Shown one piece after another: positions 1 through 64,000 of a stretch of 64,000 nt of DNA. A program made the position numbers and the translations under genes. The notes under the pieces were generated by a model. That model was not told where the DNA came from, searched no databases, and worked only from the letters and a program-made list of their open reading frames with translations. Positions within the stretch are counted from its first letter, which is position 1. Each line of letters begins with the position of its first letter. Origin of the DNA: Candidatus Enterousia sp. (GTDB lineage: Bacteria; Pseudomonadota; Alphaproteobacteria; Rs-D84); the NCBI GenBank assembly GCA_045586565.1, contig JAZNAO010000006.1, positions 1,457-65,456 on the forward strand, written 5' to 3'.

Positions 1-483
1 AATTCTACGGACAGTCGTGTGACAGATTCGCGCCCAGATATCGAAGACGCGATTATTCGCCGTCGTCGTGTTTGTGAACAATGCGGGGCGAAATTTACAA
101 CTGTGGAACGTATTCAAATGCGCGATTTAATGGTTCGGAAAAACAGTGGAAAACTGGAACCCTTTGATCGTGAAAAATTGCGTCGCAGTATTAAATTGGC
201 GTGTCGTAATCGTGATGTTGGTGATGAACAAATTGAACGATTGGTAACATCTATCAATCGTCGCCTGGAAACCGAGGCCGCAGATGATACAGTCACCAGT
301 TCACTGGTTGGTCAAATGGTGTCTGATTCTTTGTTAAATCTGGACCCGATTGCATTTGTGCGTTTTGTGTCCGTGTATCGCAAATTTTCACGCGTATCTG
401 ACTTTAAAAAGATAATTGATAAAATCCCAGAAGATGACGAAGGGGCGGTGGTATGCAGACTGCCGAAAACATCGCTGTTCTGA
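1..483 (+). CDS. nrdR: Transcriptional repressor NrdR (5' end cut by window edge)
   Basis: Frame 1 is open from base 1 (NSTDSRVTDSRP...). The IRRRRVC-x2-CG-x-FTT-ER zinc-ribbon half and ATP-cone-like remainder fit NrdR. The first Cys pair lies upstream of the window. Confidence 0.85.
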   Translation, partial: NSTDSRVTDSRPDIEDAIIRRRRVCEQCGAKFTTVERIQMRDLMVRKNSGKLEPFDREKLRRSIKLACRNRDVGDEQIERLVTSINRRLETEAADDTVTSSLVGQMVSDSLLNLDPIAFVRFVSVYRKFSRVSDFKKIIDKIPEDDEGAVVCRLPKTSLF

Positions 484-485
484 TA

Positions 486-2210
486 ATGAAAAAAATTTTT
501 ACATTTTTAATGGCTTTGATTTTGCCACTGGGTGCTGTGGCGGCAGATTTACCACAGATTTTATCTGATGTCGACGTCAGTTTATACGAACAGATTTTTG
601 TATTACAGGATAAAGAAAAAATTGATACCGCGATAAAGGTGCAAAATCAAATTGCAGACAAATTGCTGATGCACGAAGTTTTATATCAGCGGTATATTTC
701 AGATACATATCGAACACGTGGCAAAGAAATCGCAGATTGGATGGAAAAATATTATTATATGCCAGGTGCATCGCGTATGGAAAAATTGGCAAAAATAAAA
801 AAAGCAAGCGTACGCAAAGCGCGCGTTCCTGCAATGATTTCAGGGTCTGAATCAATAGAGACCGCGCAATCTGAAACGTGGACCGCAAAAAAATATAGTG
901 GCAATGCTGCAAAGAAAATTGATGAATTTAAACGTGCAATTCGCAGTGGTTCAACCAAAGTTGCGCGTCAAATCCTGGAAGACAAATCGTTTAAAAAGAG
1001 TTTGACGGAATCTGACTATGGACGTTTGGCGGGACGTTTATCATATATTTATTATACAAATGGTGAAATGGAGTTGGCAAAAAAGTGGGGATTTGTGGCG
1101 TCTGATGCAGATTCTGAATACGGATTGTGGGCAATGGGATTGCTGTATTTCAAAGAAGAAAATTATATCGAAGCACAAAAATATTTTAGTCGTATCTTAG
1201 ATTTGCCGCAAATCAACAATGCCAGAAAGACCGAGGCCGCATTTTGGGCCGGACGTGCCGCAGATTTCAAAGGTGATATTAAAAATGCACATCGGTATTG
1301 GCAAATTGCTGCCACATACCCGATGGCGTTTTACGGTGCGTTGTCGGCAACAATGTTGGGCCAGCAACCAAAGTATGAATTCTTTGAAAATGATGTAACC
1401 GATGATGATATTACAGAACTGGCAAATACAGAATATGGTAAAATTGCGTTGGCATTATTACAGGTCGGACGCAAAGACAGGGCCGAAGAATATCTGAAAT
1501 ATTTAATTACGTCAAAGGCATCTGACAGAATATTACACGCGGTAAATTCTGTGGCATCGGCATATGGATTGCCCCGTGTATCTGTGCAATCGGCGTCTGT
1601 TATCAAAGACCGTGGCATTTTGGAAATTGATGACGATATTATTTATTCTGCACAATACCCACTGCCTGATTGGGAACCAATGGGTGGATGGTCAATTGAC
1701 CGTGCGCTGTTATTGGCAATCACAAAACAGGAAAGCAATTTTCGTGTGTCTGCAAAATCAGGGGCAGGGGCCAATGGTGTTATGCAATTGATGCCCAGCA
1801 CCGCCAAACGTGTTGCACGCGCAAATAAATTGGATATATCCCAAATGGATATGTCAAACCCAGAACACAATATGTTCTTGGGTCAGCAATATATTGTCGA
1901 TCTGTTGTCGCATCCAAATGTTGAAAACAGCATAATTAAAATGTTGGCGGCATATAATGCAGGTATGGGAACAATGGTAAAGTTTGAAAAATCTTTTTAT
2001 ACATATGACCCATTATTATATATCGAAAGTTTTCCGGCATATGAAACACGCAGTTATATAAAGCGCGTAATGTCAAACCTGTGGCTGTATCGTGCACGAT
2101 TGAATCAGCCGCTATCTTCGATGAAAGAATTAGCAAATGGAAACTGGCCATTATATAACAGCGAAGATGAGTATGTGCAACAGCAAATCGCACAACGTAT
2201 GATGATATAA
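486..2210 (+). CDS. slt: Soluble lytic murein transglycosylase (Slt family)
   Basis: ATG at 486 gives a signal peptide (MKKIFTFLMALILPLGAVAA). C-terminal SLT-domain motifs are present: ITKQESNF, GVMQLMPSTA, AAYNAG. Confidence 0.8.
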   Translation: MKKIFTFLMALILPLGAVAADLPQILSDVDVSLYEQIFVLQDKEKIDTAIKVQNQIADKLLMHEVLYQRYISDTYRTRGKEIADWMEKYYYMPGASRMEKLAKIKKASVRKARVPAMISGSESIETAQSETWTAKKYSGNAAKKIDEFKRAIRSGSTKVARQILEDKSFKKSLTESDYGRLAGRLSYIYYTNGEMELAKKWGFVASDADSEYGLWAMGLLYFKEENYIEAQKYFSRILDLPQINNARKTEAAFWAGRAADFKGDIKNAHRYWQIAATYPMAFYGALSATMLGQQPKYEFFENDVTDDDITELANTEYGKIALALLQVGRKDRAEEYLKYLITSKASDRILHAVNSVASAYGLPRVSVQSASVIKDRGILEIDDDIIYSAQYPLPDWEPMGGWSIDRALLLAITKQESNFRVSAKSGAGANGVMQLMPSTAKRVARANKLDISQMDMSNPEHNMFLGQQYIVDLLSHPNVENSIIKMLAAYNAGMGTMVKFEKSFYTYDPLLYIESFPAYETRSYIKRVMSNLWLYRARLNQPLSSMKELANGNWPLYNSEDEYVQQQIAQRMMI

Positions 2211-2224
2211 AATCATATAATTAT

Positions 2225-3106
2225 TTATTGTTCTTCGCCGAAATCCATATCGCGTAATTTTTCGGCCCTGGGCGCAATCTTCGCAACAGATGTCTGCAAC
2301 AGTTCGATATCATTTTGTGCCTGGGCAAAGTGTCGTGAAACGTTCCCCGCACGGTCAGACAGACGCGACAAATCCGTCAACAACATATCCAATTCATGTT
2401 TAATTTTTGCCGCCACGCGTTTGATTTTTATATCAGATAACACTGCGCGAATTGTATTCAGTGTTGCCCACAGTGTCGATGGCGACACAATAAACACCTT
2501 TTTGCGTGCTGCATATTCAATTGTATTTGGAAATTCACGATGCAACATTTCAAATATCGATTCTGATGCAATAAACATCATTGCGGATTCGGCAGTACGT
2601 CCGGCGATAATGTACTTTTCGCCGATTGCATCAATATGCTTGCGCACGTCCAATTCGAATTGTTTGCGTGCCATGCCGTCATTAGTATCCATCATCATCC
2701 GGTTATAACTTTCCAATGGAAATTTACTGTCGATAATCATATCGCCCGGCGGATAGGGCAGGCGGATAATACAGTCCGGTCGTACACCTGATTCCATCAC
2801 GCTTTGAAATGCATATGTTTCTGGTGGCATAATGTCGCGCACCAAATCTTCCAGTTGGCGTTCGCCAAATGTGCCGCGCGCCTGTTTATTGCCCATTAAA
2901 ATGTTTTTAAAGTTCGCAATATCAGAACTGATATTTTTCAATTCAATTGCGTTCTGGCTTAACGCGCCCAGGCGTTCTGCCAACCGTTCGCGCAGTCGCG
3001 CATTGTCTTCGCGCAGGGCCGATATATCAATCGTTGGCCGGCGCATTAAAATCGCAACCAATAAAACAATAATTATTCCCAATAACACAAAAATATAAGT
3101 TGTCAT
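2225..3106 (-). CDS. rmuC: DNA recombination protein RmuC
   Basis: N-terminal TM helix, then a coiled coil, then a RmuC-type core (PDCIIRLP...IIDSKFPLESY). Confidence 0.75.
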   Translation of the reverse strand: MTTYIFVLLGIIIVLLVAILMRRPTIDISALREDNARLRERLAERLGALSQNAIELKNISSDIANFKNILMGNKQARGTFGERQLEDLVRDIMPPETYAFQSVMESGVRPDCIIRLPYPPGDMIIDSKFPLESYNRMMMDTNDGMARKQFELDVRKHIDAIGEKYIIAGRTAESAMMFIASESIFEMLHREFPNTIEYAARKKVFIVSPSTLWATLNTIRAVLSDIKIKRVAAKIKHELDMLLTDLSRLSDRAGNVSRHFAQAQNDIELLQTSVAKIAPRAEKLRDMDFGEEQ

Positions 3107-3148
3107 TTCCTAATCCTTTGCTATGATTTATTATAAAGGTAAATAAAT

Positions 3149-3652
3149 ATGTTGCAAATGAAACTTTGTGGTGACTTGATTTTACGCACACAATGTGCGC
3201 CGGTGGTCAATATCACCCCTGACTTATTAAAAACCATGGACGAAATGGTTGAAATTATGCGCGAACAAAATGGTGTTGGCCTGGCCGCGCCCCAGATTGG
3301 CGCATTATCTCGTTTTCTGGTGATGATGGACCCTGATACAGAAACCGTATACAAAATGATAAATCCGAAAATTTTGTCTTATGGGGATAAAAACTGCACA
3401 ATGGAAGAAGGCTGTCTGTCTGTATTGGGTAATGACGGTTTGCCGGTATTTTCAAATGTATCCCGCCCAGAATCCGTGGTTGTATCGTGGACAGATGAAA
3501 ATGGTGAAAACAAAACCGCACAAATGTCGGGTCTGCCGGGGCGGATTGTTCAACATGAAACAGATCATCTGGACGGGAAATTATTTATCGATTACCTGTC
3601 GCCGATTAAACGCGAAATGTTGATGAGAAAGGTTAAAAAGTTTAAAAAATGA
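3149..3652 (+). CDS. def: Peptide deformylase
   Basis: All three PDF motifs are present: GLAAPQIG, EGCLS, QHETDHLDG. The stop overlaps the fmt start (ATGA). Confidence 0.92.
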   Translation: MLQMKLCGDLILRTQCAPVVNITPDLLKTMDEMVEIMREQNGVGLAAPQIGALSRFLVMMDPDTETVYKMINPKILSYGDKNCTMEEGCLSVLGNDGLPVFSNVSRPESVVVSWTDENGENKTAQMSGLPGRIVQHETDHLDGKLFIDYLSPIKREMLMRKVKKFKK

Positions 3653-4455
3653 AATTGGTTTTAATGGGCACGAATTCTTTTGTTGTGCCAATCTTTGATG
3701 CGATAAAAAATGCAGGCCATGAAATTGTGGCTGTGTTTACGCGCGCGCCAAAGCCCATGGGGCGCAAGCAAATCTTGACACCGTCGCCTGTGCATGTTTG
3801 GGCAAATGAAAACGGATTGACTGTTCACACAAATATTAATGAATATAATTATGCGCCTGATATGGTCGTTGTGATTTCGTACGGTGTGATTTTGCGTGAT
3901 AATGTCCTAAATTCTGCCCCATGCATAAATATTCACCCCAGCATGTTACCAAAATACCGTGGCCCATCACCAATTCGCACAGCCTTGTATAATGGCGATA
4001 CAACGTCGGCGGTATGTTTAATGCAGGTAACACCCGAACTGGACGCAGGTGATATTTACATGTGTCGTGAATTCGACATTGATATTGACGACACAAACGA
4101 AACGGTGGAAAACAAAGTTTCCGAAATTGGTGCCAAAATGATGGTTGATTATTTGGCTAAATCGGACTATTATCCTGCCACGCCACAGTGTGGCGATGTG
4201 ACATTTACCCGAAAATGGACGGGCGATGATGAAATCATAGACTGGTCGCGTGGCGATATGGCGATACACAATCAGATACGCGCACTGGGGTCTGGTCGCA
4301 CCAAGATTAACGGGATAGATGTAAAGATATTAAGAACAAGAATTTGCAACGGCAAACTGGAAATACTGTCAATTCAGCCGGCAGGTAAAAAGCCAATGGA
4401 TTGGAAAAGCTTTGTTAATGGTTTGCGCGGCGCAGATATAGTATTAGGGAAGTAA
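3649..4455 (+). CDS. fmt: Methionyl-tRNA formyltransferase (short form, 268 aa)
   Basis: Formyltransferase motif HPSMLPKYRGPSPI and def-fmt synteny with a 4-nt overlap. Confidence 0.85.
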   Translation: MKLVLMGTNSFVVPIFDAIKNAGHEIVAVFTRAPKPMGRKQILTPSPVHVWANENGLTVHTNINEYNYAPDMVVVISYGVILRDNVLNSAPCINIHPSMLPKYRGPSPIRTALYNGDTTSAVCLMQVTPELDAGDIYMCREFDIDIDDTNETVENKVSEIGAKMMVDYLAKSDYYPATPQCGDVTFTRKWTGDDEIIDWSRGDMAIHNQIRALGSGRTKINGIDVKILRTRICNGKLEILSIQPAGKKPMDWKSFVNGLRGADIVLGK

Positions 4456-4461
4456 AGGAAA

Positions 4462-4644
4462 ATGAGTACAAATAATACACAAGATGATTGTTGCCAGGTA
4501 TGTGAAAAATGTGCAAAATCCAATCAAACATTTTTCTGTTTAGATAGACATTGGTTTTGGCGTGCACTGATGGGGGAAGAACGCGTTCCACAGAATGGAT
4601 GGTGCAATCACTTTAAAAGGTTGGCAAATCAGCACAGCAGATAA
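4462..4644 (+). CDS. Hypothetical small Cys-rich protein (60 aa)
   Basis: ORF with a plausible RBS (AAAGGAAAATG) directly after fmt. It has six Cys (CC-x2-C-x2-C...C...C). I recognise no family. Confidence 0.25.
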   Translation: MSTNNTQDDCCQVCEKCAKSNQTFFCLDRHWFWRALMGEERVPQNGWCNHFKRLANQHSR

Positions 4645-4871
4645 AGGTATAATATGGCAGAACGGTTTTGTAAATATAAACAAAAAGACGTCACATACAA
4701 CGAATATAACAAGAATTGTCTTTGTGTTCCCACAGATACTGTGTTGGCGCGCTCAGATGCGCGCATGCATATTGTATCGCTTTCGACGCATCTTTTGCAA
4801 AAGATAAGGCCAAACAATGTCGTGCATGCCTGCGTAAAACCCGCGAAGAAACACAAAAACAAAGATAATAT

Positions 4872-5603
4872 ATGACACGATATAAAGTAATCTTGGAATA
4901 TGATGGCACAGGCCTGATTGGGTGGCAAGAAAACCGCCATGGGCCGTCTGTGCAATCAATTATGAAAGATGCCATTGAATGTTTTTGTGGTGCGCGCGTT
5001 GATGTTGTGGCGGCGGGACGCACAGATGCCGGTGTGCATGCGGTTGCGATGACGGCGCACTTTGACATTGATGGTGAACATGATGCCGAAACCGTTATGC
5101 GGGCATTAAATTTTTATTTGGTAAATAAACCTGTGGCGGTGTTGGATTGTGAAATTGTGCCTGATGAATTTCATGCGCGATTTGATTGTGTCGCGCGCCA
5201 TTATAAATATGTTGTTTTAAATCGTGGGCCGTCACCGGTACTGCAACAAAATCGTGTTTATTGGGTGCCAAAGAAATTAGATGTTGATGCAATGCGTGCA
5301 GCCGCAGAAAAATTAATCGGCAATCATGATTTTACCAGTTTTCGTGCATCTGAATGCCAGGCGAAATCCCCAATTAAAACATTGGACAGAATAGAAATAA
5401 CCCAAAACGGCGACGAAATTATTTTTGAATTTTCTGCGCGTTCGTTCTTGCATCATATGGTGCGTAATATTGTTGGTACACTGATTGAAATTGGTCATGG
5501 TAAACCATATGATATTGATGAAGTGTTGGCGGCAAAGAATCGTGCGGCGGCGGGCCCAACGGCGCCGGCGTCTGGATTATATTTTATGCGCGCAGAATAT
5601 TAA
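4872..5603 (+). CDS. truA: tRNA pseudouridine(38-40) synthase TruA
   Basis: Catalytic motif AAGRTDAGVHA, with TruA-typical length and layout. Confidence 0.9.
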   Translation: MTRYKVILEYDGTGLIGWQENRHGPSVQSIMKDAIECFCGARVDVVAAGRTDAGVHAVAMTAHFDIDGEHDAETVMRALNFYLVNKPVAVLDCEIVPDEFHARFDCVARHYKYVVLNRGPSPVLQQNRVYWVPKKLDVDAMRAAAEKLIGNHDFTSFRASECQAKSPIKTLDRIEITQNGDEIIFEFSARSFLHHMVRNIVGTLIEIGHGKPYDIDEVLAAKNRAAAGPTAPASGLYFMRAEY

Positions 5604-7546
5604 TGCCATGGCCGATTGGCGGGTGTGTATTTTATACGACCATTTGGGTACATTATAAATCCACCACGCAATATTTTGTGTGCACATTTTTCTGAATCTA
5701 TATTCCAATAAGACACAATATAATCCACACTTTCATCATTGCATAATTTTTGCAGATTATTCATCAGTGGTACGAACTTTTGGATATAAACAATATTGTT
5801 ATATCTGTATACACCGTTGTCGTGTTTGCGACGTGGGTTTGGTGTGTCGATTGCTTCGTTATTTAATTTCTTCCACGTGTTAAACGCAAAGAAATGATTT
5901 GATGCACGTGATTTATTAAATTCCAGTTTCCCATTGTCATCGATAAATCCAACCAGTTCATTATCATGCGTTGTATAAAATATCGGCTTTGGTGTTGTCG
6001 AAACATAAATTGCCCCAGACATGCAAAACACAATACACAAGATAATATTTAATCTGATTTTGTATGGTGTGATTACAATCAAACTAATCAGTCCCAATAT
6101 AAAACACATTATTGCAGCATTTGAAATATGTGGTACGTCAATTACAGACATTGGCAATTGTGCAATCCAATTTGCAATCTGAAATGCCATGTCATAAATT
6201 TGGTGCGCCCAGTTTAATGGGAATAAAATCCCAAACACAGATAACAATGCGCCGATTATAACCAGTGGCATAATTGTCACTGAAAATATAGGCAATAAAA
6301 TTAAATTACCCAGTATGCTGTATGTCGGAATTGTACCAAAATGCATGGCAACAAATGGGGCGGTAAATATCCCGGCCCACACAGATGTTAAAACAGATGC
6401 ATATGTAATCTTTAATATTTTGTTATGTGGCATTTTCGGTTTAACGACGTCATACATCCATACCAATCCAAATACCGCGGCAAAAGATAATTGAAATCCA
6501 GCCTGCATTACATAGTGCGGATTTATCAAAAACATTAATATAAAGACCATTGCAATATTACGCATTGAAATTGCACTGCGTCCGAAAATAAATGCCATAA
6601 ATACCAGTGTTGTCATACAAAACGCGCGAAATGTCGCCGTGTCTGCCCCAGATAAACACATATAAAATAATAATCCCGCCCACGCGCATATTAACGCCGG
6701 GGATTTTGCCGGTATCCGTCGTGTGATGTATGGAATACTGCGGAATATGAAAAAGAACACAACAAATAACCATCCGCCCAGTAATGTCATATGAAATCCA
6801 CTGATTGACCAAATGTGTCCGACACCGGCAGATGTCCAAATTACATCATCCTTTTCTGGAACCATGTTTTTATATCCCAACACCAAACTGTCGACCAAGA
6901 AAGATTCTGATTTGTGGTGAATAAATTCGCGCAGATTTACACTGTTTGCATGATTGATAATTTTCAAATCTGTGACATAACCCGTCGCAGTCAGGTTATT
7001 AAAATATGCATGTCGTGCCCAATCAAATGTTTCTGGCGCAGGCGCCGGTGACATACCGAACAGTCCAACCGTTGCAGATATATTGTCACCGACATTTGGC
7101 ACAATAATATCATCGCCAATTTTAACACGCACGCGTGCCATCCCATTGCCTGCGCGAATATCTGATGCACGTACCGATAAATACAAACGTTTGCCGTCTG
7201 GGGTATAGTCAATTGATTCAACAATCGCATTTATATTATGGTCGTGTAAATCATATTTTAGTTTTGGTGTGTCGACTAAATGTGTATATATGAACGCATA
7301 ACAAAAACCAAAACAGAGCAGGGCAATCCCGCGAATAATATTTGGAATTTTATTCCAGAATATAATTGTAATTAACCCCAGTGTAATTATCGGCAATCCA
7401 ATGATGTATGGTTCGGCCGGCATAGTAAAATATAACGCGGCGCCAAACGCCATTAAAAATGGCACGAACCAAAACAAGTTTTCAGATTGATATTTCCACC
7501 AATTTTTCATATCCAAATTATAGGAATTTATTCTGTTGCCCTGCAA
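5600..7546 (-). CDS. comEC: ComEC/Rec2-family DNA internalisation channel protein (no metallo-beta-lactamase domain visible)
   Basis: Polytopic membrane protein with a soluble insertion between N-terminal TMs (DUF4131-like), followed by a competence-domain-like TM bundle. I saw no HxHxDH motif anywhere in the protein. Confidence 0.75.
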   Translation of the reverse strand: MQGNRINSYNLDMKNWWKYQSENLFWFVPFLMAFGAALYFTMPAEPYIIGLPIITLGLITIIFWNKIPNIIRGIALLCFGFCYAFIYTHLVDTPKLKYDLHDHNINAIVESIDYTPDGKRLYLSVRASDIRAGNGMARVRVKIGDDIIVPNVGDNISATVGLFGMSPAPAPETFDWARHAYFNNLTATGYVTDLKIINHANSVNLREFIHHKSESFLVDSLVLGYKNMVPEKDDVIWTSAGVGHIWSISGFHMTLLGGWLFVVFFFIFRSIPYITRRIPAKSPALICAWAGLLFYMCLSGADTATFRAFCMTTLVFMAFIFGRSAISMRNIAMVFILMFLINPHYVMQAGFQLSFAAVFGLVWMYDVVKPKMPHNKILKITYASVLTSVWAGIFTAPFVAMHFGTIPTYSILGNLILLPIFSVTIMPLVIIGALLSVFGILFPLNWAHQIYDMAFQIANWIAQLPMSVIDVPHISNAAIMCFILGLISLIVITPYKIRLNIILCIVFCMSGAIYVSTTPKPIFYTTHDNELVGFIDDNGKLEFNKSRASNHFFAFNTWKKLNNEAIDTPNPRRKHDNGVYRYNNIVYIQKFVPLMNNLQKLCNDESVDYIVSYWNIDSEKCAHKILRGGFIMYPNGRIKYTPANRPWH

Positions 7547-7588
7547 TGATATTTTTTGTATGATAGAATTCCATAAGGAGGCTCTCTT

Positions 7589-9160
7589 ATGGCAAGATAT
7601 ATATTTATTACTGGTGGGGTTGTATCAAGTTTAGGCAAGGGCGTCGCAGCGGCAGGTTGCGGCGCCCTTCTTCAATCGCGTGGATATACGGTGCATGCGC
7701 GAAAATTTGACCCGTATTTGAATATTGATCCTGGGACAATGTCACCATTTCAGCACGGTGAAGTTTACGTGACAAATGACGGTTATGAAACAGATTTAGA
7801 TTTAGGATATTATGAACGTTTCTTGGGTGCAAAATTATCCAGAAACGATTCTGTATCTGGGGGGCGAATATATTGGGATGTATTAAATGCCGAACGTCGT
7901 GGGGACTATCTGGGTGGTACAGTGCAAATGATTCCGCACGTTTCAAATAAAATAAAAGAATACATTGCTGCACCAACTGATACAGATTTTGTGGTGTGCG
8001 AAATTGGTGGCACCGTAGGCGATATCGAAGGTAAGATTTTCTTAGAATCAATACGTCAATTCGCAAATGATGTTGGTCGCAAAAATGTTATGTTTGTTCA
8101 TTTAACATTGGCGCCATATTTGGAAAAATCAGGTGAATTAAAAACCAAGCCAACCCAGATGTCTGTTCGACAATTACTGGAAAACGGAATCCAGGCAGAT
8201 ATGCTGATTGTGCGAACGCCACGAATGTTGACGGCCGATGAGCGCGATAAAATCGGAATGTTTTGTAATCTGCCATCCAAAAGTGTCATCAGTGGAATTG
8301 ACGTTGATAATATCTATAAAATACCATTGGCATACGAATCCCAACACGTCTTTGACATTATTGCCAATCATTTTGATTTACCACATGCGCGGGGTGACAT
8401 GACGCGATTTGAACGTATTGAACGATATCTGGATGCAGATTTGCCGACGGTCAACATTGGTATTGTGGGCAAATACTTTAATGTCCCAGACGCGTATAAA
8501 TCATTAAACGAGGCCTTGTTTCATTCTGGTATACAAAATAATGTGCACATAAATTTATGTAAACTGGATGCGGAAAAATTCACCCCAGACGATTGTCGCA
8601 ACATGCATGGAATATTAGTTCCCGGGGGATTTGGTGTTCGTGGCACAGATGGTAAAATTGCCGCTGCAAAATACGCACGTGAAAACAAAATTCCATATAT
8701 GGGGATATGTCTGGGGATGCAGGTTGCAGTTATTGAATTTGCGCGCAATGTATTGGGTATTGATAATGCAAATTCGTCAGAATTTAGTTCTGATTGCACC
8801 CCGGTGATTGGGATTATGTCAGAACACAATGCAGAAAATATGGGTGGCACATTGCGATTGGGCGCATACCCATGCAATATAACACCAAACACATTGGCGC
8901 ACCAGATATATAATACAACACAAATATCCGAACGGCATCGCCACAGATACGAAATGGACATATCTTTAGAGAAACGCTTTGCCGATGCTGGTATGATAAT
9001 ATCTGGGCGCAGTCCCGATGGAACATTGCCGGAAATGATTGAGCTTTGCAATCATCCCTTCTTTATTGCGGGTCAATTTCACCCAGAATTTCAATCGTCG
9101 CCATACACGGGCCATCCGATGTTTAATGCATTTGTATCTGCGGCAAAAAAACAAATATAA
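7589..9160 (+). CDS. pyrG: CTP synthase
   Basis: N-terminus ARYIFITGGVVSSLGKG, glutaminase Cys motif GICLGMQ, and C-terminal HPEF. Confidence 0.95.
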   Translation: MARYIFITGGVVSSLGKGVAAAGCGALLQSRGYTVHARKFDPYLNIDPGTMSPFQHGEVYVTNDGYETDLDLGYYERFLGAKLSRNDSVSGGRIYWDVLNAERRGDYLGGTVQMIPHVSNKIKEYIAAPTDTDFVVCEIGGTVGDIEGKIFLESIRQFANDVGRKNVMFVHLTLAPYLEKSGELKTKPTQMSVRQLLENGIQADMLIVRTPRMLTADERDKIGMFCNLPSKSVISGIDVDNIYKIPLAYESQHVFDIIANHFDLPHARGDMTRFERIERYLDADLPTVNIGIVGKYFNVPDAYKSLNEALFHSGIQNNVHINLCKLDAEKFTPDDCRNMHGILVPGGFGVRGTDGKIAAAKYARENKIPYMGICLGMQVAVIEFARNVLGIDNANSSEFSSDCTPVIGIMSEHNAENMGGTLRLGAYPCNITPNTLAHQIYNTTQISERHRHRYEMDISLEKRFADAGMIISGRSPDGTLPEMIELCNHPFFIAGQFHPEFQSSPYTGHPMFNAFVSAAKKQI

Positions 9161-9183
9161 AATCCCCCGTCTGGGGGATTTTC
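9158..9183. terminator. Bidirectional terminator between pyrG and skp-like gene
   Basis: ATCCCCC-GTCT-GGGGGAT hairpin flanked by an A-run and a T-run. Confidence 0.75.
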
Positions 9184-9849
9184 TTAGAAACCTTGTGGTT
9201 TGTCCATTTTGACCTTGGATACTTTTTTATCCAATGCCTGGATTACTTCGTTTGTAATGTCCAGATTTTCTGTGTTTGCACCTGTGCGCGCCATACGACC
9301 GTCGATTACCAATGACAGTTGTTTTTTATCAATGATACCTTCGATAACCGGGTCCAGATGTTTTACCTGAATATCATTCAATGCCTTTTGGAAAGACATT
9401 TCAACACTCTGTGCACGTTCGGTCAATTCGCGTTGCAGATTTGTCACTTTGTTTTGATAGTCAACAACGCGACGTTGTAATGCTTCACGTGACAGAACGT
9501 CTTGTGATTTTTCGATTTCTTCCTTTTCTTCTTCCAGTTCTTTCTGCTTTTTTGTCAATTCATCACGCAGTTTACTTTCATATGATTCTTTCTGTGCGCG
9601 TAAATCAGCCAACGCCACAGCATCATTTTGAATTGCGTCCATACGTATAACCGCGATACGCAGGTTTGCCGCGCTTGCGGCATCTGTGGTTACGACTTCC
9701 ATTGCATCGGCAACAGATGCGCCCGTATCAGAATTTAATGCCGATACCCCCCATACACCCAATGCCGCGACTGCGATAACAACCGCCGCCACAATGCCAG
9801 TTTTTTTATAGTTTTTTACAACCTGATTTTCATTTGATTTTTTTACCAT
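9184..9849 (-). CDS. OmpH/Skp-like periplasmic chaperone (membrane-anchored)
   Basis: N-terminal hydrophobic anchor, a long charged coiled coil, and a C-terminal ...LDITNEVIQALDKK resembling the OmpH family. Confidence 0.55.
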   Translation of the reverse strand: MVKKSNENQVVKNYKKTGIVAAVVIAVAALGVWGVSALNSDTGASVADAMEVVTTDAASAANLRIAVIRMDAIQNDAVALADLRAQKESYESKLRDELTKKQKELEEEKEEIEKSQDVLSREALQRRVVDYQNKVTNLQRELTERAQSVEMSFQKALNDIQVKHLDPVIEGIIDKKQLSLVIDGRMARTGANTENLDITNEVIQALDKKVSKVKMDKPQGF

Positions 9850-9916
9850 TTTTCCGTCCTTTATGTTTTGTTATACGTATACTATAACAACAAAAAAATA
9901 AAATGAAAAGGGAAAG

Positions 9917-10600
9917 TTATCTGGCGGGACTAAGCCTGATTTCAACCCGTCGATTGGTCAAACGACCGATGTCATCTTGTGCGGCGATGGGGCGTGCCGC
10001 GCCACGACCAACGATAAACATACGTGCCGTACTGATATCGTGTTGTGCCATATATACGCCAACGCGTTTCGCCATATCAATCGATAGCGCATATGCCGCA
10101 TTTGTGTCACGCATTGCATCTGTATATCCTGCGATTTCAATAAAAGTTGCGTCATATTGTTTTAATATTTTTGTAATAATTTTCAATGTATCATCACCTG
10201 TTGATGAAATATCGGCAATATCTAATTCCATAATCGCATCCCGTACCAGTATAACAACCACATCCGTTCCGGCACGTTGCACAGAAATCCCCGGCTTGCG
10301 CAGGGCGTCATACAATGCGTATTCCAGGCTTTTCATATATTGTGTTGCAATGATATTGTCGTTTGTTGTTTTGTCACCATATGATAATGTGTCGTCTGCA
10401 TCAACTGCGTCACCCACCAATTTGCCGCCTGCGCCCAGATATACAGGTCGCTTTGCGACGCGTGACATTTCGGTCATATCCGTCCAACTGGCGCCATTTA
10501 AATATTGTGACCATGTTTGTCTGTCTGGGCTGGTATACGGCATACACCCATTTAGTATGCTAAATAAAGATAATATAAAAATAAATTTTAATTTATTCAT
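9917..10600 (-). CDS. OmpA/Pal-like peptidoglycan-binding lipoprotein
   Basis: Lipobox LSLFSILNGC. C-terminal OmpA-like domain: IEIAGYTD...ALSIDMAKRV...RRVEIRL. The start abuts the stop of the pilin gene. Confidence 0.7.
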   Translation of the reverse strand: MNKLKFIFILSLFSILNGCMPYTSPDRQTWSQYLNGASWTDMTEMSRVAKRPVYLGAGGKLVGDAVDADDTLSYGDKTTNDNIIATQYMKSLEYALYDALRKPGISVQRAGTDVVVILVRDAIMELDIADISSTGDDTLKIITKILKQYDATFIEIAGYTDAMRDTNAAYALSIDMAKRVGVYMAQHDISTARMFIVGRGAARPIAAQDDIGRLTNRRVEIRLSPAR

Positions 10601-11059
10601 TTATTCAACAATAAACGATATTTGGTTTGTATCAGATTCAAAACAGTTTTCTGCATATCCTGTTTCAAAGCCGTTTACCAGCATTTTTGTTGCCCACTGT
10701 GGTTTCATGGTTGAAAAATAATCACATTCACCTGTTGTTAAATCAACCAAGTTGATGGAAAATGTCGCGCCATCTGTACTGGATGTTATGGACCATCCTT
10801 CGCCACCAATTGGGGCGCGATCTGATTGTAATGCGCCCGCCTTGATAAGATAGTCCACAGACACACCTGTATAATCATCGCGCATTTCCAATAACAATTT
10901 TGTGTTTGCTGCGATTTGTTCCAATTCTGCATTTGCGATTGTTCGCTTTTGATTTTCGCGCATTATGCGAAACATTCCAAATGCCGCCACTGTCATCAGA
11001 CCAGTAATCGCCATAACACCGATAACTTCAATCAAAGACCGTCCAGATTGTTGTTTCAT
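10601..11059 (-). CDS. Type IV pilin / pseudopilin-like protein (152 aa)
   Basis: Class-III signal peptide pattern MKQQSG|RSLIEVIGVMAITGL with Glu at +5. C-terminal Cys pair (GEC...ENC). The start overlaps the dnaX stop (TAATG). Confidence 0.65.
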   Translation of the reverse strand: MKQQSGRSLIEVIGVMAITGLMTVAAFGMFRIMRENQKRTIANAELEQIAANTKLLLEMRDDYTGVSVDYLIKAGALQSDRAPIGGEGWSITSSTDGATFSINLVDLTTGECDYFSTMKPQWATKMLVNGFETGYAENCFESDTNQISFIVE

Positions 11060-12627
11060 TATTTTACTCCTACGATTTCTGCGTTTTCAAACAGGCTCAT
11101 TGCGCTGGCGACCAATGGGTCTGCAACCAATTCTTCTTGTTTTTGTTCAGACATTGTATGTGTATGAACATTTTCACTGGCGCGAACCATCTCCCATGCA
11201 TGTCCTGTCTTGTCCATCAGCCATGTGGCCAATTTATGCACAAAATCCCCGTCACCTTTGCGGTCAAAGTATGTGATTTTACCATCGGTAAATTCAGACA
11301 CTTCGATATTACTGCTATAATAAGAATATAATAAAATTTCCTTGGATTTTTGTAATTCTTCCCCCAGTTGTGTTGCAGACGTAATTGTTACAAATGTTGT
11401 TTGTGGTATACACGGTTGTGTTTCTGACGGTTTAGACATACGGTCTGCCAAAATATTTTTTACGTCACGCACACGATTTGCAGATTCTTGCTGTTTAATC
11501 AATTCTGGGATTGATGGCATATCTGCAATATGCATCATACGAATAATCAGCATATCAAAACATTGTTTTTGATTGCCCGCAGCCTGCATTTCTGGGACGG
11601 CGGCAACCATAACCTGCCATATACGCGACAATGTGTTCACAGATACGCGTGAATTTATCATATGAATCTGGTCGCGTTGGTCGGTGGTGTATGGTGAATT
11701 TACAGCATCGCCTGCGTGTAATGCCGGATGCATACGCGTTGCCCAGTGTGTCCATTCCATCATGTCCGTCAACAACATCATTAAATCGGCGCCGTTATTA
11801 TAAATCTCGTCTACCTTGTTTAATGCGGCTGCTGTGTCACCAGATAACAAAGTCTTCATCAAATCAACCACAACACCACGGTCGGCACGTTTAAGCATAT
11901 CTAATACAGCTACTTCATCAACGTGTCCCCCGGTTTGGGCAATTGCCTGGTCCAGCAAAGATAAACCATCGCGCACAGAACCATCTGCCGCGCGTGCCAA
12001 TAATTCGTTTGCGCCATCAGTCAGTTCAACATTTTCCTGGTCTGCAATCCATGCAAAATGTTTTTTTAATGTTTCGACCGGCACACGCACCAAATCAAAA
12101 CGTTGGCAACGAGATAAAATCGTCACGGGAACTTTTCGGATTTCTGTGGTTGCCAAAATGAATATTACATGTGCGGGTGGTTCTTCTAATGTTTTCAACA
12201 GTGCGTTAAACGCAGATGTCGACAGCATATGAACTTCGTCAATAATATAAACTTTATATCGTCCGTTTGTTGGTCTGTATTGTGCCGCATCCAGAATGTC
12301 ACGCATATTATCCACACCTGTATGTGATGCAGCGTCGATTTCCATAACGTCAATATGTTGTCCGGCGGCAATTGCGCGACAGTTTTCGCATGTTCCACAT
12401 GGTGTTGCGGTTGCCCGGTCTGATGATTGGCAATTCAATGCCTTGGCCAAGATACGCGCTGTGCTTGTTTTTCCAGTTCCGCGAATTCCTGTGAAAATAT
12501 ATGCGTGCGCAATACGTGACGTGTTGATTGCAGTGGTCAATGTTTTTACCAAAACATCCTGGCCAATCAGTGTTTTAAAATCTTGACTGCGATATTTACG
12601 TGCCAAAACGGTATAATTGTTTTCCAT
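11059..12627 (-). CDS. dnaX: DNA polymerase III subunit gamma/tau
   Basis: Walker A GTGKTSTARI, zinc module C-x8-CGTCENC, Walker B YIIDEVHMLS, and SRCQRF. Confidence 0.92.
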   Translation of the reverse strand: MENNYTVLARKYRSQDFKTLIGQDVLVKTLTTAINTSRIAHAYIFTGIRGTGKTSTARILAKALNCQSSDRATATPCGTCENCRAIAAGQHIDVMEIDAASHTGVDNMRDILDAAQYRPTNGRYKVYIIDEVHMLSTSAFNALLKTLEEPPAHVIFILATTEIRKVPVTILSRCQRFDLVRVPVETLKKHFAWIADQENVELTDGANELLARAADGSVRDGLSLLDQAIAQTGGHVDEVAVLDMLKRADRGVVVDLMKTLLSGDTAAALNKVDEIYNNGADLMMLLTDMMEWTHWATRMHPALHAGDAVNSPYTTDQRDQIHMINSRVSVNTLSRIWQVMVAAVPEMQAAGNQKQCFDMLIIRMMHIADMPSIPELIKQQESANRVRDVKNILADRMSKPSETQPCIPQTTFVTITSATQLGEELQKSKEILLYSYYSSNIEVSEFTDGKITYFDRKGDGDFVHKLATWLMDKTGHAWEMVRASENVHTHTMSEQKQEELVADPLVASAMSLFENAEIVGVK

Positions 12628-12675
12628 ACTGAAACTTCCTTTGGGTTTAGCATAGCAAACCAGTGTAAAATTTCA

Positions 12676-12702
12676 ACAAATAAAACGCGCCAATGGCGCG
12701 CT
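12676..12702 (-). terminator. Intrinsic terminator after the DUF4167 gene
   Basis: CGCGCC-AAT-GGCGCG hairpin. A T-rich run follows on the minus strand. Confidence 0.6.
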
Positions 12703-12709
12703 TATAATA

Positions 12710-13018
12710 TTATTTTAGGTTTGTAATAAAATCTGGCAATTCGCTGTCTTCATCATCAGGATTTTCTGGTGCGTCTCCGGCGGATTCTGGTGCTGGTTCT
12801 GCAACTGTCTTATCCTTTGGGTCGCGTGTTGAATCTATTTTACCCTGTTCTGCATTGACAATACGACCATAGTGTTCTGCCGCCTGTAATAAACGTTCGC
12901 GTTCAATTTCATCAGATGTTTGACGCGCTTGGTCTATATATTGTTTTCTTTTCTGACGCCATTTATGACAGCGTTGAATCATCTGTCCGACATTGGATTG
13001 ATTTTTTTTATTTTGCAT
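12710..13018 (-). CDS. DUF4167-like protein
   Basis: Basic N-terminus, then YIDQAR...ERLLQAAEHYGRI, which resembles the alphaproteobacterial DUF4167 signature (...QHAEHYFR), then an acidic tail. Confidence 0.55.
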   Translation of the reverse strand: MQNKKNQSNVGQMIQRCHKWRQKRKQYIDQARQTSDEIERERLLQAAEHYGRIVNAEQGKIDSTRDPKDKTVAEPAPESAGDAPENPDDEDSELPDFITNLK

Positions 13019-13121
13019 ATTTTTTTCTTTTTAATCAGGAAATAATCTTTTATAACGAATCCGAATAAACATCGTCTTCGTCACAGTTAACGTTTCAAAT
13101 ATTAAAGTATCTTAAAACCGA

Positions 13122-13150
13122 TTGCAATAATTTTTTTATGTTGCTACACT
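13122..13150 (+). promoter_or_regulatory. Putative promoter of the large pilin-like operon
   Basis: TTGCAA, a 17-nt spacer, then TACACT, about 25 nt upstream of the AGGAGG RBS. Confidence 0.35.
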
Positions 13151-13173
13151 GAACGTGTAGGAGGGGGCACGTC

Positions 13174-14532
13174 TTGCAACAACAACGCGGTAATTTTTTA
13201 ATGCAGGCTCTGTTGGCATTGGGGGTAATTTTTGCATTTATGCCATTTATTACACGCCAATTGGCGGGGCGCGATACCGATGCGCGTATGTATTCTTCAA
13301 CGCGCCAGGTTGATATTGCGCAAAGTGCCGCCCAGATTTTTATTCGTGAAAATGCGAATAATTTACCATATGAAACAACGGTTATATCGGGAAATGATTT
13401 TGCTGATTTATTGGAACCGTATGGCCTGCCATTGGGTTTTGTGCCACGCACGGCCCTGGGCCAGAATATTGCGTTGGTAATCAATAAAACGCCAGTATCT
13501 GTATCTGCGTATCTGGAATTGTCTGGTGGTAATTTATCCGCGTTGGATATTGCAGAGTTGGCGCGTCGTATTGGATTTTATGCGATGGTCACAGATGATG
13601 GTGTAAATGTTGGTATTGAATTGTCGGATGTTTATTCTGATATTGTGCGTCGTAATGAACCGAATTTGGAAAACAGTGGTTTTTTAACCGATTTAGATAT
13701 GGGTGGTTTCGTATTTAATAATGCCGGCAATTTATTCGCTGTGCGTGGCACATTTGATAGTGCTCAATTTAACAGTATGACTGTAAATGGACTGGAATCG
13801 GGGCGCAAGGCAAAAAATACAATTGGCACCATGATTGCAGACAAGGCTGTGTTTCAAAACAAGTCTGGCGAATCAGCGCTAACTTTGACACGTGGGACAT
13901 TGTATGCAAATACTGTAAATGGTCGCACGTTATCTTTGTTTGGTGATACGGGAAATCTGGCTGTGAATGATGCGTCGGCATATGAGTTGGCGATGACTGC
14001 GGGTCGAACGTCTTTTTCGGGGCCTGAAAAATGGAATGTTCGCGGGAATTTGGTATCAGATCACATCAATTTTAGTGTTGAACGATTAGATGTGTCGTCG
14101 TATATCAGTGCAACACGCGGTCAAGATGTATTTATTGATTATGATACATTGGATTACAGCACTAAATCTGGAATCGAAGTCGGAACAATATACACATCAA
14201 ATATCACTGTGCGTGATCAGACGTCCAGTGCATTAAACGATGGTATGTCTGGGGCGGTTATTTTAGATGTGCGCCCAGGCGGCACAACACTGTTGCCGGA
14301 TGCGTTGGTTGGTGATATCAACAACGACGAATTTGCAATTATATCTGATGTGTTATCAGATGACGATGCAACGATTGCGTGTAAAAAAATAATAGATGAT
14401 TTCGAAGGTGTGTATAACAAGCAGTCTTTATCGCAATATTTAATATGTCAATATGTATATTGGCAACGTCTGGAAAAGCGCATCAATATCAAACAATGTT
14501 TAATGGCGGGTGGCAGTGACTGTGTTAAATAA
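13174..14532 (+). CDS. Large pilin-like protein 1 (452 aa; Gln instead of Glu at +5)
   Basis: TTG start behind a strong RBS (AGGAGGGGG). N-terminus MQQQRG|NFLMQALLALGVIFAFMPFITRQ. Paralogous to the next two ORFs (shared ...IG...DDG..YG and LDMGG motifs). Confidence 0.55.
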   Translation: MQQQRGNFLMQALLALGVIFAFMPFITRQLAGRDTDARMYSSTRQVDIAQSAAQIFIRENANNLPYETTVISGNDFADLLEPYGLPLGFVPRTALGQNIALVINKTPVSVSAYLELSGGNLSALDIAELARRIGFYAMVTDDGVNVGIELSDVYSDIVRRNEPNLENSGFLTDLDMGGFVFNNAGNLFAVRGTFDSAQFNSMTVNGLESGRKAKNTIGTMIADKAVFQNKSGESALTLTRGTLYANTVNGRTLSLFGDTGNLAVNDASAYELAMTAGRTSFSGPEKWNVRGNLVSDHINFSVERLDVSSYISATRGQDVFIDYDTLDYSTKSGIEVGTIYTSNITVRDQTSSALNDGMSGAVILDVRPGGTTLLPDALVGDINNDEFAIISDVLSDDDATIACKKIIDDFEGVYNKQSLSQYLICQYVYWQRLEKRINIKQCLMAGGSDCVK

Positions 14533-15751
14533 CAAGATATTTTCAGATAATTGTCATGGTGCCAGTGTTCTGGAAGTGTTGCTGGCAATGGCGATTGTTG
14601 CCATGGCGACACCTTTTGTATATCGGCAAATTGCCCAAACAAATCATACGATTCATGATATTGCAATTGCGCGCAAGATTATGTCGACGCGTGAATCCGC
14701 ACTAAACTTTATCAGAATAAATCAAGATAAATGGCCTGATAATGCCCAGATTAAATTAGATGATTCTGAATTGGATATTATATCAACAGATGCAGCAGCG
14801 GGCTTTATTGATAAATATTCTGTAAACGGCGCAGTTATAACAGATGTATATTTGGCATTTGTTACAGCAGATACAGGATTGCGGACAAATCAAATTGCCC
14901 GTCATATTGGTTCTGATGCGGCGGTGGTCAGCGATGATGGTGTTGCGTATGGTAATACTTGGGCGGTTGCAGCGCCTGATTTTATTCCTGGTGATTTAAT
15001 ATATCGTATATCGCGTGACATTGCGGGCACAGATACATCAATATATCTGCATCGTGGAACATCTGGTGATGATGGTTTAAATATTATGCAACGTGATTTA
15101 GATATGTCGAATCATCACGTTTATAATGTTGCGACTTTGAATGGAAAATCTGTTCGTGCACGAAATGCAAATACTGTGTTTGTCGACACAACAGATGTTG
15201 TTACCAACAGTGTATATTTTTCATCGGGTGCGAATTTAGAGAATGATTCATCTGTATTTGGTAATGTTCGTGTAACTGGTGATATATCTGGGTTTCGTAA
15301 TATTTATGCAGATAATTTAAACGGTCGTGGATATACGACCACAGGGCGCATTGTAACAGACCGCGCCACGATTATAGATACTATAAATGTTGCGAATGAC
15401 TTTGTGTTAAAATCTGATTCTACACGCACGGTCAGCGCATTTACAGGTATTTCGGCCAGTTCTGTTTTGACACCATACATATCTGCCGAAGAGATGATAT
15501 TTTATGATAATTTTGGATTGACTGTATCTGGTGAATTGCTGATGTCAACCTCAACACCATTAAAGTTGGGCAGTTGGTCATTCCCATCAACAAAGCCGCC
15601 TGTGTTTAAGTCTTTTAATGTGTCACGGGCAACACGTCCGTCAATGCCGTCGCGTAATGAATTTGATGCAGTAACCCGTCGTGGGTGGCAGTCAACAGAT
15701 ACACTAACCCCACCGGTCTTTCAACAAACATATATATCAACGATAAATTAA
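14510..15751 (+). CDS. Large pilin-like protein 2 (413 aa)
   Basis: GTG start region overlaps the upstream gene. N-terminus ...CHG|ASVLEVLLAMAIVAMATPFVYRQ with Glu at +5. Contains YLHRG...DLDMSNHHVYN. The exact start is uncertain. Confidence 0.55.
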   Translation: MAVTVLNNKIFSDNCHGASVLEVLLAMAIVAMATPFVYRQIAQTNHTIHDIAIARKIMSTRESALNFIRINQDKWPDNAQIKLDDSELDIISTDAAAGFIDKYSVNGAVITDVYLAFVTADTGLRTNQIARHIGSDAAVVSDDGVAYGNTWAVAAPDFIPGDLIYRISRDIAGTDTSIYLHRGTSGDDGLNIMQRDLDMSNHHVYNVATLNGKSVRARNANTVFVDTTDVVTNSVYFSSGANLENDSSVFGNVRVTGDISGFRNIYADNLNGRGYTTTGRIVTDRATIIDTINVANDFVLKSDSTRTVSAFTGISASSVLTPYISAEEMIFYDNFGLTVSGELLMSTSTPLKLGSWSFPSTKPPVFKSFNVSRATRPSMPSRNEFDAVTRRGWQSTDTLTPPVFQQTYISTIN

Positions 15752-15752
15752 A

Positions 15753-17069
15753 ATGACAAAACGATACGGAATTTTTTCAAAATACAATCAATCGCGTGGC
15801 GGCATGTTGATTGAATTACTGCTTAGTGTGGCATTGGCATCTGTGATAATACCATTCATTTTCCAGTATCAACAGAACGCGGTAACGCGTGCGCAAAATA
15901 TTGCGATTACAGAACAAATGTCGGATATTCAATCTGCATTGGAAAGATATATAATTGCCAATCGCGAAGATTTATTAAAAACTGTGGGTCGCACTATTAC
16001 GCGCATATCTATGTCTGATTTGGTGCCATATGGTGTCCCAGATTCTGTATTGACCGCCGGCGATGAATTGTTTCAACTGCGCATCTTAAAATCGTCAGAT
16101 TATGGTGACCAGTCTACATTACAGGGAATCGTTGTGCGAAACTCAGAAGATATATCCCCATTGCGAACACGTGAAATTGTGAATCTGTCTGGGGGCAGTA
16201 TGGGTTTTATTGATGACACTCATGCGTATGGTACATTTGGTACATGGCATACAGATACAGTTGACATGGGCATTGATATGGATAACGCGATTATTGAAAC
16301 GACACCTGTGAATCGTGACAACGCGTTGTATTTGTGGCGCATACCATCTGATGATGCGTCAGACTCGCGCATGATGACGGCGTTAAACCTGGGTGGGCAT
16401 GATATATTAAATTCATCGTTTGTAAATGCGAATCATATTGAATTTTCAGAAATGTTGTCTGCACCTGCGATTGCGACGGGCGATATTATCTTTCAAAACA
16501 GAACAACGATAGATTGGCCATTGGATGCATCCAACGCCAGTGTCGCGGGTATGTTATCTTCGGATGCCAAGAATATGGAAATAACCAATTCTTTGACGAT
16601 TGGTGACGTTGCAAAATTATCATCGTTGACGGCATCAAATTTATGGGTTGGCAATTTAACGTTGGGTGGTTTATCTTTGCACGGTGATGTAGAAGTCGCG
16701 ACCTTGGCCATAAATCAGACACTGGATATGACTGCCGGTCGTATCGAAGCAATGTTTGTATCTGTTGGTTTTGCAGGTTCTATGACGCCGCGTCTGGTTG
16801 TTTACGACAGAATCGAAGATTCAACGAATTCTGGATACTATTGGGATTTGAAATCAGAAATGGCAAGCTTTGCGGACGCAACGTTGGTTGAATTAAATCG
16901 TATGGCAACCTTGGCGTCATATTACGAAGGTGATGCGTCGACTGAATCTGGCCAGATTTTTGGTGCGGTATCTGCGAATAAAAATGCGACTGTATCTGAT
17001 TACATGAACGCGATAAATGAAATTCAAACGCGTGTTCGTGCCAAATATCGTCAGTTGAATTTGCAATAA
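15753..17069 (+). CDS. Large pilin-like protein 3 (438 aa)
   Basis: N-terminus ...SRG|GMLIELLLSVALASVIIPFIFQYQ with Glu at +5. Contains YLWR...LNLGGHDILN. Starts 1 nt after the upstream stop. Confidence 0.55.
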   Translation: MTKRYGIFSKYNQSRGGMLIELLLSVALASVIIPFIFQYQQNAVTRAQNIAITEQMSDIQSALERYIIANREDLLKTVGRTITRISMSDLVPYGVPDSVLTAGDELFQLRILKSSDYGDQSTLQGIVVRNSEDISPLRTREIVNLSGGSMGFIDDTHAYGTFGTWHTDTVDMGIDMDNAIIETTPVNRDNALYLWRIPSDDASDSRMMTALNLGGHDILNSSFVNANHIEFSEMLSAPAIATGDIIFQNRTTIDWPLDASNASVAGMLSSDAKNMEITNSLTIGDVAKLSSLTASNLWVGNLTLGGLSLHGDVEVATLAINQTLDMTAGRIEAMFVSVGFAGSMTPRLVVYDRIEDSTNSGYYWDLKSEMASFADATLVELNRMATLASYYEGDASTESGQIFGAVSANKNATVSDYMNAINEIQTRVRAKYRQLNLQ

Positions 17070-17089
17070 AATGTGGTATAAGTAATAAC

Positions 17090-17617
17090 ATGAAAATAAA
17101 ATGTGAATTTTGTAAAACAGAATATAATATAGACAGACCGCCATTGACGCCGGTTAAATGTGCGTTGTGTGGGTATACGTGGCGCGTTGCGGCACCGGCG
17201 CGCAAGAACGTATGGTTGATGTTTTTTGCGTCTGTCTGTGCATTATTGTCTGCGATAATTTTTTCTATTGCGGTTATTGCTCATCACCAGGCTATTCATG
17301 CGAACCGTGGTCCATTGATTGCATCTGTGTCTGGGGTTGAAACCGCGACTGATGATACTGGTGTTTCGCATGTAATTGTCAGTGGTTCTGTGACAAATGT
17401 ATCGGATGCGATATATGGTGTGCCTGACTTGATAATTGTTGCGACGGACGATAATGGGAATGTTTTATCGCGCCAGAAATTTATGCCATCGGCCACATTA
17501 CTTGATTCTGGGGCGGTTGTGAATTTTAAACACACACTGGCGCCATTGCCGTCTGGCGTGACTAAGATATCCGCACATTTGGGCGAAATGGAAATACCAT
17601 CGGGGGAAGAACAATGA
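17090..17617 (+). CDS. MJ0042-type zinc-ribbon protein with TM helix and DUF3426-like C-terminal domain
   Basis: CEFC-x15-CALC zinc ribbon at the N-terminus, one TM helix, and a beta-rich C-terminal domain, as in the zinc-ribbon/DUF3426 family. Confidence 0.55.
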   Translation: MKIKCEFCKTEYNIDRPPLTPVKCALCGYTWRVAAPARKNVWLMFFASVCALLSAIIFSIAVIAHHQAIHANRGPLIASVSGVETATDDTGVSHVIVSGSVTNVSDAIYGVPDLIIVATDDNGNVLSRQKFMPSATLLDSGAVVNFKHTLAPLPSGVTKISAHLGEMEIPSGEEQ

Positions 17618-18072
17618 AAAAATTTATATTTGCATTGATTGGTTTGGCTTTATCTGCACCGTCATTTGCGGCAGACACGCCTGCGCCCGCGCGCATCAGT
17701 ATTTTTTCCACCAGCACTGATTGGCAGGCAGTTACTGGTCTGCGTCTGAACGAATATAATGGCACGTTTATTCCAGACAAGAAATTGGTTGGTCGTGGTC
17801 TGGTTTTGTATTACCTGGATGGGTTTCCGTGTTATGGGTTGGGGTATGGTGTTCGCGCGTGGGTTGGCCCAGACTTTAATCATGAACATTTGCATATTGC
17901 GTGTGTTGCGGCACCCACAGAAATTAAGTTTGCATACCGCAACGCCACCCGTGATGCAGACCAGGCGACAACCACAGGAATTTTGACATGTCCGGTTGAA
18001 GGCGACGGTCGTGAATTGACAATCCGTTTGTCTGATTGTACGGTTGGCCCTGATTGGGATGAATACAGATAA
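17614..18072 (+). CDS. Secreted hypothetical protein (152 aa)
   Basis: Signal peptide MKKFIFALIGLALSAPSFA|AD, four Cys, and a 4-nt overlap with the upstream gene. Confidence 0.45.
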   Translation: MKKFIFALIGLALSAPSFAADTPAPARISIFSTSTDWQAVTGLRLNEYNGTFIPDKKLVGRGLVLYYLDGFPCYGLGYGVRAWVGPDFNHEHLHIACVAAPTEIKFAYRNATRDADQATTTGILTCPVEGDGRELTIRLSDCTVGPDWDEYR

Positions 18073-18083
18073 GGGTTTTATGC

Positions 18084-19043
18084 ATGGCGGACACACGTAC
18101 ATTTACTGTCTTAGATACTGATGAACTGACACGCGTTGATAAATATTTATCATCACAAATGCCTGAATTTTCACGCAGCGAGATTCAGCGTTTCACTGTC
18201 ACGCGTGGTGATGGTGCGCCTGTAAAGTTTTCCGAAAAAGTTCGTGTTGGGGATTGTTTTACTGTTGAAATTCCAGCGCCCCAGACAGACGTTGCAACAG
18301 ATAACATATCGTCAGACTTTGATCTGGACATATTGTTCGAAGACGATGATATAATCGTTATAAACAAACCGCGTGGTGTGGTTATGTACCCGTCTGCGGG
18401 CAACAAGACCGGAACATTGGTTCAAAATATCTTGGCGCACACGCATTTATCTGCGCTGGGCGGGGCAACGCGCCCGGGTGTGGTTCATCGTCTGGATAAA
18501 GATACCAGTGGCGTGATGGTCTTTGCGAAATCAGACGCGGCATTTCGTGGCTTGGTAAAAATATTTTCCGCGCATGATTTGACACGTAAATACATTGCCT
18601 TTACATGGAACATCCCAAATTGGGAGGTTGCCGACATCACCGGCAATATCGCGCGTTCATCACGTAATCGCCAAAAGATGACAATGGTAAAATCGGGCGG
18701 AAAATCATCTCATACCGAAGTGGCGGTTGTAAACGCGTGGCCACGTGCGAACGTGTCGCAAATGCGTTGCACACTGTTTACCGGCCGAACACACCAGATA
18801 CGCGTTCACCTGTCATCGCATGGTTTCCCGGTGTTATGTGACCCGTTGTACGGTCGTGGCGCGTCACGTCTGGGGACGGTGCGCGATGCGGATTTGTTGG
18901 ATTTTCTGCGTTCTCATGACGGTCAAATGTTGCACGCCGAAGTGCTGGAATTTACTCATCCCATAACTGGCGCGGCGATGCGTTTTAAATCCCGCCTGCC
19001 TGATGATATGATGGAATTAAAATATATCCTGGAAAATATATAA
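18084..19043 (+). CDS. rluD: 23S rRNA pseudouridine synthase, RluA/RluD family
   Basis: S4-like N-terminus and catalytic motif HRLDKDTSGVMVFAKS. Confidence 0.85.
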   Translation: MADTRTFTVLDTDELTRVDKYLSSQMPEFSRSEIQRFTVTRGDGAPVKFSEKVRVGDCFTVEIPAPQTDVATDNISSDFDLDILFEDDDIIVINKPRGVVMYPSAGNKTGTLVQNILAHTHLSALGGATRPGVVHRLDKDTSGVMVFAKSDAAFRGLVKIFSAHDLTRKYIAFTWNIPNWEVADITGNIARSSRNRQKMTMVKSGGKSSHTEVAVVNAWPRANVSQMRCTLFTGRTHQIRVHLSSHGFPVLCDPLYGRGASRLGTVRDADLLDFLRSHDGQMLHAEVLEFTHPITGAAMRFKSRLPDDMMELKYILENI

Positions 19044-19117
19044 CATTTTCCCCATTTTTCCCTTTTCAAAGTGCTTTGTTTGTGTTAAAATAAAGTAACT
19101 AATAATGGAGTAAGGGG

Positions 19118-22100
19118 ATGTCATTTCTCAAAAATACAGTAAGTTTATTGGCGGTTTTCTGCGTTGTTCCGGCGGCTTTTGGTGCCACGGCGCGCCCCAG
19201 TGTTTTAAACACTGCGACGGCGGTTTCGGCAACTGGTGCGGTTCGTCGTGTGGCGATGCCAACGATGACATCGTATATCACTGGCTCGGCGGGTGGTGTT
19301 ACAAACAACAATAATGGCAACTCTGGTTCCAGCAACTTATTAGACAGCATTGAATGCATCGATGCATACACCGAATGTATCAAATCCGAAGATGTGTGCG
19401 GCGAAGATTTGTCAGAATGCACAACAAACGTATTGTTCCATGGCAAAATGCCCCAGTGTGTAAGCACCCTGGCCCAATGTGAACCGGATGGGGTTGATGC
19501 ATTATTTGGCACAAAGAATGTAACCGATTTGTCGTTCTATGATTCAAATAATTCTGCGGAATATGATGCCGAAGATGGTGAGGTTATTCGTTACACATAC
19601 CCAACAGACGGCAGTGTTCTGGGGCAAATGATTATATCTGCGGCGATTGAAAATCAGTATGATACACAAACATGCGTGAAACGTTATATGTCATGCTTGA
19701 ATAAAGACAGTGTTTGTGGTGCAGACTTTGAATTATGTACCGACGAACGTGAATTTAAAAAGCAGGCATTGTTCTGTGATTCAACCCTGGCCCGTTGCCA
19801 GGCAGACGGTGTTCGCGAATTATTCGGGGTTTCAAAATGGTCGCCACATAAAATGGGTGCGGATGGCAAAATCGAAGGTTCTTCCCGTGTTGGTGTGGCA
19901 ATCAAAGACGGTGCAGATTTGGCGGCGTTGAACGCGGTTTCTACCTGTTACAAGGTTGTTGAACAGTGTTTCTTGGGCGCATGTTCGGCCAATCCGTTGC
20001 GTTGTTTGGCGGGGTCGAATTTATCGACATTGACGGCGGCAAATGATATTGCGGCGGACGGTATCACAATCACATTGTCAAATGACAGTGCGCCATCAAC
20101 CCCAACAGACGTAAATCGTTATCTGCGCACATCGTGCCAGGATACAATTGGTGCAAATAAATTCTGTCACATGACATTCTTGGGCAAAAATCCAAGTAAG
20201 AAAGACTTGGCGGATGTAGATGTCCAATCAGAAGTCTTTGACGATGCAATCAGCGAACGTAAAAAATACGTTGAATCAAAAATCCAAGATTTGATGACAC
20301 AGTTCGATAAACGTGCCAAGGATAAATGTGTTGAAACAATTCGTTCATGCGCAATGCGTTCCTGTGGCGAAGGTGTCGGTTCTGTATGTTATTCATCTGT
20401 ATATGGCGCGAATGGCGGAAATACAATTGCGGGTCCGGCCACACGTCCAGATATCAAAACGGCATGTGAATCTGTTGTAAATACCGATGTGAATTGCCAA
20501 TATGCATATTCAACTGTTATAGATAATGGTGTGTATTCATACAATTACATCCAAAATTCTGTATTTGATACATTATTCCCAGAATATGCTGCCGACAAAA
20601 CAAACAATGATCCAATCGGTGTAATCGGGTCGTTAAATTCGTCCCTGTCGACCAGTTATAATGCCGCTGCTCTGGCGCAAATGAAGAAGCAATGTCAATC
20701 TGTCGCGACCAGCTGTGTTAAATCAATGTGTGGCACGGATTACCAGAATTGCTATCGCAATCGAACAGATATCTTGTCTGATTTGACCAATACGGATAAT
20801 GCAAAGTTTGATACGTCAATGAACAAGGTTGGTGGTGTTCTGGATTATACAATTGTATTGGGATTGTGCATGAACACGGTTAAAAACGCCGATGTATGTG
20901 ATGAACACCTGAAAATCCAAAAGGCCAAATTAGATTTGGAAAAGACAACGGAAAATGTATGGGGAACACAATCGTCTGTCCGTGATGGCTGGATTGATGC
21001 TGGTGGTGCCAAGAAGTTTGAAGAAGGGATGGTTCATTCCAAAGACGAAAATGGTGCCGATTTATGCACAAATGCTGCAGGGGACCAAGGTGTTTGCTAT
21101 GACGTTGATGCCAATGGTGATGTTTTTAATAAACCTGTGATGATATCTGCAGACCTGTATAAAACGAACCAGGCCACAACATCATTATTCCGTGAATTGT
21201 TGGTTGATTTAGAATACGAAGCCCAGGCGAAGTATAACGCCAAATTGACGAAACAACAGAATATGTGTCTGGCGGCAAATTCTGGTGGTGTTGTTGGCGC
21301 TGGCGATATGGGTTCAACATTCATGTGGGCAAAATTGAAAAGGGGCAAGGTTCCGGCCGATTATTCAATGAATGGTTTAACCAGTGACCAAATTGTCCCA
21401 AGTAATGAATTGTATGGTTCATTCTGCCGTGTGCGTGTGACACTGCAATCCACAGACCCAACCGTATCTGAATGGTTAAACAGTACCGAAGGTCAGAAAT
21501 ATGCAACGCGTTATTTTGCGGCGGGTGATGCATTTACATGCGGTTCATGGATACCTGTTGGCGATGAAGGAACATGCCATGACGATACCGCCGCGGGCAT
21601 CAGAAGATGCAAAGGTGGCTCAGGATTACGTGGCCTGGCGCAAAAGGTTGGCGAAGCCACATATACATACGACAAACAGAAATCCGACACAATTCTGCAA
21701 ACAATGTTGCCAGTGGTTGGATTGCTGGGTGGTGGTATTGGTGGTGCATATCTGGGCGCCGGCATCGAAGACGGTTCTGTATTCGGCGGTCTGACGGGTA
21801 AAAAGAGCACAAAATCAGACAGCAAGACAGCAAAGACTGCAAACGATAGATGTTCGAATGCCATCGATATGGCCAAAACAAAATTAGCGGAAGCAAATCC
21901 TAGCCTGGAAAGTGTAAGAAGTTTAGCCAAAACAGCGGCTGATGAATTAGAAGACATGGACAAGGTTGTGTACAAAAACCTGGAGTATTGGCCAGATGGT
22001 ATGACAACTACTGTTACTGAAACTATTTCTAAAGGAGAAGGGGAGCAAACTAAATATTATTGTGGCGGGACAGAAGTCAATACGAAAGTACCAGCACGGT

Positions 22101-22432
22101 GCGTTGGTGATAAGTTATTGGCCGATGCAAGAACAGAAATCACACCCATTTTGAATAGACTAGAAGGTTATTGTGAATCTGCGGTCGAAGACGAAGATGC
22201 CAATGCTAAAAAGAAAAAGGGTGCCGCCGCCGCGGGGGCTGTGACAACCGGTGTGATCAGCAGTGTTCTGACATGGGGCGTCACACGCAGCATCATTGAT
22301 GCACAACGCACCAAAGAACAACAGGCCGCAATTGATGAATTCATGGATTCATTGGGTTCAAAAATCAATTGTGTTGTCGGTGGGGATTCCATTGCGGTAT
22401 ATGGCGACACATTGGTCACCAGTATGGAATAA
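19118..22432 (+). CDS. Large Cys-rich secreted/membrane-anchored protein (1104 aa), unknown family
   Basis: RBS GGAG..AAGGGG and signal peptide ...VVPAAFG|A. Contains duplicated Cys modules, a Gly-rich hydrophobic segment (LPVVGLLGGGIGGAYLGAGI) and a second C-terminal hydrophobic segment. Followed by a strong terminator. Confidence 0.7.
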   Translation: MSFLKNTVSLLAVFCVVPAAFGATARPSVLNTATAVSATGAVRRVAMPTMTSYITGSAGGVTNNNNGNSGSSNLLDSIECIDAYTECIKSEDVCGEDLSECTTNVLFHGKMPQCVSTLAQCEPDGVDALFGTKNVTDLSFYDSNNSAEYDAEDGEVIRYTYPTDGSVLGQMIISAAIENQYDTQTCVKRYMSCLNKDSVCGADFELCTDEREFKKQALFCDSTLARCQADGVRELFGVSKWSPHKMGADGKIEGSSRVGVAIKDGADLAALNAVSTCYKVVEQCFLGACSANPLRCLAGSNLSTLTAANDIAADGITITLSNDSAPSTPTDVNRYLRTSCQDTIGANKFCHMTFLGKNPSKKDLADVDVQSEVFDDAISERKKYVESKIQDLMTQFDKRAKDKCVETIRSCAMRSCGEGVGSVCYSSVYGANGGNTIAGPATRPDIKTACESVVNTDVNCQYAYSTVIDNGVYSYNYIQNSVFDTLFPEYAADKTNNDPIGVIGSLNSSLSTSYNAAALAQMKKQCQSVATSCVKSMCGTDYQNCYRNRTDILSDLTNTDNAKFDTSMNKVGGVLDYTIVLGLCMNTVKNADVCDEHLKIQKAKLDLEKTTENVWGTQSSVRDGWIDAGGAKKFEEGMVHSKDENGADLCTNAAGDQGVCYDVDANGDVFNKPVMISADLYKTNQATTSLFRELLVDLEYEAQAKYNAKLTKQQNMCLAANSGGVVGAGDMGSTFMWAKLKRGKVPADYSMNGLTSDQIVPSNELYGSFCRVRVTLQSTDPTVSEWLNSTEGQKYATRYFAAGDAFTCGSWIPVGDEGTCHDDTAAGIRRCKGGSGLRGLAQKVGEATYTYDKQKSDTILQTMLPVVGLLGGGIGGAYLGAGIEDGSVFGGLTGKKSTKSDSKTAKTANDRCSNAIDMAKTKLAEANPSLESVRSLAKTAADELEDMDKVVYKNLEYWPDGMTTTVTETISKGEGEQTKYYCGGTEVNTKVPARCVGDKLLADARTEITPILNRLEGYCESAVEDEDANAKKKKGAAAAGAVTTGVISSVLTWGVTRSIIDAQRTKEQQAAIDEFMDSLGSKINCVVGGDSIAVYGDTLVTSME

Positions 22433-22459
22433 TTAAAAAAAGTTTTGCATAAACCTCCT

Positions 22460-22486
22460 AAAATCCCCCACCCGGGGGGATTTTTT
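22460..22486 (+). terminator. Intrinsic terminator after the 1104-aa gene
   Basis: TCCCCC-ACCCG-GGGGGA hairpin followed by T6. Confidence 0.75.
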
Positions 22487-22568
22487 ATCGCAGTAGCCGT
22501 CGCGGAATAATCTCCTTTGCTGGCGAAGGGGTGTCAGGCAGTGAAGGGGTAGTGGGAATTTAACAATA

Positions 22569-22652
22569 CCGCGATAAATAAAAGTTTAGTCTTGCATAAC
22601 ATTTTACAAGAATCTGTGATTCTTGTCATTGCGCGCGCAGCGTGGCAATCCA
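22569..22652 (-). repeat. Dispersed palindromic repeat arm (copy R1)
   Basis: Its reverse complement aligns almost base-for-base with 53191-53283 (CTGGATTGCCACG...ATGACAAGAATCACAGATTCTTGTAAAA...AAACTTTTATTTATCGCGG). Confidence 0.8.
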
Positions 22653-22695
22653 GTTATATGCGCGTAAAACGCGCACAATATTATGATACAATTTA

Positions 22696-22787
22696 CTGGA
22701 TCGTCACGGTCGTTTCACATCCGCGCGATGACAATTTTTGTGAACAAAAATTGTAAACAATGCATGCGCCGAACTTCTATTTATCTG
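22696..22787 (+). repeat. Dispersed palindromic repeat arm (copy F2), inverted relative to R1
   Basis: CTGGATCGTCACGGTCGTTTCAC...CGCGATGACAATTTTTGTGAACAAAAATTGTAAA...AACTTCTATTTAT. The architecture matches 53191-53283, with a covarying central hairpin. Confidence 0.65.
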
Positions 22788-22793
22788 TATAAT

Positions 22794-23471
22794 TTACTTT
22801 AAAATTTCAGACATGAATTTTTCGTGGTTTTCTAAATCAGCCGTCGGCACATCAAACTTGCGATATGGAAAGTCCCCACCAACCTTTGGGTGTGCCAACA
22901 TGGCGGCATGCTGCTTTGCGATAATTTCACTGACATCTGGGGCCGGTGCAGTGTTTTCCAGTTCCAAATAAACCTTGGCCAGAATTTCCGAGTCAATCAA
23001 TGCCCCGTGCGCATCTGCACGCGCCGTCAGTGATATCCCATACCATTTTGCCAACGCATCCAATGTATAACTTTTGGGCCCAAACACACGGTTACGCGCA
23101 ATCACCAGTGAATCCAGCATCTGTTCACGTGGAATTGGTGGCATTTTCAGCATTTCTAATTCGTGATTTATAAACGGAAAGTCAAAGTCCATCCCATTGT
23201 GTGCGACAATCGGGCTGTCACCGATAAAGGCCATGAAACGTGGCGCAACCTCTGACATTTTTGGTTTGTCTTCCAGAAATGCGTTTGAAATCTTGTGAAC
23301 CATATATGTATCTGGTGGAATAATTTTGCCTTCGGGATTGATATATTCATGAAAAGAATTATCGGTTATTTTACCGTCAACGATTTCCACTGCACCAATT
23401 TCAATGCATCGGTCGCCGCGCATATAGTCAAACCCAGTTGTTTCAATGTCAAAGCAAATAACGCGTTTCAT
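22794..23471 (-). CDS. dnaQ: DNA polymerase III epsilon subunit (3'-5' exonuclease)
   Basis: Exo motifs FDIETTG, HNGMDFDFPF and HGALIDSEILAKVY. Confidence 0.88.
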   Translation of the reverse strand: MKRVICFDIETTGFDYMRGDRCIEIGAVEIVDGKITDNSFHEYINPEGKIIPPDTYMVHKISNAFLEDKPKMSEVAPRFMAFIGDSPIVAHNGMDFDFPFINHELEMLKMPPIPREQMLDSLVIARNRVFGPKSYTLDALAKWYGISLTARADAHGALIDSEILAKVYLELENTAPAPDVSEIIAKQHAAMLAHPKVGGDFPYRKFDVPTADLENHEKFMSEILK

Positions 23472-23521
23472 ATCTTTTTCAATCCCTTGATAATAATTGT
23501 CGGCCGTATTATAATAGAACC

Positions 23522-25591
23522 GTGAATTTAATGCCAGAAAATCTTAACAACGAACAAAAGAAAGCCGTTGAAACGACGTCTGGCCCATTGTTGGTGCTGT
23601 CAGGTGCAGGAACCGGTAAAACACGCGTGCTGACCACACGTATTGCATACATATTAAATTGTGGTCTGGCCCAACCGTGGCAGGTTTTGGCCCTGACCTT
23701 TACGAACAAGGCTGCAAACGAAATGAAAAATCGTCTGGCCGATTTGTCGGATGGTGCGTGGTATTCTGGTGACATTTGGTGTGGTACGTTTCATTCGATA
23801 TGCCTGAGAATTTTGCGCAGTAATGCCGAACGTGCGGGATTACGCCGTGACTTTATAATCTTTGGCGAAGACGACCAGAAATCAGTTATCAAATCATTGT
23901 TGTCGTCATCAACCAAGACACCTGGCGATTATGTTGAAGAATTTTCTGCGATAAAAGACAAAGGCCTGATTGCGTTAAAAAATACCGATAAATTATTCAA
24001 TGCATATAACGCGGAATTGACACGATTAAACGCGGTGGACTTTGGTGATATTATTTTAAAAGTCTTGGAATTATTTGATAAAAATCCAGACATATTGTCG
24101 CGCTATCAAAATCAGTTTAAATATATCTTGGTTGATGAATTCCAAGATACTAATAATGCCCAGATGGAATTTCTGTGCATGTTGACACGCGGTATTGATG
24201 TGCCAAATATTTGTTGCGTTGGTGATGATGATCAATCAATTTATTCATGGCGCGGTGCAGAAATAAAACACATATTAAATTTTGAAAAAACATTCCCAGA
24301 CGCGCAAATAATCCGCCTGGAAACTAATTATCGCAGTACGGCAAATATTCTGGGCGTGGCAAATTCTTTAATCCGACATAATGCAGGGCGCCTTGGCAAA
24401 GATTTGCGCGCCACAGATACAGGACCGGGCGAACCTGTATATGTTTTAACATTGCCGGGCGATCGGGATGAGGCGCGCATTATCGCCGATGCAATATTGC
24501 GCGATGATACAAACGATTTTACAAAATATGCATTACTTATCCGTGCCGGCAGTCTATCGCGTATATTCGAAGAAGAATTTGCAGCACGTGGTATTCCATA
24601 CAAACTAATCGGTGCGACAAAATTCTATGACCGTATGGAAATACGTGATGCGATTGCATATTTGCGCCTGTTGGTATATCCGTTTGATGATATATCTTTC
24701 CTGCGTGTGATTGCAAAGCCACGTCGTGGATTCGGGGACAAGGCAATTGAAAAATTGCGTGCATCTGGCACGAATTTAATGACGGGATTACGTAATGCTG
24801 CGCTGGCGCCTAAGTTGCGCGCGGCGGCGGATGAATTTTTATCTGCATTTGATTTTGATTGGGCGGCGATGCCACCACGTGATGCGGCGCAAAAATTGTT
24901 AAATGATTCTGGCTATATGAAAATGTGGGCAGATTCCAAAGATGTCGATGCCCCCGACAGAATTGCAAATATTCGCGAACTGTTGACGGCGGTAATTTCC
25001 AAATATGACACCATCCCAGAATTCTTGGAACAGGCCGCATTAATGATGACCGATGATAATGATTCCACCGACAATCCGCAAAATAATAACACGGTCAGTA
25101 TTATGACTATACACGCGGCCAAGGGGCTGGAATTTGATACGGTGTTTTTGCCTGCCTGGGAAGAAGGTATTTTTCCAAATGACAAGGCAATAAACGAAGG
25201 CGCCATCGAAGAAGAACGTCGCCTGGCATACGTGGCAATAACGCGTGCACGCCGTCGTTGTATTATATCAAATGCCATGTCGCGTATGGTGTTTGGTTCG
25301 CGTCAGTATAATTGCCCCAGTCGTTTTATCACGGAAATGGATAATAAGTTTTTAGATTTCCAGGGTGGTGCCCCGCGAACATATTCGCCATACACACATA
25401 TATCACGTTCGTATGACCCCGCGCCAAAACCGCGCCCAACAAAATCCGCCACAATGGTTGGCAAATTGGTCACGCACAATGAAATGGGGTCTGGTGTTGT
25501 CATCGAAGACAGTGGCACAATTTTAACAGTCGCATTTAAATCGCGTGGCATAAAAAAAGTCGCCCGTGATTTTGTGAAAACAATTGGATAA
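23522..25591 (+). CDS. uvrD: UvrD/Rep-family DNA helicase II
   Basis: Motifs GAGTGKT, DEFQDTN, NYRS, TIHAAKGLEFD and VAITRAR. The start could be GTG 23522 or ATG 23531. Confidence 0.9.
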   Translation: MNLMPENLNNEQKKAVETTSGPLLVLSGAGTGKTRVLTTRIAYILNCGLAQPWQVLALTFTNKAANEMKNRLADLSDGAWYSGDIWCGTFHSICLRILRSNAERAGLRRDFIIFGEDDQKSVIKSLLSSSTKTPGDYVEEFSAIKDKGLIALKNTDKLFNAYNAELTRLNAVDFGDIILKVLELFDKNPDILSRYQNQFKYILVDEFQDTNNAQMEFLCMLTRGIDVPNICCVGDDDQSIYSWRGAEIKHILNFEKTFPDAQIIRLETNYRSTANILGVANSLIRHNAGRLGKDLRATDTGPGEPVYVLTLPGDRDEARIIADAILRDDTNDFTKYALLIRAGSLSRIFEEEFAARGIPYKLIGATKFYDRMEIRDAIAYLRLLVYPFDDISFLRVIAKPRRGFGDKAIEKLRASGTNLMTGLRNAALAPKLRAAADEFLSAFDFDWAAMPPRDAAQKLLNDSGYMKMWADSKDVDAPDRIANIRELLTAVISKYDTIPEFLEQAALMMTDDNDSTDNPQNNNTVSIMTIHAAKGLEFDTVFLPAWEEGIFPNDKAINEGAIEEERRLAYVAITRARRRCIISNAMSRMVFGSRQYNCPSRFITEMDNKFLDFQGGAPRTYSPYTHISRSYDPAPKPRPTKSATMVGKLVTHNEMGSGVVIEDSGTILTVAFKSRGIKKVARDFVKTIG

Positions 25592-25617
25592 AAAAACGGC
25601 ATGACGCCGTTTTTTTA
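25590..25617. terminator. Bidirectional terminator between uvrD and the VirB6-like operon
   Basis: A-run, then ACGGC-ATGAC-GCCGT hairpin, then T-run. Confidence 0.65.
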
Positions 25618-26910
25618 TTTGCGTGATTCTTTGATAATTTTATACCATTCTTTGACAGACTTTTTTGCATCGCCCCATAATCTGGTCACGTCTGATTTTA
25701 ATGATGTGCCCATTGAAGAATCTATTGCGCCACCTATGTCTGTTGCAATTTGTGATGCATGACTGGCCAGATACCATGTCAACGCCATCACAAACATAGA
25801 TGTCCATATATTTGGATTATCAAATTCTGGCACCAACCCAGGATTTGTTAAATCCATAACGCCCGATAATAATGCTGTGCAAATTGCAATAACAATTGAC
25901 AATGTGACAAAGTGCAGGGCTGCATTGATAAAACGCATAATTTGTGCCTGTAAAGATTCTGTGGAAAATAACTTTACAAAACCATTATAAATATCACCAA
26001 CAATTCCCTTGTATGATGTTTGGCCCACGCACTCTGCAATTGCAGTAAAAGGCAACATTATAATCCCCAAGAATAAATCTGCAATTACACCAAATGCAAC
26101 AAATGCAAATTTCCATGCCAGATATATAAACCCACCAATCATTGCGCCACCACACAGGAATGAAAACATACTGCGTCCGATACCGTATGCCATCCATTTC
26201 CATCCAACCGCCACCGCCGTATAACAAAATCCGGATAATCGTGTTGGAATACACATAATGTTTGCTGCGGCTTCTGGGGGCAATAAATTAGATTCAGATA
26301 TATGTTCTGTGGCATACATATGAATCGCTGTGCATGTGTCTGGGATTTGTGCGCCTGCAACACTGGCTACTGCATTTAAAATTAAATCAGATATCAGTGA
26401 TGCAACGCTTAAAATTGGACTCATCACCATCATAAATGTTTCTGCCGGTCCGACATTTAACACCACCACCCACATTGCGGTTATTGCGCCTTTTTTCAGC
26501 ATTGATTTTATTGTGTCTTTAGTGTCGGCTTTGCCGGTGATTATATTATATGCCTCTAACCCCATCCAGAATGCATACATCAATATGATAAATATGATTG
26601 TAAACCGAACCAATGACGAATCCAGTATATGCCCGATATGTGAAAACGCATTCATAAATGCCAGACCGATTTTCGCTTCTATTGGGACAAACCCCACATC
26701 AAAATTTTGTATTGTATTTCCGTGAAATTTTTCAAAATCCCCAGACAGTTGCCCTATAAACAATTCTCGGTTTGCTTCCGTGGTCCATACCCCATTATCA
26801 CCGATATCTGGTAACGGTACATTTGTTTCGCCAAATGCCGGCACCGCCATAACCGTTGCGATTGCAACAAGTGCTAAATACCTACAAAGATGTTTAAATA
26901 CCTTTATCAT
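25615..26910 (-). CDS. TrbL/VirB6-like polytopic membrane protein, paralogue 4 (431 aa)
   Basis: Signal peptide and multiple TMs. The layout (hydrophobic helix - charged loop - helix ...) is shared with the four neighbours and resembles VirB6. 4-nt overlap with the upstream gene. Confidence 0.5.
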   Translation of the reverse strand: MIKVFKHLCRYLALVAIATVMAVPAFGETNVPLPDIGDNGVWTTEANRELFIGQLSGDFEKFHGNTIQNFDVGFVPIEAKIGLAFMNAFSHIGHILDSSLVRFTIIFIILMYAFWMGLEAYNIITGKADTKDTIKSMLKKGAITAMWVVVLNVGPAETFMMVMSPILSVASLISDLILNAVASVAGAQIPDTCTAIHMYATEHISESNLLPPEAAANIMCIPTRLSGFCYTAVAVGWKWMAYGIGRSMFSFLCGGAMIGGFIYLAWKFAFVAFGVIADLFLGIIMLPFTAIAECVGQTSYKGIVGDIYNGFVKLFSTESLQAQIMRFINAALHFVTLSIVIAICTALLSGVMDLTNPGLVPEFDNPNIWTSMFVMALTWYLASHASQIATDIGGAIDSSMGTSLKSDVTRLWGDAKKSVKEWYKIIKESRK

Positions 26911-28352
26911 TTATTTGTCACCACATCTGCAATTGTATCTGTAATTTTTAATGGCGCACGCCCAGTTGTTTTTATCAAATCACCTGTCCATTTACCAAAA
27001 TCAAACAATTCTGGACTGTCTTTGCCCAACATCTTGTCAATCTTTGGGCTGATTGCATAAAAGTACAAGAAGAACAAACATGCCATCATCAACAAGAAAT
27101 CCCATCCATCATCCATAAAATTAAATGCGTTTGGATACTTTCTTTCAACTTCTGCCTTGCGTGCGGTAAAGCAATTTTTAAATTTATCTTTGTCCATTTC
27201 GCCATCTACCAAAGCAACCTGTTCACATGTTGTAAACACATTCATTACAGATAATGTTTGTGCGTCTGGATTTTCGGCATGCATACCCATCATTGGTGGT
27301 AATATTGCCGTATATCCATCATTTGGTCCTGGGAAAAACGCATCTGCGGTGTATGATACCGTCGCGTATATCACCAATGTTTTCAATGTAATGGCGATAA
27401 TTCTTACTGCTGATGTAACCAGCATATTTATTGCATTCCCCAATAACCCATTTGCCTTGGCCCAGACGCCTTCGAACGCATATGATGCCAATAACAGTGG
27501 CAAAAATATAACCAAGAATACCAGTTTAAATACCACAGATAATATTTGAAAAAACAAATCAAAACCAATCAGCAAGAACATCAATACCAATGCCAATCCT
27601 GCGACCCACGTAAACGCACCGCCACCCATACCCATCCAAGAATAATTCATCAGTGAAAATCCGCCTGCGGCACCTGCCAGCATTACACTGTTTATATTTC
27701 CAACAACGCACATAAATGGTTGCAGTATTGGATTTAAAATATCATTTTCGTTTTCAGAATATTTATCATTTCTCAAATTGCATTGTGCAGAATCACTGAT
27801 ACCTGTGGCGGCCATTGATAATTCTGCCCCAAGATACATAACTGGTGTAATTGTTAGTTGTGATACTGTCTTTAAAGCGCCTGTGCCGCCCATCCCCAGC
27901 ATTCCCATTACTGCACCAACAATCAGCACACGTGCACCCTGTTTCCAGATTTTGTCGACCAGCGCATTTATTTCCAATTTCTTTTCTGTGTCGTCTAACT
28001 TCATGGCTTCTTTTGCAGAATTTAACATATGCTGAACAATACTGATGACAATAAACAACCCAAATCCCAACACCATCAATATCCAAATATTGTTTACCAT
28101 TAAATTCCAGAATTTGTCGGCTGCATTCCCGATGACTGTGAACAAATCAGAAATATATCTGCACATAAAACATCCGTTGACGTTTGAAATATTCCCGTCA
28201 GTTGCCCCCACGGCCGTTAAAAAGTTATCCAAACTGGTATACGTAATGGATGTACCGCCCAAAGATGACGACAAATACCATATCCCCAGCCCTAATGCGG
28301 CGATGATAAAGAATGCTTTGATGGCCATAACAATCAATTTTGCCTTTAACAT
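26907..28352 (-). CDS. TrbL/VirB6-like polytopic membrane protein, paralogue 3 (481 aa)
   Basis: Polytopic, with the N-proximal motif CFMCRYISDLF shared with two paralogues. Translationally coupled to its neighbours. Confidence 0.5.
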   Translation of the reverse strand: MLKAKLIVMAIKAFFIIAALGLGIWYLSSSLGGTSITYTSLDNFLTAVGATDGNISNVNGCFMCRYISDLFTVIGNAADKFWNLMVNNIWILMVLGFGLFIVISIVQHMLNSAKEAMKLDDTEKKLEINALVDKIWKQGARVLIVGAVMGMLGMGGTGALKTVSQLTITPVMYLGAELSMAATGISDSAQCNLRNDKYSENENDILNPILQPFMCVVGNINSVMLAGAAGGFSLMNYSWMGMGGGAFTWVAGLALVLMFLLIGFDLFFQILSVVFKLVFLVIFLPLLLASYAFEGVWAKANGLLGNAINMLVTSAVRIIAITLKTLVIYATVSYTADAFFPGPNDGYTAILPPMMGMHAENPDAQTLSVMNVFTTCEQVALVDGEMDKDKFKNCFTARKAEVERKYPNAFNFMDDGWDFLLMMACLFFLYFYAISPKIDKMLGKDSPELFDFGKWTGDLIKTTGRAPLKITDTIADVVTNK

Positions 28353-29542
28353 TACTTACCTTCCTTGTCGTCGTCTTTTTTTAGCACTATTTTTGCGGTA
28401 TTTGTAACCGCGCCCACCGCATTCTTGGTCAGCCCCATAATTGCATCTGCGACCTGTTCGCCATATTCTGTTTTTTCTGCGACACCAAATGCGTCCAGTA
28501 TCATTTTTGTAATCGCTTTGGATTGGTCGTAAATATAATTTAAAACGTAAATTAAAATACTGCAACTCATCAACGTCATGGATTCCAAATTTTCTGTATT
28601 CAAATCTGCGTTGTATAATTCACCTGTTGTAATTGCATTCATCAAATCGTTTACAGATACATCCGATGCACTAAAGAACTTGGCGATTACAACCATAATA
28701 ATCGTATACGTTATAACGATTGATCCCAAAGACACAATCGAATTTACCAAATTCTTTATTTGATTTATCCCGACCCCAGATCCCAATTTTTTTATCCATT
28801 CTGGTACATGTTCTGCGCCAGTGAACGCCATTGTCATCAATGATAGTGGGAAAAAGAATGCAAAGAACGCCATTGCAACAATTGCGTCTGCAAATCTGCA
28901 ACAATATCGGAAAAATAATTTTATAAATCCCCATGACAGATAAAATCCAATAAAGAACAACATGATATGCTTTAACAAACTGCCAATTCCGGTCAAAGCC
29001 TTCCATGAAAAAGCGTTATCTACGACCGCAATCCCCAGTTTTATATATGATTGGAATTGTGTGATTGTCGTCTGCATCAACAATAATATTTTATTACGCA
29101 GTTCTGGCCTAAAAAAACTATCATCTGTCATTTCTTTTGGGGTATATGGAACTTTTTCTTCGACCTGAACTGTATCCAGTTGGATTATGTTTTGTGTATA
29201 AACCGTTGTAACAGATGCAATGGGTTCGAATATTAGTGTAGATACCATTCGTGGTAATGTGACACCCGCCCCCAGCAGTCCGACAACAACAATCGAATTT
29301 AAAAATACTTTTTGTATGGATTTCTTAAAGAATAGGTCGTCCATCCCTTTTTGCATATTTTTCATCCATGCATTTGACACATACAATGCAAATAATGCAA
29401 TCAACAACATCAGACATAATTTTGCAAAATTATCATATATATACGCGGCTGCCAAAGACACAATCTGAAACAGACGGTCAAATATTGGACAACTCCAACA
29501 TTGGATTGAATTGTCTATCAAAGATGATGTCCATTCGTTCAT
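28352..29542 (-). CDS. TrbL/VirB6-like polytopic membrane protein, paralogue 2 (396 aa)
   Basis: N-terminus ...CWSCPIFDRLFQIV, followed by a TM bundle. Overlaps both neighbours. Confidence 0.5.
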   Translation of the reverse strand: MNEWTSSLIDNSIQCWSCPIFDRLFQIVSLAAAYIYDNFAKLCLMLLIALFALYVSNAWMKNMQKGMDDLFFKKSIQKVFLNSIVVVGLLGAGVTLPRMVSTLIFEPIASVTTVYTQNIIQLDTVQVEEKVPYTPKEMTDDSFFRPELRNKILLLMQTTITQFQSYIKLGIAVVDNAFSWKALTGIGSLLKHIMLFFIGFYLSWGFIKLFFRYCCRFADAIVAMAFFAFFFPLSLMTMAFTGAEHVPEWIKKLGSGVGINQIKNLVNSIVSLGSIVITYTIIMVVIAKFFSASDVSVNDLMNAITTGELYNADLNTENLESMTLMSCSILIYVLNYIYDQSKAITKMILDAFGVAEKTEYGEQVADAIMGLTKNAVGAVTNTAKIVLKKDDDKEGK

Positions 29543-30801
29543 TTCTTTTTAAACCATCCCAATGCGCTATTAAATGCGCTGGTTGTTTGTTTGATACCTT
29601 TCCACATTGTTGTGGCGTCACCATTGACCTGTCTATACAGTTTATCCATACCGCCACCGATATAATTTTCCAGTTGCTTTTGTGTCATCTGATAGATTTT
29701 ATACATCAAAAAGAATGTCAATATTGCCGACATCCATGTGACAGAATGTGTTCCAAATCCAATTGCATTTACAACTTCTGGTGTGGGCAGATTGCTGTAT
29801 GCGCTGCCCCCGGCGGCAGAAACAAATACCGAAGAATTCCATCGGAACAGTGCTTTGATTACCGCCAAATTGATGCACAGTATAAACGCACATGCAATCA
29901 TAGTGATAATCAATTGTTGTAACGCCTTGGTAATACCGCTGAATGCGGGCCAAACATCGAACCATTTATCACTGGACTTGGTCACGTATGTCAGCACATA
30001 GAACGGATATAAAATCAGTTGTACACCGAAATTAAATATTCCCTGTATAATCAGCATTGCCATAAACAGGTTACTGCCGATAAATGTGATTATTAGAATA
30101 ATCCCGGTCAATACATTCATTAAATCTTCGCCACCATGTGGAATCAATGTCAACAGCCCGCGCAATCCACGTGTCAAGAAATCAAATCCGCGTTTTATAA
30201 TCTGGTTGTTTGCGTGTGATAAATCAGATATTGGTTGCACTAAAAATTCGCATGATTCCGGATTCAACCACGCTTTTTCTGTAATGCTGGTTGGGCAATC
30301 TATTTTTTGTGCGTTGGTTCCTGTTTCGTTGATTGTCTGTGTTATTTCATGAGTATATACCGACCCCAGTTTTAAAAAAGGATTTACCAACCACTGCGTC
30401 AAGAACATCGGTGACAGTTGTAATAAAAATACAATTGCGATAAATGCGCGAAATCCAGGTTTTAGAACTTTTGTTGCGATGTCCATTGGACCGGCTTTGC
30501 CATCAGCGATTTCACCGCCCCCCGATATGTTAAAGAACGCCAGCACTTCTTTCGGGGCAAACATTTTTAACAGTCCGATTACAATAGTTATAACGAAAAA
30601 TAATATAACCAATCCTTGAATAATTCCGTTGCCCACAAAAAATTCATATCCGCCCGTGGCAACCATCATCAGCGCATCCAATATCATCGGCACAAAAGGT
30701 GCCAAATTTAATGCGTCAACAATATCTGCATGTGCGGCCCCTGGTGCGCAGAAAACCGCGACAAAACATAAGGCTGATAATATTTTTTTTAGTATATTCA
30801 T
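29539..30801 (-). CDS. TrbL/VirB6-like polytopic membrane protein, paralogue 1 (420 aa)
   Basis: Signal peptide ...CAPGAAHA|D and a polytopic body. First gene of the minus-strand four-gene operon. Confidence 0.5.
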   Translation of the reverse strand: MNILKKILSALCFVAVFCAPGAAHADIVDALNLAPFVPMILDALMMVATGGYEFFVGNGIIQGLVILFFVITIVIGLLKMFAPKEVLAFFNISGGGEIADGKAGPMDIATKVLKPGFRAFIAIVFLLQLSPMFLTQWLVNPFLKLGSVYTHEITQTINETGTNAQKIDCPTSITEKAWLNPESCEFLVQPISDLSHANNQIIKRGFDFLTRGLRGLLTLIPHGGEDLMNVLTGIILIITFIGSNLFMAMLIIQGIFNFGVQLILYPFYVLTYVTKSSDKWFDVWPAFSGITKALQQLIITMIACAFILCINLAVIKALFRWNSSVFVSAAGGSAYSNLPTPEVVNAIGFGTHSVTWMSAILTFFLMYKIYQMTQKQLENYIGGGMDKLYRQVNGDATTMWKGIKQTTSAFNSALGWFKKK

Positions 30802-30869
30802 TCTCTCTTTTTATTTTTATCTTTTCAATTATATCACATTTAATGCAAAATATGGTATACTTAAAAACA

Positions 30870-32159
30870 ATGAATTGGTTAAAAAAATTTTGGATAATGT
30901 TTTTGTCCTTTCTGCCGATTGGGGCAGGGGCGGTTGCGCCATTTGTGATAAAGGGGTTGATTGGTGCGACGGCGGTTGCTGGATTTTCCATATATCGCAA
31001 TATGTCGCCTGTAAATATGGCAGACGCATTGGAATTTTTTTCATCGTGTTGGACGTGTCAGATGTTTTCAGACATTATGGCAACAATGTCGAATATATTG
31101 CCCCCTATATATGACGGTTTGGGTGGCGCGATAATTCCGTTTGCGATAATTCTGACGGCGGTATGGTTTGCGTGGCAGATTGTCAGTGATCATATGAATG
31201 CCAAAACGCCAGAAGCATGGTCTTTTACAACAAAATTTAGCACGCATTTAATAAAATTGACAGCGGTGTGTGCACTGCTGGCGGCGCCAATTCCGCGCAT
31301 GGTGACCCAAATTGCGATTGAACCGATATTTAATGTTGGTTTATCACTAAATCGATTGGTGGCGCATGACGATAGTTTTGATTCGTGTGTTGTGTCGACT
31401 GCCTTGGTTGATCCAACATCAGACAGTGCAGATGCGGCCAATTCTGGGGTGTTTTCGCCAAAGTTACGTCATAATTTAACATGTGAATTGGCGGGTGTGC
31501 ATCAAATGACAGGTCTGGGGATGACCGTTGGGTGGACAATGTTAAATATGTCATTCGATTCGGAATATATGCATAAAATTATGTGGGCTATCCCGATTTT
31601 TCCGAACGTGATACTGTTTGTTGCGGGCGCATTGATTGTGGGGTTATTTTTCTTGGCTTTGCTGCCGATACCATTGTATTTCTTAGAAATATTCATAAAG
31701 CTATCATTGGATATGGTGATGTTACCACTGATGTTGTTGGGTTGGTTGTTTGATGGATGGGCAATATCCCTCAAAGGGGCAGGTAAAACGATTCGTTCTA
31801 TTATTGATGACGTGATAAATGGGACGCTGGGGTTGGCGGTGACGGGTGTATTTGTATCATTTGCGATAATGTTTTTGAATGCGATATTCGGTGATTGGAA
31901 TGGTGCATCTGTTTTATCGACTGCATTGACCCAAAATGATTCGAAAATTTTGATAGACGCCTTGATGATGCGCAATGACAGTTTGGTTACTATAATTCTG
32001 ATGGGATTGTTTATGGCTGCGTTTATGACAATGATTCCTGCCCTGGCGAAGTCTTTGTTTAGCATAACTATATCCACAGAATTCTATGATTCGGCAAAAA
32101 AGAACCTTGATACACTGTGGAAAGGCTTGAAAAACGTATACGCACAAATAAAAAAATAA
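30870..32159 (+). CDS. TrbL/VirB6-like polytopic membrane protein, paralogue 5 (divergent)
   Basis: The ORF is open from 30699. ATG 30870 (MNWLKKFW...) was chosen to avoid overlapping the divergent gene; ATG 30843 or 30852 are possible. Contains the motif CWTCQMFSDIM and a polytopic body. Confidence 0.5.
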   Translation: MNWLKKFWIMFLSFLPIGAGAVAPFVIKGLIGATAVAGFSIYRNMSPVNMADALEFFSSCWTCQMFSDIMATMSNILPPIYDGLGGAIIPFAIILTAVWFAWQIVSDHMNAKTPEAWSFTTKFSTHLIKLTAVCALLAAPIPRMVTQIAIEPIFNVGLSLNRLVAHDDSFDSCVVSTALVDPTSDSADAANSGVFSPKLRHNLTCELAGVHQMTGLGMTVGWTMLNMSFDSEYMHKIMWAIPIFPNVILFVAGALIVGLFFLALLPIPLYFLEIFIKLSLDMVMLPLMLLGWLFDGWAISLKGAGKTIRSIIDDVINGTLGLAVTGVFVSFAIMFLNAIFGDWNGASVLSTALTQNDSKILIDALMMRNDSLVTIILMGLFMAAFMTMIPALAKSLFSITISTEFYDSAKKNLDTLWKGLKNVYAQIKK

Positions 32160-32226
32160 AAATCAAGTGCTTTATTTAACATAGCCCCCTTTTTTGTGTG
32201 TTCCGAATCTGATATAATTCATAGCA

Positions 32227-32736
32227 ATGACAAAGTTTCCGATTCTTTATTGGTCACGCAGAACCGCTGGGGACAGCGAATATCAGTTGGCGCGCAAGGT
32301 TATAAATAATGCCACGGGTGTTATGCCGGACGTGTTGACTGATGATATTGATATTGCGGCGATATTGGCGCAAAATCCAAATGCGACGATTTACTATCCT
32401 GTGTTTTGCGGTTCAACAGGTTGGTGGGGTGAATTATTGGGGTGTGATGCGGTTGTCGTTGATAAAATGATAATATCCCCCGAATGTCAATTGATGGTTA
32501 TCGAATCGCAAAAAAATGCCAAACCGCGTGGCACGAATCAGTTATTGGCGGCTGAAATTTACCCGACCAGTGGTTTTTTCAAGAAAATGAATTCTGGGAT
32601 TGCGACGGTTGCAGATATGTTGGCGACGGACGCCGGGACAATATTGGCATTATTCTCTGGCAAGAATCAGAATCAGTTTATAAATGTATTGGAATCGACG
32701 GGCAATTCATATCTGGGATGCATTGGTCGATATTAA
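32227..32736 (+). CDS. Hypothetical protein (169 aa)
   Basis: An ORF of good length in an otherwise empty interval. I recognise no motif. Confidence 0.4.
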   Translation: MTKFPILYWSRRTAGDSEYQLARKVINNATGVMPDVLTDDIDIAAILAQNPNATIYYPVFCGSTGWWGELLGCDAVVVDKMIISPECQLMVIESQKNAKPRGTNQLLAAEIYPTSGFFKKMNSGIATVADMLATDAGTILALFSGKNQNQFINVLESTGNSYLGCIGRY

Positions 32737-32811
32737 AATGCTATTATTGCTTGATTTCTGTAAAAATACTTGTATAATTTGCGGGCTAAAATTTAAACAA
32801 AGGTAAACATC

Positions 32812-33024
32812 ATGAAACAAGGAATTCATCCTGAATATCACGAAATCAACGTCACCAGAACAGATGGCAAGACGGTAAAAATGTATTCTTCTGTTAAAAA
32901 AGACTTGGTTTTGTCTACTGATAATTTGAACCATTCTGCCTGGACAGGTCAGCGTTCTAATGCCGGTGACAAGGGTCAACGCGCTGCTGATTTCAAGGCG
33001 AAATTTGCAGGATTCAAATTTTAA
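32812..33024 (+). CDS. rpmE: 50S ribosomal protein L31 (Cys-less type)
   Basis: MKQGIHPEYHEI...HSAWTG...FKAKFAGF matches the L31 pattern. RBS AAAGG lies upstream. Confidence 0.9.
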   Translation: MKQGIHPEYHEINVTRTDGKTVKMYSSVKKDLVLSTDNLNHSAWTGQRSNAGDKGQRAADFKAKFAGFKF

Positions 33025-33054
33025 TCTGAACTACGTCTGGATGGGGGCGACGAT

Positions 33055-33759
33055 ATGGAATTGCTGATTAAAGGTTCGACCGAATTAAACAAAATGTTTA
33101 TGGCGTTGCAACGTACTGCGTCTGGTCTGCGCCGTGATTTTGGAGAGGTGGAAAACCTGCAACAATCGTTGCGTGGCGCACGTGATTTTGTGCAAAAGGC
33201 ATCTGCCCGTATCGAAGAAAGTATTTTAAACGACCTGTTGTTGGTTCGTCCATCGGCGGGTTTGTTGACACCAAACGTATCGCGTGCGGGTGATGGACGT
33301 GACGAATTTGTTTTGTCATTGTCTGGTGCGTCTAATTTTGTTCGTGGCAATCCGCATTTTGCAATATCATTGGCATTGCGTTCAAATGACGAAACAAAGA
33401 TTGCGTTGGTATATTCCCCAATTGACGAAAGATTGTACTATGCAGAATCCGAACGTGGTGCATATATATTCTCGGCGTATCATTCTGCCCGAATTAAGGT
33501 GTCTAATTTGTCAGACCCGGCGGATGTAACGGTTGGTTACAATACATCTGATAATCGTGAAACGATTGGTGATGTTCGTCGTACGGGATGTCCGGCATTG
33601 GATTTGGCATGGGTTGCGGCGGGTAAATTAGATGCATATGTATCAGACCCACTGGATTTTGCAGAAATTGCGGCGGGCGACCTGATTGTCCGCGAAGCAG
33701 GCGGCCGAATTGAAATGATGACTGACCTGGTTGCAACGAACGGTCATATTGAAATTTAA
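33055..33759 (+). CDS. suhB: Inositol monophosphatase/SuhB-family protein with degenerate active-site motifs
   Basis: The family backbone is present (RRDFGEVENLQ, NF..G.PHFAISLAL, ALDLAWVAAGKLDAYV, VREAGG). The DPxDGT motif is replaced by LSLSGAS. Confidence 0.7.
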   Translation: MELLIKGSTELNKMFMALQRTASGLRRDFGEVENLQQSLRGARDFVQKASARIEESILNDLLLVRPSAGLLTPNVSRAGDGRDEFVLSLSGASNFVRGNPHFAISLALRSNDETKIALVYSPIDERLYYAESERGAYIFSAYHSARIKVSNLSDPADVTVGYNTSDNRETIGDVRRTGCPALDLAWVAAGKLDAYVSDPLDFAEIAAGDLIVREAGGRIEMMTDLVATNGHIEI

Positions 33760-33785
33760 AATCCCCCATTTGGGGGATTTTTTTG
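33757..33785 (+). terminator. Intrinsic terminator after suhB-like gene
   Basis: ATCCCCC-ATTT-GGGGGAT hairpin followed by T7. Confidence 0.8.
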
Positions 33786-33799
33786 AGTTCAAGTTTCTT

Positions 33800-33862
33800 A
33801 GATAAATAAAAGTTTATCGAAGTATTTTTTACAATTTTCTGACAAGAAAATTGTCATTCCTG
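33800..33862 (-). repeat. Dispersed palindromic repeat arm (copy R2)
   Basis: GATAAATAAAAGTTTA...TTTTACAATTTTCTGACAAGAAAATTGTCATT has the same architecture as 22569-22652. Confidence 0.6.
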
Positions 33863-33993
33863 CTCCGGGCCCCGCAAAAATTGTAAATTTTTGTGGGTGG
33901 GCATAGGCAGGAACAGGGTTTATAAAATTTACATACTCTCTGGAATACGTAATTGGTGCGCGTTGCGCACGGTTAAGAGACCCTATTACCGCC

Positions 33994-34059
33994 TGCGCGG
34001 TAATGACAAGAATTAAAAATTCTTGTAAAATGTTATGCAGATTTAAACTTTTATTTAAG
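33994..34059 (+). repeat. Dispersed palindromic repeat arm (copy F3), inverted relative to R2
   Basis: ...GGTAATGACAAGAATTAAAAATTCTTGTAAAATGTTATGCAGATTTAAACTTTTATTTAAG. It runs directly into the -35 box of the downstream promoter. Confidence 0.7.
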
Positions 34060-34061
34060 TA

Positions 34062-34090
34062 TTGATTCAACTTTTCAAAAATGATAAAAT
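34062..34090 (+). promoter_or_regulatory. Sigma70-type promoter of Cys-rich gene A
   Basis: TTGATT, a 17-nt spacer, then TAAAAT. The same geometry and -10 box recur at 53299 and 55128. Confidence 0.6.
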
Positions 34091-34358
34091 ACATTTGTCG
34101 GTGGGATTTTTCACCGATGGGGTGTGGAAACCCGTTATCTAAGCGTCTATGCACGATTGCATAACGCGCCAATGGCGTGTTTTTTGTGCAGTGTATGGAT
34201 GAAAATTTTTTTCTCCTGATCTTATGTGGTCAGGAGGGCTGCGAATATATTGAATAAGCACACAATTCTTAGATATTGTTTCCAACCTCCTGGCCACCTA
34301 TCTTTTATGGTGGTTTTTGTTTAATTTGCGTATGCAGAACGAAAGGGAGGAAAGTAAT
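34091..34358 (+). promoter_or_regulatory. Conserved structured leader (attenuator-like), copy A
   Basis: Hairpins at 34098-34117 and 34120-34133, and hairpin plus T-run at 34164-34185. Alternative segments: S1 34213-34221, S2 34226-34238, S3 34286-34298, S4 plus T5 34309-34318. Conserved in copies B and C. Confidence 0.6.
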
Positions 34359-35102
34359 ATGCAAAAATTTTTAAAACTAACCGGCGTATCAGTTTTGGCA
34401 ATCGTTGCCGCAACGGGCGCCAATGCCGCGGGATACACCTGTGAAGAATTGATTGAATACACAGCATGTAATGATGGGTGGTATTTAAACGATGGTGATT
34501 GTATAGAAAGCACAACATGTCCATCGGGCAGTTATTTACGTCCGTTTTGTTCAGTGAGCGATTGTGGTGTGAGTTATGATTCTGAGACCGAAGAATATAC
34601 TTGTTGTGATGGTGATTATGTTGCAAACCTGGAATGCATACAATGCCCATCTGTTGGTCTGACTGACAAAGACGGCAAAGTGGTGTCGGTTAAATCACAG
34701 CCTGGCTCAATGGGTGTTGGTTCGTGCTATATTGACCCGAATGCATATTTCAAGGATAGCACGGGGACATATCATTATAAGTCCAATTGTTCTGTGCGTT
34801 TCTGGGAAACATCCCCAGACACAGAAGAAGAATGTACCAGTCTTGGTTTTGAATGGGTATATACAAGTGGTGAATCAGATTCTTATTATGTTTGTGCGTT
34901 GAACATGCGGATTAGTGAACAGTTGGGTTTAATAAAGACAGAAGAAGAATGTAACGCGGCAGCTGAAAAAATATATGGCTTGGTATGGAAAGATGAAGGA
35001 GATTATTATTATTCCAGATGCGAAACCATAAACTACGAAGAGAGTTACTTTATTTTTAGGGATGAATGGTATGTTTTTGGTGATCCTATTTCTCACTCCT
35101 AA
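34359..35102 (+). CDS. Secreted Cys-rich protein, family member A (247 aa)
   Basis: RBS GGGAGGAAAG and signal peptide ...ATGANA|AGYTCEELIEYTAC. Shares the N-terminal module and the CP..GLTDKDG...SC.ID...F.D..G.Y.YK..C module with the protein at 55429. Confidence 0.75.
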   Translation: MQKFLKLTGVSVLAIVAATGANAAGYTCEELIEYTACNDGWYLNDGDCIESTTCPSGSYLRPFCSVSDCGVSYDSETEEYTCCDGDYVANLECIQCPSVGLTDKDGKVVSVKSQPGSMGVGSCYIDPNAYFKDSTGTYHYKSNCSVRFWETSPDTEEECTSLGFEWVYTSGESDSYYVCALNMRISEQLGLIKTEEECNAAAEKIYGLVWKDEGDYYYSRCETINYEESYFIFRDEWYVFGDPISHS

Positions 35103-35105
35103 AAT

Positions 35106-35134
35106 AAAAAATCCCGCAATCGCGGGATTTTTTA
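35106..35134. terminator. Bidirectional terminator between Cys-rich gene A and fabZ
   Basis: A-run, then ATCCCGC-AATC-GCGGGAT hairpin, then T6. Confidence 0.75.
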
Positions 35135-35569
35135 AACTGCCTTTTGTAATACTGCGGTAAAGGTTGATTCTGCGACCTTTTTACCACCCACAAATGCAAT
35201 TCCGTGGAATTTATACAATTTCATCTTGGTCATCAATAATTCAACATGCAATTCCAACTTATCGCCCGGGTGCACCATATGTGAAAACTTAATCTTTTCC
35301 ATTGTGGTAAAATACCCCAATGTATCTTTGCGTTCCGCCTCTGACAGACGCGCAAACGCAACATAGCATGCGGTCTGGGCCAACGCTTCGATTTGCAATA
35401 CGCCCGGCATAATCGGATTGCCAGGAAAATGGCCCGTGCACCAGAATTCGTCATCGCGGACATATTTTACACCAACCGCACTGGTGTCATTATATTCACG
35501 AATTTCGTCCACCAACCGCATGTCCCCGCGATGTGGTATAACTTTTTCGATTTCTTTTGCATCAATCAT
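35132..35569 (-). CDS. fabZ: 3-hydroxyacyl-ACP dehydratase FabZ
   Basis: PHRGDMRLVD and GHFPGNPIMPGVLQIEALAQ. Confidence 0.92.
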   Translation of the reverse strand: MIDAKEIEKVIPHRGDMRLVDEIREYNDTSAVGVKYVRDDEFWCTGHFPGNPIMPGVLQIEALAQTACYVAFARLSEAERKDTLGYFTTMEKIKFSHMVHPGDKLELHVELLMTKMKLYKFHGIAFVGGKKVAESTFTAVLQKAV

Positions 35570-35742
35570 TCGATATTCCTTTCCTATTATTTTTGTTTAG
35601 ACAACATCCAACTTTCAATTATAATTTTTGTCTGTGGTTTTAACAATTGATTATCAGTTTGCATTTTTTGCAAAATGCGTTTTGGTGGATAAATATAAAT
35701 AATATTTTTATTTCTATTGTCTATCATTTTTGTGTGAATTGC

Positions 35743-36786
35743 TTATTTCTTGGCGTTTTTACGCAACCATGCATAGTGACGCATAAATTCGGTTCCCGGA
35801 CCCGCCGGATATCCCATATGTGATTCGCCGTCTGGGATATTGCGGAAAACACCACTGTTCGCACCAACAGATGCGTCGTTTCCAATCTTAACACCGTTTG
35901 CGACACCAACATGCCCACCCAATAACGCGCGGTCACCAACAACCACACCACCCGCCAGGCCAACGCCACTGGCCAAGAAACATTCTTTACCAATAACAAC
36001 CCCGTGTGCAATCTGGCACAGGTTATCAATTTTTGTTCCGTCGCCAATTGTTGTGTCTGTCATTGCGCCACGATCAATACATGTGTTTGCGCCGACCGAT
36101 ACGCGTTCGCCAATAACAACGCGCCCAACATGTGGGATAAATATATTTTTACCATTTTGGCGTGTGTATCCAAAACCGTCTTTGCCAATAACTGCATTTG
36201 CATTTATCACAGAATCTGCGCCAATTGTGGCGTTTTCAATATGCGCGCCACTGTGCACGATTGTATTGCGCCCCAAAACAACATTGCGTCCGATAAATGC
36301 GCCTGGATAAATCTTGACCCCGGGTTCAATCGCCGCGCCACGTTCAATTGTTGCAAATTGCCCGACATAATTTGTGCGTTTTTTGCGGAAAAATACACCA
36401 CGGTCCAGGTGTGCGTTCTTGCTGATACCAAAGCGTGGTTTTTCGCGATAAATTTCACCCAAAATTTTAACGATATTTCCGCGTGGGCTGTCTGTAATCA
36501 ACAGTGTGGCACCCTTTGGCGCATGTTTTGCCATTTCTGGCTGTACCAAAATCACGGTTGCGCGTGTTTTCTGTAAAACTTCAATTGGTAATATTTTGAA
36601 CGCATTGCTGTTTTGTTCTGTGGAATAGAACGCCAATTGCCCCGCACGCGCATCGGCAATCGGCGCCACCCCGCGCACAGGTTCGCTTGCATTACCGCGT
36701 AATTCCAGACCAAATTTGGTCGCCAAAGCCCCGGCTGTGGTTTTGTTTGCCGCCGGTGAAAACAAAGATCTTAATATTTTCATCAT
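35743..36786 (-). CDS. lpxD: UDP-3-O-acylglucosamine N-acyltransferase LpxD
   Basis: Left-handed beta-helix hexapeptide repeats, LpxD-type N-terminal domain, and lpxD-fabZ synteny. ATG 36786 is preferred over the GTG at 36825. Confidence 0.88.
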
Positions 36787-36849
36787 AGTGAACCGATTAT
36801 AGATAAAAAAAATTCTATATTCCACAATTTTATGACATGTATTTTTTTC

Positions 36850-36877
36850 TTGTAATTTTGCGATTCGTATATATAAT
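36850..36877 (+). promoter_or_regulatory. Putative nusA promoter
   Basis: TTGTAA (36850-36855), a 16-nt spacer, then TATAAT (36872-36877). Confidence 0.4.
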
Positions 36878-36906
36878 AAAAGACGTTCTTAAATAAAATT
36901 TTAAGG

Positions 36907-36932
36907 GCGGGGTTGAAAAACCCCGCTCTTTC
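36907..36932 (+). promoter_or_regulatory. Terminator-like hairpin in the nusA 5' leader
   Basis: GCGGGGTT-GAAA-AACCCCGC (8-bp stem, GNRA loop) followed by TCTTTC. It lies between the putative promoter and the nusA RBS. Confidence 0.45.
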
Positions 36933-36967
36933 AGTAAGACATACAATAAATGCAAAGGAGTATATAA

Positions 36968-38506
36968 ATGTCTTTCGTATCGATGCCTCGTCAAGACTTG
37001 TTGTTGGCTATTGATTCTTTGGCCACAGAAAAGATGATTGATCGTGAAATTGTTATTGAATCATTAGAGGCGGCAATCGCTAAAATTGCAAAGCACAAAT
37101 ATGGCGAAGAGTTTAATATCACTGCTGAAATTGATCGCAAAAATGGTGCAATTTATGTAAAACGTTTGTTTGATGTAATTGAATCGCCTGAATCTGTTGG
37201 TGAAGAATATGATGCAAACACAATGTTGACTGTGGCCCAGGCAAAAAAATACTCACAAAATCCATCTGTGGGCGATGTTGTCGAAGATTCTTTGCCAGAA
37301 CCAGAATTTGGTCGTATGGCATTCCAAACGGCAAAGCAAATTATGACTGCGCGCGTTCGTGATGCAGAAAAAGGTCGTCAATATGAAGAATTCAAAGATA
37401 ATATCGGTGATATCATCAGCGGTGTTGTTAAACGCATCGAATTTGGTAATGTTTTTGTTGATATCAATGGCAAGGCCGAAGGTTATATCAAAAGCACAGA
37501 ATTGATTCCTGGTGAACGCTTGGCGGTTGGCGATCGTGTTCGTGCATTGATTATGGATGTTGCACGTTCTAATACAGGTCCCCAGATTTTCTTGACGCGC
37601 ACACATCCAATGTTTATGGAAAAATTGTTTGTCCAAGAAGTGCCTGAAATTTACGAAGGTATCATTAAAATTAAATCTGTATCACGTGCGCCGGGGTCCC
37701 ACGCAAAGATTGCGGTTGAAACCAGCGACCCATCAATTGATGCGGTTGGTATGACTGTTGGTATAAAGGGAACACGTATTCAACCTGTTATCAACGAATG
37801 CCACGGTGAAAAGATTGACGTTATATTGTATTCCGAAGACCCTGCTGTATTTATCGTAAATGCGATGCAGCCTGCCAAGGTCGCTAAAATCATCGTTGAC
37901 GAAGATACACGCAGTGCGGCTGTTGTTGTAAATGAAGATCAACAGTCTTTGGCAATTGGTCGTCGTGGTCAGAATGTTCGTCTGGCGTCTCAATTGACGG
38001 GATGGAATATTGATGTTATGAACGAAACCGAAGAACAAGAACGTCGTGCCAAAGAATTCAAAGAAAAGACAGAACTGTTTATCGGTGGTCTGGACGTTGA
38101 TGAAATGATTGCGCAATTATTGATTACCGAAGGTTTCCGCACAATCGAAGAAATCGCATTTGTTGATATTTCTGAATTGGAAGAAATCGAAGGCTTTAAC
38201 CCAGAATTGGCGGCAGAATTACAGAAACGCGCCAAAGATTATCTGAACAAAATCGAACAAGATTATATTGATAATGGTCATGCGCTGGGTATGTCTGATG
38301 ATTTGTTGAAATTTGACTTTATCAAGCGTCCAACAATCATGAAACTGGGCCAGGCCGGCATCAAATCATTGGAAGATTTGGCAGATTTGGCCACAGATGA
38401 ATTGATTGAAATCTTGGGCGAAGATACAATGTCTAATCGTTTGGCAGGGCGTGTTATTATGAAGGCACGTGAAATCGCATACGATATTAAACAGGACGAC
38501 GAATAA
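36968..38506 (+). CDS. nusA: Transcription termination/antitermination factor NusA
   Basis: S1 and KH regions (IGRRGQNVRLASQLTGWNIDV) and C-terminal acidic repeats. RBS AAAGGAG. Confidence 0.95.
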   Translation: MSFVSMPRQDLLLAIDSLATEKMIDREIVIESLEAAIAKIAKHKYGEEFNITAEIDRKNGAIYVKRLFDVIESPESVGEEYDANTMLTVAQAKKYSQNPSVGDVVEDSLPEPEFGRMAFQTAKQIMTARVRDAEKGRQYEEFKDNIGDIISGVVKRIEFGNVFVDINGKAEGYIKSTELIPGERLAVGDRVRALIMDVARSNTGPQIFLTRTHPMFMEKLFVQEVPEIYEGIIKIKSVSRAPGSHAKIAVETSDPSIDAVGMTVGIKGTRIQPVINECHGEKIDVILYSEDPAVFIVNAMQPAKVAKIIVDEDTRSAAVVVNEDQQSLAIGRRGQNVRLASQLTGWNIDVMNETEEQERRAKEFKEKTELFIGGLDVDEMIAQLLITEGFRTIEEIAFVDISELEEIEGFNPELAAELQKRAKDYLNKIEQDYIDNGHALGMSDDLLKFDFIKRPTIMKLGQAGIKSLEDLADLATDELIEILGEDTMSNRLAGRVIMKAREIAYDIKQDDE

Positions 38507-38581
38507 AATGTTATCAGTGCAAGGTTCATAATTTGAACTTTGCACTTTGAACTTTTAACATTATGAACGGAGTGAATTTAT

Positions 38582-40990
38582 ATGGCAACATTAACACTTG
38601 GAAAATCTGTAACAACTGACGCGGTCCGCAGCAAGAAAGGCGACGCGGTGTTCGTTGAACGCCGTCGTCGTGTTGTTGCACCAAACAGCAAGGAATTACG
38701 CGATGAACCTGTTGTGCCATCTGCACCCAAAAATGCTGCAGATGAAAAATTGCGTGCTGTTTTGGCGGCGGCCAAGGCGCGTGAAGAAGAACGCAAAGCA
38801 CGCGAAGCCGAAGAGGCAGCTGCGGCTGCTGCGCGTGCCGCAGAAATTGAACGTGAAAACCGCGAATATGAACAGGTTAAATCACAATTGGCGGCCCGCG
38901 AAAACGCAGGTGCTAATGTGAACGATGTTGCCGAAGAACCTGTGGCGCAACGCAACACAAAACATTCTGCCACGCCAAAGGTGTTTGTGAACAATGCTGT
39001 CGCAGGACAGGGGCGTAAAAATCGCAATAATGACGATGAAGATACGCACCATAATAAATTCAACAATTCAAAAAAAGATTTTAAAAAGTCTGGTAAAATT
39101 CATTTGCATGATATTGTTATGGGCGATGGTGATGATGACGATGAAATTGGGATTCGTGGTGCAAATCGTCGCCGTTCCGAAGCGTCTTTAAAACGTTTTC
39201 GTGAAAAAGCACGTGCAATATTTTCTGCCCCACAAAAGGTTGAACATGTTGTCACATTGGGTGATACGATTACGGTCAAAGACCTGGCGGCGGCAATGGC
39301 AGAAAAGGTTGGTAATGTTATCAAGAAACTGATGGAAATGGGAATGATGGTGTCTGTGAATCAGTCTATTGATGCGGATACTGCTGAACTTATCGCGGGT
39401 GAATTTGGTGCGACCGTTAAACGTGTTGATGTCAAACCATATGCAGACCAACTTGAACGCGAACCGAATCCAGAAAATCTGACACCACGTGCGCCAGTTG
39501 TGACGGTTGTGGGACACGTTGATCACGGCAAGACATCATTGCTGGACGCGTTCCGTAATGCTAATGTTGCGGCCGGCGAAGCAGGGGGTATTACCCAACA
39601 CGTATCATCGTATGAGGTTAAAACAAAATCTGGCGCAATGATTACGTTCTTGGATACACCGGGTCACGAAACATTTACAGCAATGCGCGCACGTGGTGCC
39701 CAGATGGCAGATATTGTTGTTTTGGTTGTTGCGGCAAACGATTCCATTATGCCACAAACAATCGAAGCAATAAATCACATCCGTGCGGCGAACGTTCCGT
39801 TTATAGTTGCAATCAACAAAATCGATTTACCCGAAGCAAATGCGTTGCGCGTAAAAACAGACCTGTTGCAACAAGAAGTTCAGGTTGAAGAAATGGGTGG
39901 TGATGTTCAATGTGTTGAAATTTCTGCAACCAAAAAAATCGGTTTGGATAAACTGGAAGAAGCGATTTTATTGCAGGCCGAAATGATGGAATTAAAAGCA
40001 GATGCACAAATGCCTGCGGTTGCATATGTGGTCGAAGCCAAACAAGAAAAAGGTTTGGGGGCGGTTGCAACTGTTTTAATGCGCCAAGGTACATTGAAAA
40101 TTGGTGATGTGTTTGTGGTTGGTGAAACATTTGGTCGTGTTCGCGGATTGATAAATTCGTCTGGTGAACGCGTGAAATCTGTGCGCCCTGGTCAGCCTGC
40201 GGTTGTTTTGGGATTGAATACCGTGCCAGGGGCTGGGGATGAATTGCGTGTCATGGAAACCGAAGCGCAAACACGTGAAGTGGCGGCATATCGTGCCCAG
40301 AAAACTAAAGACAAGGCAAACGCTGTTAAACGTTCGTCTTTGGAAGAATTATTCGCCAAACGTGACGAAACGAAAAAATTGATTTTGCCAATAATCTTGC
40401 GTGCAGATGTTCAAGGTTCTGTCGAAGCAATTACAGATATGGTCAAAGAAATAAATACTGATAAGGTCGGTGTAGAAGTTCTGTCGTCTGGTGTTGGTCA
40501 AATTACCGAAGGTGATATACGTTTGGCAACGGCATCTGGGGCTGTAATTATTGCGTTTAACGTCCGTGCAGATTCTGTTGTGCGTGATATGGCACGCAGT
40601 AATGGTGTTGATATTCGCTATCACAGTGTTGTATATCGTATCACAGATGAAATCAAAGAAATACTGTCTGGCAAATTGGCGCCTGAAAAACATGAAACGT
40701 TTATTGGGTATGCCGATGTTATCGCGTTGTTTACTGTGGGCAAGGGTATACGTGTTGCCGGATGTCGCATGACCGAAGGTGTAATCAAGAAAGATGCGTT
40801 CGTACGTTTGTTGCGTAATAATGTCGTTATATATGACGGCAAAATCGGACAACTGCGTCGTGAAAAGAACGAAGTCAAAGAAGTGTCTGGTGGCGTTGAA
40901 TTCGGTATGTCTTTTGACAAGTATAATGACTTGAAAGAAGGCGACCGCGTTGAATGTTACGAGGTTGAAGAAGTTCGTGCACAAATATAG
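38582..40990 (+). CDS. infB: Translation initiation factor IF-2
   Basis: G-domain motifs [20 protein letters not shown] and NKID. nusA-infB synteny. Confidence 0.95.
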
Positions 40991-41005
40991 CCCAAGGATA
41001 AATAA

Positions 41006-41602
41006 ATGTTAAAAAAAACCACAGTCGTTTTGTTCGATTTTGATGGCACATTATCATGTCGCGATTCAAATGTTGCATTTGCAAAATATTGTTTCCGCCA
41101 CAGTATTCGTCCATGGTTTTTTCTGCCGCTGATGGGTGTATGCGCGATATCGCGTTTGTTTGTGCCTGATGGTATTTGGTGGCGTGAAAACATTCGTCGT
41201 TTTTTGACACCGCAAATGGTTAAAAAATTTGCGCCTGGATTTATCAAACAGCATAAATTGGAACGATTTGGGTGGGCCAAAGAACGTGTGCAATCTGAAC
41301 GTGATGCTGGTCACAAGGTTTTAATGGTTTCGGCCAGTCCTGATTACCTGTTGCGTCCATTGGTTCGCGATATGAAATTCGATGCGGTATTTTGTTCTGA
41401 AATGGACAAGCAGAAACCATGGAAATACGAATTTTTATGCTGGGGTAAAAACAAGGTTTTGATTATGGACGAATGGGCCAAAGAAAATAAAATTATTCCA
41501 CATGTAATTCGTGCATATTCGGACAGCAAATCAGATTTACCAATGATGGAAATCGCCGAAGAACAGGTCTGGATTGATCCGAAAACAGGTATGCGAAAAT
41601 AA
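41006..41602 (+). CDS. HAD-superfamily (subfamily IB-like) phosphatase
   Basis: Motif I LFDFDGTLS, a Ser/Thr motif (VSASP), and a C-terminal YSDSKSD. Confidence 0.6.
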   Translation: MLKKTTVVLFDFDGTLSCRDSNVAFAKYCFRHSIRPWFFLPLMGVCAISRLFVPDGIWWRENIRRFLTPQMVKKFAPGFIKQHKLERFGWAKERVQSERDAGHKVLMVSASPDYLLRPLVRDMKFDAVFCSEMDKQKPWKYEFLCWGKNKVLIMDEWAKENKIIPHVIRAYSDSKSDLPMMEIAEEQVWIDPKTGMRK

Positions 41603-41642
41603 ACCCAGTGTTTTAATTATTTGTTCGTGTTAAAGTGTTTCT

Positions 41643-41900
41643 ATGGCATTGATAGAAACACTTTTTGATTTATTGGTGGCATCTGCGGGTGCGATTGTCG
41701 GTGTGTTGTTTGGATTGTTCCTGGAACGTAAACGGCGTCGCCAAATGGCAAATCAATTGATTGTCAGTCGTCAAACATTGGATAAAGTAAAATTGGAAAA
41801 CGAACGATTATTGGAAACAATACGCGAAAAAGAAAATCTGATTTTACAAATGGAAATGCAAATTCTGGGACGGCGTTCGCGCGCACGAAAAAAGAAATAA
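41643..41900 (+). CDS. Small membrane-anchored coiled-coil protein (85 aa)
   Basis: One N-terminal TM helix, a basic patch, then heptad-like helical sequence. Function unknown. Confidence 0.35.
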   Translation: MALIETLFDLLVASAGAIVGVLFGLFLERKRRRQMANQLIVSRQTLDKVKLENERLLETIREKENLILQMEMQILGRRSRARKKK

Positions 41901-41938
41901 TTGCAAATATATATTTTTTGTCTTAAAATTTGCGTATT

Positions 41939-43984
41939 ATGAAATTAAAGAAATTTTTTCGATTTTTATTGAATTTTTTCTTTTGGGCGTTTGTTGTTGG
42001 AATCGCGTCTTTGGCGGTATTGATTTTAATATATGGAAATGATTTGCCTGATTATAAAAAATTGGCAACGTATGCGCCACCGGTTGCGACACGTCTGTAT
42101 GCGTCTGATGGCTCATTGTTGATTGAATATGCCGAAGAACGTCGTGTGTTTATTGATTATGCAGATATGCCGTCTCAGTTGGTCAATGCGTTTATTGCGG
42201 CCGAAGATCAAAATTTCTGGACACATCCTGGCATTGATATCCAGGGTATTTCACGTGCGTTGGTAAACAATGCGATGCGTATGGTGGGGTATGATACGAC
42301 TTTATCTGGTGCATCCACAATAACACAACAGGTGGCAAAAAATTTCTTTTTAACATCAGAACGCACGATATCGCGCAAAATTAAAGAAGCGATTTTGGCA
42401 TTGCGTCTGGAACGCACATTTTCCAAAGAACATATTTTAACATTGTATATGAATCAGATATTCTTGGGTGCACGTGCATATGGTGTTGGTTCTGCGGCAT
42501 TGATGTATTTTAATAAACCTGTATCTGAATTGACGTTGGCAGAATGTGCGTTTTTGGCATCTTTGCCCAAGGCACCAAATAATCGCACCCGTGCGGTTGA
42601 ACGTCGTAATTATGTTCTGCGACGTATGGTCGAAGAAGGTTTTATTACACAATCTGATGCAGATGTGGCCGCGTCCGAAGAATTAAATATCAACAGTGGT
42701 TTTACCGCCCAGATGGCCGAAGAATTCCAATACTTTGCCGAAGATGTTCGCCGTCAATTGTTGGGGACATTGGGACGTGAAACACTGTATAATCAGGGTT
42801 TGTATATAAAAACAACAATTGTTCCTGAATTGCAAATTGCGGCCTCTAATGCGCTGAACAAAGAATTGGATGCGTATAACACCGGTCGTAATGAAGATGA
42901 TAAATTACAAGGTGCGATAATTGCCATGAATCCACATACGGGTCGTATTGTGGCAATGGCGGGCGGTCGTTCTTTTAACGACAGTTCGTTTAACCGCGCC
43001 ACCCAGGCATATCGTCAAATTGGTTCAACAATAAAACCGTTTGTATACTTGGCGGCGTTGGAACGTGGATATACGCCACAAACAATGATTTTGGATGCAC
43101 CAATTGTTGGCTGGCGCGAAGATGACACGTTGTGGAAGCCTGAAAATTATGACAAGAAATTCTTGGGCGATGTGCCGTTGCGTTTGTCGTTGGAAACATC
43201 ACGTAATGTTCCGACGGTTCGTCTGGTGGAACAGATTGGTACCCAAAACGCGATTGAGGTGGCCCAGCGTTTCGGTGTATATCCCGCCGATATGAAGAAT
43301 ATGAATTTATCAATGGCATTGGGTTCTGGTGAAACAACATTGGAAAAATTAGTTTTGGGGTATTCGGCATTTATCAATGGCGGTCGTGCGATAAAATCCA
43401 AATTGGTTGACTATATCGAAGACAGATATGGACGTGTTATTGATGGCGCGTCACTGGATTTGGTTGAATGGACTGACGATTTAACGCCACCTGAAATGGT
43501 TGTTGAATCTGAACCATTATCTGATGCGCACAGTTTGTATCAAATGGTGTCTATTTTACAGGGTGCAGTTGAACGTGGCACCGGGAAACAAGCGCGTGTA
43601 TCTGGACATACAATTGCGGGCAAGACAGGTACCACAAATGATGTCAAAGATGTTTGGTTTATCGGTTTTTCCAAAGATTTAATTGCGGGTGTATACCTGG
43701 GGTTTGACACACCAAAGCCTTTGGGGCGTGGTGCGGGTTCGCATATGGCTGCGCGCGTTTTTGCAGATTTTATGCGTGTTGCGTTGGCTGATGCCAAGAA
43801 TCAGCCTTTTTCGGTTCCAGATGGCCTGACATTTATGCGTGTCAATCGGCGCAGTGGGGCATCTGCCACCGCGGACCCGGATGGGACAATTATCTTAGAG
43901 GCATTCAAGCCTGGTCAATCACCAAATCCTGCACCAAAACAAAAAACGGCTGTCAAAGGACCTGTGGTTGGCGGTGTGTTTTAA
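41939..43984 (+). CDS. mrcA: Penicillin-binding protein 1A (bifunctional transglycosylase/transpeptidase)
   Basis: GT51 motifs EDQNFWTHPGID and RKIKE. Transpeptidase motifs STIKP, SRN and KTGTTN. ATG 41939 is preferred over TTG 41930. Confidence 0.88.
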   Translation: MKLKKFFRFLLNFFFWAFVVGIASLAVLILIYGNDLPDYKKLATYAPPVATRLYASDGSLLIEYAEERRVFIDYADMPSQLVNAFIAAEDQNFWTHPGIDIQGISRALVNNAMRMVGYDTTLSGASTITQQVAKNFFLTSERTISRKIKEAILALRLERTFSKEHILTLYMNQIFLGARAYGVGSAALMYFNKPVSELTLAECAFLASLPKAPNNRTRAVERRNYVLRRMVEEGFITQSDADVAASEELNINSGFTAQMAEEFQYFAEDVRRQLLGTLGRETLYNQGLYIKTTIVPELQIAASNALNKELDAYNTGRNEDDKLQGAIIAMNPHTGRIVAMAGGRSFNDSSFNRATQAYRQIGSTIKPFVYLAALERGYTPQTMILDAPIVGWREDDTLWKPENYDKKFLGDVPLRLSLETSRNVPTVRLVEQIGTQNAIEVAQRFGVYPADMKNMNLSMALGSGETTLEKLVLGYSAFINGGRAIKSKLVDYIEDRYGRVIDGASLDLVEWTDDLTPPEMVVESEPLSDAHSLYQMVSILQGAVERGTGKQARVSGHTIAGKTGTTNDVKDVWFIGFSKDLIAGVYLGFDTPKPLGRGAGSHMAARVFADFMRVALADAKNQPFSVPDGLTFMRVNRRSGASATADPDGTIILEAFKPGQSPNPAPKQKTAVKGPVVGGVF

Positions 43985-44052
43985 TTCGTATAATACCATT
44001 TGTTTATTCAAAGTTTTGTGATAGAATGTTTGCATAAGGAAAGGATTTTATT

Positions 44053-45141
44053 ATGCTGACGGATTATTTTTTTAATTATGGATTGTCATTTTTTGCCAGT
44101 GGTTGGACTCAGTTTGCTGGTGGTTTCTTTGTTGCATTTTTAACACTTTTGTTGCTGGGCAAACCGTTTATCGGTGCGATGCATGTGTTACAGAAAAAAG
44201 GACAACCAATCAGTGAAAATGTTCCAAATGCCCATCGTAAAAAGGCGGGGACCCCAACAATGGGGGGGCTGTTGATTATTTTTGCAATTGTTTTGGGCAG
44301 TATTTTATTTATGCCATTGTCAAATCCAACAGGTTGGATTGCGTTGGCGGCACTGATAATGTTCGGCGCATTGGGTTTTGTTGATGATTATAAAAAGGTT
44401 GTATCTCAATCCAAAAAGGCAGCAAACGGTCTGTCGCCATTTACGCGTTTGTTTGTCGAAGGTATATTTGTCGTTATCTTGGCGTATTTGATAAATCAAA
44501 CAATGCCACCATATATTCCGGAATATTCGTTGGCAATTGGCGCAGGTATAATTTTGCCGTTGGGGTTATTATATTATATTTTTGCATATTTTGTAATTTG
44601 TGGCAGTGCCAATGCCACCAACATCACAGATGGTTTGGATGGTATGTTGGCAAAGTTATATATGCCTGTATTGGTTGTTTTGGTTGTGGCGCTATATGGT
44701 GCAACGCGTATTGGATTTATGGATACGGTAATGTTCTTGCCGATGGCCAGTGGTCTGTATGCAGTTCTGGGGGCGGCATTTGGCGCAGTGTTGGGTTTTC
44801 TGTGGTATAATGCTAAGCCTGCATCGATATTTATGGGGGACGTTGGTTCATTGGCGTTGGGCGGATTTATGGGAACGGTTGCAATGTTGTTAAAGTCTGA
44901 AATTATTATGGGGATTGCTGCCGGTATGATGGTTTTGATTTTACTGTCATCATTTATCCAGACAATGTATTTCAAGATCACGCGCAAATTGACTGGTACC
45001 GGTCGCCGTGTGTTCTTGCGCGCACCATTGCATCATCATTTTGAAGAATTAGGGTGGGCCGAAACAAAAATCGTAGAGCGCTTTTTCGTATTGTCTATTC
45101 TGTTTTCTGGATTGGCACTGGTATTATTAAAATTTGCATAA
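44053..45141 (+). CDS. mraY: Phospho-N-acetylmuramoyl-pentapeptide transferase
   Basis: NATNITDGLDG and HHHFE motifs in a ten-TM layout. Confidence 0.92.
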   Translation: MLTDYFFNYGLSFFASGWTQFAGGFFVAFLTLLLLGKPFIGAMHVLQKKGQPISENVPNAHRKKAGTPTMGGLLIIFAIVLGSILFMPLSNPTGWIALAALIMFGALGFVDDYKKVVSQSKKAANGLSPFTRLFVEGIFVVILAYLINQTMPPYIPEYSLAIGAGIILPLGLLYYIFAYFVICGSANATNITDGLDGMLAKLYMPVLVVLVVALYGATRIGFMDTVMFLPMASGLYAVLGAAFGAVLGFLWYNAKPASIFMGDVGSLALGGFMGTVAMLLKSEIIMGIAAGMMVLILLSSFIQTMYFKITRKLTGTGRRVFLRAPLHHHFEELGWAETKIVERFFVLSILFSGLALVLLKFA

Positions 45142-45157
45142 ATATAGTTGTATCGCA

Positions 45158-46315
45158 ATGAAGTTTGTAGACCGCACAGAAGAAAGTACTTTGACCAGTT
45201 GGTATTTTGAAACAGATCGTCGTCTGTTGTGGTGTGTGCTGACAATGATTTTGTTGTCGGTCGTGTTTGTTATATCGGCCGGTTCAATCAAGGCCGAACA
45301 TATGGGCGAAGCATGGTATTATTTTCTGGTCAAGGCGATACCATTTTACACACTGGGTATAATAACATTATTGATAACCAGTTTTTTAAATAAAAAGCAG
45401 GTGTTATGGTTGGCGGGTGCAAATTTGGCGTTTGGGTTGGGGTTATTGCCACTAACGGTTGTTGCGCCACATGTTATAAATAACTCTGCGCGATTTGTGT
45501 CGCTGGGCGGATTTAATATTATGCCGTCGGACATTATGAAGCCTGGCTTTATTATTATGACCGCGTATTTTTTATCGCGTATGAAAGATCGATATGGCGC
45601 GAATATATTCTTTAACAAAGACGCGTGGCGATTTGACACGTGGCTAAGTTGGGTGTATTACCTGGCATTATTTTTATTGGTCTTGTTCGTGATATTTAAT
45701 CATCCAGACTTTGGAACATCTATTTTATATTTGGCGGTATTTTCTGCGATGATATTTATTGCAGGACTACCACTGGTTTTAATCCCAGTATTGGGCGGAT
45801 TGGGACTGTTTATGTTGGTTGTTGCGTTCTTTACGCTGGGGCACGTCCATCGTCGTATAATTGCGTTCTTTACAGGTTCTGGTGACACGTACCAGGTTGA
45901 TAATTCTGTTGATTCAATTCGTCATGGTGGGCTGTTGGGGTCTGGTGATGACGCGTTTGTAAAACAATACCTGCCTGACGTTCATACAGACTTTATCTTT
46001 GCGGCCATCGCCGAAGATTTAGGTGCGATAATGGCGTGTGGTTTATTGGTATTACTGTTTTATGTTTTTCGTCGTTTAATAAAGAATGCAACCAATGCGC
46101 GTGATTTGTTTGTATTATATGCCACAGGTGGCACGGCGGCATTATTCGGCACCCAGATATGTTTTAACATGTTGACAACATTAAATCTGTTTGCGCCCAA
46201 AGGTATGACATTGCCATTTATATCATACGGTGGCAGTTCGCTGTTGGCATATTGTCTGCTGTTTGGGATGATATTGGCTCTAATTCGTGAAGATAAATGG
46301 AAATCAAAGGAATGA
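45158..46315 (+). CDS. ftsW: Cell division/peptidoglycan polymerase FtsW (SEDS family)
   Basis: PDVHTDFIFAAIAEDLG and ...PFISYGGSS motifs. ATG 45158 is preferred over TTG 45134. Confidence 0.85.
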   Translation: MKFVDRTEESTLTSWYFETDRRLLWCVLTMILLSVVFVISAGSIKAEHMGEAWYYFLVKAIPFYTLGIITLLITSFLNKKQVLWLAGANLAFGLGLLPLTVVAPHVINNSARFVSLGGFNIMPSDIMKPGFIIMTAYFLSRMKDRYGANIFFNKDAWRFDTWLSWVYYLALFLLVLFVIFNHPDFGTSILYLAVFSAMIFIAGLPLVLIPVLGGLGLFMLVVAFFTLGHVHRRIIAFFTGSGDTYQVDNSVDSIRHGGLLGSGDDAFVKQYLPDVHTDFIFAAIAEDLGAIMACGLLVLLFYVFRRLIKNATNARDLFVLYATGGTAALFGTQICFNMLTTLNLFAPKGMTLPFISYGGSSLLAYCLLFGMILALIREDKWKSKE

Positions 46316-46319
46316 TGCT

Positions 46320-47363
46320 ATGAAAATATGGATTGCAACGGGTGGTACAGGCGGACATGTATTTCCGGCCCTTAGTGTCGCTGAGTGCTTGGTTGCGCGT
46401 GGGCATCGTGTGACAATTTCGTGTGATGGTCGTGTGCATGAAATGGTGCGTCATGATATGCCACGTGGGGCGCATATATCGCATGTATGGGCGTCAGGTG
46501 TTGGTGCAAAAAGTCGTTTAAAACAAATGTGGGCATTGTTTAAAATTGGCGTTTCTGCAGTTACTTTAACCTTGCGTTTTATGGTGTTCCGTCCAGATCG
46601 TGTTGTGGCATTTGGCGGATATGCATCTGTTGCGCCAGTGTTTGCAGCGCATGTTTGGCGTGTTCCAACATTTCTGCATGAACAGAACGCGGCAATTGGT
46701 CGTGCGAATAAGTTTACAATGCGTTGGGTAAAAACATTGATGACCAGTTTTCCGTCTGTATCTGGCATTCCGCAAAATGGTGTTCGTGTTGTTTATACAG
46801 GATTACCGGTGCGTCATGATTTTTTAAGTGCGACCGGTGCGCCGCTGCCAAACGCATCACGTCTGTTGGTGACGGGTGGTTCTTTGGGGGCGCAAATACT
46901 GGACGATATTGTTCCGGGTGCTGTCGCTGCAATGAAAAATAAAAAGATTTTTGTGACGCATCAAACGCGTCCAGAAAATGTTGCGCGATTGCAAAAATTC
47001 TATGCGGACAATAAAATCCGTGCAAATGTATTGTCGTTTATTCATGATATGGCGGGCGCGATTGTTGGTGCTGATTTGGTAATTGGGCGCAGTGGCGCCA
47101 GCACAGTTGTTGAATTGCAAACAATTGGTCGTCCGGCAATATTGGTTCCGTTGGGAATCAATCCTGACCAGGCGGCAAACGCGGCATCTTTTGCAAAGTC
47201 TGGGGGTGGTTTTGCGATAGAGCAATCTAAATTTACATTGCGTTGGTTGACATCAACGTTGTGTGATTTGTTTGATAATCCATCGCGTTTGAACAAGATG
47301 GCGCAAAAAGCATTGGTGCCAAATAATGCGGTTGATTTAATTTGTGACGAAGTAACAAAATAA
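46320..47363 (+). CDS. murG: UDP-N-acetylglucosamine--LPS/lipid I N-acetylglucosamine transferase MurG
   Basis: MKIWIATGGTGGHVFPALSVA N-terminus. ATG 46320 lies just after the ftsW stop. Confidence 0.9.
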   Translation: MKIWIATGGTGGHVFPALSVAECLVARGHRVTISCDGRVHEMVRHDMPRGAHISHVWASGVGAKSRLKQMWALFKIGVSAVTLTLRFMVFRPDRVVAFGGYASVAPVFAAHVWRVPTFLHEQNAAIGRANKFTMRWVKTLMTSFPSVSGIPQNGVRVVYTGLPVRHDFLSATGAPLPNASRLLVTGGSLGAQILDDIVPGAVAAMKNKKIFVTHQTRPENVARLQKFYADNKIRANVLSFIHDMAGAIVGADLVIGRSGASTVVELQTIGRPAILVPLGINPDQAANAASFAKSGGGFAIEQSKFTLRWLTSTLCDLFDNPSRLNKMAQKALVPNNAVDLICDEVTK

Positions 47364-47395
47364 AAAAAAATTCCGGTGTTGCCGGAATTTTTTAT
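47362..47395 (+). terminator. Intrinsic terminator after murG
   Basis: AATTCCGG-TGTTG-CCGGAATT hairpin followed by a T-run. Confidence 0.75.
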
Positions 47396-47452
47396 TTTCT
47401 GCTTGCGTGCGATTCGTCATTTGTTCTATGATGCAAATGGAAGGAAAGGAAA

Positions 47453-48733
47453 ATGCGTCATATTACAATCAGTATATTGTCTGCACTGGTTACTGTGCCT
47501 GCGTTTGCAGCGGCGGGGTTGCCAGTGGTAAACATTGCGTCTGGCGGTGTTTCTGCGCGCAGTGCGTTTGGCGAATCGGTTCCTGTGGAACGCGGTGTTT
47601 CTGTTGCGCCTGTGGTGCAAAATATTGCAACGCGTCCTGTTGTTGCGCGTGTTTCGACAATAAAACCTGTGGCGCCATCTGTTGATACTGGTGATACAAT
47701 TATTTCGTCAAACGATGTCTTGATGCCTCGTCGCCCCAGTGCTGATTTGTGGGCCAAGAATGATGTGGCGTTACGTATGCCAACACCTGATGAATTTTCC
47801 GTTATTCGGACTGATACAGTTTTACCAGAGGAGAGACTGGACCAACAATCATCACAACAATTTGCAATCAGTTCGCCGTCACCTGATGTTGTATCACGTG
47901 AATCGGTCGCGATGTCTGAAATTGATAATCAGATTGTGCGCTTGGCGCAATTGCAGCAACGTGCCGATGACAGTGTCCGTAATGTTTCGCCGCGTGTAAT
48001 TGCGGCACCGATTGCGGAAATGAAAACCGTCGCACCAACCGCAATCGCATCAAATGAATCTGCAAATGTATCGTCACCTGTATCGTTACGTCGTATGGTT
48101 GTTCCGATGGAAACGCCAGATGTTGTGGTGCGCAGTGTTGAAAAAAATATTTCGCCACGTATTGCATCTGTCCGTGACGATATGACAAAAATGACCCCGG
48201 CCCAGTTGCGCCAGGCGTTCAGAAAAACTTTTTTGTCAGAAAACAAGCATTTGTCCACATATTCTGTTGACGATCGATTTGATGTGGCCAGTGATATGTC
48301 GTCGTCTATCGAAGGCTTTACTGCGCGTCGTAATTTGTCTGAAACCGGTGGCATTCGCGCATTAGAAATCAAAATAAATTTCCGCAACGATGATTCTTCA
48401 TTGTCGCGTGATAATTATAATCTGTTATCAGAATACGCGGGTATTGTCATAAATGATCCAAAGCGTGCGATTCAGATTGCAATACCACAAGGTATGACTG
48501 TGGGAACGGATACGCGTAAATTGGCAGCGCGTCGTTTGGCAATTGTTGAACAAGTCTTGACAGATAACGGTGTATCAAAACAGCGTATTGTTCCTGTATT
48601 GTCATCGCGTAATGAACAGGGTTTTGTTCTGCGTATTATATCCAGTGATGAATACGAAACATTGACCCAGCAAAAACACGATATTTTCGGTGACACGGTT
48701 GGGAAAAAGACTTATAAAAGTATGTCGTGGTAG
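47453..48733 (+). CDS. Secreted protein with weak C-terminal OmpA-like domain (426 aa)
   Basis: Signal peptide ...VPAFA|AAG. The C-terminal ...RKLAARRLAIVEQVLTDNGVSKQRI resembles the OmpA/MotB peptidoglycan-binding core but lacks GHTD. Confidence 0.45.
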   Translation: MRHITISILSALVTVPAFAAAGLPVVNIASGGVSARSAFGESVPVERGVSVAPVVQNIATRPVVARVSTIKPVAPSVDTGDTIISSNDVLMPRRPSADLWAKNDVALRMPTPDEFSVIRTDTVLPEERLDQQSSQQFAISSPSPDVVSRESVAMSEIDNQIVRLAQLQQRADDSVRNVSPRVIAAPIAEMKTVAPTAIASNESANVSSPVSLRRMVVPMETPDVVVRSVEKNISPRIASVRDDMTKMTPAQLRQAFRKTFLSENKHLSTYSVDDRFDVASDMSSSIEGFTARRNLSETGGIRALEIKINFRNDDSSLSRDNYNLLSEYAGIVINDPKRAIQIAIPQGMTVGTDTRKLAARRLAIVEQVLTDNGVSKQRIVPVLSSRNEQGFVLRIISSDEYETLTQQKHDIFGDTVGKKTYKSMSW

Positions 48734-49449
48734 AATTAGTTCGTGTATTTATTGAATTTTTGTTTCCGCCGGCGTGTCCACTGTGTGATACGCCGGTATC
48801 AATTCATGGTGAATTATGCGGCGATTGTTGGTCTGCGATGAGTTGGATATCTGGTGCGCATTGTGCGTGTTGTGGTTATCCATTTCCATTGGAATTAGAT
48901 TTGCCGGATGGTGCCATGTGTCCGGTATGCGCATCTGGGAAAAATGAGTTGGATTGGATTCGTTCTGCGTGCGTATATGATGACGTTTCACGTTCGGCAA
49001 TGTTGCCGTTTAAACATGGTGGTCGTGTCGGTTATGCGCGATTTATGTCGCGTGCAATGATTTGGGCATTGCGCGATGTAAATGTTGATGCAGATATTGT
49101 TATGCCGGTGCCATTGGCGCGTGGTCGATTGTTTAAACGCGGTTATAACCAGGCAACATTATTGGCGCGCCCAATTGCGCGTGCGTTGGGTGTAAAAATG
49201 GATGTTGATTCTGTGCGTCGTAAATATCGCCCAGATATGGGGCATAAAAACGCACGTCAACGTGCAGAAAATATCCATGGTGTGTTTACTGTGGTAAATC
49301 CAGATGTGATACGTGGTCGGAAAATTTTGTTGGTTGATGATGTTATGACAACAGGTGCAACATTTGCAGAATTGCGTCGCGTTTTAATGCGTGCAGGTGC
49401 GACAGCGGTATACGGCGTGACATTTTGTCGCGTTGCACACGCGGTTTAG
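48727..49449 (+). CDS. comF: ComF-family (phosphoribosyltransferase-like) competence protein
   Basis: N-terminal double CxxC zinc finger (CPLCD...CGDCW...CACCG...CPVC) and PRTase motif ILLVDDVMTTGAT. Confidence 0.78.
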   Translation: MVELVRVFIEFLFPPACPLCDTPVSIHGELCGDCWSAMSWISGAHCACCGYPFPLELDLPDGAMCPVCASGKNELDWIRSACVYDDVSRSAMLPFKHGGRVGYARFMSRAMIWALRDVNVDADIVMPVPLARGRLFKRGYNQATLLARPIARALGVKMDVDSVRRKYRPDMGHKNARQRAENIHGVFTVVNPDVIRGRKILLVDDVMTTGATFAELRRVLMRAGATAVYGVTFCRVAHAV

Positions 49450-49850
49450 TTATATGTGTATTCTGATGTAAGTCTTACGATTCTGTTTTTTAACAATTGC
49501 ATTTCTTGTTGTATAACGCGTTTGGAACACGCATCAAAGATATTGATAATTTCCTGTTCGCGTGGCGTAAATATTCTGCGGTTTGCAGATACCGTCATAT
49601 GTGCAATATCTTCTTCATATGCGGTGTCTTCTTCATATATCATAATCGTATATAATACATCGGTGGATCCGTTTGGGGTTTCAAAGAAATCGCGCGCCAT
49701 TTCTATATATTTGTCGCCCACGATGCATATTTTGTATATAATTGCACCTTGTTCATGCAGTGTACTGATAACACTGCTGTCGATCAGCGAATGAATCATC
49801 GGTATTGCATCTTCGGATAATGGTAAAAAATCTTTGTCTATTGTCGCCAT
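49446..49850 (-). CDS. Hypothetical protein (134 aa from ATG 49850)
   Basis: ORF convergent with comF. ATG 49850 is preferred over TTG 49889. No motif recognised. Confidence 0.35.
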   Translation of the reverse strand: MATIDKDFLPLSEDAIPMIHSLIDSSVISTLHEQGAIIYKICIVGDKYIEMARDFFETPNGSTDVLYTIMIYEEDTAYEEDIAHMTVSANRRIFTPREQEIINIFDACSKRVIQQEMQLLKNRIVRLTSEYTYN

Positions 49851-50001
49851 GTTGGTTTTAATGATAGATACAAAAAAAACAGTTGTCAAGTTTTTGTTTT
49901 GTGACCAATATACATCGTGTTTTTGTCTGATTTTCTTGAATTCTGAATTTAATCTGATACGATAAATGTCAGGTTATTTTTTACAAAACAGGACAACAGA
50001 T

Positions 50002-52404
50002 ATGAATATAGAATTGGGTAAAAATATTGCACCGCGTGAAATAGAAACCAGAATCCAAGAATTTTGGGATAAAAATGATTTCTGGGCAAATGATGTCCAT
50101 TCGGATAAGACACCATTTTGCATTATGATGCCACCGCCAAATGTTACGGGTAATTTGCATATGGGGCATGCGTTGGATAATGTTTTAACAGATATTATGT
50201 GCCGTTACAAACGTATGTCTGGCTTTGACGTTTTATGGCAGCCTGGAACCGACCACGCATCAATTGCCACCCAATTGTTGGTTGAACGCGACTTGTCAAA
50301 GCGTGGTATAAATCCGCATGCATTATCATTACAGGAAAAACTGGATTATGCCTGGGCGTGGAAGGCGGACAAAGGTGGCCAGATTTTAAATCAGTTACAC
50401 ATTTTGGGTGTAACACCGGTATGGAAACGCGAAAGATTTACGATGGACGATGGCTTGTCCAATGCGGTGACAAAACTGTTTGTAAAAATGTATAACGAAG
50501 GTTTGATTTATCGTGAAAAGCGTCTTGTAAACTGGTGCCCAAAACAGCAAACATCTGTTTCTGACCTGGAAGTTGAAACCCGTGATGAGCACGGCAAGTT
50601 TTATTACTTTAATTACCAATTGGTTGATGGCGGTGTGGTTGAAATTGCGACAACCCGTCCGGAAACACTGTTTGGCGACCAGGCGATTGCGGTTCATCCA
50701 GAAAACGAGAAGTTAAATCATCTTATTGGGCGCAAGGCGATTATTCCATTGACTGATATTGAAATTCCAATTATCGGTGATGAACACGCGGACCCAGACA
50801 AGGGGACAGGTGCGGTTAAAATTACACCGGCGCATGACTTTGACGACTGGGAAGTTGGCGTTCGTCATAATTTGACACCGGTTTGTATTTTGACCCCAGA
50901 TGCGAAATTAAATGACAACCCGGTGGTTCCAGAAAAATACCGTGGCATGGACCGATATGCAGCACGTGCCGCAATTGTGGCTGATATTGATGCGGCGGGC
51001 CTGTTGGTAAAAATCGAAGACAAGGTTATCCCAACACCGTATTCTGAACGTGCCCAGGTTCCTGTAGAGCCATATTTAACAGACCAGTGGTTTGTTGATG
51101 CGGAAAAGTTGGCAATACCTGCGATAAAGGCAGTCGAAGATGGTAAAATCAAATTCTTGCCAGAACACAGATATAACCTGTTTATGGCGTGGATGAAAAA
51201 CATTCGTCCATGGACTATTTCGCGTCAGTTATGGTGGGGACATCATATCCCGGCGTGGTATGATGCGGATGGTAATGTTTATGTTGCCGAAACCGAAGAA
51301 GCGGCGATTGCGCAATCTGGTGGCAAAACATTGACCCGTGACCCAGATGTATTGGATACGTGGTTTTCGTCTGGTCTGTGGCCATTTTCAACATTGGGTT
51401 GGCCTGAACAGACATTGGAATTAGCAAAATATTATCCCACAGACTTACTATACACCGGCGCAGATATTATCTTTTTCTGGGTTGCGCGTATGATAATGAT
51501 GGGATTGTATGTGATGGGCGACGTTCCGTTCCGGACGGTAAATTTCCACGGTCTGGTTCGTGATTCAAAGGGGCAAAAGATGTCCAAGACCAAGGGAAAT
51601 GGCACAGACCCATTGACTGCGGTTGATAAATTTAGTTCGGACGCCTTGCGTTACTGGATTGCGACCGCGCCAATTGGTACCGATATTCGTTATTCTGATG
51701 ACGAAGTTAAACGTGGTTCAAAACTGCTGACTAAATTATGGAATGCGTCGAAATATGTGTTGATGAATTTATCAGATTTTGAACCAGAAACTGCGAAACA
51801 AATTCCTGTATCAGAACGCTTTATCGAAGACAGATGGGTATTATCTGAATTGAACAAAGCGATTGCAGAAACCAGAAAGCATTTGGATAAATACGATAAC
51901 TATAATTCACGTGCTGCAATTGATACGTTCTTTTGGGATATATTCTGCGACCAGTATCTGGAATTTATCAAAGACCGTTTTTGGGCGCCTGAAAAATACA
52001 GTGCGGAATCTAAATTATCTGCCCAGTGGACATTATATACGGTATTGCGTGCGATAATTGGTCTGTATGCGCCGTTTATCCCATTCCTGACCGAAGAATT
52101 ATGGCAGAAAATTTATAAACCATTCGAAGGTGGCGAAACATTGCATCTGACGTTATATCCGTCTGTTCAATCAGAATATGATACAGATGTTTCAACGATG
52201 GATGTTGCGCTGGAAATTTTGAAAAATATCCGTGGCCTGCGCACAGAACGTAAGGTTGGCAACGGTGCAAAACTGGAAACGTTGACGATTCCATCGGATA
52301 CGCCGGATGTTTTGCATGGCTTGATAAAATCTGCGGCACGTGCAAATGAAATCCTTTTGGGTGACGCATTGGATTTTGTTGTCGCCCAGAATGTTCAAGG
52401 ATAA
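50002..52404 (+). CDS. valS: Valyl-tRNA synthetase (short form without C-terminal coiled coil)
   Basis: HIGH motif (PPPNVTGNLHMGHA) and KMSKS motif (KMSKTKGN). The ORF is open from 49966; ATG 50002 fits the usual N-terminus. Confidence 0.9.
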   Translation: MNIELGKNIAPREIETRIQEFWDKNDFWANDVHSDKTPFCIMMPPPNVTGNLHMGHALDNVLTDIMCRYKRMSGFDVLWQPGTDHASIATQLLVERDLSKRGINPHALSLQEKLDYAWAWKADKGGQILNQLHILGVTPVWKRERFTMDDGLSNAVTKLFVKMYNEGLIYREKRLVNWCPKQQTSVSDLEVETRDEHGKFYYFNYQLVDGGVVEIATTRPETLFGDQAIAVHPENEKLNHLIGRKAIIPLTDIEIPIIGDEHADPDKGTGAVKITPAHDFDDWEVGVRHNLTPVCILTPDAKLNDNPVVPEKYRGMDRYAARAAIVADIDAAGLLVKIEDKVIPTPYSERAQVPVEPYLTDQWFVDAEKLAIPAIKAVEDGKIKFLPEHRYNLFMAWMKNIRPWTISRQLWWGHHIPAWYDADGNVYVAETEEAAIAQSGGKTLTRDPDVLDTWFSSGLWPFSTLGWPEQTLELAKYYPTDLLYTGADIIFFWVARMIMMGLYVMGDVPFRTVNFHGLVRDSKGQKMSKTKGNGTDPLTAVDKFSSDALRYWIATAPIGTDIRYSDDEVKRGSKLLTKLWNASKYVLMNLSDFEPETAKQIPVSERFIEDRWVLSELNKAIAETRKHLDKYDNYNSRAAIDTFFWDIFCDQYLEFIKDRFWAPEKYSAESKLSAQWTLYTVLRAIIGLYAPFIPFLTEELWQKIYKPFEGGETLHLTLYPSVQSEYDTDVSTMDVALEILKNIRGLRTERKVGNGAKLETLTIPSDTPDVLHGLIKSAARANEILLGDALDFVVAQNVQG

Positions 52405-52408
52405 AATC

Positions 52409-53137
52409 ATGGCTGATAAACTGATTGAAAAACGTGTCCTGCAGGCATATCAGTGTGACCGATTTGGTAACGTTCGTCCACTGATTTTGATGAATGAATT
52501 GCAATCTATTGCCGACCGTCATGCAGAAATTTTGGGGTGTGGTCGCACATATTGCCTGGCCAATAATGTTGGTTGGGTTGTGATGTATTACCTGGTCGAT
52601 ATTGTTGAATTACCACGCGAAGGCGAAGAACTGACATTTGCCACGTGGCCATCGTGCCAAGATGCCCTGCGTGCGACACGTGACTTTGAAATTCATGGGT
52701 CTGACGGTCGTTTAATGGTTCGTGCCACGTCCCAGTGGATATTGATTGATATGTCGCGTCGTCGGCCTGTGCCATTGGCAAACCATCTGTCGCCAGACGT
52801 TGTTGTGCCACACCGTGCATATGGTTGTGCATTTGAAAAGTTTCCGGACTTTGAAACGACCAAGACACATGTTATGAAATGTCGCTTTGATGACATTGAT
52901 GTGAATCAGCATATAAATAATGCGGTTTATGCGGTCTGGGCGACCGAAAGTGTCGGATATAAATATCGCACAGAACACAAATTGAAAAAGATAGATATTT
53001 GTTTTAAAAAGGAAGTGAGTCTGGACATCCCAGAAATTTGCATTGATGTTGCGATTGATGGTCTGGTGTCACGTCACAAGATTCGCAGTGGCGACACCGA
53101 ACACGCGGTTGTCATTTGTCATTGGGAACAAATATAA
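52409..53137 (+). CDS. Acyl-ACP thioesterase-like protein (double hotdog)
   Basis: The sequence resembles FatA/FatB-type acyl-ACP thioesterases (..R.YQCD..G...P..LMN.LQ..A..H; DID.N.H.NN..Y). ATG 52409 lies 2 nt after the valS stop. Confidence 0.6.
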   Translation: MADKLIEKRVLQAYQCDRFGNVRPLILMNELQSIADRHAEILGCGRTYCLANNVGWVVMYYLVDIVELPREGEELTFATWPSCQDALRATRDFEIHGSDGRLMVRATSQWILIDMSRRRPVPLANHLSPDVVVPHRAYGCAFEKFPDFETTKTHVMKCRFDDIDVNQHINNAVYAVWATESVGYKYRTEHKLKKIDICFKKEVSLDIPEICIDVAIDGLVSRHKIRSGDTEHAVVICHWEQI

Positions 53138-53162
53138 AATCCCCGCCACCCGGCGGTTTTTT
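53137..53162 (+). terminator. Intrinsic terminator after thioesterase gene
   Basis: CCGCC-ACCC-GGCGG hairpin followed by T6. Confidence 0.7.
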
Positions 53163-53190
53163 CAGCGACAAATAATAATGATACTATGGA

Positions 53191-53283
53191 CTGGATTGCC
53201 ACGTTCGTTTCACTCCCTCGCGATGACAAGAATCACAGATTCTTGTAAAAATAGTTGTATAACTAAACTTTTATTTATCGCGG
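53191..53283 (+). repeat. Dispersed palindromic repeat arm (copy F1, solo)
   Basis: CTGGATTGCCACGTTCGTTTCACTCCCTCGCGATGACAAGAATCACAGATTCTTGTAAAA...AAACTTTTATTTATCGCGG. Near-identical in reverse complement at 22569-22652. Confidence 0.8.
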
Positions 53284-53298
53284 TATTCTATTTACCTG

Positions 53299-53327
53299 TT
53301 GACCTAAAATTTTAATATTGATAAAAT
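53299..53327 (+). promoter_or_regulatory. Sigma70-type promoter of Cys-rich gene B
   Basis: TTGACC, a 17-nt spacer, then TAAAAT. Confidence 0.6.
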
Positions 53328-53567
53328 CCTTTTGTCGGTGAGATTTTTCACCGATGGGGTGTAACGACCCGTGCGATAGCGTCTGTGCGATATTTGCGCC
53401 CAGATGAAATTACTCCTGATCTATTCGTGGTCAGGAGGGCTTGTGAATAATGCGTCCGCGCAAAATCAACAGCACAATTCTATCGATTGTCGTTAACCTC
53501 CTGACCACCTGACTTATAAAACGGTGGTTTTTATTTGATAAAACGCAAAGGAAAGGGAGAGTTTTAT
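53328..53567 (+). promoter_or_regulatory. Conserved structured leader, copy B (lacks the internal terminator-like hairpin)
   Basis: H1 and H2 are conserved. Segments: S1 53413-53421, S2 53427-53439, S3 53497-53509, S4 plus T5 53523-53532. Confidence 0.55.
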
Positions 53568-55040
53568 ATGAAAAAGTTTTTTGGTTACACTGTATCAATA
53601 ATGGCAATTTTTGTGGCAAATAATGCATCCGCGGCAGACGGATATACATGTGAAACCAGTCGTGTGTTTACATCGTGTGGTGCAGGTTGGTATTTACAGG
53701 AATCTGTTGCGGGCTCTGGCGAAGGTACGTGTTATGAATGTCCAACCAACTTTAAGAGTGGGGCTGCTGGGATTGTTGGCAAAGATAACTGTGTGGGAAA
53801 TATTGCCGCGGGATATTATTATGACAAGGAAAATGAGACGCGAAAAACATGTCCACAAGGTGCGTCGTATTTTTGCCCAGGGGTATCGAATATTACATAT
53901 GGTAATGCCAGTCGTTCGACAACAACAACCCCGTGTTATGACCCGTCTAATCCAAATGCGATGACGGCAGGATTAAAGAATGTAATTGGTTATAGTAATA
54001 TAACGCGCCTAGAATTGGGTTCATATGGTATTCCAGAAGGTGTTCAGGTAATTACATGGAAACCTGTTGTGGTAAATAGTGGCGGGGCCAGTTCGTATGA
54101 ACATTGTGCCTTTGATTGGACTCAATCAACAAATAATTATAAAATACAGATAATCCCACAAAACAGCCTTACAGGGTCTGGGGTGGCCACTTTAAACATA
54201 ACATCATGCAGCAGTGGACAATTATCGTCGGTTCGAAATGTTAAATTTAATGAGATTGATATTACAACTGGTGGCAGTCCCTTGTTCTCAACAGGATGTG
54301 CCGGCTGTGGCGAAGGTAAGTATTTAAAGTCTGGTGCAACGGAGTGCAGTGCTTGTAACATTCATGATGCGTTGGGCTTGGATACCAGTGTGACAGCAAT
54401 ATGGCAATCTGGTCTGGCTGAAAGCACTGTGGGCTCTTGGGTTTGTCCGTATCGCTTTGAAACGCTTCCTGTTGAAAATGGTGTTGCCACGGGTATATCG
54501 TGCTCGATGACCGATGTCGCCAATGGTACATACAGTTGTCGCTTGTCCCTGGATATAGGACAACTAGGGTGCGATGCGGGTTATATATTGCAAAATGCGG
54601 ACATGACATCCGAAACATTGATTAACTGTGGTGGCCAGGATAATTCGTATGGACAGTCTGTAAATGCTGATACTGATCTTGCAATTGGGCTAGAAATTTT
54701 GACACCGTCAAACTTAAAATGCGTGCCGACACGTATGGGGTGCTATCAGCCAAACGGTCAGGATGAATTTGCAGAAATTACAAACGCTGCGGACTTGATT
54801 ACAGCATTGACTGGCAAGCCTTGTGGCGATGGTAATTATTGTGACAAATCTGCATCTGCGGAACAGACTGCGTGTCCTGCGGTTAAATTGTTCATGCGCG
54901 AAGATGGCAGTGCGGTCAACATGATGTCGGCCGATTATGCAGACGATGCGGCAGACTGTTATGTTCCAGCCAACCCAGATATCTTGTACAAGGACGGAAA
55001 TGGAAACCTGTTCTATCTGGAAAGCAAGTGTGGCTACTAA
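53568..55040 (+). CDS. Secreted Cys-rich protein, family member B (490 aa)
   Basis: RBS AAAGGGAGAG and signal peptide ...NNASA|ADGYTCE. Repeated C-x2-C-P / G-x-Y patterns, and a C-terminal module shared with A and C. Confidence 0.75.
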   Translation: MKKFFGYTVSIMAIFVANNASAADGYTCETSRVFTSCGAGWYLQESVAGSGEGTCYECPTNFKSGAAGIVGKDNCVGNIAAGYYYDKENETRKTCPQGASYFCPGVSNITYGNASRSTTTTPCYDPSNPNAMTAGLKNVIGYSNITRLELGSYGIPEGVQVITWKPVVVNSGGASSYEHCAFDWTQSTNNYKIQIIPQNSLTGSGVATLNITSCSSGQLSSVRNVKFNEIDITTGGSPLFSTGCAGCGEGKYLKSGATECSACNIHDALGLDTSVTAIWQSGLAESTVGSWVCPYRFETLPVENGVATGISCSMTDVANGTYSCRLSLDIGQLGCDAGYILQNADMTSETLINCGGQDNSYGQSVNADTDLAIGLEILTPSNLKCVPTRMGCYQPNGQDEFAEITNAADLITALTGKPCGDGNYCDKSASAEQTACPAVKLFMREDGSAVNMMSADYADDAADCYVPANPDILYKDGNGNLFYLESKCGY

Positions 55041-55067
55041 AAAATCCCCCTTTTGGGGGATTTTTTT
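55040..55067 (+). terminator. Intrinsic terminator after Cys-rich gene B
   Basis: ATCCCCC-TTTT-GGGGGAT hairpin followed by T7. Confidence 0.8.
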
Positions 55068-55127
55068 GAGATACGAGATATGAGACATGTGACAGGAATA
55101 TTTATCAATGTGTCCTTATTTTATTTA

Positions 55128-55156
55128 TTGACGTAAATTCTTAAAACTGATAAAAT
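55128..55156 (+). promoter_or_regulatory. Sigma70-type promoter of Cys-rich gene C
   Basis: TTGACG, a 17-nt spacer, then TAAAAT. Confidence 0.6.
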
Positions 55157-55428
55157 TCTTTTGTCGATGGGATTTTTCATCGATGGGGTGTCAAGACCCG
55201 TTTCATTGGCGTTCATGCACGATTGCATAACACGCCATGTGGCGTATTTTTTATGCGATATGTGTATGGGTGATAAATTACTCCTGACCCGTGGTCAGGA
55301 GGGCTGTGAATATATTGAATAAGCACACAATTCCAATGATTGTCTTGAACCTCCTGGCCACCTTTTGTGAAAAACGGTGGTTTTTTGTTTATTTTGGCAA
55401 ACAAAACAAAGGAAAAGGAGAGTTTGTT
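55157..55428 (+). promoter_or_regulatory. Conserved structured leader, copy C
   Basis: H1 carries a compensatory change (TCGATG/CATCGA). Hairpin plus T-run at 55232-55252. Segments: S1 55281-55289, S2 55291-55303, S3 55350-55362, S4 plus T6 55376-55386. Confidence 0.6.
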
Positions 55429-56376
55429 ATGAAAAAAATTTTATTGAGCGGTGCGTCAATCCTGGCAATTATCGCCACCACAAACGCAAATGCCGCCGGA
55501 TATACCTGTGAAGAATTGATTGAATATACATCGTGTAATACGGGATATTATCTAAATGATGGTGATTGTATCCCGGGCAATACATGCCCTGCCGGGAATT
55601 ATTTACAAGGTGTATGTCCAGATGGGTATGAGTATTCTGACACTTGGAGCGTTGAGAATGGTGCAATTGTTTGGGTTAACAATATTACACAAGCAGAGTG
55701 TGAAAATGAAGGAGACTACTGCACTTGGTACGGCGCAGGGTGCCTTATTACAGATGCGGATCCATTTATGGTGGACGATGGATTTATTTCGGCGACAGGA
55801 TATGAATGCACTGCGTGCGCGGCTGGTTCATATCAACCATCTGCGGGTCAATATGAATGTATAACATGTCCGGCGGGGGCATATTGCGGAACGACCGGAT
55901 TGTCCGCTGTATCTGGCCAGTGTGCCAAGGGGACTTATTCGCATGGTGGTGCTGTATCATGTGCCGCATGTCCGGCGACGGGACTGACCGATAAAGATGG
56001 TGCGGTTGTTGTTGCAACAACGCCGACGGCTGGTGCAACGACGATCTCGTCGTGTGTAATTGATGATACGGTTTATTTCAGGGATACCAAAGGTGTATAT
56101 CGTTACAAACAGGATTGTGTATTGCTTGGTGATATAACAGGCACTAACGCTGCAGAGTGTGAATGGGTGGCAGAAATAACCGGTGAAGATTGGAATATGT
56201 TTAATGATGCTTGTAGTTTTAATACCGAAGGAACAACGATTTTGGCACCAGCGACAGAATCTGAATGCCTTGATTTAGGTGGTGATTGGGACACTTATTT
56301 TGAAGAAGGAAAATGCCATTGTGATGGTTGGGTGTGGTATATTAAAGAAGGAAAATTGATGTGTGGGACAGTATAA
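55429..56376 (+). CDS. Secreted Cys-rich protein, family member C (315 aa)
   Basis: RBS AAAGGAGAG and signal peptide ...TTNANA|AGYTCEELIEYTSC. Contains the ephrin-receptor-like/GCC2-GCC3-like stretch CTACAAGSYQPSAGQYECITCPAGAYC...CAKGTY...CAACP. Confidence 0.78.
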   Translation: MKKILLSGASILAIIATTNANAAGYTCEELIEYTSCNTGYYLNDGDCIPGNTCPAGNYLQGVCPDGYEYSDTWSVENGAIVWVNNITQAECENEGDYCTWYGAGCLITDADPFMVDDGFISATGYECTACAAGSYQPSAGQYECITCPAGAYCGTTGLSAVSGQCAKGTYSHGGAVSCAACPATGLTDKDGAVVVATTPTAGATTISSCVIDDTVYFRDTKGVYRYKQDCVLLGDITGTNAAECEWVAEITGEDWNMFNDACSFNTEGTTILAPATESECLDLGGDWDTYFEEGKCHCDGWVWYIKEGKLMCGTV

Positions 56377-56402
56377 AAAAACCGCCGATTGGCGGTTTTT
56401 TA
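56375..56402. terminator. Bidirectional terminator shared by Cys-rich gene C and rpmH
   Basis: A7, then ACCGCC-GATT-GGCGGT hairpin, then T5. It overlaps the rpmH stop codon. Confidence 0.75.
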
Positions 56403-56552
56403 ATTTACTGCGCTGACTGCGATGCGTTTGCGTCCCGCGGCGCGACGACGATTCAAAACATCGCGACCACCCGCAGTTGCCATGCGCGCACGGAAACCAT
56501 GTGTGCGAACACGACGTGTTTTCGATGGTTGATATGTACGTTTTGTTGCCAT
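56400..56552 (-). CDS. rpmH: 50S ribosomal protein L34 (50 aa; below the ORF-track length cut-off)
   Basis: Manual translation of the minus strand gives [50 protein letters not shown]. This is a canonical L34 pattern (KRT.QPS...R...HGFR.RM.T..GR.VL..RR..GRK.L). Confidence 0.92.
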
Positions 56553-56792
56553 GACTTTTATCCCTTGTTTTTTCTTTTTCTTGTTTTTCGCTTCCAGTTT
56601 GCCCGAGCAGCATCATACGCACCCTGGAAAAAATCCGTTTGTGCCCCTATTTAATCATACGTTTTATAAAAACGCAACCTTTTTATTTAGATTTTATTAA
56701 ACCTAACTTTTTCATACCTTCCTGCATCAGGTAAAATATGAATATCAACTGTAATAATTTATAAAATGGTAAAAACATTTTATTTGCCCTTG

Positions 56793-56978
56793 TTATTTTG
56801 TCTTTTGTTGTGCGTTACGTACGGCGCGTTCAATAACGGCGGTCATGTCAATCATGCGTGCCAGTGCCCATGTTTGGGTTTTTCTGATGGCGTGTTCGAT
56901 TGGTTTATCCTTGGATTCGTGTTCCATTTCACATGCCATATGTAATGCGTCAATCAATCCGTCTTTAAAAGTGCTCAT
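56793..56978 (-). CDS. Hypothetical small protein (61 aa)
   Basis: The only sizeable ORF in the 560-bp rpmH-gyrA spacer. Weak RBS. Confidence 0.25.
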   Translation of the reverse strand: MSTFKDGLIDALHMACEMEHESKDKPIEHAIRKTQTWALARMIDMTAVIERAVRNAQQKTK

Positions 56979-57114
56979 TTTTTTTGCCTTGTTTTAGTGT
57001 CCTATATCCTATCACTGGGGTGGGGTTTGTCAATCAATTTTTTTGCTTTATTTCTTGACCGAAAGCCTAAAAATCTGCTATGTTTGATATGTTATAAACA
57101 TAGGGAAAGGTTAT

Positions 57115-59847
57115 ATGTCAGAAAATATCAATGAAGTAAATGAAATTCGCGTTCCACAGTCATCGTTGGAACACGAAATGCGTACCAGTTTCTTGGACTA
57201 TGCGATGTCGGTTATTGTTGATCGTGCGTTGCCCGATGTTCGCGACGGGTGCAAACCTGTACACCGCAGAATTCTGTACGTTATGAACGATGTTGCGCCT
57301 GCGACCAAACCAACGGTTAAATCGGCGCGTATTGTCGGTGATGTTATGGGTAAATACCACCCACACGGGGACAGCTCTATTTACGAAGCCATGGTTCGTA
57401 TGGGCCAAGATTTTTCTATGGGTGAAATGTTGGTCCAGGGCCAGGGTAACTTTGGTTCGCGCGACGGGGACAAGGCGGCCGCCATGCGTTATACAGAAGC
57501 ACGCCTGTCGAAACTGGGTGCGTCTTTGATGGACGATATGGACAAAGATACGGTTGATTGGCAACCGAACTTTGACGGTTCGCTACAAGAACCTGTTGTA
57601 TTGCCAACTAAATTCCCAAATTTCTTGGTAAACGGTGGTTCTGGGATTGCGGTTGGTATGGCAACAAATGTTCCAACATATAACCTGGGCGAAGTTTGCA
57701 ATGGTATCTTGGCGGTGTTGGATAATCGTGATTTGTCGGATGATGAATTGTTTACAATCATCCCCGGGCCTGATTTCCCAACTGGCGCGATGATTATGGG
57801 ACATGCCGGTGCGTACAAGGCACACACAACCGGCCGTGGTTCAATTATCGTTCGTGCAAAGACGCATATCGAAGATTTTCGTGATCACCAGGCAATTATT
57901 GTTGATGAAATTCCATATCAGGTCAACAAGGCCCAGATGATTATTAAAATCGCCGAATTGATTAAAGATAAACGTATCGAAGGTATTTCTGAAATCCGCG
58001 ACGAATCATCCAAAGAAGGCCTGCGTATCGTTATTGAATTAAAGCGCGACGCAATTGCGGATGTTGTCTTGAATCATCTGTTCCAGTATACAGAAATGCA
58101 GACAAATTTCCCTGTAAACATGATGGCGTTGAACCGTGGTCGTCCAATGCTGTTTAATGTTCGTGGGGTGCTGGACGCGTTTATTGAATTCCGTGCCGAA
58201 GTTATTCGTCGTCGCACAATATTTGATTTGAACAAGGCGCGCAATCGTGCACATACATTGTTGGGATTGTCTGTGGCGGTTGGAAATCTGGACGAAGTTA
58301 TTGAATTGATTAAATCCAGTCCAAATCCAGAAGCCGCCCGCGAAGCCTTGATTTCACGTGGTTGGCGCGCATCTGATATTGAATCCTATATTCAATTGAT
58401 TGACGATCCAAATACAGAATACAAAGATGGCATGTTCTATATGTCCGAAGACCAGGCCCGTGCAATCTTGGAATTGCAATTGCATCGTTTGACCGGTCTG
58501 GAACGCGATAAAATCCATGACGATTTGACGGCGTTGGGTGCGACAATCAAAGACCTGCTGGAAATCTTGGGCAGTCACGAACGCATTATCCAAATTATTC
58601 GTGAAGAAACAATTTCTGTTCGCGACAATTGGGCATCCCCACGTCGTACAGAAATTTCTGATGCAGAAATCGATATCGATATCGAAGATTTGATTGCACG
58701 TGAAGATATGGTGGTGACTGTCACTAATACAGGATATATCAAACGTGTTGCATTGGATACATACCGTGCCCAAAAACGCGGTGGCAAAGGCCGCAATGCC
58801 ATGGCAACCAAAGAAGACGACTATGTGGTTCAGGTGTTTGTTGCAAATACCCATACACCGTTGTTGTTCTTTAGTTCCAAGGGCCTGTGCTATAAATTAA
58901 AAACATACAAATTACCCGAAGCGGCCGCCGCGGCCAAGGGACGTCCATTGGTAAATCTGTTGCCATTGGCCCAGGGCGAAACAATAACCGCAATCTTGCC
59001 GGTACCCGAAGAAGACGTTGCACGTGTTGCAGAATCTGGGGTTGAACATTTCTTGATGTTTGCAACGGCATCTGGAACGGTACGTCGCAATCGTATGTCT
59101 GATTTTGATTCTATCCGTGCAAACGGGAAAATCGCAATGAAATTGGATGACGGCGACAGTTTGATTTCTGTTTTGCCATGTAATGAAAACCAAGACGTGT
59201 TCTTGGCGACATATCGTGGTCGCGCAATTCGATTCCCTGTGCCAGAAATCCGTGTGTTTGCCGGCCGTAATTCAACTGGCGTGCGTGGTATCACATTGGG
59301 CAAGGATGACAGAATCATCGGTATGGCAATGTTAAACCGTGGTGAATCTGATTCTGCGGTGCGTGCGGCTTATATCAAGCAGTCACGCGCGGCACGTCGC
59401 GCCGAAACAGGCATCGAAGAAGAAGCAGATGCGGATGAAGAAGTAACAACACTGGTTCTGGACGATGCAAAAATGGCCCAAATGGCGGCCCGCGAAGAAT
59501 TCATTTTAACAATTTCTGAAAATGGATTTGGTAAACGCACCAGTTCGTATGAATATCGTCTGACCCATCGTGGTGGTGGTGGATTTACAAACATTAAACT
59601 GGGTGGTAAAAATACAGCGGTTGCGGGTTCTTTCCCTGTGACAAACGACCAAGATATTATCATGGTGACAGACGGTGGAAAAATTATTCGTACACCGGTC
59701 GCAGATGTTCGTATCGCAGGACGTTCAACCGCAGGTGTTACATTGTTCCGCACTGCAGAAAATGAAAAGGTTGTGTCTGCAATTTCTATCGAAGGCGCGT
59801 CTGACGAAGAAGAAATTGTCGCAGAATCAGAAAACGTCGCAGAATAA
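57115..59847 (+). CDS. gyrA: DNA gyrase subunit A
   Basis: [22 protein letters not shown], active-site [10 protein letters not shown], and C-terminal beta-pinwheel repeats. Confidence 0.96.
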
Positions 59848-59862
59848 TAACGGGGTGCCGGC

Positions 59863-60240
59863 ATGGAAAACAATGAATACTTTGCATCGATAAATGAAGT
59901 ATCCAAGCGGTTAAACGTGCCGGCGCATACCTTGCGATATTGGGAAAAACAATTCCCGGTTGCGATTCGACCAACAACAGGTTCGGGTGGGCGTCGATAC
60001 TATCGCACAGATACGGTTGAAAAACTAATCGTTATCAAAGACTTATTATACACGCATGGTTTGACGATTGCGGGGGTAAAGAAATTGTTGCGTGATGGTA
60101 ATTTGCCAACAAATGCAGATGAATTGTTGGCATCTAATTCATCGGTTACGGTTGTGCCATCGCCACGTCCATCGGCTGATGTGTCTGAGATTGACAATGC
60201 AATAAGGTTATTGGAAAACGCGCGTGATTTATTGAAATAA
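59863..60240 (+). CDS. MerR-family transcriptional regulator
   Basis: HTH INEVSKRLNVPAHTLRYWEKQF...GGRRYY matches the MerR N-terminal domain. Confidence 0.75.
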   Translation: MENNEYFASINEVSKRLNVPAHTLRYWEKQFPVAIRPTTGSGGRRYYRTDTVEKLIVIKDLLYTHGLTIAGVKKLLRDGNLPTNADELLASNSSVTVVPSPRPSADVSEIDNAIRLLENARDLLK

Positions 60241-60266
60241 AACGCCACCAATTGGCGGCATTTTAC
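60241..60266. terminator. Putative bidirectional terminator
   Basis: Imperfect hairpin GCCACCAATTGGCGGC flanked by an A-run and a T-run, between convergent genes. Confidence 0.45.
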
Positions 60267-60868
60267 TTTTGTTTTATGTTACGAAGCATGCGCCAATCCA
60301 TACATAATTTATTCCAATTAGATTTGATTCGTTGAATTTTTGGAACACGGATTATAGAATCTAATTTGTTGCAATCGTGTTTCACGTTGTCAAAATGTAT
60401 TTGTGCATGTTGTGCGCATCTGTCAGCTCTTATCATATCTGGGTGATTGTTTACATATTGACGGCGTAATGAATCTTCGCGCAGTGCCATTGCATCATGC
60501 AATTTATCACGTTGGTTGCATATTTCATAGTATTGTTCTGGGGAATATTTATCGCCATTTTTTATCTTTGAATCCAGCGTTATCGCCTGATTCAACATTT
60601 CTAAATATTCTTTATCTGTATACAGGTTTGTTGCGCCATAACTAAAATCATTTAGTTCTGTATACACAACTGATTGATGTTCTTGGGCGTCTTGCAATGC
60701 ATGTTTTGCGGATTCTAAATCTTTGTGATTATATAATCCCATGGTATCGTATCGTGCAATCATGCTGGCCAACAATGCCAGTGTTGCAATTGCATAAACT
60801 GCCACCGTTCCGCCTGTGATATACAATAAATCTTTCTTTGTAATCAGCGGGTTATCAGTTTTGTTCAT
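60263..60868 (-). CDS. Hypothetical membrane-anchored helical protein (201 aa)
   Basis: One TM helix (ITGGTVAVYAIATLALLASMI) followed by a polar helical domain. Confidence 0.4.
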   Translation of the reverse strand: MNKTDNPLITKKDLLYITGGTVAVYAIATLALLASMIARYDTMGLYNHKDLESAKHALQDAQEHQSVVYTELNDFSYGATNLYTDKEYLEMLNQAITLDSKIKNGDKYSPEQYYEICNQRDKLHDAMALREDSLRRQYVNNHPDMIRADRCAQHAQIHFDNVKHDCNKLDSIIRVPKIQRIKSNWNKLCMDWRMLRNIKQK

Positions 60869-60883
60869 TTTCTTCTCTCCTTA

Positions 60884-61501
60884 TTATCTAATGTGCTGCA
60901 TAATGTGAATATGTTTCATATTCAACAACGAATCAATCTGTCTCTGGTATTGTTGAATTGTGTCGATTATATCGCCACGCACATCGGAAACAGTTTTGTT
61001 TTTGTTATTATTTATGTTTTGTATTTGTTGTTGTAAATTTTTGATTCGTTTTGTGTTTAGTTTAAATTGTTTATGTGCGCGTCGTACTGCGGGCACGTTT
61101 GCATATTCGTTGAACACGGTTTCATTTTTGCGTGCAACACAAAATGTTGAACTTTTTGTTGCGGCATCATATGCCTGTGATATCAATTTTTCATTTAAGT
61201 TTTCTAAACTGTCTATCTTTGTGTGTGTTACAGATTTGTGCGTATACAGCGGATTTAGTTCCCAGATTTTTTCATCGCTTTGATTTAAAATATGGCGCAA
61301 ACTGTCCACAGATTTGTGTGCATTTTGAATTTGAGAATCAATATTTGTTGTATTGATTGCCTGTATTGATTTCTTTAATGGTACAGGTTGCTTGTTTTGC
61401 TCCCCTGAAATTTTTGCCAGAAATATACATGCAGTTATCACCACAGCACATATTGTCCCAGGAAGCATGTTTTTTAAAATTTGTTTTGCATTGTCGTCCA
61501 T
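60884..61501 (-). CDS. Hypothetical membrane-anchored helical protein (205 aa)
   Basis: One TM helix (GTICAVVITACIFLA) followed by an Asn/Gln/Lys-rich helical domain. Confidence 0.4.
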   Translation of the reverse strand: MDDNAKQILKNMLPGTICAVVITACIFLAKISGEQNKQPVPLKKSIQAINTTNIDSQIQNAHKSVDSLRHILNQSDEKIWELNPLYTHKSVTHTKIDSLENLNEKLISQAYDAATKSSTFCVARKNETVFNEYANVPAVRRAHKQFKLNTKRIKNLQQQIQNINNNKNKTVSDVRGDIIDTIQQYQRQIDSLLNMKHIHIMQHIR

Positions 61502-61554
61502 AATATTACTCTTTTGTTATATGTACATTCTCTACTCGCTGCAAAACACAGAAC

Positions 61555-61629
61555 TGGCACTCCCAACGGGAATCGAACCCGTGTTACCAGAATGAGAATC
61601 TGATGTCCTAACCGCTAGACGATGGGAGC
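61555..61629 (-). tRNA. tRNA-Glu (anticodon CUC)
   Basis: Manual fold of the reverse complement GCTCCCATCGTCTAGCGGTTAGGACATCAGATTCTCATTCTGGTAACACGGGTTCGATTCCCGTTGGGAGTGCCA. It gives a 7-bp acceptor stem (G1-U72 wobble), a Glu-type D arm, anticodon loop TTCTCAT, T-loop TTCGATT, and an encoded CCA. Confidence 0.85.
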
Positions 61630-61718
61630 GTTCCAACATTTATACCATAATTACCAATTATTGCAAATGAAAGTTTTCCTTGCGCCTGGCTTTTTAATTT
61701 TTTAGCATAACAATTGTC

Positions 61719-62465
61719 ATGGCAGGTTCACTACGTCGATTTTTTACAAATGTTATTTGCGGGTGTATAACAAACAAAGACGCGCGCAAGCGTGTGCGTG
61801 TTGTATTGAATTCTGATATGATATCCAATATTCGGTTTATGCGTAAAAATACCGGATTACCTATAAAAAAGATAAAAACATTTATCGGATACCAGGCGCG
61901 CAATTTACTGGTCAGCATAAACGATAAATATATTTTCAAATTTCCGTTGCGACGCAGTGATTCTGATGAACTGGCGTTGCGTGAATCTCGAATTGTATCT
62001 GCATTGGCGCCATTGTCACCGACATATGTTCCGCCGGTTGATATATTTACCCATCGTGGACGTATTGTTCGGCGTTATGAGTTTATTCAAGGAACACAAT
62101 TGCGTAAAATGCCACTGGATATGGCATTGGCAAATATTGATAAATTGGCGCCCCAGGTCGCGCGCTTTATGTTTGAAATTGGTCGTGCTGATCCGGCCGA
62201 AATTCGTGATTTAAAGCCATGTCCGCGTGCGCGTCCGAAATATATGCACGGTTGGTCCCAGGGCGATATCTGTGATAATTTTATTATTGATATGGATACG
62301 ATGAAAATAGTTGCCTTTATTGATTGGGAAGACTGTGCGTTTGGTGATTTTTCACGATTATTTAAGGCCGATAAACGTTCGCCGAACATAGAACTGATGA
62401 ACGCGGTCAAGGTTGAATATGATAAACTGTATAATGCTGCATATCCAAAACGTGGGGGAAAATAA
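61719..62465 (+). CDS. Protein-kinase-like/aminoglycoside-phosphotransferase-family protein, paralogue 1
   Basis: C-terminal HGWSQGDICDNFII...VAFIDWEDCAFGDF resembles the APH/choline-kinase catalytic and metal-binding loops. The N-terminal basic motif is shared with the next gene. Confidence 0.5.
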   Translation: MAGSLRRFFTNVICGCITNKDARKRVRVVLNSDMISNIRFMRKNTGLPIKKIKTFIGYQARNLLVSINDKYIFKFPLRRSDSDELALRESRIVSALAPLSPTYVPPVDIFTHRGRIVRRYEFIQGTQLRKMPLDMALANIDKLAPQVARFMFEIGRADPAEIRDLKPCPRARPKYMHGWSQGDICDNFIIDMDTMKIVAFIDWEDCAFGDFSRLFKADKRSPNIELMNAVKVEYDKLYNAAYPKRGGK

Positions 62466-62468
62466 AAA

Positions 62469-63212
62469 ATGAGTCTGCGACATACACTGGTAAATATCGT
62501 TTGTGGTTTTGTGCCAGGCAAAAAAGCGCGCACGCGTGTTCGTGTGTTTTTAATGTATCCTGTGGCATTTTCATATGTAAAATATGTAAAACAATGGGCG
62601 CGTGAAAATTGTGGTGGGGTGCAAAGTTTATCAATGGCGTTTGGTGTTGGATGTCGCAATCTGGTTGTTGTGTTAAATAAAGAACATGTATTTAAATTTT
62701 TATTGGTTAAACGTGAAAATCCGGCCCTGCGGGAAGAACGTGTTGTAAACGCGTTGCGCCGTGTGTCGCCATTGATATCGCCCAAAATGGAAGTTATAAA
62801 TTGGAACGGGGTTTTGGTGCGTCATTATGATTTTGTGCATGGAAAATTGTTGTGCGATTTTGCGCCGTCTGAAATTTATGCCCACCAAGAAAAAATCGCA
62901 AAACAATTGGCAGAATTTATGTATAAAATTGGTTGTGCCGATCCAGCCGAAATTCGTGATTTGAAACCAGACCCCAATGTGGCTCCAGGATATATGTACG
63001 GTTGGTTTCATAATGATATTGGTAATAACTGTATGTTGGACGATGATATGAATATTGTTGGATTTATCGATTGTGACAAGACGGCATTTTGTGATTTTCG
63101 TACCAGTTTAACATACGCCAATCATCATTGGGATAAACACGGATTTAAGGGGCTGATGGTTCACACATTGTATGAATATTCAAAATTGTACTTTGCACAT
63201 AATAAAAAATAA
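62469..63212 (+). CDS. Protein-kinase-like/aminoglycoside-phosphotransferase-family protein, paralogue 2
   Basis: Collinear with the previous gene (ADPAEIRDLKP identical; FHNDIGNNCML...GFIDCDKTAFCDF). Starts 3 nt after the upstream stop. Confidence 0.5.
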   Translation: MSLRHTLVNIVCGFVPGKKARTRVRVFLMYPVAFSYVKYVKQWARENCGGVQSLSMAFGVGCRNLVVVLNKEHVFKFLLVKRENPALREERVVNALRRVSPLISPKMEVINWNGVLVRHYDFVHGKLLCDFAPSEIYAHQEKIAKQLAEFMYKIGCADPAEIRDLKPDPNVAPGYMYGWFHNDIGNNCMLDDDMNIVGFIDCDKTAFCDFRTSLTYANHHWDKHGFKGLMVHTLYEYSKLYFAHNKK

Positions 63213-63236
63213 ACCGGTATTATACCGGTTTTTTAC
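63208..63236. terminator. Bidirectional terminator
   Basis: A-run, then ACCGGT-ATTAT-ACCGGT hairpin, then T6, between convergent genes. Confidence 0.7.
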
Positions 63237-63976
63237 TTAACTTTTTGTGCCTGCCCCATCCATATTATTTTCTGTTTTGGGTTTTCAAAAATTGCAATTG
63301 GCATGTGGTACAGGTTATATCCAGTACCATTACAAAATTCTTTGGTTAATATGGCGTGTTTCGATGCTGCACGATGTAATTGGTTAATTTTACTTAGTAT
63401 TGCATTATTGCCCTGATGTCGCATTTGCCCATCTTGAAAGTCTTGCCCAGTGACGATTTGGTATATATTGGATATATCACAGTAATCAATTTCACCATTG
63501 TCATATTGTTTGAACCATTGGTATTCGGTGTGGTCCAAAACAGGAACTGCTTTTAAATTCATATCTGCCAATTGAAGCAAGAATTTTTGTGGGTTAATGT
63601 ATTCCAGATTGGCCCGCCGGCCATTAATAGAAATAACTTTTGTTTGCAGGTCATCTGTTTTGATATATTTTGGACGATTTGGGTTATAAAAAGTATTTAA
63701 TGTTTCCAGCGTGCAATCCGGAACTTCCAGAATTGCACTTTTGTCCGCGGGTTTATATGGTACGGATCGCAGATTAATCGTTAATGGGTGTGGTAACTCA
63801 AAATCCACCATGTCATAACTTTGAATTACATGTTGTGGTGTACACGTTGTGTATGTCAACTTATTACCACACTGTGTCAGGAATACACATTCCGCCCATC
63901 GATATTTGTTGCGTTCATATTGTCTTCTGTATGTAATATTCACAGGGACTGCCAACAACTTGTGATTTTGCAACAC
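63233..63976 (-). CDS. Hypothetical protein (247 aa)
   Basis: Long ORF at the window edge. No motif recognised. Confidence 0.4.
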   Translation of the reverse strand: MLQNHKLLAVPVNITYRRQYERNKYRWAECVFLTQCGNKLTYTTCTPQHVIQSYDMVDFELPHPLTINLRSVPYKPADKSAILEVPDCTLETLNTFYNPNRPKYIKTDDLQTKVISINGRRANLEYINPQKFLLQLADMNLKAVPVLDHTEYQWFKQYDNGEIDYCDISNIYQIVTGQDFQDGQMRHQGNNAILSKINQLHRAASKHAILTKEFCNGTGYNLYHMPIAIFENPKQKIIWMGQAQKVK

Positions 63977-64000
63977 GGTATTATTTAAAGGAATTTTTAA

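Follow-up and report, generated by a model that had tools for sequence, protein, structure and literature searches.

Downstream of dnaX, which encodes the gamma and tau subunits of DNA polymerase III, ybaB(ebfC) and recR are usually found. In the 64-kb stretch of Candidatus Enterousia DNA analysed here (hereafter the window), dnaX is followed instead by a gene for a small pilin-like protein and by a gene for an OmpA-family lipoprotein. Why should a filament subunit be encoded at the end of a replication gene, and what filament, if any, would it build? Enterousia is placed in the order Rs-D84. The members of this order are Alphaproteobacteria of the gut; their genomes measure ~0.75-1 Mb and lack amino-acid, nucleotide and lipid synthesis, and a symbiotic or parasitic life on other cells is predicted for them (PMC12306168). 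Rs-D84 bacteria, including Enterousia, are widespread in the guts of livestock and humans, and an apparatus for contact or uptake has not been described for them; the sole genomic survey of Rs-D84 mentions type IV pili in a different lineage but lists none for Rs-D84 (PMC12306168).

Table 1. Features of the dnaX locus and of the divergent genes beside it, in window coordinates. A slash marks a predicted cleavage site, here and in the text.
Feature	Position	Strand	Remarks
OmpH/Skp-like chaperone gene	9184..9849	(-)	PF03938, E 4e-16
OmpA-family lipoprotein	9917..10600	(-)	227 aa; lipobox LNG/C19, YiaD-like C-terminal domain
Type IVb-like prepilin	10601..11059	(-)	152 aa; leader MKQQSG, mature RSLIEV...; C112, C139
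Shine-Dalgarno-like GGAG	11067..11070	(-)	within final dnaX codons; 7 nt 5' of pilin ATG
dnaX, DNA polymerase III gamma/tau	11059..12627	(-)	522 aa; first gene of unit
DUF4167/dnaX hairpin	12683..12703	(-)	terminator-like; 9-bp stem, 6 GC pairs, T-rich tail
Large prepilin-like protein 1	13174..14532	(+)	452 aa; RG/NFLMQ..., Gln at +5
Large prepilin-like protein 2	14510..15751	(+)	413 aa; HG/ASVLEV..., Glu at +5
Large prepilin-like protein 3	15753..17069	(+)	438 aa; RG/GMLIEL...; putative PilV-like minor pilin
Zn-ribbon membrane protein	17090..17617	(+)	conserved, co-operonic
Secreted 152-aa protein	17614..18072	(+)	4-nt overlap with Zn-ribbon gene; conserved, co-operonic

The dnaX gene itself is orthodox. 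Its DNA_pol3_delta2, gamma3 and DUF3646 domains are above the Pfam and NCBIfam cut-offs, with 605.9 bits for NF006585 against a cut-off of 604. The dnaX TAA (11061-11059) and the pilin ATG (11059-11057) have one base in common (TAATG), and the lipoprotein ATG stands directly 3' of the pilin TAA, with no spacer. Both junctions had been described in the original prediction and proved exact to the base. Within the window, no terminator-like hairpin is found at the dnaX/pilin or at the pilin/lipoprotein junction. The hairpin between DUF4167 and dnaX (Table 1) is likely the upstream boundary of the unit. A strong hairpin (9182..9159) lies downstream of the skp-like gene, which is probably the last gene of the dnaX unit in the window genome. 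As for ybaB, it is missing from the window and, as had been noticed, does not come next after dnaX; in 16 related loci it was located 1-7 kb away, on either strand. No recR came to light.

Two further candidates were considered and set aside. Promoter-like matches around the pilin junction are as numerous as expected from shuffling, and in the one at 11090..11061 only 2 nt separate the end of the -10 element from the ATG; a pilin promoter at this site was therefore rejected. Recent horizontal transfer was rejected because the GC content, 0.39-0.46, is uniform over the block.

How widely is this arrangement kept? A scan of species-representative genomes gave 80 loci, mostly from Candidatus Enterousia sp. 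and Alphaproteobacteria or Rickettsiales MAGs of animal and human guts; one closed genome (958,618 bp) was among those scanned. Junctions, hairpins and synteny were counted over 87 related loci. The succession of dnaX, pilin and OmpA-like genes occurs in all 87 and in at least 80 species, and the pilin gene is never missing there. The TAATG overlap is present in 58 of these loci; in the remainder the gap is at most 23 nt, except in L006 and L007, which represent a single distant MAG locus twice; there it is 86 nt by one count and 77 nt by the called genes. The pilin and lipoprotein genes abut exactly in 57 loci (gap 0) and overlap in 19 more (gap -1 or -4), 76/87 in all. Terminator-like hairpins were found no more than 200 nt 5' of dnaX in 51 of the 87 loci, at the dnaX/pilin junction in two, and at the pilin/lipoprotein junction in none. 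In the majority of related loci, a GGGGG/GGAG run stands equally far 5' of the pilin ATG. These observations support the earlier proposal of a single compact unit made up of dnaX and the genes for the pilin and the OmpA-like protein.

In nearly all Enterousia loci, the unit belongs to a larger conserved block whose outer flanks differ from locus to locus. One strand carries rluD and the genes for the 152-aa secreted protein, the Zn-ribbon membrane protein and the three large ORFs; on the opposite strand, DUF4167 comes first, then the dnaX-pilin-OmpA-like triad and, in most cases, skp. At greater distances the block dissolves. In L091 and L092 (42% pilin identity) the triad alone persists and the flanks have changed. 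In L006, from a termite-gut Rickettsiales MAG with 30% pilin identity, the triad is kept, with lspA-yidC upstream and without the large ORFs at its side. The lipoprotein gene is downstream of the pilin gene in 87/87 loci, and likewise in L006, L091 and L092; skp lies 3' of it in most relatives, not in every one.

Is the small ORF a pilin? The protein reads MKQQSG/RSLIEVIGVMAITGLMTVAAF, with a short basic leader, Gly at -1, Glu at +5 and a hydrophobic helix of ~20 residues. It has 458 homologues of nearly equal length. The leader, the Glu at +5 and the C-terminal Cys pair, all of them pointed out beforehand, are present, and G6, R7, E11, C112 and C139 are invariant among 45 aligned homologues. 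The AF2 model (pLDDT 79.8) has a helix spanning residues 8-60 and four strands. With its class III signal, its pilin fold and its invariant Cys pair, the 152-aa ORF is a true type IV pilin. Its dN/dS is ~0.2, measured on unsaturated pairs of which few were usable, against 0.04-0.1 for its neighbours. When the six frames of the window were scanned for a G followed by 4 residues, E or Q, and 16 uncharged hydrophobic residues, two of the three large ORFs matched besides the pilin, as did a single transmembrane segment taken to be a false positive.

In a Foldseek search with the model, the top 16 matches are all type IVb (TcpA, CofA, S. Typhi PilS); no type IVa pilin or pseudopilin reaches a score of 5, and no other match is convincing. 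The family profile aligns in register with G/FTLIE pilins of the PDB. By fold the protein is of the type IVb class (TcpA/CofA/PilS); its leader, its length and its Arg at +1 are atypical. Type IVb leaders are reportedly ~13-30 residues long and the mature proteins ~180-200 aa; here, the leader has 6 residues and the mature pilin 146. Arg at +1 is invariant across the family and its superfamily, against the Phe or Met expected for an N-methylated residue. The window pilin scores below the Pfam cut-offs, with 18.5 bits for N_methyl (cut-off 21.2) and 17.4 bits for PilS (cut-off 22). By tblastn, its matches among plasmids are weak (E 0.03 or worse) and fall on bundlin-family pilins; among phages, only spurious Bacillus phage matches were obtained.

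When 1.84 billion representatives were searched with a profile, the pilin fell into a superfamily of 550 members (cluster representatives), with the common signature SG/RS[LM]IE[ML][LI]GVLAI. All named members are from Alphaproteobacteria or Rickettsiales MAGs. The superfamily diverges to 24% mean column identity, with G6 and E11 also invariant throughout. Distant members (E ~2e-8 or better with the family profile) pass Pfam PilS/Bundlin, at 36.9-44.5 bits. In this way a G/RS[LM]IE pilin subfamily is newly defined, whose window member is missed by the Pfam cut-offs. In 13 of 78 metagenome loci, an ORF of ~555 aa with a T2SSE-type Walker A motif (GPTGSGKST) lies a few kb upstream of a G/RSMVE pilin. 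L119, the sole annotated locus of these 13, carries in succession a secretin, PilO2, a T2SSE ATPase, T2SSF, tandem G/RSMVE pilins and a second T2SSE, and its gene order is that of the R64-type operon in L097. The superfamily is thereby linked to R64-type type IVb machinery. Since the G/RSMVE pilins of L119 lie inside an R64-type operon, pilins with Arg at +1 are genuine clients of a type IVb machine.

Near the Enterousia pilin itself, such machinery was looked for in two ways. Pfam searches of the ~59 ORFs of the 64-kb window returned no T2SSE, T2SSF, Peptidase_A24 or secretin. Over ~1.5 Mb of related loci, regular expressions for the T2SSE Walker A and His box, for the A24 GxGDxK motif and for secretin motifs returned two ABC-type ATPases only. 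Hence the question may be asked whether a filament is made at all. The machinery might have been lost, and the pilin-like proteins would then remain anchored in the inner membrane and, with the OmpA-like lipoprotein, tether the layers of the envelope. Such a reading would agree with the failure to find machinery genes in the window or the related loci and with the published survey, which lists no type IV pili for Rs-D84. The strict stop/start coupling of pilin and lipoprotein over deep divergence, and the tying of expression to a housekeeping gene, also suit it. To our knowledge, G-1 and E+5 matter solely for cleavage by the peptidase and for filament assembly. The reading is less favoured because these two residues are invariant, and they are so across a superfamily diverging to so low an identity. 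Superfamily members also occur inside complete type IVb operons (L119), and the window is only ~7% of one genome. Overall, we hold the loss of the filament to be quite improbable.

What can be said of the lipoprotein? It had been called OmpA/Pal-like, of which the first half stands and the second falls. It scores 43.6 bits with PF00691 (cut-off 27.2), 24 bits with the Pal model TIGR02802 (cut-off 125.35), and there is no adjacent tolB. Its best NCBIfam match is of the YiaD type (91 bits against a cut-off of 175), and over 138 C-terminal residues it aligns with E. coli YiaD (2k1s) at an E value of 3.9e-15. Judging from these profile matches, it is a protein of the OmpA family and not a Pal, with the C-terminal domain of YiaD as its nearest relative. 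In its peptidoglycan-binding motif, the Asp of GYTD is kept and the Arg of LSxxRA is a Met (LSIDMAKRV), with an Arg two residues further on, and this is so family-wide. No OmpA-like gene was found in the R64-type operons examined. It was first proposed that the lipoprotein anchors or gates the filament, and it may do so; what suggests a role in the pilus is a single fact, the unbroken coupling of its gene to the pilin gene.

It could be imagined that the adjacency has no meaning, a general YiaD-like lipoprotein of an skp envelope cluster having received a pilin gene by insertion after dnaX in an ancestor. The nearest relatives of the lipoprotein are indeed general proteins of the YiaD/PA0833 type, skp comes after its gene in many loci, and several other pilins of the superfamily stand alone amid unrelated housekeeping genes. 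However, mere neighbourhood accounts poorly for a pair of genes abutting or overlapping in so large a majority of loci (76/87), and for the persistence of this pair at 30-42% pilin identity, where every other neighbour, skp included, has been replaced. An adjacency devoid of meaning seems rather improbable to us.

Divergent from the dnaX unit lie three large prepilin-like genes (13174..17069), which had been overlooked at first. Their N-termini (RG/ or HG/, with E or Q at +5, then a hydrophobic helix) are kept in 73-76 orthologues each, 76 in the case of protein 1, which is also among the matches of the six-frame motif scan. In hhalign comparisons among the three proteins the probabilities are 52%, 94% and 98%: protein 1 against the others gives 52-94%, and protein 2 against protein 3 gives 98% (E 1e-13). 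At the level of profile comparison, the three genes are shown to be paralogues.

Resemblances to known minor pilins are concentrated in protein 3. Four of its 26 orthologues match Pfam Shufflon_N, the constant region of PilV, which is the sole family matched; the best one reaches E 4e-6 and 27.0 bits (cut-off 27.5), and protein 3 of the window itself has no Pfam match. In hhalign, protein 3 aligns with the PilV of a Xanthomonas plasmid over 227-233 columns (probability 91-93%, E 3e-7 to 1e-6), in register from the cleavage site onward. Its tblastn matches among plasmids, all weak, are pilV genes only. Protein 3 may be a remote homologue of PilV, which it resembles and which serves the R64 thin pilus as its tip adhesin. 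The N-terminus of protein 2 matches GspI (TIGR01707, E 0.0075), and protein 2 is weakly similar to PilV (hhalign probability 32%, E 5e-4). The AF2 model of protein 3, built on 26 homologues, is unusable (pLDDT 33.6). No recombinase is found among the Pfam matches of the window. The genes for the Zn-ribbon protein and the 152-aa secreted protein have only weak Zn_ribbon_4 and FxLYD matches in Pfam and NCBIfam. When these two proteins, the lipoprotein and DUF4167 were aligned by hhalign with all R64-type Pil proteins, nothing exceeded a probability of 20%.

The original prediction had regarded the locus as the remnant or core of a DNA-uptake pseudopilus, on account of comEC and comF. A short periplasmic or surface fibre would hand DNA to ComEC and ComF and so supply nucleotides. 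Both genes are confirmed in the window (comEC by PF03772, E 9e-53; the other of ComF type), and the lineage is one without nucleotide synthesis. A major pilin normally has its own promoter and a very high level of expression. The coupling of the pilin gene to dnaX suggests a low abundance of pilin, and such low expression would suit a pseudopilus better than a long pilus. A parallel may be drawn with E. coli, where the minor pseudopilin genes ppdAB-ygdB-ppdC adjoin recC. Nevertheless, the DNA-uptake pseudopilus is unsupported as proposed. In fold and family the pilin goes with type IVb adhesive pili, not with ComGC, ComP or type IVa pilins, and the large prepilins beside it are similar to the PilV adhesin. 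In relatives, comEC and comF show no synteny with the triad. The word remnant fits poorly with triad genes that are not decaying and are strongly conserved (dN/dS ~0.2 for the pilin). A function in DNA uptake is also compatible with a dispersed type IVb pilus. As an explanation of the locus, the competence pseudopilus appears unlikely.

We incline, giving it a little more than an even chance, to a dispersed adhesive pilus of the type IVb class; housekeeping operons of a compacted genome would have taken up its subunit genes. The 152-aa pilin would be the main subunit of a filament of the R64 thin-pilus/PilS-TcpA class, and the three large paralogues would be PilV-like minor pilins, probably serving for priming and as an adhesive tip. 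The cleavage and assembly of the prepilin, the role of the lipoprotein, adhesion and the reason for the dnaX linkage are inferred, and may fit together as follows. The pilin and lipoprotein genes would be co-transcribed with dnaX from a promoter 3' of the 12703-12683 hairpin. The pilin would be translated from the Shine-Dalgarno sequence inside the last dnaX codons, and the lipoprotein by termination-reinitiation at the TAA-ATG junction. A prepilin peptidase would cut the prepilin after Gly6, and an ATPase, a platform protein and a secretin encoded elsewhere in the genome would polymerise the pilin. Being produced in step with the pilin, the lipoprotein would most plausibly fasten to the cell wall either the machine's outer-membrane part or the envelope surrounding it.

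In R64 and TP114, PilV is an adhesin that chooses the target cells (PMC9045228), and in the toxin-coregulated pilus (TCP) the large minor pilin starts filament assembly (PMC5207764). By analogy, the Enterousia filament would be for contact with partner cells, to which it would most likely attach. The link with dnaX would best be accounted for by an operon fusion giving constitutive, growth-coupled expression; a functional tie with replication is less likely than such a fusion in a compacted genome. Counting against a working pilus are the atypical Arg at +1 and 6-residue leader, and the scores of the window pilin below the N_methyl and PilS cut-offs. The same holds for the lack of machinery genes in the window and the related loci, for the survey that lists no pili in Rs-D84, for the low pilin abundance suggested by the coupling to dnaX, for the Met in the lipoprotein motif, and for the R64-type operons examined, which contain nothing OmpA-like.

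A bolder version may be envisaged, which we regard as possible but doubtful. A divergent filament, with its Arg+1 pilin, three PilV-like tips and a dedicated lipoprotein, would be the main organ of contact with partner cells, possibly also scavenging DNA. The subunit genes being hard-wired in the dnaX and rluD operons, the supply of pili would then track growth.

Whichever form of the dispersed pilus is retained, the conserved set of a type IVb pilin and PilV-adhesin-like proteins is a concrete candidate for the contact apparatus of Rs-D84. The dispersal of pilus genes into housekeeping operons matters for the automated detection of secretion and pilus systems. Should closed genomes turn out to be devoid of any assembly genes, these would be the first type IV pilins kept for a role other than a filament.

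The locus can finally be compared with known systems. With respect to the canonical dnaX-ybaB-recR operon, dnaX is alike and orthodox, and the difference is that ybaB does not come after it. There are parallels with the thin pilus of R64 and TP114. The superfamily pilins pass Pfam PilS/Bundlin, protein 3 aligns with the constant region of PilV from the cleavage site, and the G/RSMVE relatives carry the R64 order PilN-PilO2-PilQ-PilR-PilS-PilT. The differences concern both organization and components. The R64 genes are plasmid-borne, whereas the Enterousia pilin genes belong to the chromosomal core and, unlike those of R64, lie apart from the machinery, within the dnaX and rluD operons. Enterousia has three PilV-like paralogues where R64 has one, and no shufflon was noticed in it. 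Its pilin is shorter than R64 PilS (146 aa when mature), with a leader of only 6 residues and invariably Arg at +1. This pilin is accompanied by an OmpA-like lipoprotein, which R64-type operons do not have.

TcpA and CofA are the best structural matches of the Enterousia pilin model, and the TCP and CFA/III pili also combine a small major pilin with large minor pilins (TcpB/CofB, ~400-500 aa). However, TcpA and CofA are only 13-18% identical to the Enterousia pilin, are ~190-200 aa long and have long leaders, and their systems use a single minor pilin encoded, like the rest, within dedicated operons. Lastly, E. coli YiaD and P. aeruginosa PA0833 have the lipobox and the OmpA-like C-terminal domain of the Enterousia lipoprotein. 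The latter differs from them in being without the glycine-zipper N-domain, in having a Met for the Arg of LSxxRA, and in its strict coupling to a pilin.

Members of the pilin family are also found among housekeeping genes. At loci of alphaproteobacterial MAGs (L008, L009 and L094), other pilins with the N-terminal signature G|RSMIE (predicted cleavage at the bar) are encoded singly or in pairs amid housekeeping genes, namely pcnB/rph, rpoZ/relA and uvrC/rluD, and no machinery is present near them. In these alphaproteobacterial lineages, pilin-gene dispersal appears to be general. Another homologue of the pilin (32% identity; E 6e-33 with the family profile) lies within a prophage-like element, flanked by a T7-type terminase and a portal gene, in a setting that adjoins the host mraY-ftsW-murG genes. 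A search of IMG/VR returned one weak match (L096).

Further features were seen in the window, within and outside the conserved block around the dnaX-pilin-OmpA-like triad, and in related loci (see the table). In one relative, dnaX is called as two genes, a split that reflects a frameshift or else a mistake in the assembly. The three large prepilin genes are always co-operonic with genes for a Zn-ribbon membrane protein and a secreted protein, both of which, when compared, are without similarity to known Pil proteins. After rluD, the gene of a large Cys-rich secreted protein is kept beside the block in many relatives, as judged from synteny. One of two further Cys-rich secreted proteins of the window contains an Ephrin_rec_like repeat. 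Five adjacent ORFs, none of which has a match in Pfam, may represent a lineage-specific family of transporters or contact proteins. As for ComEC, Competence and DUF4131 are the only domains recognized at E <= 1e-3, and the same domain search gave no match to a metallo-beta-lactamase domain.

Coordinates of the features discussed
Feature	Locus	Position	Remarks
ComEC	window	5600..7546
Zn-ribbon membrane protein and secreted protein	window	17090..18072	secreted protein, 152 aa
Cys-rich secreted protein	window	19118..22432	1104 aa
Five adjacent ORFs	window	25615..32159	396-486 aa; four (-), one (+); predicted polytopic membrane proteins
Cys-rich secreted proteins	window	34317..35102; 55291..56376
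dnaX, two genes	L005 / L055	8431..10001	162 and 356 aa; GCA_045635825.1
Pilin homologue, prophage-like element	L090	8001..8456
Complete R64-type type IVb operon	L119	345..12324	402-kb human-gut contig

Finally, pilins of the family also occur with R64-type machinery. The human-gut operon encodes, in order, a secretin, PilO2, T2SSE and T2SSF, then a tandem array of four PilS/bundlin pilins and lastly a second T2SSE; the G|RSMVE signature is present in three of the four pilins. At twelve further loci, a similar Walker A ORF of about 555 aa stands upstream of the pilin.

Follow-up and report, generated by a model that had tools for sequence, protein, structure and literature searches.

A probable chromosomal triad of shufflon-free, PilV-like minor pilins in Candidatus Enterousia

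Three adjacent genes of Candidatus Enterousia, here designated A, B and C, probably encode PilV-like minor pilins, a chromosomal triad with no shufflon that makes up the tip of a type IV pilus. The genes lie in a 64,000-nucleotide stretch of DNA, which is referred to as the window, and they are labelled 'hypothetical' in every record that we examined for them. Their host belongs to the order Rs-D84, a widespread and uncultured gut lineage with genomes of <1 Mb, for which partner dependence has been proposed and no mechanism of cell contact is known (PMC12306168). Taking the explanation as a whole, we consider it fairly probable that all three genes encode divergent PilV paralogues, PilV being the large adhesin and minor pilin of type IVb pili of the R64/IncI type. 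The three genes and their relevant neighbours in the window are:

9917-10600, minus strand: OmpA-family peptidoglycan-binding lipoprotein (Pfam OmpA, E = 3.8e-11; NCBIfam YiaD-like, E = 6e-26)
10601-11059, minus strand: type IV pilin of 152 aa, candidate major subunit, with the N-terminus MKQQSG/RSLIE and two invariant Cys
13174-14532, plus strand: gene A, 452 aa, TTG start
14510-15751, plus strand: gene B, 413 aa, GTG start
15753-17069, plus strand: gene C, 438 aa
17090-17617, plus strand: ZitP-like bitopic protein (zinc ribbon at the N-terminus, TM helix, DUF3426/FxLYD-like domain in the periplasm)
17614-18072, plus strand: secreted protein of 152 aa with a signal-peptide-like N-terminus, overlapping the ZitP-like gene by 4 nt

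The initial annotation had described A, B and C as consecutive, tightly packed genes with prepilin-type N-termini, and both the reading frames and the quoted N-termini proved to be exact. A and B overlap by 17-23 nt, the start of B probably being located two codons downstream at 14516 (411 aa), as judged from its relatives and the NCBI version, and the gap between B and C measures 1 nt. Downstream of C, 20 nt precede the Zn-ribbon gene, and a further 11 nt separate the gene for the secreted protein from rluD. The triad locus is chromosomal, with dnaX on one side and rluD on the other, and this synteny is fixed in ~80 species. The A-B-C triad is syntenic also in related lineages, and triple tandem paralogues are encountered in distant ones, with lengths of 444-461-487, 479-422-439, 423-409-498 and 1236-1083-1188 aa.

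The signal of the type IV pilin superfamily, consisting of a basic leader, a Gly, a Glu at +5 and ~20 hydrophobic residues, was present in these proteins, with A carrying Gln at +5 instead. The leader of A comprises six residues (MQQQRG/N), while the signals of B and C read ...CHG/ASVLE and ...SRG/GMLIE, respectively, where slashes mark putative cleavage sites. Conservation of the signals was counted over 74-80 species: G6, Q11 (+5) and P24 of A were found in 77/77 species, G17, E22 and P35 of B in 79/79, 79/80 and 80/80, and G16, E21 and P34 of C in 79/79. Likewise, G6 and E11 of the 152-aa pilin were retained in 74/74 species, its invariant cysteines being C112 and C139. Judged at the level of sequence, the class III signal-like motif of these four proteins is far beyond chance.

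Downstream of the signal, C could be connected to PilV from both directions. In hhalign, a profile of the C family was aligned with genuine plasmid PilV (437 aa; Shufflon_N, 248.7 bits) at a probability of 98.45% and E = 4.2e-15, with the shared motif described below in register. When plasmid PilV was used in tblastn, it matched 84 C genes of related loci as well as the one in the window (E = 1.8e-7), and C alone as the query retrieved annotated pilV genes on 237 plasmids, with E down to 5e-6, from the 7.3 Gb searched. Furthermore, the profile of A matched plasmid PilV with E = 1.2e-4. The cut-off of Pfam Shufflon_N (PF04917) was reached or nearly reached by close as well as distant relatives of C, one of which is named PilV by NCBI. 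The window's C by itself had no match in hmmscan against Pfam, and 2 of the 24 family members did match. The combination of significant similarity to PilV with few Pfam matches indicates that the homology lies outside the curated boundary of PF04917. These sequence comparisons identify C as a homologue, and an orthologue-like member, of the PilV tip adhesins of type IVb pili.

The motifs of the three proteins support the same relationship. Shared blocks of the form (R)xI(G)...DDG.xYG were confirmed at 13564-13614, 14900-14953 and 16170-16232, as were LDMGGFVFNN at 13693-13722 in A, LDMSNHHVYN at 15098-15127 in B and LNLGGHDILN at 16383-16412 in C, precisely where they had been reported. A, B and C have the motif YL(W/Y/H)R...M..L(N/D)(L/M) of the PilV constant region in common. 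What had been taken for a tail-fibre motif is, on alignment, the signature of this constant region (Pfam Shufflon_N). Pairwise BLASTP between A, B and C detected just 24-31% identity, within the N-terminal 85-230 residues, but profile comparison made it firm that A and B are paralogues of C, with E = 1.5e-26 over 252 columns for B versus C and E = 4.2e-16 over 190 columns for A versus C. No T2SSK match was found for A in Pfam or NCBIfam, its relatives being the PilV-like B and C families, and none of the three proteins matched a GspI/J or T2SSK family above cut-off in these collections; the sole pseudopilin hint was XcpI, at a probability of 0.72.

Structure prediction is consistent with a pilin-type N-terminus. 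The AlphaFold model of B has a pilin-like helix and sheet at residues 20-170 (pLDDT 74-87), and the N-terminal pilin domain was confident in both models examined. The predicted models thus show the pilin fold, in which a long N-terminal helix packs against an antiparallel beta sheet, and A, B and C are each predicted to begin with such a domain of ~170 residues. For C, the predicted layout continues with a beta-helical middle and a C-terminal helical bundle, while the major pilins of TCP and CFA/III were structural matches to its N-terminal domain. The region past the pilin domain looks beta-helical in the models and resembles known adhesins, a reading that is provisional because the confidence was low or middling in the C-terminal two-thirds of both models. 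A match to the tapirins, the beta-helix adhesins from the type IV pilus loci of Caldicellulosiruptor, rests on a model region at pLDDT 50-67; tapirins are, in contrast to A, B and C, separate secreted proteins and not pilin fusions. The C-terminal domain of A contains four conserved cysteines (403, 425, 442 and 450). Searched by sequence, the C profile matched only pilin N-termini in the PDB, and A, B and C had no match beyond pilin N-termini among solved chains, including TcpB and CofB. The window's proteins failed to reach any cut-off of the curated pilin HMMs of Pfam and NCBIfam. The initial annotation's view of A, B and C as pilin-anchored, beta-rich adhesins or minor subunits of a type IV filament gained support from the homology of C to PilV, but 'unusually large' does not apply to them, as plasmid PilV already measures 437 aa.

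We compared the triad with the PilV systems of IncI1/IncI2 thin pili (R64, TP114), Salmonella Typhi SPI-7 and PAPI-1. Common to both are the class III signal, the similar protein size and a homologous constant region of ~200 residues that includes the YLxR...M..L.MGG..I motif. Unlike pilV, which follows the major pilin gene within the pil operon of conjugative plasmids or islands, the triad belongs to the chromosomal core of a lineage whose genomes are reduced, and most members of its families stay below the Pfam cut-off; moreover, A has Gln in place of Glu5. The single plasmid gene with its shufflon-switched C-termini contrasts with three fixed paralogues here: neither a shufflon (inverted-repeat family, sfx repeats) nor Rci or another recombinase was found at 12600-19100, and no relaxase was found near the locus. 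Conservation is even along the whole of A, B and C, the C-terminal parts being as conserved as the N-terminal parts. Since the C-termini of plasmid PilV are variable, this even conservation makes an adhesin of changing specificity unlikely, and A, B and C may have nothing but a structural or priming function.

As the initial annotation had stated, the window holds no ATPase, platform protein, secretin or prepilin peptidase, which was upheld by reading its ORFs and by tblastn with plasmid pil proteins. In congeners of the window's organism, however, we observed an operon encoding a TPR protein, PAP_PilO, a 230-aa protein, T2SSE and T2SSF, which is R64-like and follows the plasmid pilO-P-Q-R order. 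In two loci (L029 and L033), the genes for the T2SSE ATPase (30% identity to plasmid PilQ, E = 2.5e-46) and the GspF-type platform adjoin the OmpH-OmpA-pilin-dnaX block; the presence of this operon beside the triad locus in two species shows that type IV machinery exists. Among the 120 clusters listed, the T2SSE ATPase is 87-100% identical, and in several clusters the longest contig has the same size as a triad-carrying contig, which suggests, but does not prove, that ATPase and triad share a contig there. A lack of type IV machinery, named in the initial annotation as a ground for rejection, is thus answered at the genus level by PilO, ATPase and platform, whereas a secretin and a prepilin peptidase were not found in the window plus ~1.8 Mb of related loci. 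In contrast to PilV systems, the Enterousia pilin genes are set apart from the machinery operon.

The candidate major subunit is encoded 2 kb from the triad, between dnaX and the OmpA-like lipoprotein gene, with which its start and stop codons abut. Its Pfam scores were below cut-off (N_methyl, E = 0.0015; PilS_N, E = 0.0047), and it showed a weak full-length alignment with plasmid PilS (E = 0.003-0.03) in which the cysteines were aligned. The lipoprotein gene directly downstream keeps this adjacency in nearly all loci that reach there, and its product may anchor the apparatus in the envelope. On the other side, the ZitP-like gene directly follows C in almost all Enterousia loci that continue beyond it, and the same holds for L090 and L091, which are more distant. 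Its domain matches were all below cut-off (Zn_ribbon_4, E = 2.8e-5; DUF3426, E = 0.032; FxLYD, E = 2.5e-4), and Caulobacter ZitP, which has the same architecture, requires DUF3426 for Tad pilus biogenesis (PMC5182063). The gene for the secreted 152-aa protein is by synteny a constant companion of the cluster, and its product had no family match in Pfam or NCBIfam.

Conceivably, though we think it rather unlikely, the pilus is an accessory of a type IV secretion system (T4SS), as in IncI plasmids, and holds a target for VirB/VirD4 transfer of DNA or effectors, the triad being what is left of a conjugative element after domestication. On plasmids, the pil operons with a PilV gene sit among T4SS genes, and plasmid PilV pili stabilise mating pairs for the T4SS (PMC9045228). 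Indeed, VirD4 adjoins the OmpA-pilin-dnaX block or the PilO-ATPase operon in several Enterousia genomes, a further likeness to PilV systems. However, in ~80 species the triad belongs to the core, keeps its synteny and has housekeeping neighbours, a relaxase, shufflon or recombinase is missing nearby, and T4SS and pilus are linked by proximity only. Such an accessory function refines the explanation of the triad as PilV paralogues and does not exclude it.

The ComEC (PF03772, E = 9e-53, 5600-7546) and ComFC-like (48727-49449) proteins encoded in the window bring to mind a short pseudopilus that spans the periplasm and serves DNA uptake or secretion, in place of an adhesive surface pilus. The four pilin-like proteins would then build a filament, with A, B and C as its priming complex, that brings DNA to ComEC as a source of nucleotides for the reduced genome. 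The failure to find a secretin in the window and related loci would agree with this, as would the even conservation along A, B and C, which suits a structural role. Yet the PilV proteins, their closest relatives, belong to extended adhesive pili (PMC9045228), the 250-300 extra residues per subunit, with their adhesin-like predicted fold, would be bulky for the periplasm, and ComEC and ComFC are widespread and have no syntenic link to the triad. We regard the pseudopilus as unlikely.

It is very improbable that the N-terminal segment is a mere signal anchor and that A, B and C are tethered periplasmic or surface proteins which are never processed or polymerised. The sub-threshold HMM scores and the failure to find a prepilin peptidase in the window and related loci would be in line with this idea, but the strict Gly-1, Glu+5 (Gln+5 in A) and helix-kinking Pro over ~80 species would be unexpected, and the PilV homology, the pilin fold of the modelled N-terminal domain and the dedicated ATPase and platform of the genus argue against it. 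Finally, a derivation from phage tail fibres, be it as a prophage remnant or as a membrane-anchored, tailocin-like receptor-binding module, had the tail-fibre-like motif of the initial annotation in its favour and is effectively refuted, its chance being close to nil, as no PHROG tail-fibre family matched, a tblastn search with C through 50,697 phage records (2.3 Gb) gave one match at E = 5, a viral fold library gave none at E <= 0.001 (TM <= 0.17), phage genes are absent nearby, and the motif aligns residue by residue with the PilV constant region.

We thus favour A, B and C as a PilV-like pilus tip. In such a system, the prepilins would be cut after the conserved Gly, and platform and ATPase would pull them out of the inner membrane. 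Assembly might be primed by a complex of A, B and C in a 1:1:1 ratio, which would finally occupy the tip of a filament made of the 152-aa pilin. A could be placed on top, as a candidate tip-capping subunit, because as the sole member lacking Glu5 it can do without a salt bridge to any subunit above; this role fits its invariant Gln5. Several minor pilins prime the filament in the case of GspI-GspJ-GspK of the T2SS and FimU-PilV-PilW-PilX of type IVa pili, and GspK is a capping subunit without Glu5, a feature that A shares. TcpB of Vibrio cholerae TCP and CofB of ETEC CFA/III are low-abundance type IVb subunits that form a tip trimer and initiate assembly. By analogy, the A-B-C tip would parallel both GspK in the GspI-J-K tip and the CofB/TcpB trimers. 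With the latter it shares a pilin domain followed by beta-rich domains, whereas TcpB and CofB are homotrimers of a single gene (for CofB, PMC9045228) and three distinct genes are involved here. Gsp and type IVa minor pilins differ in that A, B and C all measure 410-450 aa and carry PilV-type domains. The beta-helical and C-terminal domains would point outward and attach to a partner cell through a conserved ligand, three fixed genes taking the place of the switchable C-termini of plasmid PilV; such binding would matter to an organism with a genome of <1 Mb and no respiration.

The relationship of A, B and C to PilV suggests that the Enterousia lineage uses a plasmid-type type IVb pilus to hold a partner cell. 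A bolder version, to which we give little credence at present, is that Candidatus Enterousia, together with the order Rs-D84 at large, has fixed a conjugative-plasmid-type type IVb pilus in its chromosome, with an obligate heterotrimeric A-B-C tip (A being the Glu5-less cap) that replaces the shufflon adhesin and, perhaps with the neighbouring T4SS, docks onto a specific partner cell that feeds the metabolically crippled bacterium. The core status and strong conservation of the triad, the small pilin and the PilO/ATPase/platform operon in genomes this small make it likely that a type IV pilus is a key organelle of the Rs-D84/Enterousia lineage. The link to PilV renders these 'hypothetical' genes testable, as targets for antibodies or FISH and by ligand hunting with the conserved C-terminal domains, and three specialised PilV paralogues may show how the tips of type IVb pili are built. 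Docking by such a chromosomally encoded PilV tip, if true, would give the Alphaproteobacteria a counterpart to the pilus-dependent episymbiosis of Patescibacteria.

The three consecutive genes A, B and C, jointly referred to as the triad, are tightly packed: A and B overlap, the spacing between B and C is 1 nt, and the close packing runs on past C as far as rluD:

13174-14532, plus strand, gene A, ORF of 452 aa
14510-15751, plus strand, gene B, ORF of 413 aa
15753-17069, plus strand, gene C, ORF of 438 aa
17090-17617, plus strand, Zn-ribbon gene, directly 3′ of C
17614-18072, plus strand, 152-aa gene, after the Zn-ribbon gene
18084-19043, plus strand, rluD, end of the packed run

In relatives and in the NCBI version, B starts two codons downstream, which gives a protein of 411 aa. 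The N-termini, the shared (R)xI(G)...DDG.xYG blocks and the positions of the three motifs described in the initial annotation were all exact on re-reading. BLASTP demonstrated pairwise identities of just 24-31% across the N-terminal 85-230 residues of A, B and C. Comparison of the family profiles (B versus C, E = 1.5e-26 over 252 columns; A versus C, E = 4.2e-16 over 190 columns) firmly supports the view that the three are paralogues. A promoter and terminator scan revealed nothing above shuffle expectation.

None of the three proteins had a Pfam, NCBIfam or PHROGs match above the cut-off, and in HMM scans B displayed a weak, below cut-off match to the N-terminus of GspI. On Shufflon_N, the Pfam family of the constant region of PilV, a few 72%-identical relatives of C reached 27.0 bits (cut-off 27.5), one distant C-type relative, named PilV by NCBI, reached 31.7 bits, and the reference PilV from a Citrobacter plasmid pil operon reached 248.7 bits. 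The C-family profile matched this Citrobacter PilV with a probability of 98.45% and E = 4.2e-15 over C residues 27-233. In tblastn searches, PilV matched the window at 15828-16487 (24.7% identity, 239 aa, E = 1.8e-7) as well as 84 C genes in the related loci. When C alone was used as a query against 7.3 Gb, 237 plasmid records were matched with E values down to 5e-6, and those listed were annotated as pilV. PilV was matched only weakly by B (E = 8.6e-4) and A (E = 1.2e-4), yet both are clear paralogues of C. When PDB sequences were searched with the family profiles, the C profile matched pilin N-termini alone and the B profile gave noise. The homology to PilV, the nearest known family, is real, while membership in the curated PilV family and system is only partial.

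The residues of the prepilin-type signal were counted over 74-80 species. The Gly before the predicted cleavage site was present in every sequence of A, B, C and the 152-aa pilin, a candidate major subunit encoded at 10601-11059 on the minus strand. Glu was found at +5 in B (79 of 80), C (79 of 79) and the pilin (74 of 74), and Gln occupied this position in all 77 A sequences. In addition, A, B and C share an invariant Pro, located some 18 residues along the helix, and two Cys are invariant in the pilin. Such a pattern would be expected if purifying selection acted on a filament subunit that is processed by a prepilin peptidase, and would be unlikely in a simple membrane anchor.

Homologues of B and C were all labelled "hypothetical protein" and came from metagenome-assembled genomes of Alphaproteobacteria from animal guts. 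A scan of species-representative genomes with the B alignment located relatives in 196 stretches of genomic DNA, from which 80 loci, mostly labelled Candidatus Enterousia, were kept. Enterousia belongs to the order Rs-D84 in GTDB, has genomes of about 0.75-1.0 Mb and is devoid of the TCA cycle, respiration and part of glycolysis; a partner-dependent lifestyle was proposed by the authors of that study, who reported type IV pilus genes only for another lineage (PMC12306168). Across the 80 loci the gene order was nearly invariant. One strand carries OmpH, an OmpA-lipoprotein, the 152-aa pilin, dnaX and a gene of 102 aa; the opposite strand carries A, B and C, followed by the Zn-ribbon protein, a secreted protein of 152 aa, rluD and a large Cys-rich protein (about 1100 aa). 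Clustering of the recurrent uncharacterised neighbours over these loci revealed no additional pilus genes.

Within the window, no gap separates dnaX from the 152-aa pilin gene, or the latter from the OmpA-lipoprotein gene (9917-12627, minus strand): position 11059 is common to the dnaX stop and the pilin start, and the stop of the pilin gene directly adjoins the start of OmpA (10600/10601). The pilin and OmpA-lipoprotein are odd operon partners for a replication gene. In several relatives (loci L001-L003 and L092), VirD4, the T4SS coupling protein, directly adjoins this block. A family of secreted Cys-rich proteins, none with a known family, is encoded at 19118-22432, 34317-35102, 53535-55040 and 55291-56376. 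In two members the N-terminal stretch, AAGYTCEELIEYT.CN.G.YLNDGDCI, is nearly identical, and that of a third is related to it. No such stretch is present in the 1104-aa member, which closes the pilin-triad synteny block in most species. Two adjacent paralogous genes at 61719-62465 and 62469-63212 encode proteins of about 247 aa with similar N-termini (…CG.…K.ARKRVRV.L…).

As the initial annotation had stated, ORF reading and tblastn detected no ATPase, platform protein, secretin or prepilin peptidase in the window. In two related Enterousia loci, L029 and L033, tblastn with plasmid pil queries placed a PilQ-like ATPase (30% identity to plasmid PilQ over 418 aa, E = 2.5e-46) and a GspF/PilR-like platform protein directly beside the OmpH-OmpA-pilin-dnaX block; the machinery was found solely through these plasmid queries. 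The operon encodes a TPR protein, PAP_PilO (PF06864), a 230-aa protein, T2SSE and T2SSF, an arrangement that matches pilO-P-Q-R on IncI plasmids; VirD4 is encoded a few genes from the operon. Since Enterousia carries this PilO, ATPase and platform operon, the absence of type IV machinery, which had been named as telling against a pilin reading, does not hold at the genus level. A search with the ATPase returned, among the matches listed, 120 clusters at 87-100% identity, all with PF00437. For several of these the longest contig equals in length a contig on which the triad lies (197,423, 315,805, 134,839, 215,682 and 178,856 bp), which suggests, but does not prove, that ATPase and triad share a contig. 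Plasmid queries for the prepilin peptidase, PilM, the PilN secretin, PilP, TcpQ and a lytic transglycosylase gave no tblastn match in the window and related loci.

The window also contains five tandem, mutually similar genes for polytopic membrane proteins of 396-486 aa (25615-32159; four at 25615-30801 on the minus strand, one at about 30699-32159 on the plus strand). Considered as hidden machinery, these had no Pfam match, and one compared with PDB sequences had no match there. Only in its layout may the array be similar to the VirB6-like genes that stand in tandem at T4SS loci of Rickettsiales.

The AlphaFold models were confident only in the N-terminal pilin-like domain, in which a helix spanning 55-60 residues is predicted to lie against a sheet (pLDDT 70-87). 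A beta-helix may provisionally be assigned from a region with pLDDT 50-67. A Foldseek search of the PDB with the whole B model was uninformative, because 60% of this model is of low confidence. The three families align over their first 190-260 residues only, so that their C-terminal parts seem to be distinct: A carries four conserved Cys, conserved blocks peculiar to B lie at its C-terminal end, and C ends in a predicted helical bundle. Mean pairwise identity was about 60% along the full length of all three, save for two less conserved stretches of B, of which the second covers the final ~50 residues. Whereas the C-termini of plasmid PilV are switched by a shufflon, conservation in the Enterousia proteins is near-uniform. 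A search for repeats at the triad found no shufflon-like repeats, and no recombinase is present. Besides the missing shufflon, the triad differs from plasmid PilV in lying off a mobile element and outside a pil operon, and in comprising three fixed paralogues, one of them without Glu5.

Three tandem paralogues were found again in distant lineages, with the following protein lengths:

Mouse-gut bacterium: 444-461-487 aa
"Rickettsiales bacterium" genome: 479-422-439 aa
Another lineage: 423-409-498 aa
Another lineage: 1236-1083-1188 aa
Another lineage, beside recO: at least 243-427-518 aa

On L007 (metagenome contig k141_660222), a giant triad of a distant lineage occupies 3551-14143, each protein measuring about 1100-1240 aa; a tblastn search with the plasmid PilV matched all three, at E values of about 1e-12 to 5e-16. 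In Enterousia and at two distant triads, the genes for a Zn-ribbon/TM/DUF3426-like protein and a protein of about 155 aa come immediately after the triad and ahead of rluD. In the mouse-gut bacterium this pair lies four genes beyond the triad, and the remaining two distant loci have different flanks. ZitP organises the cell pole of Caulobacter. The Zn-ribbon/TM/DUF3426/FxLYD-like protein (17090-17617) has a ZitP-like architecture; its Pfam matches are below the cut-off, and the link to ZitP is tentative. The periplasmic DUF3426 domain of Caulobacter ZitP is needed for biogenesis of the Tad (type IVc) pilus (PMC5182063), whereas the ZitP-like gene described here is linked to a PilV-type triad, another branch of type IV filaments.

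We consider it fairly likely that A, B and C belong to the PilV family and serve as minor pilins in a type IVb-like pilus encoded on the chromosome. In type IVb pili, assembly is initiated by a tip trimer of a minor pilin such as CofB, and GspI-J-K of the T2SS is a heterotrimeric tip whose top subunit, GspK, is without Glu5. Because the genes consistently number three, only A has a strict Gln5 and conservation is uniform, we propose that A, B and C would assemble in a 1:1:1 ratio into a complex that primes the pilus and forms its tip, with A uppermost, working in a way that may be likened to the TcpB/CofB and GspIJK tips. The 152-aa pilin would polymerise below this complex, powered by the PilQ-like ATPase and PilR-like platform, and the projecting C-terminal domains could attach to a partner cell through a conserved ligand. 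This specific capped heterotrimer is tentative, being roughly half as probable as the minor-pilin assignment itself. A T4SS-accessory role as in IncI plasmids, to which the nearby VirD4 points, would refine the minor-pilin assignment rather than oppose it.

A rival explanation is a pseudopilus for DNA uptake or secretion. Gram-negative DNA uptake usually needs a type IV filament, and the window encodes ComEC (PF03772, E = 9e-53; 5600-7546, minus strand) and a ComFC-like double-zinc-ribbon phosphoribosyltransferase (48727-49449, plus strand), the retention of which in a genome below 1 Mb hints at DNA uptake. That no secretin was seen in the window and related loci also favours a pseudopilus. 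An unprocessed membrane anchor is less favoured, given that the signal residues are invariant, that the proteins are homologous to PilV and that dedicated machinery exists in the genus. A phage origin is rejected: the tail-fibre signature named in the initial annotation is unsupported, with no tail-fibre match in PHROGs, a single match of C among 50,697 phage records (E = 5) and nothing significant in a viral fold library, and the motif instead belongs to the PilV constant region, where it aligns exactly with the PilV signature (PilV DYLYRKSVPGHPELNTMSTALNMGGNDV versus C LYLWRIPSDDASDSRMMTALNLGGHDIL). The triad, though not categorically new, was unannotated until now, and it is relevant to understanding a gut lineage that is common but uncultured.

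What the first reader, a model, noticed from the sequence alone, without database searches (positions are those of the whole stretch)
22569..22787. MITE-like inverted pair of a dispersed palindromic repeat between two convergent genes
Seen in sequence:
- 22569-22652 (reverse) and 22696-22787 (forward) are two arms of the same repeat in inverted orientation, and the outer ends read GATAAATAAAAGTTT / AAACTT(C/T)TATTTAT.
- Each arm contains CTGGAT(T/C)G(C/T)CACG...CGCGATGACAA, then a perfect hairpin, then TTGTAAA.
- The hairpin sequence covaries between copies. It is ACAAGAAT-CACAG-ATTCTTGT at 22606-22626 and 53226-53246, ACAATTTTT-GTGAAC-AAAAATTGT at 22731-22754, ACAATTTTC-TGACAAG-AAAATTGT at 33831-33854, and ACAAGAAT-TAAAA-ATTCTTGT at 34006-34026.
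- The GC-rich part (GTCATTGCGCGCGCAGCGTGGCAATCCAG) resembles the short palindromic 'GTCATTGCGAG...GCAATCCAG'-type repeats scattered in several intracellular bacteria; this is from memory.

Inference: a non-autonomous mobile element or REP-like family. The conserved ACAA-N-TTGT hairpin could be a protein-binding site or an RNA stem.
Basis: partly seen in the sequence, partly recalled or inferred. Interest (0 to 1): 0.5.

Follow-up and report, generated by a model that had tools for sequence, protein, structure and literature searches.

The report
REP-like palindromic hairpin repeat element
The inverted pair is real: it is one copy of a ~200-250 bp palindromic, hairpin-rich intergenic DNA repeat found in a clade of uncultured gut Alphaproteobacteria. 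Its GC-rich hairpins resemble the Neisseria NTS/dRS3 ("Ssn-related") repeats, and it sits in variable repeat mosaics next to genes for fast-evolving cysteine-rich secreted proteins.

Summary
The window holds exactly five arms of one repeat: two inverted pairs (22565-22790, 33801-34058) and one solo arm (53175-53280).

Each arm has three parts:
- a terminal motif, GATAAATAAAAGTTTA;
- a perfect AT-rich hairpin, ACAA..TTGT;
- a GTCAT-anchored GC-rich hairpin.

Homologous ~190-255 bp elements occur in at least 7 related gut Alphaproteobacteria MAGs. One MAG carries four copies identical over ~190 bp at four loci.

Both hairpins vary by fully compensatory changes and never show G-T pairs. This points to DNA hairpins rather than RNA.

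The GC hairpin is of the published Ssn-related (NTS/dRS3-like) type. Strict matches lie in homologous arms of relatives, and near-Neisseria NTS copies lie in the orthologous locus of a relative. The window's own copies are variant or decayed.

All three window loci adjoin Cys-rich secreted-protein genes at synteny breaks. Close relatives show an empty site, a deletion derivative, and a different core between the same ends.

No target-site duplication, transposase or Ssn gene was found.

Best reading: a REP/BIME- or NIME-like mosaic DNA repeat, a new variant of a known kind. Its partner enzyme is inferred, not shown.

The parts
22565..22790 (.). Complete palindromic element A/B (two inverted arms around a central hairpin); this is the finding.
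22573..22588 (+). Left terminal motif GATAAATAAAAGTTTA. Inverted similarity continues about 10 nt further out (AATACCGC).
22606..22626 (.). AT-rich perfect hairpin 'hp3' of arm A: ACAAGAATC-tgt-GATTCTTGT, 9 bp.
   Evidence: The orthologous copy in L163 has a compensatory C-G to T-A change.
22624..22653 (+). GTCAT-anchored GC-rich hairpin of arm A (TGTCATTGCGCGCGCAGCGTGGCAATCCAG). SRM/NTS-like; the stem is imperfect.
   Evidence: One mismatch from the published SRM pattern. Homologous arms match strictly.
22660..22674 (.). Central GC hairpin GCGCG-TAAAA-CGCGC, the symmetry centre of the element.
22695..22733 (-). GTCAT-anchored hairpin of arm B. It reads TGTCATCGCGCGG..CCGTGACGATCCAGT on the - strand. 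This is a variant with an 11-nt loop insert and is shared with arm E.
   Evidence: (D7).
22731..22754 (.). hp3 of arm B: ACAATTTTTG-tgaa-CAAAAATTGT, 10 bp. The same stem occurs in 4 copies in MAG321.
   Evidence: (I5).
22771..22785 (+). Right terminal motif GAACTTCTATTTATC. It ends 8 nt from the stop codon of the exonuclease gene.
22504..22558 (+). Solo, decayed copy of a second hairpin repeat ('RS-X': GGAATAATCyCCTTyGCTGGCGAAGGGGTGTCA..GGGGTAGTGG), lying between the terminator and arm A. It is part of the same repeat mosaic.
   Evidence: (two copies in L165 at 88-91% identity; both flanks of a DUF559 gene in L163).
22460..22486 (+). Intrinsic terminator of the 1104-aa Cys-rich protein gene (AAAATCCCCC-N-GGGGGGATTTTTT); left boundary of the mosaic.
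   Evidence: I6; D3.
33801..34058 (.). Second complete element C/D (255 bp), between the inositol-monophosphatase terminator and the promoter of Cys-rich gene 34359. Sub-parts: hp3 at 33831-33854 and 34006-34026; GTCAT hairpin 33853-33918 with a ~40-nt insertion in its loop; centre 33957-33971; perfect GTCATTACCGCGCAGGCGGTAATAGGG on the - strand at 33981-34007.
   Evidence: Absent from the orthologous site of L144/L147/L150/L151.
53175..53280 (+). Solo arm E, truncated at the centre, between the acyl-ACP thioesterase terminator and the promoter of Cys-rich gene 53568. Sub-parts: GTCAT hairpin variant 53190-53228 (- strand sense), hp3 53226-53246, tail 53265-53279.
   Evidence: (D7, D10, I1).

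Best explanation
22565-22790 is one copy of a REP/BIME- or NIME-like intergenic DNA repeat family of a clade of uncultured gut Alphaproteobacteria.

Shown:
- A full unit is ~190-255 bp and palindromic in plan.
- Each of its two inverted arms carries (i) a conserved end, AATACnnnGATAAATAAAAGTTTA, (ii) a perfect AT-rich hairpin, ACAA..TTGT, and (iii) directly abutting it, a GC-rich hairpin preceded by GTCAT and followed by CCAG or AGGG.
- The units sit in mosaics with other hairpin repeats, between terminators and promoters.
- They lie preferentially beside genes for rapidly diverging Cys-rich secreted proteins, at places where gene order and cassette content differ between close relatives.

Inferred:
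- The element acts as DNA, not RNA. When the strands are separated (replication, uptake of transforming DNA, repair), the hairpins extrude.
- The GTCAT hairpin is the recognition site of a hairpin-specific single-strand nuclease or recombinase. An Ssn-type GIY-YIG nuclease is the most likely candidate, by analogy with NTS/SsnA in Neisseria.
- By that analogy, the predicted cut site, about 3 nt 5' of (T/C)GTCAT, falls inside the 3' half of the ACAA..TTGT stem.
- The repeats also provide portable homology at the borders of the Cys-rich gene cassettes, so that cassettes and repeat cores are swapped or lost by recombination.
- The outer 11 nt (TTTTATTTATC) doubles as the A/T-rich promoter-upstream motif of the Cys-rich genes.
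For: Family and dispersal:
- The window holds five arms at three loci.
- A scan of species-representative genomes found 12 loci in 7 Alphaproteobacteria MAGs from ruminant and other guts. In nearly all of them the hit is one arm of a full element, 88-255 bp from end motif to end motif and mostly 189-208 bp.
- MAG321 has 4 copies that are 100% identical over ~190 bp at 4 different loci, and homology stops at the end motifs.

Hairpins under selection, acting as DNA:
- The AT-rich hairpin has 9 distinct stems. Pairs 1-3 are invariant; pairs 4-10 vary and are always Watson-Crick. Own pairing is 100% against 52% when halves of different stems are cross-paired, and there are no G-T pairs.
- The GTCAT hairpin has 7-9 distinct, perfectly paired stems.
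- The orthologous copy in L163 differs from arm A by a compensatory C-G to T-A change.
- By contrast, the adjacent RNA leader uses many G-U pairs.

SRM/NTS kinship:
- The published SRM pattern (PMC11893778) matches strictly inside the homologous arms of L001, L007, L008, L009 and L012 and of L163/L164/L165. Chance expectation is about 0.1 per 64 kb.
- L165, downstream of the 64%-identical ortholog of the 1104-aa gene, carries two copies of CGTCATCCCCGCGCAGGCGGGGATCCAG. This is the Neisseria NTS with one compensatory pair exchanged. An A/B-like element lies beside them.
- L003 carries CGTCATTCCCGCAAATGCGGGAATCCAC.
- Arm A is one mismatch from the SRM pattern.

Mosaic and variable context:
- L003 and L165 show arrays of end motifs, heptamer runs, SRMs in alternating orientation and other repeat units.
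- In L134 and L135, both with 98%-identical DnaQ, the same site between the same end motifs holds either an unrelated 156-bp GC-rich core or a 91-bp deletion derivative of a C/D-like element.
- C/D is absent from the orthologous site of L144/L147/L150/L151.
- The gene beyond A/B, beyond C/D's cassette and beyond E differs among relatives.
- A 53%-identical ortholog of the 1104-aa gene has only a plain terminator downstream.

Gene association:
- All three window loci touch a Cys-rich secreted-protein gene. By my rough count, about 7 of ~51 intergenic regions do so, which gives p of about 0.003.
- 8 of 15 elements in the other MAGs do too.
- The 1104-aa protein's nearest non-self homolog is 81% identical, against 98% for the neighbouring DnaQ.

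Competence and recombination genes:
- ComEC, ComF-like and RmuC genes are in the window.

Tail as promoter motif:
- TTTTATTTATC lies 0-7 nt from the -35 box with or without the element.
Against: - The window's own copies do not match the strict SRM pattern (0 hits). Only arm A is within one mismatch, and at 1-2 mismatches the pattern no longer discriminates.
- Arms C and D and their relatives have A, not the C reported as most critical for SsnA binding, directly after the palindrome.
- No GIY-YIG/Ssn gene, RAYT or other candidate partner was found in the window or in about 350 kb of related loci. That is only a small part of any genome.
- The AT-rich hairpin and the end motif have no counterpart in the published NTS/SRM description.
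- The filled/empty difference at C/D coincides with replacement of the whole downstream gene cassette. It therefore does not prove independent movement of the element.
- The function in recombination or transformation is by analogy only.
Confidence: 0.6

Rival explanations
1. It is a classical MITE: a deletion derivative of a DNA transposon, mobilised in trans by a transposase that binds the ~14-24 bp terminal inverted repeats (AATACnnnGATAAATAAAAGTTTA). The internal hairpins would be incidental cargo.
For: - The terminal inverted repeats are the best conserved part of the element. The same ends enclose at least three unrelated cores: hairpin arms, a GC-rich core in L134, and heptamer-repeat arms in L010.
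- The size is 190-255 bp with no ORF.
- One MAG has four identical copies at different loci.
- There is presence/absence polymorphism among close relatives.
- Metagenome contigs often break at these loci.
Against: - No target-site duplication was seen at any of 19 element borders.
- No transposase or longer element with the same ends was found in the window or any locus.
- The hairpin stems are kept perfect through compensatory change, which is not expected of passive cargo.
- The empty site already contains the outer 11 nt of the end motif.
- Solo ends and solo arms are common.
Confidence: 0.2
2. It is a cis-regulatory module of the Cys-rich gene promoters (an UP-like A/T tract, operator palindromes, possibly an extra outward promoter) that has been copied along with those genes. 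On this view it is not a repeat element in its own right.
For: - C/D and E, and 8 of 15 copies elsewhere, lie directly upstream of the promoter plus conserved leader of Cys-rich genes.
- The tail motif TTTTATTTATC sits 0-7 nt from the -35 box in five species.
- Arms A, D and E contain ATGACA-N17-TAAAA(T/A), a sigma-70-like match with the hairpin as spacer.
Against: - The copy in question lies between two convergent genes and faces no promoter. About half of the copies elsewhere do likewise.
- Orthologous promoters function without the element: L144 and others, and window gene 55429.
- The -35/-10-like spacing is 19-20 nt in the other arm types.
- The distance from tail to -35 ranges from 0 to 21 nt.
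Confidence: 0.12
3. The arms encode, or are part of, a structured non-coding RNA (an sRNA or a UTR element) whose stems are the covarying hairpins.
For: - The hairpins show compensatory changes.
- The predicted folding is strong.
- Some copies could be reached by read-through, or transcribed from the promoter-like site in the arms.
Against: - There are no G-U-type pairs in about 80 stem positions, and the stems are exact palindromes, so both strands fold equally.
- There is no Rfam match even at E<=1.
- The location is outside transcription units, between terminator and promoter.
- Arms occur in both orientations relative to the neighbouring genes.
Confidence: 0.05

Closest known systems
Neisseria NTS / dRS3 repeats and the wider 'Ssn-related motifs' (SRM), cut as ssDNA by SsnA-type GIY-YIG nucleases (Chenal et al. 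2025, PMC11893778)
   Same: - The hairpin is anchored by GTCAT and followed by CCAG. Stems such as ATTCCTGC-GCAG-GCAGGAAT are close to ATTCCCGC-GCAG-GCGGGAAT.
- Strict SRM matches occur in homologous arms, and near-identical NTS copies occur in the same clade and the same locus.
- The repeats cluster around variable surface or secreted protein genes.
- The host carries competence genes.
   Different: - Here the hairpin is only one module of a larger palindromic unit with its own conserved ends and an abutting AT-rich hairpin.
- Many copies, including 4 of the 5 in the window, deviate from the SRM pattern or have A instead of C after the stem.
- No Ssn gene has been seen, and no biochemical data exist.
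Neisseria intergenic mosaic elements (NIMEs: repeat blocks bounded by dRS3) and E. coli BIMEs (mosaics of REPs in alternating orientation)
   Same: - Intergenic arrays are built from several short repeat modules in alternating orientation.
- Composition varies between strains, and the arrays lie next to variable genes.
- Cores are exchanged between constant boundary motifs.
   Different: - The boundary motif here is an A/T-rich 14-24-mer, not the GC hairpin itself.
- Heptamer tandem runs are part of the mosaic.
- No RAYT with a GTAG-type REP was seen.
Bacterial MITEs such as Correia elements (Neisseria), ERIC/IRU, RUP and Rickettsia palindromic elements
   Same: The elements are 100-250 bp, non-coding, have terminal inverted repeats, fold into long hairpins, are dispersed in intergenic DNA, and may carry promoter-like sequences.
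   Different: - There is no target-site duplication (Correia elements duplicate TA), and no sequence similarity to these families.
- The arms are not copies of each other; they carry different, individually palindromic hairpins.
- RPEs insert in frame into genes, whereas these never lie within ORFs.
IS200/IS605-derived palindrome-associated elements and REP/RAYT systems (HUH Y1 enzymes acting on ssDNA hairpins)
   Same: The hairpins are subterminal, there is no target duplication, and the logic of action on single-stranded DNA is the same.
   Different: - Those families lack terminal inverted repeats and use other guide or cleavage motifs.
- No TnpA or RAYT gene was seen here.

Membership tests
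Ssn-related motif (SRM/NTS) repeats | Matches the published degenerate pattern HGTCWY-N0-2-YYVSBRH-N0-5-WNVSBRG-N0-2-RNCYNB. | tested here: inconclusive
   - The window has 0 strict hits. Arm A is at 1 mismatch, but the pattern is no longer specific at 1-2 mismatches.
- Strict hits lie inside homologous arms in L001, L007, L008, L009, L012, L163, L164 and L165.
Ssn-related motif (SRM/NTS) repeats | A 20-50 nt inverted repeat forming a hairpin, with oriented non-palindromic flanks (GTC 5', C 3'). | tested here: inconclusive
   - GTCAT is invariant in all arms, and the stems are perfect and covarying in relatives and in arm D.
- The base directly after the stem is C in the CCAG-type arms (A, B, E, L007 and others) but A in the AGGG-type arms (C, D, L003-L006, L010, L013).
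Ssn-related motif (SRM/NTS) repeats | The genome encodes a cd10448 GIY-YIG (Ssn) protein, often flanked by the repeats. | tested here: inconclusive
   - None was found in the 64-kb window or in about 350 kb of related loci. The tblastn query did find a positive control in L118.
Ssn-related motif (SRM/NTS) repeats | Strand-specific binding and cleavage as ssDNA by the cognate nuclease. | not testable with these tools
   This needs biochemistry.
MITE (non-autonomous DNA transposon) | Short (<~500 bp), non-coding, with terminal inverted repeats. | tested here: met
   The elements are 190-255 bp. The TIR is GATAAATAAAAGTTTA, extending to about 24 nt.
MITE (non-autonomous DNA transposon) | Direct target-site duplication flanking each copy. 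| tested here: not met
   There is no direct repeat at 19 element borders. The flanks are inverted-similar instead.
MITE (non-autonomous DNA transposon) | A related autonomous element with the same ends and a transposase gene. | tested here: inconclusive
   None was seen in the window or any locus. Whole genomes were not searched.
MITE (non-autonomous DNA transposon) | Multiple near-identical copies at unrelated loci, with insertion polymorphism. | tested here: met
   - MAG321 has four 100%-identical copies.
- There is an empty site for C/D, although the neighbouring gene cassette differs as well.
REP/BIME | Extragenic imperfect GC-rich palindromes in mosaics of alternating orientation, often next to terminators. 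| tested here: met
REP/BIME | A conserved GTAG/CTAC tetranucleotide at the hairpin foot, and a RAYT (TnpA-REP) gene. | tested here: not met
   The foot motif is GTCAT, not GTAG. No RAYT was seen in the sequence held.
NIME (Neisseria intergenic mosaic element) | Repeat blocks of 50-150 bp, each bounded by dRS3 (ATTCCC-N8-GGGAAT) inverted repeats. | tested here: not met
   dRS3-like hairpins are present (ATTCCTGC..GCAGGAAT; ATTCCCGC..GCGGGAAT in L003), but the blocks are bounded by the A/T-rich end motif instead. The resemblance is in organisation only.
Known RNA family (Rfam 15) | A covariance-model match. | tested here: not met
   There is no match at gathering score in the window, and none at E<=1 for 22400-22850.

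The most novel reading that the evidence does not exclude
The conserved A/T-rich ends (AATACnnnGATAAATAAAAGTTTA) are recombination boundaries of a cassette-exchange system of its own. Between them, hairpin cores can be swapped. At least three unrelated cores have been seen between identical ends, two of them at one orthologous site.

The AT-rich hairpin sits exactly over the predicted single-strand cut site next to the GTCAT hairpin, where it could act as a structural gate. Together, the ends and hairpins would let uncultured gut Alphaproteobacteria exchange Cys-rich surface-protein gene cassettes through natural transformation, using an Ssn-type or a still unknown hairpin nuclease. A candidate for the unknown enzyme is the repeat-flanked DUF559 protein seen in L163.
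Probability: 0.15. Interest if true: 0.65.

Novelty: new variant of a known kind. Interest (0 to 1): 0.45.

Why it matters
Hairpin repeats of the NTS/SRM type were linked to a protein partner and to control of natural transformation only in 2025, and only in Neisseria.

What this element adds:
- The same kind of hairpin is embedded in a larger, well-defined palindromic unit.
- The host is an abundant but uncultured clade of human and animal gut Alphaproteobacteria.
- The element sits at the borders of fast-evolving Cys-rich secreted-protein genes, where relatives differ in gene content.

If the inferred mechanism holds, it would extend the repeat-plus-ssDNA-nuclease model of steering recombination around surface-protein genes to a distant gut lineage. 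It would also give defined substrates (with and without the abutting AT hairpin) for testing Ssn specificity.

On a practical level, these repeats explain contig breaks and synteny breaks in MAGs of this clade.

Tried and rejected
- The metagenome scan was wasted.
- I searched for an Ssn/GIY-YIG gene with a motif regex and with tblastn, using a consensus written from memory. The query found a true GIY-YIG gene in the unrelated locus L118, so it works. It found nothing in the window, the MAG loci or the relatives. A database-wide Ssn search was not run, because its top hits could not be tied to this clade.
- Exact look-ups failed for three window proteins: the DnaQ-like protein, the thioesterase and the 1104-aa protein. 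The 1104-aa protein is in the collection on a 67,048-bp NCBI contig, evidently the window's own.
- Target-site duplications: none.
- Rfam: nothing for the element. A weak sRNA-Xcc1 hit in one leader was not reproduced in the other two leaders, so I dismissed it.
- The literal string of the end motif appears in the consensus flank of Helicobacter difH sites. I rejected it as A/T-rich coincidence, because the element has no 11-6-11 dif architecture.
- I compared the end motif by eye with the sigma-28 (-35 TAAAGTTT), ECF-sigma, IHF and integron attC (GTTRRRY) consensus sequences. None fits across copies.
- The SRM pattern relaxed to 1-2 mismatches is uninformative: 8 hits against 2.7 in shuffles, and 41 against 36.
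- The MAFFT alignment of arms (A4) was not in structural register for the hairpin. I therefore counted covariation with a script that indexes pairs from the stem base, rather than with the count of structure pairs.
Full report
**1. The observation**

The region 22565-22790 lies between the stop codon of a 1104-aa gene (19118-22432, +) and the stop codon of a DnaQ-like exonuclease gene (22794-23471, -).

It is an imperfect palindrome. The outer ends GATAAATAAAAGTT / AACTTCTATTTATC are 93% complementary. TTGTCATTGCGCG / CGCGCGATGACAA are 92% complementary, and CGTGGCAATCCAGT / ACTGGATCGTCACG are 86% complementary. A short hairpin, GCGCGTAAAACGCGC, sits at the centre.

The repeat is far beyond chance:
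- ATGACAA-N10-22-TTGTAAA occurs 5 times against 0.04 expected.
- A profile built from 15 arms finds exactly five arms in the window. They are A 22572-22656 (-), B 22691-22786 (+), C 33800-33878 (-), D 33975-34057 (+) and E 53185-53280 (+).
- A/B and C/D are inverted pairs with the tails pointing outward. E is a solo arm cut off at the centre.
- As single-stranded DNA the A/B unit folds with z = -5.7.

**2. Anatomy**

Read from the outside in, each arm has these parts:
- A conserved end, GATAAATAAAAGTTTA. Weaker inverted similarity runs about 10 nt further out (AATACnnn).
- About 15 variable nt.
- TTTAC, then a perfect AT-rich hairpin that always begins ACA(A/G) and ends (T/C)TGT.
- Directly overlapping that hairpin, GTCAT followed by a GC-rich hairpin.
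- A short flank, CCAG(G) or AGGG, and then the centre.

In the window, arm D has a perfect 8-bp GC hairpin (GTCATTACCGCGCAGGCGGTAATAGGG). Arm C has the same type with a ~40-nt insertion in the loop, which is why C/D is 255 bp. Arms A, B and E have imperfect or loop-expanded variants flanked by GTCAT ... TCCAG.

**3. Relatives**

One scan of species-representative genomes, using a strict arm pattern, returned 12 loci. They come from 7 'Alphaproteobacteria bacterium' MAGs from sheep colon, deer rectum and other guts. One further hit was a likely chance match.

In nearly all of these loci the hit is one arm of a full element. Its length from end motif to end motif is 88-255 bp, mostly 189-208 bp.

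Four copies in one MAG are 100% identical over ~190 bp at four different loci. Homology stops at the end motifs.

Protein searches show that the window's clade is abundant in human-gut metagenomes. The DnaQ-like protein has hundreds of homologs at 84-98% identity. The window itself corresponds to an NCBI contig of 67,048 bp.

**4. Hairpins are selected, and as DNA**

The AT-rich hairpin occurs with 9 distinct stem sequences:
- Pairs 1-3 never vary.
- Pairs 4-10 vary and are always Watson-Crick.
- Own pairing is 100%, against 52% when halves from different stems are cross-paired.
- No G-T pair occurs.

The GC hairpin shows 7-9 distinct perfect stems.

The locus-orthologous copy in L163 differs from arm A by one compensatory change: ACAAGAATC/GATTCTTGT against ACAAGAATT/AATTCTTGT.

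The conserved RNA leader of the neighbouring genes uses G-U pairs freely. Exact palindromes without wobble pairs, located between terminators and promoters, present in both orientations and without any Rfam match, argue for DNA hairpins or cruciforms rather than an RNA.

**5. What the GC hairpin is**

A literature search for a remembered Neisseria-like string led to Chenal et al. 2025 (PMC11893778). Their main points:
- The Neisseria NTS (CGTCATTCCCGCGMAVGCGGGAATCYRG, which contains dRS3) and the wider 'Ssn-related motifs' (SRM) are hairpin repeats.
- They are bound and cut, only as ssDNA, by small GIY-YIG nucleases (Ssn).
- They cluster around surface-protein genes and modulate the integration of transforming DNA.
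- They are abundant in Rickettsia, Wolbachia and others.

Their degenerate SRM pattern has about 0.1 chance hits per 64 kb. It matches strictly inside the homologous arms of L001, L007, L008, L009 and L012 (for example TGTCATTCCGGTGCTTGACACCGGAATCCAG) and of L163-L165.

L165 is the locus downstream of the 64%-identical ortholog of the 1104-aa gene. It carries two copies of CGTCATCCCCGCGCAGGCGGGGATCCAG, which is the Neisseria NTS with one base pair exchanged. An element lies next to them whose right arm matches the window's B/E type. L003 holds CGTCATTCCCGCAAATGCGGGAATCCAC.

The window's own arms do not match strictly. Arm A is one mismatch away, a level at which the pattern is no longer specific. 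The AGGG-type arms have A where SsnA binding most needs C.

Membership of the window copies is by homology of the whole arm, not by the pattern itself.

**6. Context and polymorphism**

All three window loci touch genes for Cys-rich secreted proteins:
- A/B lies just downstream of the 1104-aa protein, which has a signal peptide and many Cys residues.
- C/D and E lie just upstream of the promoter and conserved leader of genes 34359 and 53568.

By my rough count only about 7 of ~51 intergenic regions touch such a gene, so three out of three gives p of about 0.003. In the other MAGs, 8 of 15 elements are so placed, and the rest lie mostly between convergent genes.

Orthologous loci in relatives differ in several ways:
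- Relatives with 98%-identical DnaQ have a bidirectional terminator and a Cys-rich gene directly after dnaQ, and no A/B. A 92% relative has yet another gene there.
- The 81% ortholog of the 1104-aa gene is followed by the same terminator and a differently composed element copy, then a different gene.
- The 64% ortholog is followed by an ~800-bp mosaic.
- The 53% ortholog is followed by a plain terminator only.
- At the site of C/D, four relatives read terminator-TTTTTTTTATTTATC-N7-(-35) with no element. The promoter's -35 region and the gene behind it are a different allele, so the whole cassette differs.
- Upstream of the ortholog of gene 34359, L135 has a 91-bp derivative of a C/D-like element, joined at a CTTGTCA microhomology. 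L134 has the same end motifs around an unrelated 156-bp GC-rich core.
- Downstream of the thioesterase, every relative has a different neighbour.

The elements thus mark variable, recombining intergenic mosaics (see also L003). In this they resemble NIMEs and BIMEs.

**7. What was not found**

- No target-site duplication at 19 borders.
- No transposase, recombinase or GIY-YIG gene in the window. The window contains housekeeping genes plus ComEC, ComF-like and RmuC.
- None in about 350 kb of related loci either.

One of them was wasted on a pattern that was too loose.

**8. Mechanism**

Shown:
- A dispersed, selected DNA-hairpin repeat of modular build.
- An association with variable Cys-rich gene cassettes.
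- Exchange and decay of cores between constant ends.

Inferred:
- The GTCAT hairpin is the site of an Ssn-type, or other hairpin-specific, single-strand nuclease or recombinase.
- By the Neisseria mapping, in which the cut lies 3 nt 5' of the NTS, the cut would fall within the 3' half of the AT-rich stem.
- The repeats serve as portable homology and as modulators of recombination of incoming or replicating single strands.

The outer TTTTATTTATC also occurs alone, 0-7 nt upstream of the -35 box of these genes. The element end therefore coincides with an UP-like promoter motif. Arms A, D and E also contain a sigma-70-like ATGACA-N17-TAAAA(T/A), but the spacing is wrong in the other arm types.

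I put 0.6 on the REP/NIME-like, SRM-related DNA repeat reading. Within that, I put about one in three on Ssn itself being the partner. The rivals are a true MITE at 0.2, a pure promoter module at 0.12 and an ncRNA at 0.05.

**9. Verdict**

The finding is real and is correctly sensed as REP-like. It is a new composite variant of a recently characterised kind of repeat, in an uncultured gut lineage. Interest is moderate.

The adjacent conserved leader RNA, and a DUF559 nuclease gene flanked by a second hairpin repeat in a relative, were noticed in passing. They may deserve their own follow-up.

Noticed in passing
window 34085-34358, 53318-53567, 55148-55428 (also L134, L144, L005, L007, L008, L010, L012): The ~250-300-nt leader between the promoter and the start codon of the Cys-rich secreted-protein genes is a conserved structured RNA. 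RNAalifold predicts 54 pairs, 24 of them with compensatory double changes. It has a 5' hairpin, an invariant AUGGGGUGU, a long-range helix with 4 covarying pairs, and an intrinsic-terminator-like hairpin (GGCCACC..GGUGGUUUUU) just before the RBS. It therefore looks like an attenuation-type riboswitch or leader. No Rfam family matches at gathering score. One weak sRNA-Xcc1 hit was not reproduced in the other leaders. This may be more novel than the repeat itself.
   Followed up: partly
window 22504-22558; L163 5367-5395 and 5865-5895; L165 6419-6566: A second hairpin repeat ('RS-X': AATAATCCCCTTCGCTGGCGAAGGGG-GTCAC..GTGAC-GGGGTAGTGG) lies as a decayed solo copy beside arm A. In relative L163, two copies flank a 133-aa DUF559 (Vsr-like endonuclease) gene inserted between the rluD-like gene and the 1104-aa gene ortholog, and the ORF's C-terminus runs into an inverted copy. 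In L165 only the first ~20 nt of that ORF remain between two RS-X copies. This nuclease-gene-flanked-by-its-hairpins layout recalls NTS-ssnA-NTS and REP-RAYT.
   Followed up: partly
window 55068-55100; L003 2565-2600 and 2925-2960; L004, L006, L010, L012, L013 flanks: Runs of 7-nt tandem repeats of varying sequence (GAGATAC/GAGATAT/GAGACAT; GTGGTTA/GTGGTAA; GTTCAAA/GTGCAAA) lie between terminators and element ends, often symmetrically on both sides. In L010 1235-1361 they form the arms of an element bounded by the same end motifs. Their origin and role are unexplained.
   Followed up: partly
L134 11971-12126 (= L138 6606-6761); reverse complement in L165 ~6660-6790: An unrelated 156-bp GC-rich core with three hairpins (CCCCTCC..GGAGGGG, GGTGGGTTAACCCACC, CTCCTCCCGAGGGAGGAG) lies between the same end motifs. 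In L134 it occupies the site that holds a C/D-type derivative in L135.
   Followed up: partly
window 9153-9185, 22454-22486, 33752-33784, 35102-35134, 53130-53162, 55035-55067: Six intrinsic terminators share nearly the same stem (AAAATCCCCC-N4-GGGGGATTTT). Several are bidirectional between convergent genes, and the same stem recurs in the related MAGs.
   Followed up: no
window 5600-7546 (-), 48727-49449 (+), 2225-3106 (-): ComEC (PF03772), a ComF-like protein (double zinc ribbon plus phosphoribosyltransferase) and RmuC are encoded in the window. The lineage therefore has at least part of a DNA-uptake and recombination toolkit.
   Followed up: no
window 19118-22432, 34359-35102, 53568-55040, 55429-56376: Four Cys-rich secreted proteins are encoded here. 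One has Ephrin_rec_like repeats and the others have no Pfam match. They evolve much faster than their neighbours: the 1104-aa protein's nearest non-self homolog is 81% identical, against 98% for the adjacent DnaQ-like protein.
   Followed up: partly
window 22601-22629 (-), 34003-34035 (+), 53223-53254 (+): ATGACA-N17-TAAAA(T/A) inside arms A, D and E scores as a sigma-70-like promoter, with the AT-rich hairpin as its spacer, and points outward. Other arm types have 19-20-nt spacing.
   Followed up: no
window 22432-22452; L163 9299-9320; L165 6329-6350: Directly after the stop codon of the 1104-aa gene, ATTAAAAAAAGTTTTGCATAA resembles the element end plus the next 12 nt of arm A (ATAAATAAAAGTTTAGTCTTGCATAA). 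The stretch is conserved in the orthologous 3' flanks. It could be a relic end or a coincidence.
   Followed up: no
window 56400-56552 (-), 61555-61629 (-): A ribosomal protein L34 gene lies in the 739-nt gap before gyrA (recognised by eye from the translation). A tRNA-Glu(CUC) gene is also present.
   Followed up: no

Follow-up and report, generated by a model that had tools for sequence, protein, structure and literature searches.

Bacteria of Candidatus Enterousia and of its order are frequent in the guts of animals and humans. They are believed to rely on other cells, and we know of no interaction mechanism proposed for either group. VirB6 is a polytopic inner-membrane core subunit of type IV secretion systems (T4SS). 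In a 64-kb window (the whole stretch of DNA that was analyzed) from a Candidatus Enterousia genome, the first-pass annotation pointed to a cluster of five genes for polytopic membrane proteins. It read them as VirB6-like subunits that are diverged and unusually short, in a tandem array as known from Rickettsiales, or alternatively as a new, unrelated membrane-protein family. Candidatus Enterousia belongs to the order Rs-D84 of the Alphaproteobacteria, with genomes of <1 Mb (PMC12306168). The locus raises two questions: whether the five proteins belong to the VirB6 family, and what kind of machine they could serve.

Organization of the locus

The five genes, named A to E and all annotated as hypothetical, span ~6.5 kb (25615-32159). 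D, C, B and A lie on the minus strand with overlaps of exactly 4, 1 and 4 nt by ORF coordinates, and E is divergent on the plus strand. The ORF coordinates reproduce the five frames and their overlaps as first annotated, along with the flanking uvrD, hypothetical gene and rpmE. Translational coupling links D, C, B and A; together with the divergent E they make up a fixed chromosomal module in Candidatus Enterousia.

All five genes encode VirB6-superfamily paralogues. Gene D (29539..30801, minus strand; 420 aa) opens the minus-strand operon; its protein has a conserved Cys169/Cys184 pair, no CxxC motif, and a predicted Sec-type signal peptide (…GAAHA/D, slash at the cleavage site). Gene C (28352..29542, minus strand; 396 aa) carries CWSC almost at the protein start (residues 15-18; 29489-29500, minus strand). 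Gene B (26907..28352, minus strand; 481 aa) has an N-terminal anchor helix, CFMC at residues 61-64 (28161-28172, minus strand) and three fully conserved cysteine pairs. Gene A (25615..26910, minus strand; 431 aa), the last of the operon, has a conserved Cys193/Cys220 pair and no CxxC, and is predicted to begin with a cleavable Sec-type signal peptide (MIKVF...AVPAFG/E); its orthologues in 73 species have a median identity of 50%. Gene E (30870..32159, plus strand; 429 aa) is the best conserved of the five and contains CWTC (31047-31058), a Cys173/Cys205 pair, and an LP(L/F) helix motif in which Pro286 is invariant, with Trp292 after it. Orthologues of E in the database are 429-438 aa long.

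Convergent with A is uvrD (23522-25591). Between the two is a bidirectional terminator-like hairpin (25585..25621; 14-16 bp stem, T runs on both strands), which closes the D-C-B-A operon. The 68 bp between D and E (30802..30869) presumably hold both promoters, with only weak matches to consensus sequences. Downstream of E are a gene for a 169-aa hypothetical protein (32227-32736) and rpmE (32812-33024). The 169-aa gene was considered as a fused or linked partner of E and rejected, because it has no match in the C-terminal extensions that longer E orthologues carry and is missing from the relatives' loci. The same window also contains three pseudopilin-like genes (13174-17069), 9 kb from the array, and comEC (5600-7546).

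Conservation in Candidatus Enterousia

In 73 of 73 complete loci, each from a different species, the genes keep one and the same order, A-B-C-D / E, and are therefore an ancient, fixed set of paralogues, not a recent amplification. The cluster had been described as five-fold amplified; the five are true paralogues, but "amplified" is misleading for ancient copies with less than 25% identity whose number and order are fixed across the genus. Both are probably fixed across the order too.

Between species, the array genes have median identities of 50-65%, compared with 72-85% for neighboring housekeeping genes, and each protein has 56-112 residues that are at least 97% conserved. Their G+C content is 0.38-0.41 (0.41-0.44 is typical for the window). 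Gene E has more than 900 homologues; among the 120 matches listed, none has a Pfam domain and all carry the source name "hypothetical protein". A few of the locus records are labeled "uncultured Rickettsiales", an older label, and most are Candidatus Enterousia or Alphaproteobacteria bacterium.

Relationship to the TrbL/VirB6 superfamily

The first-pass annotation proposed a direct search with the TrbL/VirB6 model (PF04610), and this fails for all five proteins, even at E-value <=10 in a Pfam scan. The NCBIfam T4SS models likewise give no match to any of them at that threshold. Pairwise BLASTP among the five is marginal (best are C-E at 5e-6 and B-E at 1e-5), with nothing useful for several pairs. 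Their paralogy is established nonetheless, because profile comparisons, not pairwise BLASTP, settle the question. By hhalign, C against E reaches a probability of 96.8% (E-value 2.5e-10).

A profile of E found 208 proteins in a search of 1.84 billion representatives and recovered gene C orthologues across the whole library. PF04610 is present in 23 of 60 distant long relatives found by this profile (best E-value 1.2e-8), one of them scoring 32.7 bits against a cut-off of 25.9, and the match always falls on the region corresponding to E residues ~225-345. All five orthologue families align with a profile of the distant relatives by hhalign, with these probabilities: A at 99.4% (E-value 5.6e-22, 288 columns), B at 99.4% (1e-21), C at 100%, D at 98.9% (3.1e-17, 314 columns) and E at 100%, where reversed profiles used as controls reach at most 14%. 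BLASTP matches B to a PF04610-annotated 458-aa protein of L084 (2.8e-8), an array-bearing relative discussed below, and D to a PF04610-annotated protein of L084 (4.7e-5). At the level of sequence, homology to PF04610-positive proteins is thus established through transitive profile links, although a direct match is absent. The five genes fall within the TrbL/VirB6 superfamily as ancient paralogues that have diverged strongly, in one superfamily with longer, PF04610-bearing members, and the description as diverged, short VirB6-like subunits in a tandem array is upheld.

Sequence comparison with TrwI, the VirB6 of R388, gives weaker signals. A broad alignment (A3) matches an alignment of 121 TrwI-family sequences weakly (hhalign probability 47%, E-value 1.9e-4), and single families reach <2%; the same region is aligned each time, E 275-403 with TrwI 170-275. 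The match to a single TrwI sequence is also weak. Against PDB sequences, the broad profile reaches TrwI at an E-value of 2.2 at best, and a profile of close E orthologues finds nothing.

An AlphaFold2 model of E built from a 118-sequence alignment has a pLDDT of 83.3 and a pTM of 0.78. A run with 19 close orthologues only was unusable (pLDDT 55.8) and was kept out of the fold search. With the model of E, ranks 1-5 in Foldseek are all TrwI chains (probability 1.00; chain identity checked), and the search is specific for VirB6 and DotA. As modeled, E has the three-dimensional fold of VirB6. The first-pass annotation had named a lack of similarity to VirB6 structures among the results that together would speak against its reading; the predicted structure matches TrwI. 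For A-D we infer the same fold from the profiles, E alone having been modeled.

Conserved motifs

Each of the five proteins has at least six hydrophobic helices and an LP(L/F) motif, which is followed by a conserved tryptophan in B, C, D and E, not in A. Pro286 of E is the sole invariant column in the 118-sequence alignment. A tryptophan near this position is essential in VirB6 (PMC2653234). The CxxC motifs noticed at the outset in three of the five genes (CWTC in E, CWSC in C and CFMC in B) are real and 100% conserved in about 75-80 orthologues; in distant relatives their conservation is at least 90%. A, B, D and E share a second feature, two fully conserved cysteines in the loop that follows the second core helix. 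The common layout first proposed needs correcting for A and D, which start with predicted Sec-type signal peptides and have no CxxC. A tryptophan in the C-terminal tail was also claimed, and the tail of C has none.

Search for other T4SS genes

No gene for VirB2-5, VirB8-11 or VirD4 was detected by Pfam and NCBIfam among the other ORFs of the window; the first-pass annotation had reported none nearby. T4SS genes were also not found within 10 kb of the array in about 80 species, nor in two other genera. A phmmer comparison of R388 and L084 T4SS proteins with every ORF in the window and in 80 Enterousia loci gave matches limited to FtsK-like proteins to VirD4 (called by length and the FtsK/VirD4 P-loop relationship) and weak ATPase matches. 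Flanking genes of the Enterousia loci that lack a window counterpart include no obvious VirB4-sized T4SS candidate and are of housekeeping type (e.g., MutS-, PPDK- and FtsK-like, by N-terminal sequences). A homology search with L084 VirB11 was uninformative for Enterousia, with all matches at least 86% identical and apparently from the lineage of L084. We found no paper on Rs-D84 with type IV secretion. The word "secretion" is absent from the main text of an Rs-D84 genome analysis (PMC12306168), so a T4SS is not mentioned there.

Other uncultured Alphaproteobacteria (L081, L083, L084, L086 and L089) also have such genes in arrays of four or five. The array layout is the same in other genera and the flanking genes are different. 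The arrays of L081 and L086 are surrounded by housekeeping genes, and that of L084/L087 adjoins virB8, virB9, virB10 and virB11.

Possible function of the array

We think it fairly likely that the VirB6 paralogues build the membrane platform for a Rickettsiales-like T4SS that is encoded on the chromosome and used in contact-dependent exchange with a partner or host. The five proteins would sit in the inner membrane, and their N-terminal helix and the large loop that follows the second core helix would face the periplasm. These periplasmic parts would contain the CxxC (B, C, E) as well as the cysteine pair of the loop (A, B, D, E). We infer that these cysteines are probably disulfide-bonded, that the T4SS platform is assembled from the five proteins, possibly in a mixed pentamer that contains each paralogue once, and that the remaining T4SS genes lie elsewhere in the Enterousia genome. 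A structure study of R388 reportedly shows VirB6 as a pentamer on which the T4SS stalk has its base. A pentameric VirB6, together with arrays of four or five genes in Enterousia, related lineages and Rickettsiales, makes the mixed pentamer worth testing. As copies of VirB6, the five genes suggest that Enterousia may use a type IV secretion machine on a partner or host cell.

It is unlikely, with several observations in its favor, that proteins of VirB6 fold here serve no canonical T4SS and instead form an inner-membrane channel or platform of their own, for metabolite or DNA uptake or as part of another envelope machine, e.g. with pseudopilins. No T4SS gene is present in the window or near the array in more than 80 genomes, the L081 and L086 arrays likewise lie amid housekeeping genes, and the three pseudopilin-like genes and comEC share the window. 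Rs-D84 genomes are also reported to be without standard sugar, amino-acid and peptide transporters (PMC12306168). Local absence of T4SS genes says little, however, since these are scattered as a rule in Rickettsia (PMC2653234). The related array of L084/L087, moreover, adjoins virB8-virB11. Nor do we know of any VirB6-family protein that acts outside a T4SS.

Still less likely, in our judgment, is that Enterousia has no other T4SS subunit at all and that the five paralogues, one each, make up a stand-alone asymmetric pentameric channel, with periplasmic disulfide/CxxC chemistry, through which a cell devoid of standard transporters would take up material from a partner. If true, this pentamer would provide the first example of a VirB6-family machine that operates outside a T4SS.

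The alternative of a new family unrelated to VirB6, whose CxxC performs a redox or metal-dependent step, is largely refuted and very improbable. The missing direct PF04610 match and the strict conservation of the CxxC would suit it, but the fold search with E is specific for VirB6 and DotA, and PF04610 is found in the 23 relatives over the aligned region. A and D, moreover, belong to the same superfamily without CxxC, and the motif is therefore a trait that one branch has in addition and does not define the function.

Equally improbable is a decaying, functionless remnant of an integrated conjugative element that has lost its other transfer genes: the array is isolated from T4SS genes and evolves faster than its neighbors, but five intact frames in the same order in 73 of 73 species, in a lineage whose genomes are under strong pressure to shrink, many near-invariant residues, G+C close to that of the window, no integrase or relaxase nearby, and a layout kept in other genera despite different flanking genes led us to reject a mobile-element origin on conservation, composition and context.

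Under the favored T4SS-platform reading, the array is a testable lead on how Enterousia interacts with other cells. A genome of <1 Mb devotes ~6.5 kb to five VirB6-like genes that are never lost, which makes a T4SS-type envelope machine a candidate. The array also brings to light a large branch of VirB6 that existing family models fail to detect; its marks are a CxxC and a cysteine pair in the loop, both probably periplasmic.

Comparison with known systems

A close likeness is to the arrays of the uncultured gut Alphaproteobacteria L081, L083, L084/L087 and L086, which also have four or five genes and whose long VirB6-like proteins share the CxxC-bearing branch and the loop cysteine pair with Enterousia. 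In L086 the apparent order is E-D-C-B-A, as in Enterousia. These long relatives are 430-1331 aa, several with an N-terminal M23 peptidase or other extensions, and PF04610 is detectable in part of them, unlike in the Enterousia five. Adjacent virB8-virB11 genes are a feature of L084/L087 and are absent at the Enterousia locus.

In the Dot/Icm type IVB system of Legionella, DotA (PDB 9NGY) is much larger (857 residues modeled) and has no sequence similarity to E; membership by sequence is not supported, and Dot/Icm partner genes are absent here. TrwI/VirB6 of R388 (PDB 7O3V, 8RT9, 8RTD) resembles E in its N-terminal helix and in the transmembrane helix that comes next, and both proteins have a conserved helix proline and then tryptophan (LPLMLLGW in E, GPLFILALIW in TrwI), at about 12% sequence identity. 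E differs in its extra N-terminal anchor helix, its larger loop with a cysteine pair, and its CxxC. TrwI is a single plasmid-borne gene in a complete T4SS operon and forms a homopentamer, unlike the Enterousia array.

Rickettsia has five tandem virB6 genes, ~80% divergent, with other vir genes scattered (PMC2653234). The RvhB6a-e proteins of Rickettsiales are 670-1150 aa with long flanking regions and their array adjoins virB3-virB4 (PMC2653234), whereas the Enterousia proteins are essentially the bare domain (396-481 aa) and have uvrD, the 169-aa gene and rpmE as neighbors. Enterousia also differs in having one divergent gene and a conserved CxxC in three copies, and PF04610 scores all five Rickettsia typhi copies and none of the Enterousia five. 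The rest of the T4SS is putative in Enterousia, which belongs to Rs-D84 (PMC12306168), is associated with the gut lumen, and is not a member of Rickettsiales. What the two share is a tandem array on the chromosome, made of four or five VirB6-domain genes ~80% different from each other, with other T4SS genes not necessarily adjacent, and both keep all copies in the reduced genomes of host-dependent Alphaproteobacteria.

Gene organization and conservation of the cluster

The five genes for VirB6-like membrane proteins (A to E) were recovered by an ORF check of the window at exactly the coordinates of the first-pass annotation: gene A (25615-26910, minus strand, 431 aa), gene B (26907-28352, minus, 481 aa), gene C (28352-29542, minus, 396 aa), gene D (29539-30801, minus, 420 aa), and gene E (30870-32159, plus, 429 aa). 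The layout is operon-like. Overlaps of 4, 1, and 4 nt join genes D, C, B, and A, which are thus probably translationally coupled; E is divergent from D, with a gap of 68 bp between them. A bidirectional terminator-like hairpin (25585-25621) lies between gene A and the convergent uvrD, and rpmE is found at 32812-33024. Directly downstream of E there is a gene for a 169 amino acid protein (32227-32736, plus), which matches no known family at E ≤ 1. With a median identity of 83% in 78 of 80 species, it is better conserved than E, and it does not occur at the loci in distant relatives.

For gene E, over 900 homologues were found in metagenome-assembled Alphaproteobacteria. Every match listed is named "hypothetical protein" by its source, and no Pfam domain occurs among the 120 homologues listed. 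Loci were scanned with one genome per species, and the best 80 of 219 were used; most of these carry the name Candidatus Enterousia or Alphaproteobacteria bacterium and come from the gut of ruminants, birds, and humans. Enterousia belongs to the order Rs-D84, whose genomes are mostly smaller than 1 Mb and lack standard transporters, and whose members are thought to be obligate symbionts or parasites (PMC12306168).

The order A- B- C- D- E+ is kept in all 73 loci that cover the whole region. Orthologues have a median identity with the window proteins of 50% for A, 63% for B, 54% for C, 61% for D, and 65% for E, compared with 72-85% for the neighbors uvrD, dnaQ, and suhB. Evolution of the cluster is thus somewhat faster than that of housekeeping genes, yet no gene of the five has been lost in any species, and each protein has 56-112 residues that are at least 97% conserved. 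BLASTP between the five is marginal (best C-E, 5e-6, and B-E, 1e-5), with nothing useful for some pairs. Given the constant order and weak pairwise similarity, the genes are an old, fixed set of paralogues and not the recent amplification suggested by the earlier term "amplified". An origin from a mobile element was rejected based on the fixed order, the conservation, and a G+C content near that of the remaining window.

Evidence for a VirB6 relationship

The proposed hmmsearch with PF04610 (TrbL/VirB6) gave no match for any of A to E, and direct scanning identified no meaningful family in them, even at E ≤ 10. We searched a profile of E against 1.84 billion representative proteins and found 208 at E ≤ 0.001. 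Outside the Enterousia E orthologues, these include members of the C and B families and many long proteins (430-1500 aa). Among 60 distant matches, 23 contain PF04610 (best 1.2e-8) and 13 an M23 peptidase domain. In each of four proteins checked individually, positions ~80-190 of the PF04610 model cover the segment that aligns with E residues ~225-345; one of these matches scored 32.7 bits against a cut-off of 25.9.

Comparison of each orthologue-family profile with one built from the distant relatives gave probabilities of 99.4% for A, 99.4% for B, 100% for C, 98.9% for D, and 100% for E over 256-336 columns. Reversed-profile controls reached 14% at most, so the signal is not mere hydrophobic composition. 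The relatives' profile includes some C and B family representatives. No close orthologue of A or D was seen among its sequences, where the best matches for the two are only 1e-5 to 1e-6, and the results for A and D are therefore probably independent. BLASTP matched B (2.8e-8) and D (4.7e-5) to a 458 amino acid protein annotated with PF04610. Against a 121-sequence alignment of the family of TrwI, the VirB6 of plasmid R388, the probability was a weak 47%, with a consistent aligning region each time; by profile, likeness to classical plasmid VirB6 is only suggestive.

An AlphaFold model of E from a shallow alignment was poor, and one built with 118 diverse sequences had a pLDDT of 83.3 and a pTM of 0.78. 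The top five Foldseek matches of this model in the PDB are TrwI/VirB6 chains of the R388 type IV secretion system (T4SS), an identity that was confirmed, all with probability 1.00; the unrelated matches that follow have probabilities of 0.16 or less. As modeled, E has the VirB6 fold. The relatives' profile and the fold of E bear out the first-pass view of the proteins as VirB6-like. A to E share a common ancestry, and their placement in the VirB6 superfamily is very likely correct. Judged from sequence, their divergence exceeds the reach of the current family model.

Conserved cysteines and other motifs

The three CxxC motifs in the first-pass annotation were correctly located, CWTC in E (31047-31058), CWSC in C (29489-29500), and CFMC in B (28161-28172), and each is 100% conserved among orthologues. 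Two features had been missed. A and D, which lack CxxC, begin with a predicted Sec-type signal peptide, and in A, B, D, and E a long loop past the second core helix has a cysteine pair that is fully conserved. Both CxxC and this pair are also conserved in at least 90% of distant relatives and so mark the whole branch, not Enterousia alone. The tryptophan-bearing C-terminal tail ascribed to all five does not hold for C, whose tail has no tryptophan. An LP(L/F) helix motif is present in each of the five proteins, and its proline is the sole invariant column in the 118-sequence alignment. In B, C, D, and E it is followed by a conserved tryptophan, reminiscent of the essential tryptophan of VirB6 (PMC2653234).

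Related arrays in other bacteria

Several relatives have comparable arrays. One (locus L086) has five tandem genes on one strand whose best matches, in order, are E, D (weak), C, B, and A, the Enterousia order. Another (L081) has five tandem genes between suf genes and mgsA/gidA, and two more (L083 and L084) have four array genes each, with an M23 peptidase fusion in the final one. In a locus of another genus (L089), the divergent 4+1 arrangement is retained between other neighboring genes. The L084/L087 array adjoins virB8, virB9, a gene for a 1138 amino acid protein, a virB10 for 1475 amino acids, and virB11, so in at least one lineage this VirB6 branch is tied to a T4SS.

The L084/L087 locus (GCA_047975765.1, contig JBKEEF010000014.1) is from an uncultured alphaproteobacterial lineage with a very divergent T4SS. 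Its virB9 encodes 541 amino acids, the adjacent 1138 amino acid protein has no assigned family, and one of its four VirB6-like genes is the M23 fusion. The lineage appears to be heavily sampled, since over 120 database clusters match its VirB11 at ≥86% identity. E orthologues also occur in other genera (P0121, P0123, P0126, and P0129; loci L088 and L089). Some E orthologues are 510-714 aa long and continue past the VirB6-like part with a linker rich in Gly and Ser and an additional domain at the C-terminus; the 169 amino acid protein encoded downstream of E was considered as kin of these extensions and found to be unrelated.

Secretion system partners and a possible mechanism

In agreement with the first-pass annotation, no other T4SS genes were found in the 64-kb window or, in 80 species (the best 80 of 219 loci), up to 10 kb away from the cluster, where the flanks vary by rearrangement. 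None were found near the cluster in two further genera, and literature searches identified no paper on T4SS partner genes in Enterousia. The vir genes of Rickettsia are spread across five islets (PMC2653234), so local absence is weak evidence. We consider it fairly likely that the five proteins function as part of a T4SS, with its remaining genes elsewhere in the genome. Only if VirB6-fold proteins instead work without a canonical T4SS would a new principle be involved.

For function within a T4SS, the five proteins would be inserted in the inner membrane, and their N-terminal helix (site of CxxC) and large loop (site of the cysteine pair) would face the periplasm. Such a placement agrees with the predicted signal peptides at the start of A and D, with the helices that anchor the N-termini of B and E, and with the N-out topology published for VirB6. 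Disulfides may form at CxxC and at the loop pair, and the proteins may be assembled into the stalk-base platform. VirB6 is reportedly a pentamer in the solved R388 machine, and arrays with five non-redundant members have been found repeatedly; a mixed pentamer made of one subunit per paralogue would thus be an attractive model. The assignment helps with annotation and offers a specific starting point for understanding how Enterousia interacts with other cells.

Other genes in the window

Three tandem genes (13174-17069, plus; 452, 413, and 438 aa) have no Pfam match and only a weak NCBIfam GspI N-terminal match. Their products look like unusually large pseudopilins, and the N-termini are type-IV-prepilin-like (G|ASVLEVLLAMAIV, G|MLIELLLSVALA, and G|NFLMQALLALGV). 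The same window encodes a ComEC-type competence channel (5600-7546, minus; Pfam Competence, E 8.9e-53), which hints at a capacity for DNA uptake in a reduced genome. Three cysteine-rich, apparently secreted proteins (19118-22432, 34317-35102, and 55291-56376, all plus) are candidates for a role at the cell surface or in contact with a host. The longest (1104 aa) has a signal peptide and a C-terminal membrane helix, another has 261 aa, and the third, of 361 aa, has a eukaryote-type Ephrin_rec_like match above the cut-off (E 1.5e-11).

Comparison with known systems

Tandem VirB6 paralogues are known in Rickettsiales, and trwI genes are amplified in Bartonella; several Bartonella TrwI clusters among the database matches are consistent with the latter. 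New here are the lineage, a gut-associated order with genomes smaller than 1 Mb, a divergence that escapes Pfam, the compactness of the proteins, their cysteine features, and a five-gene layout that is fixed across the genus and seen also in one other genus (L089).
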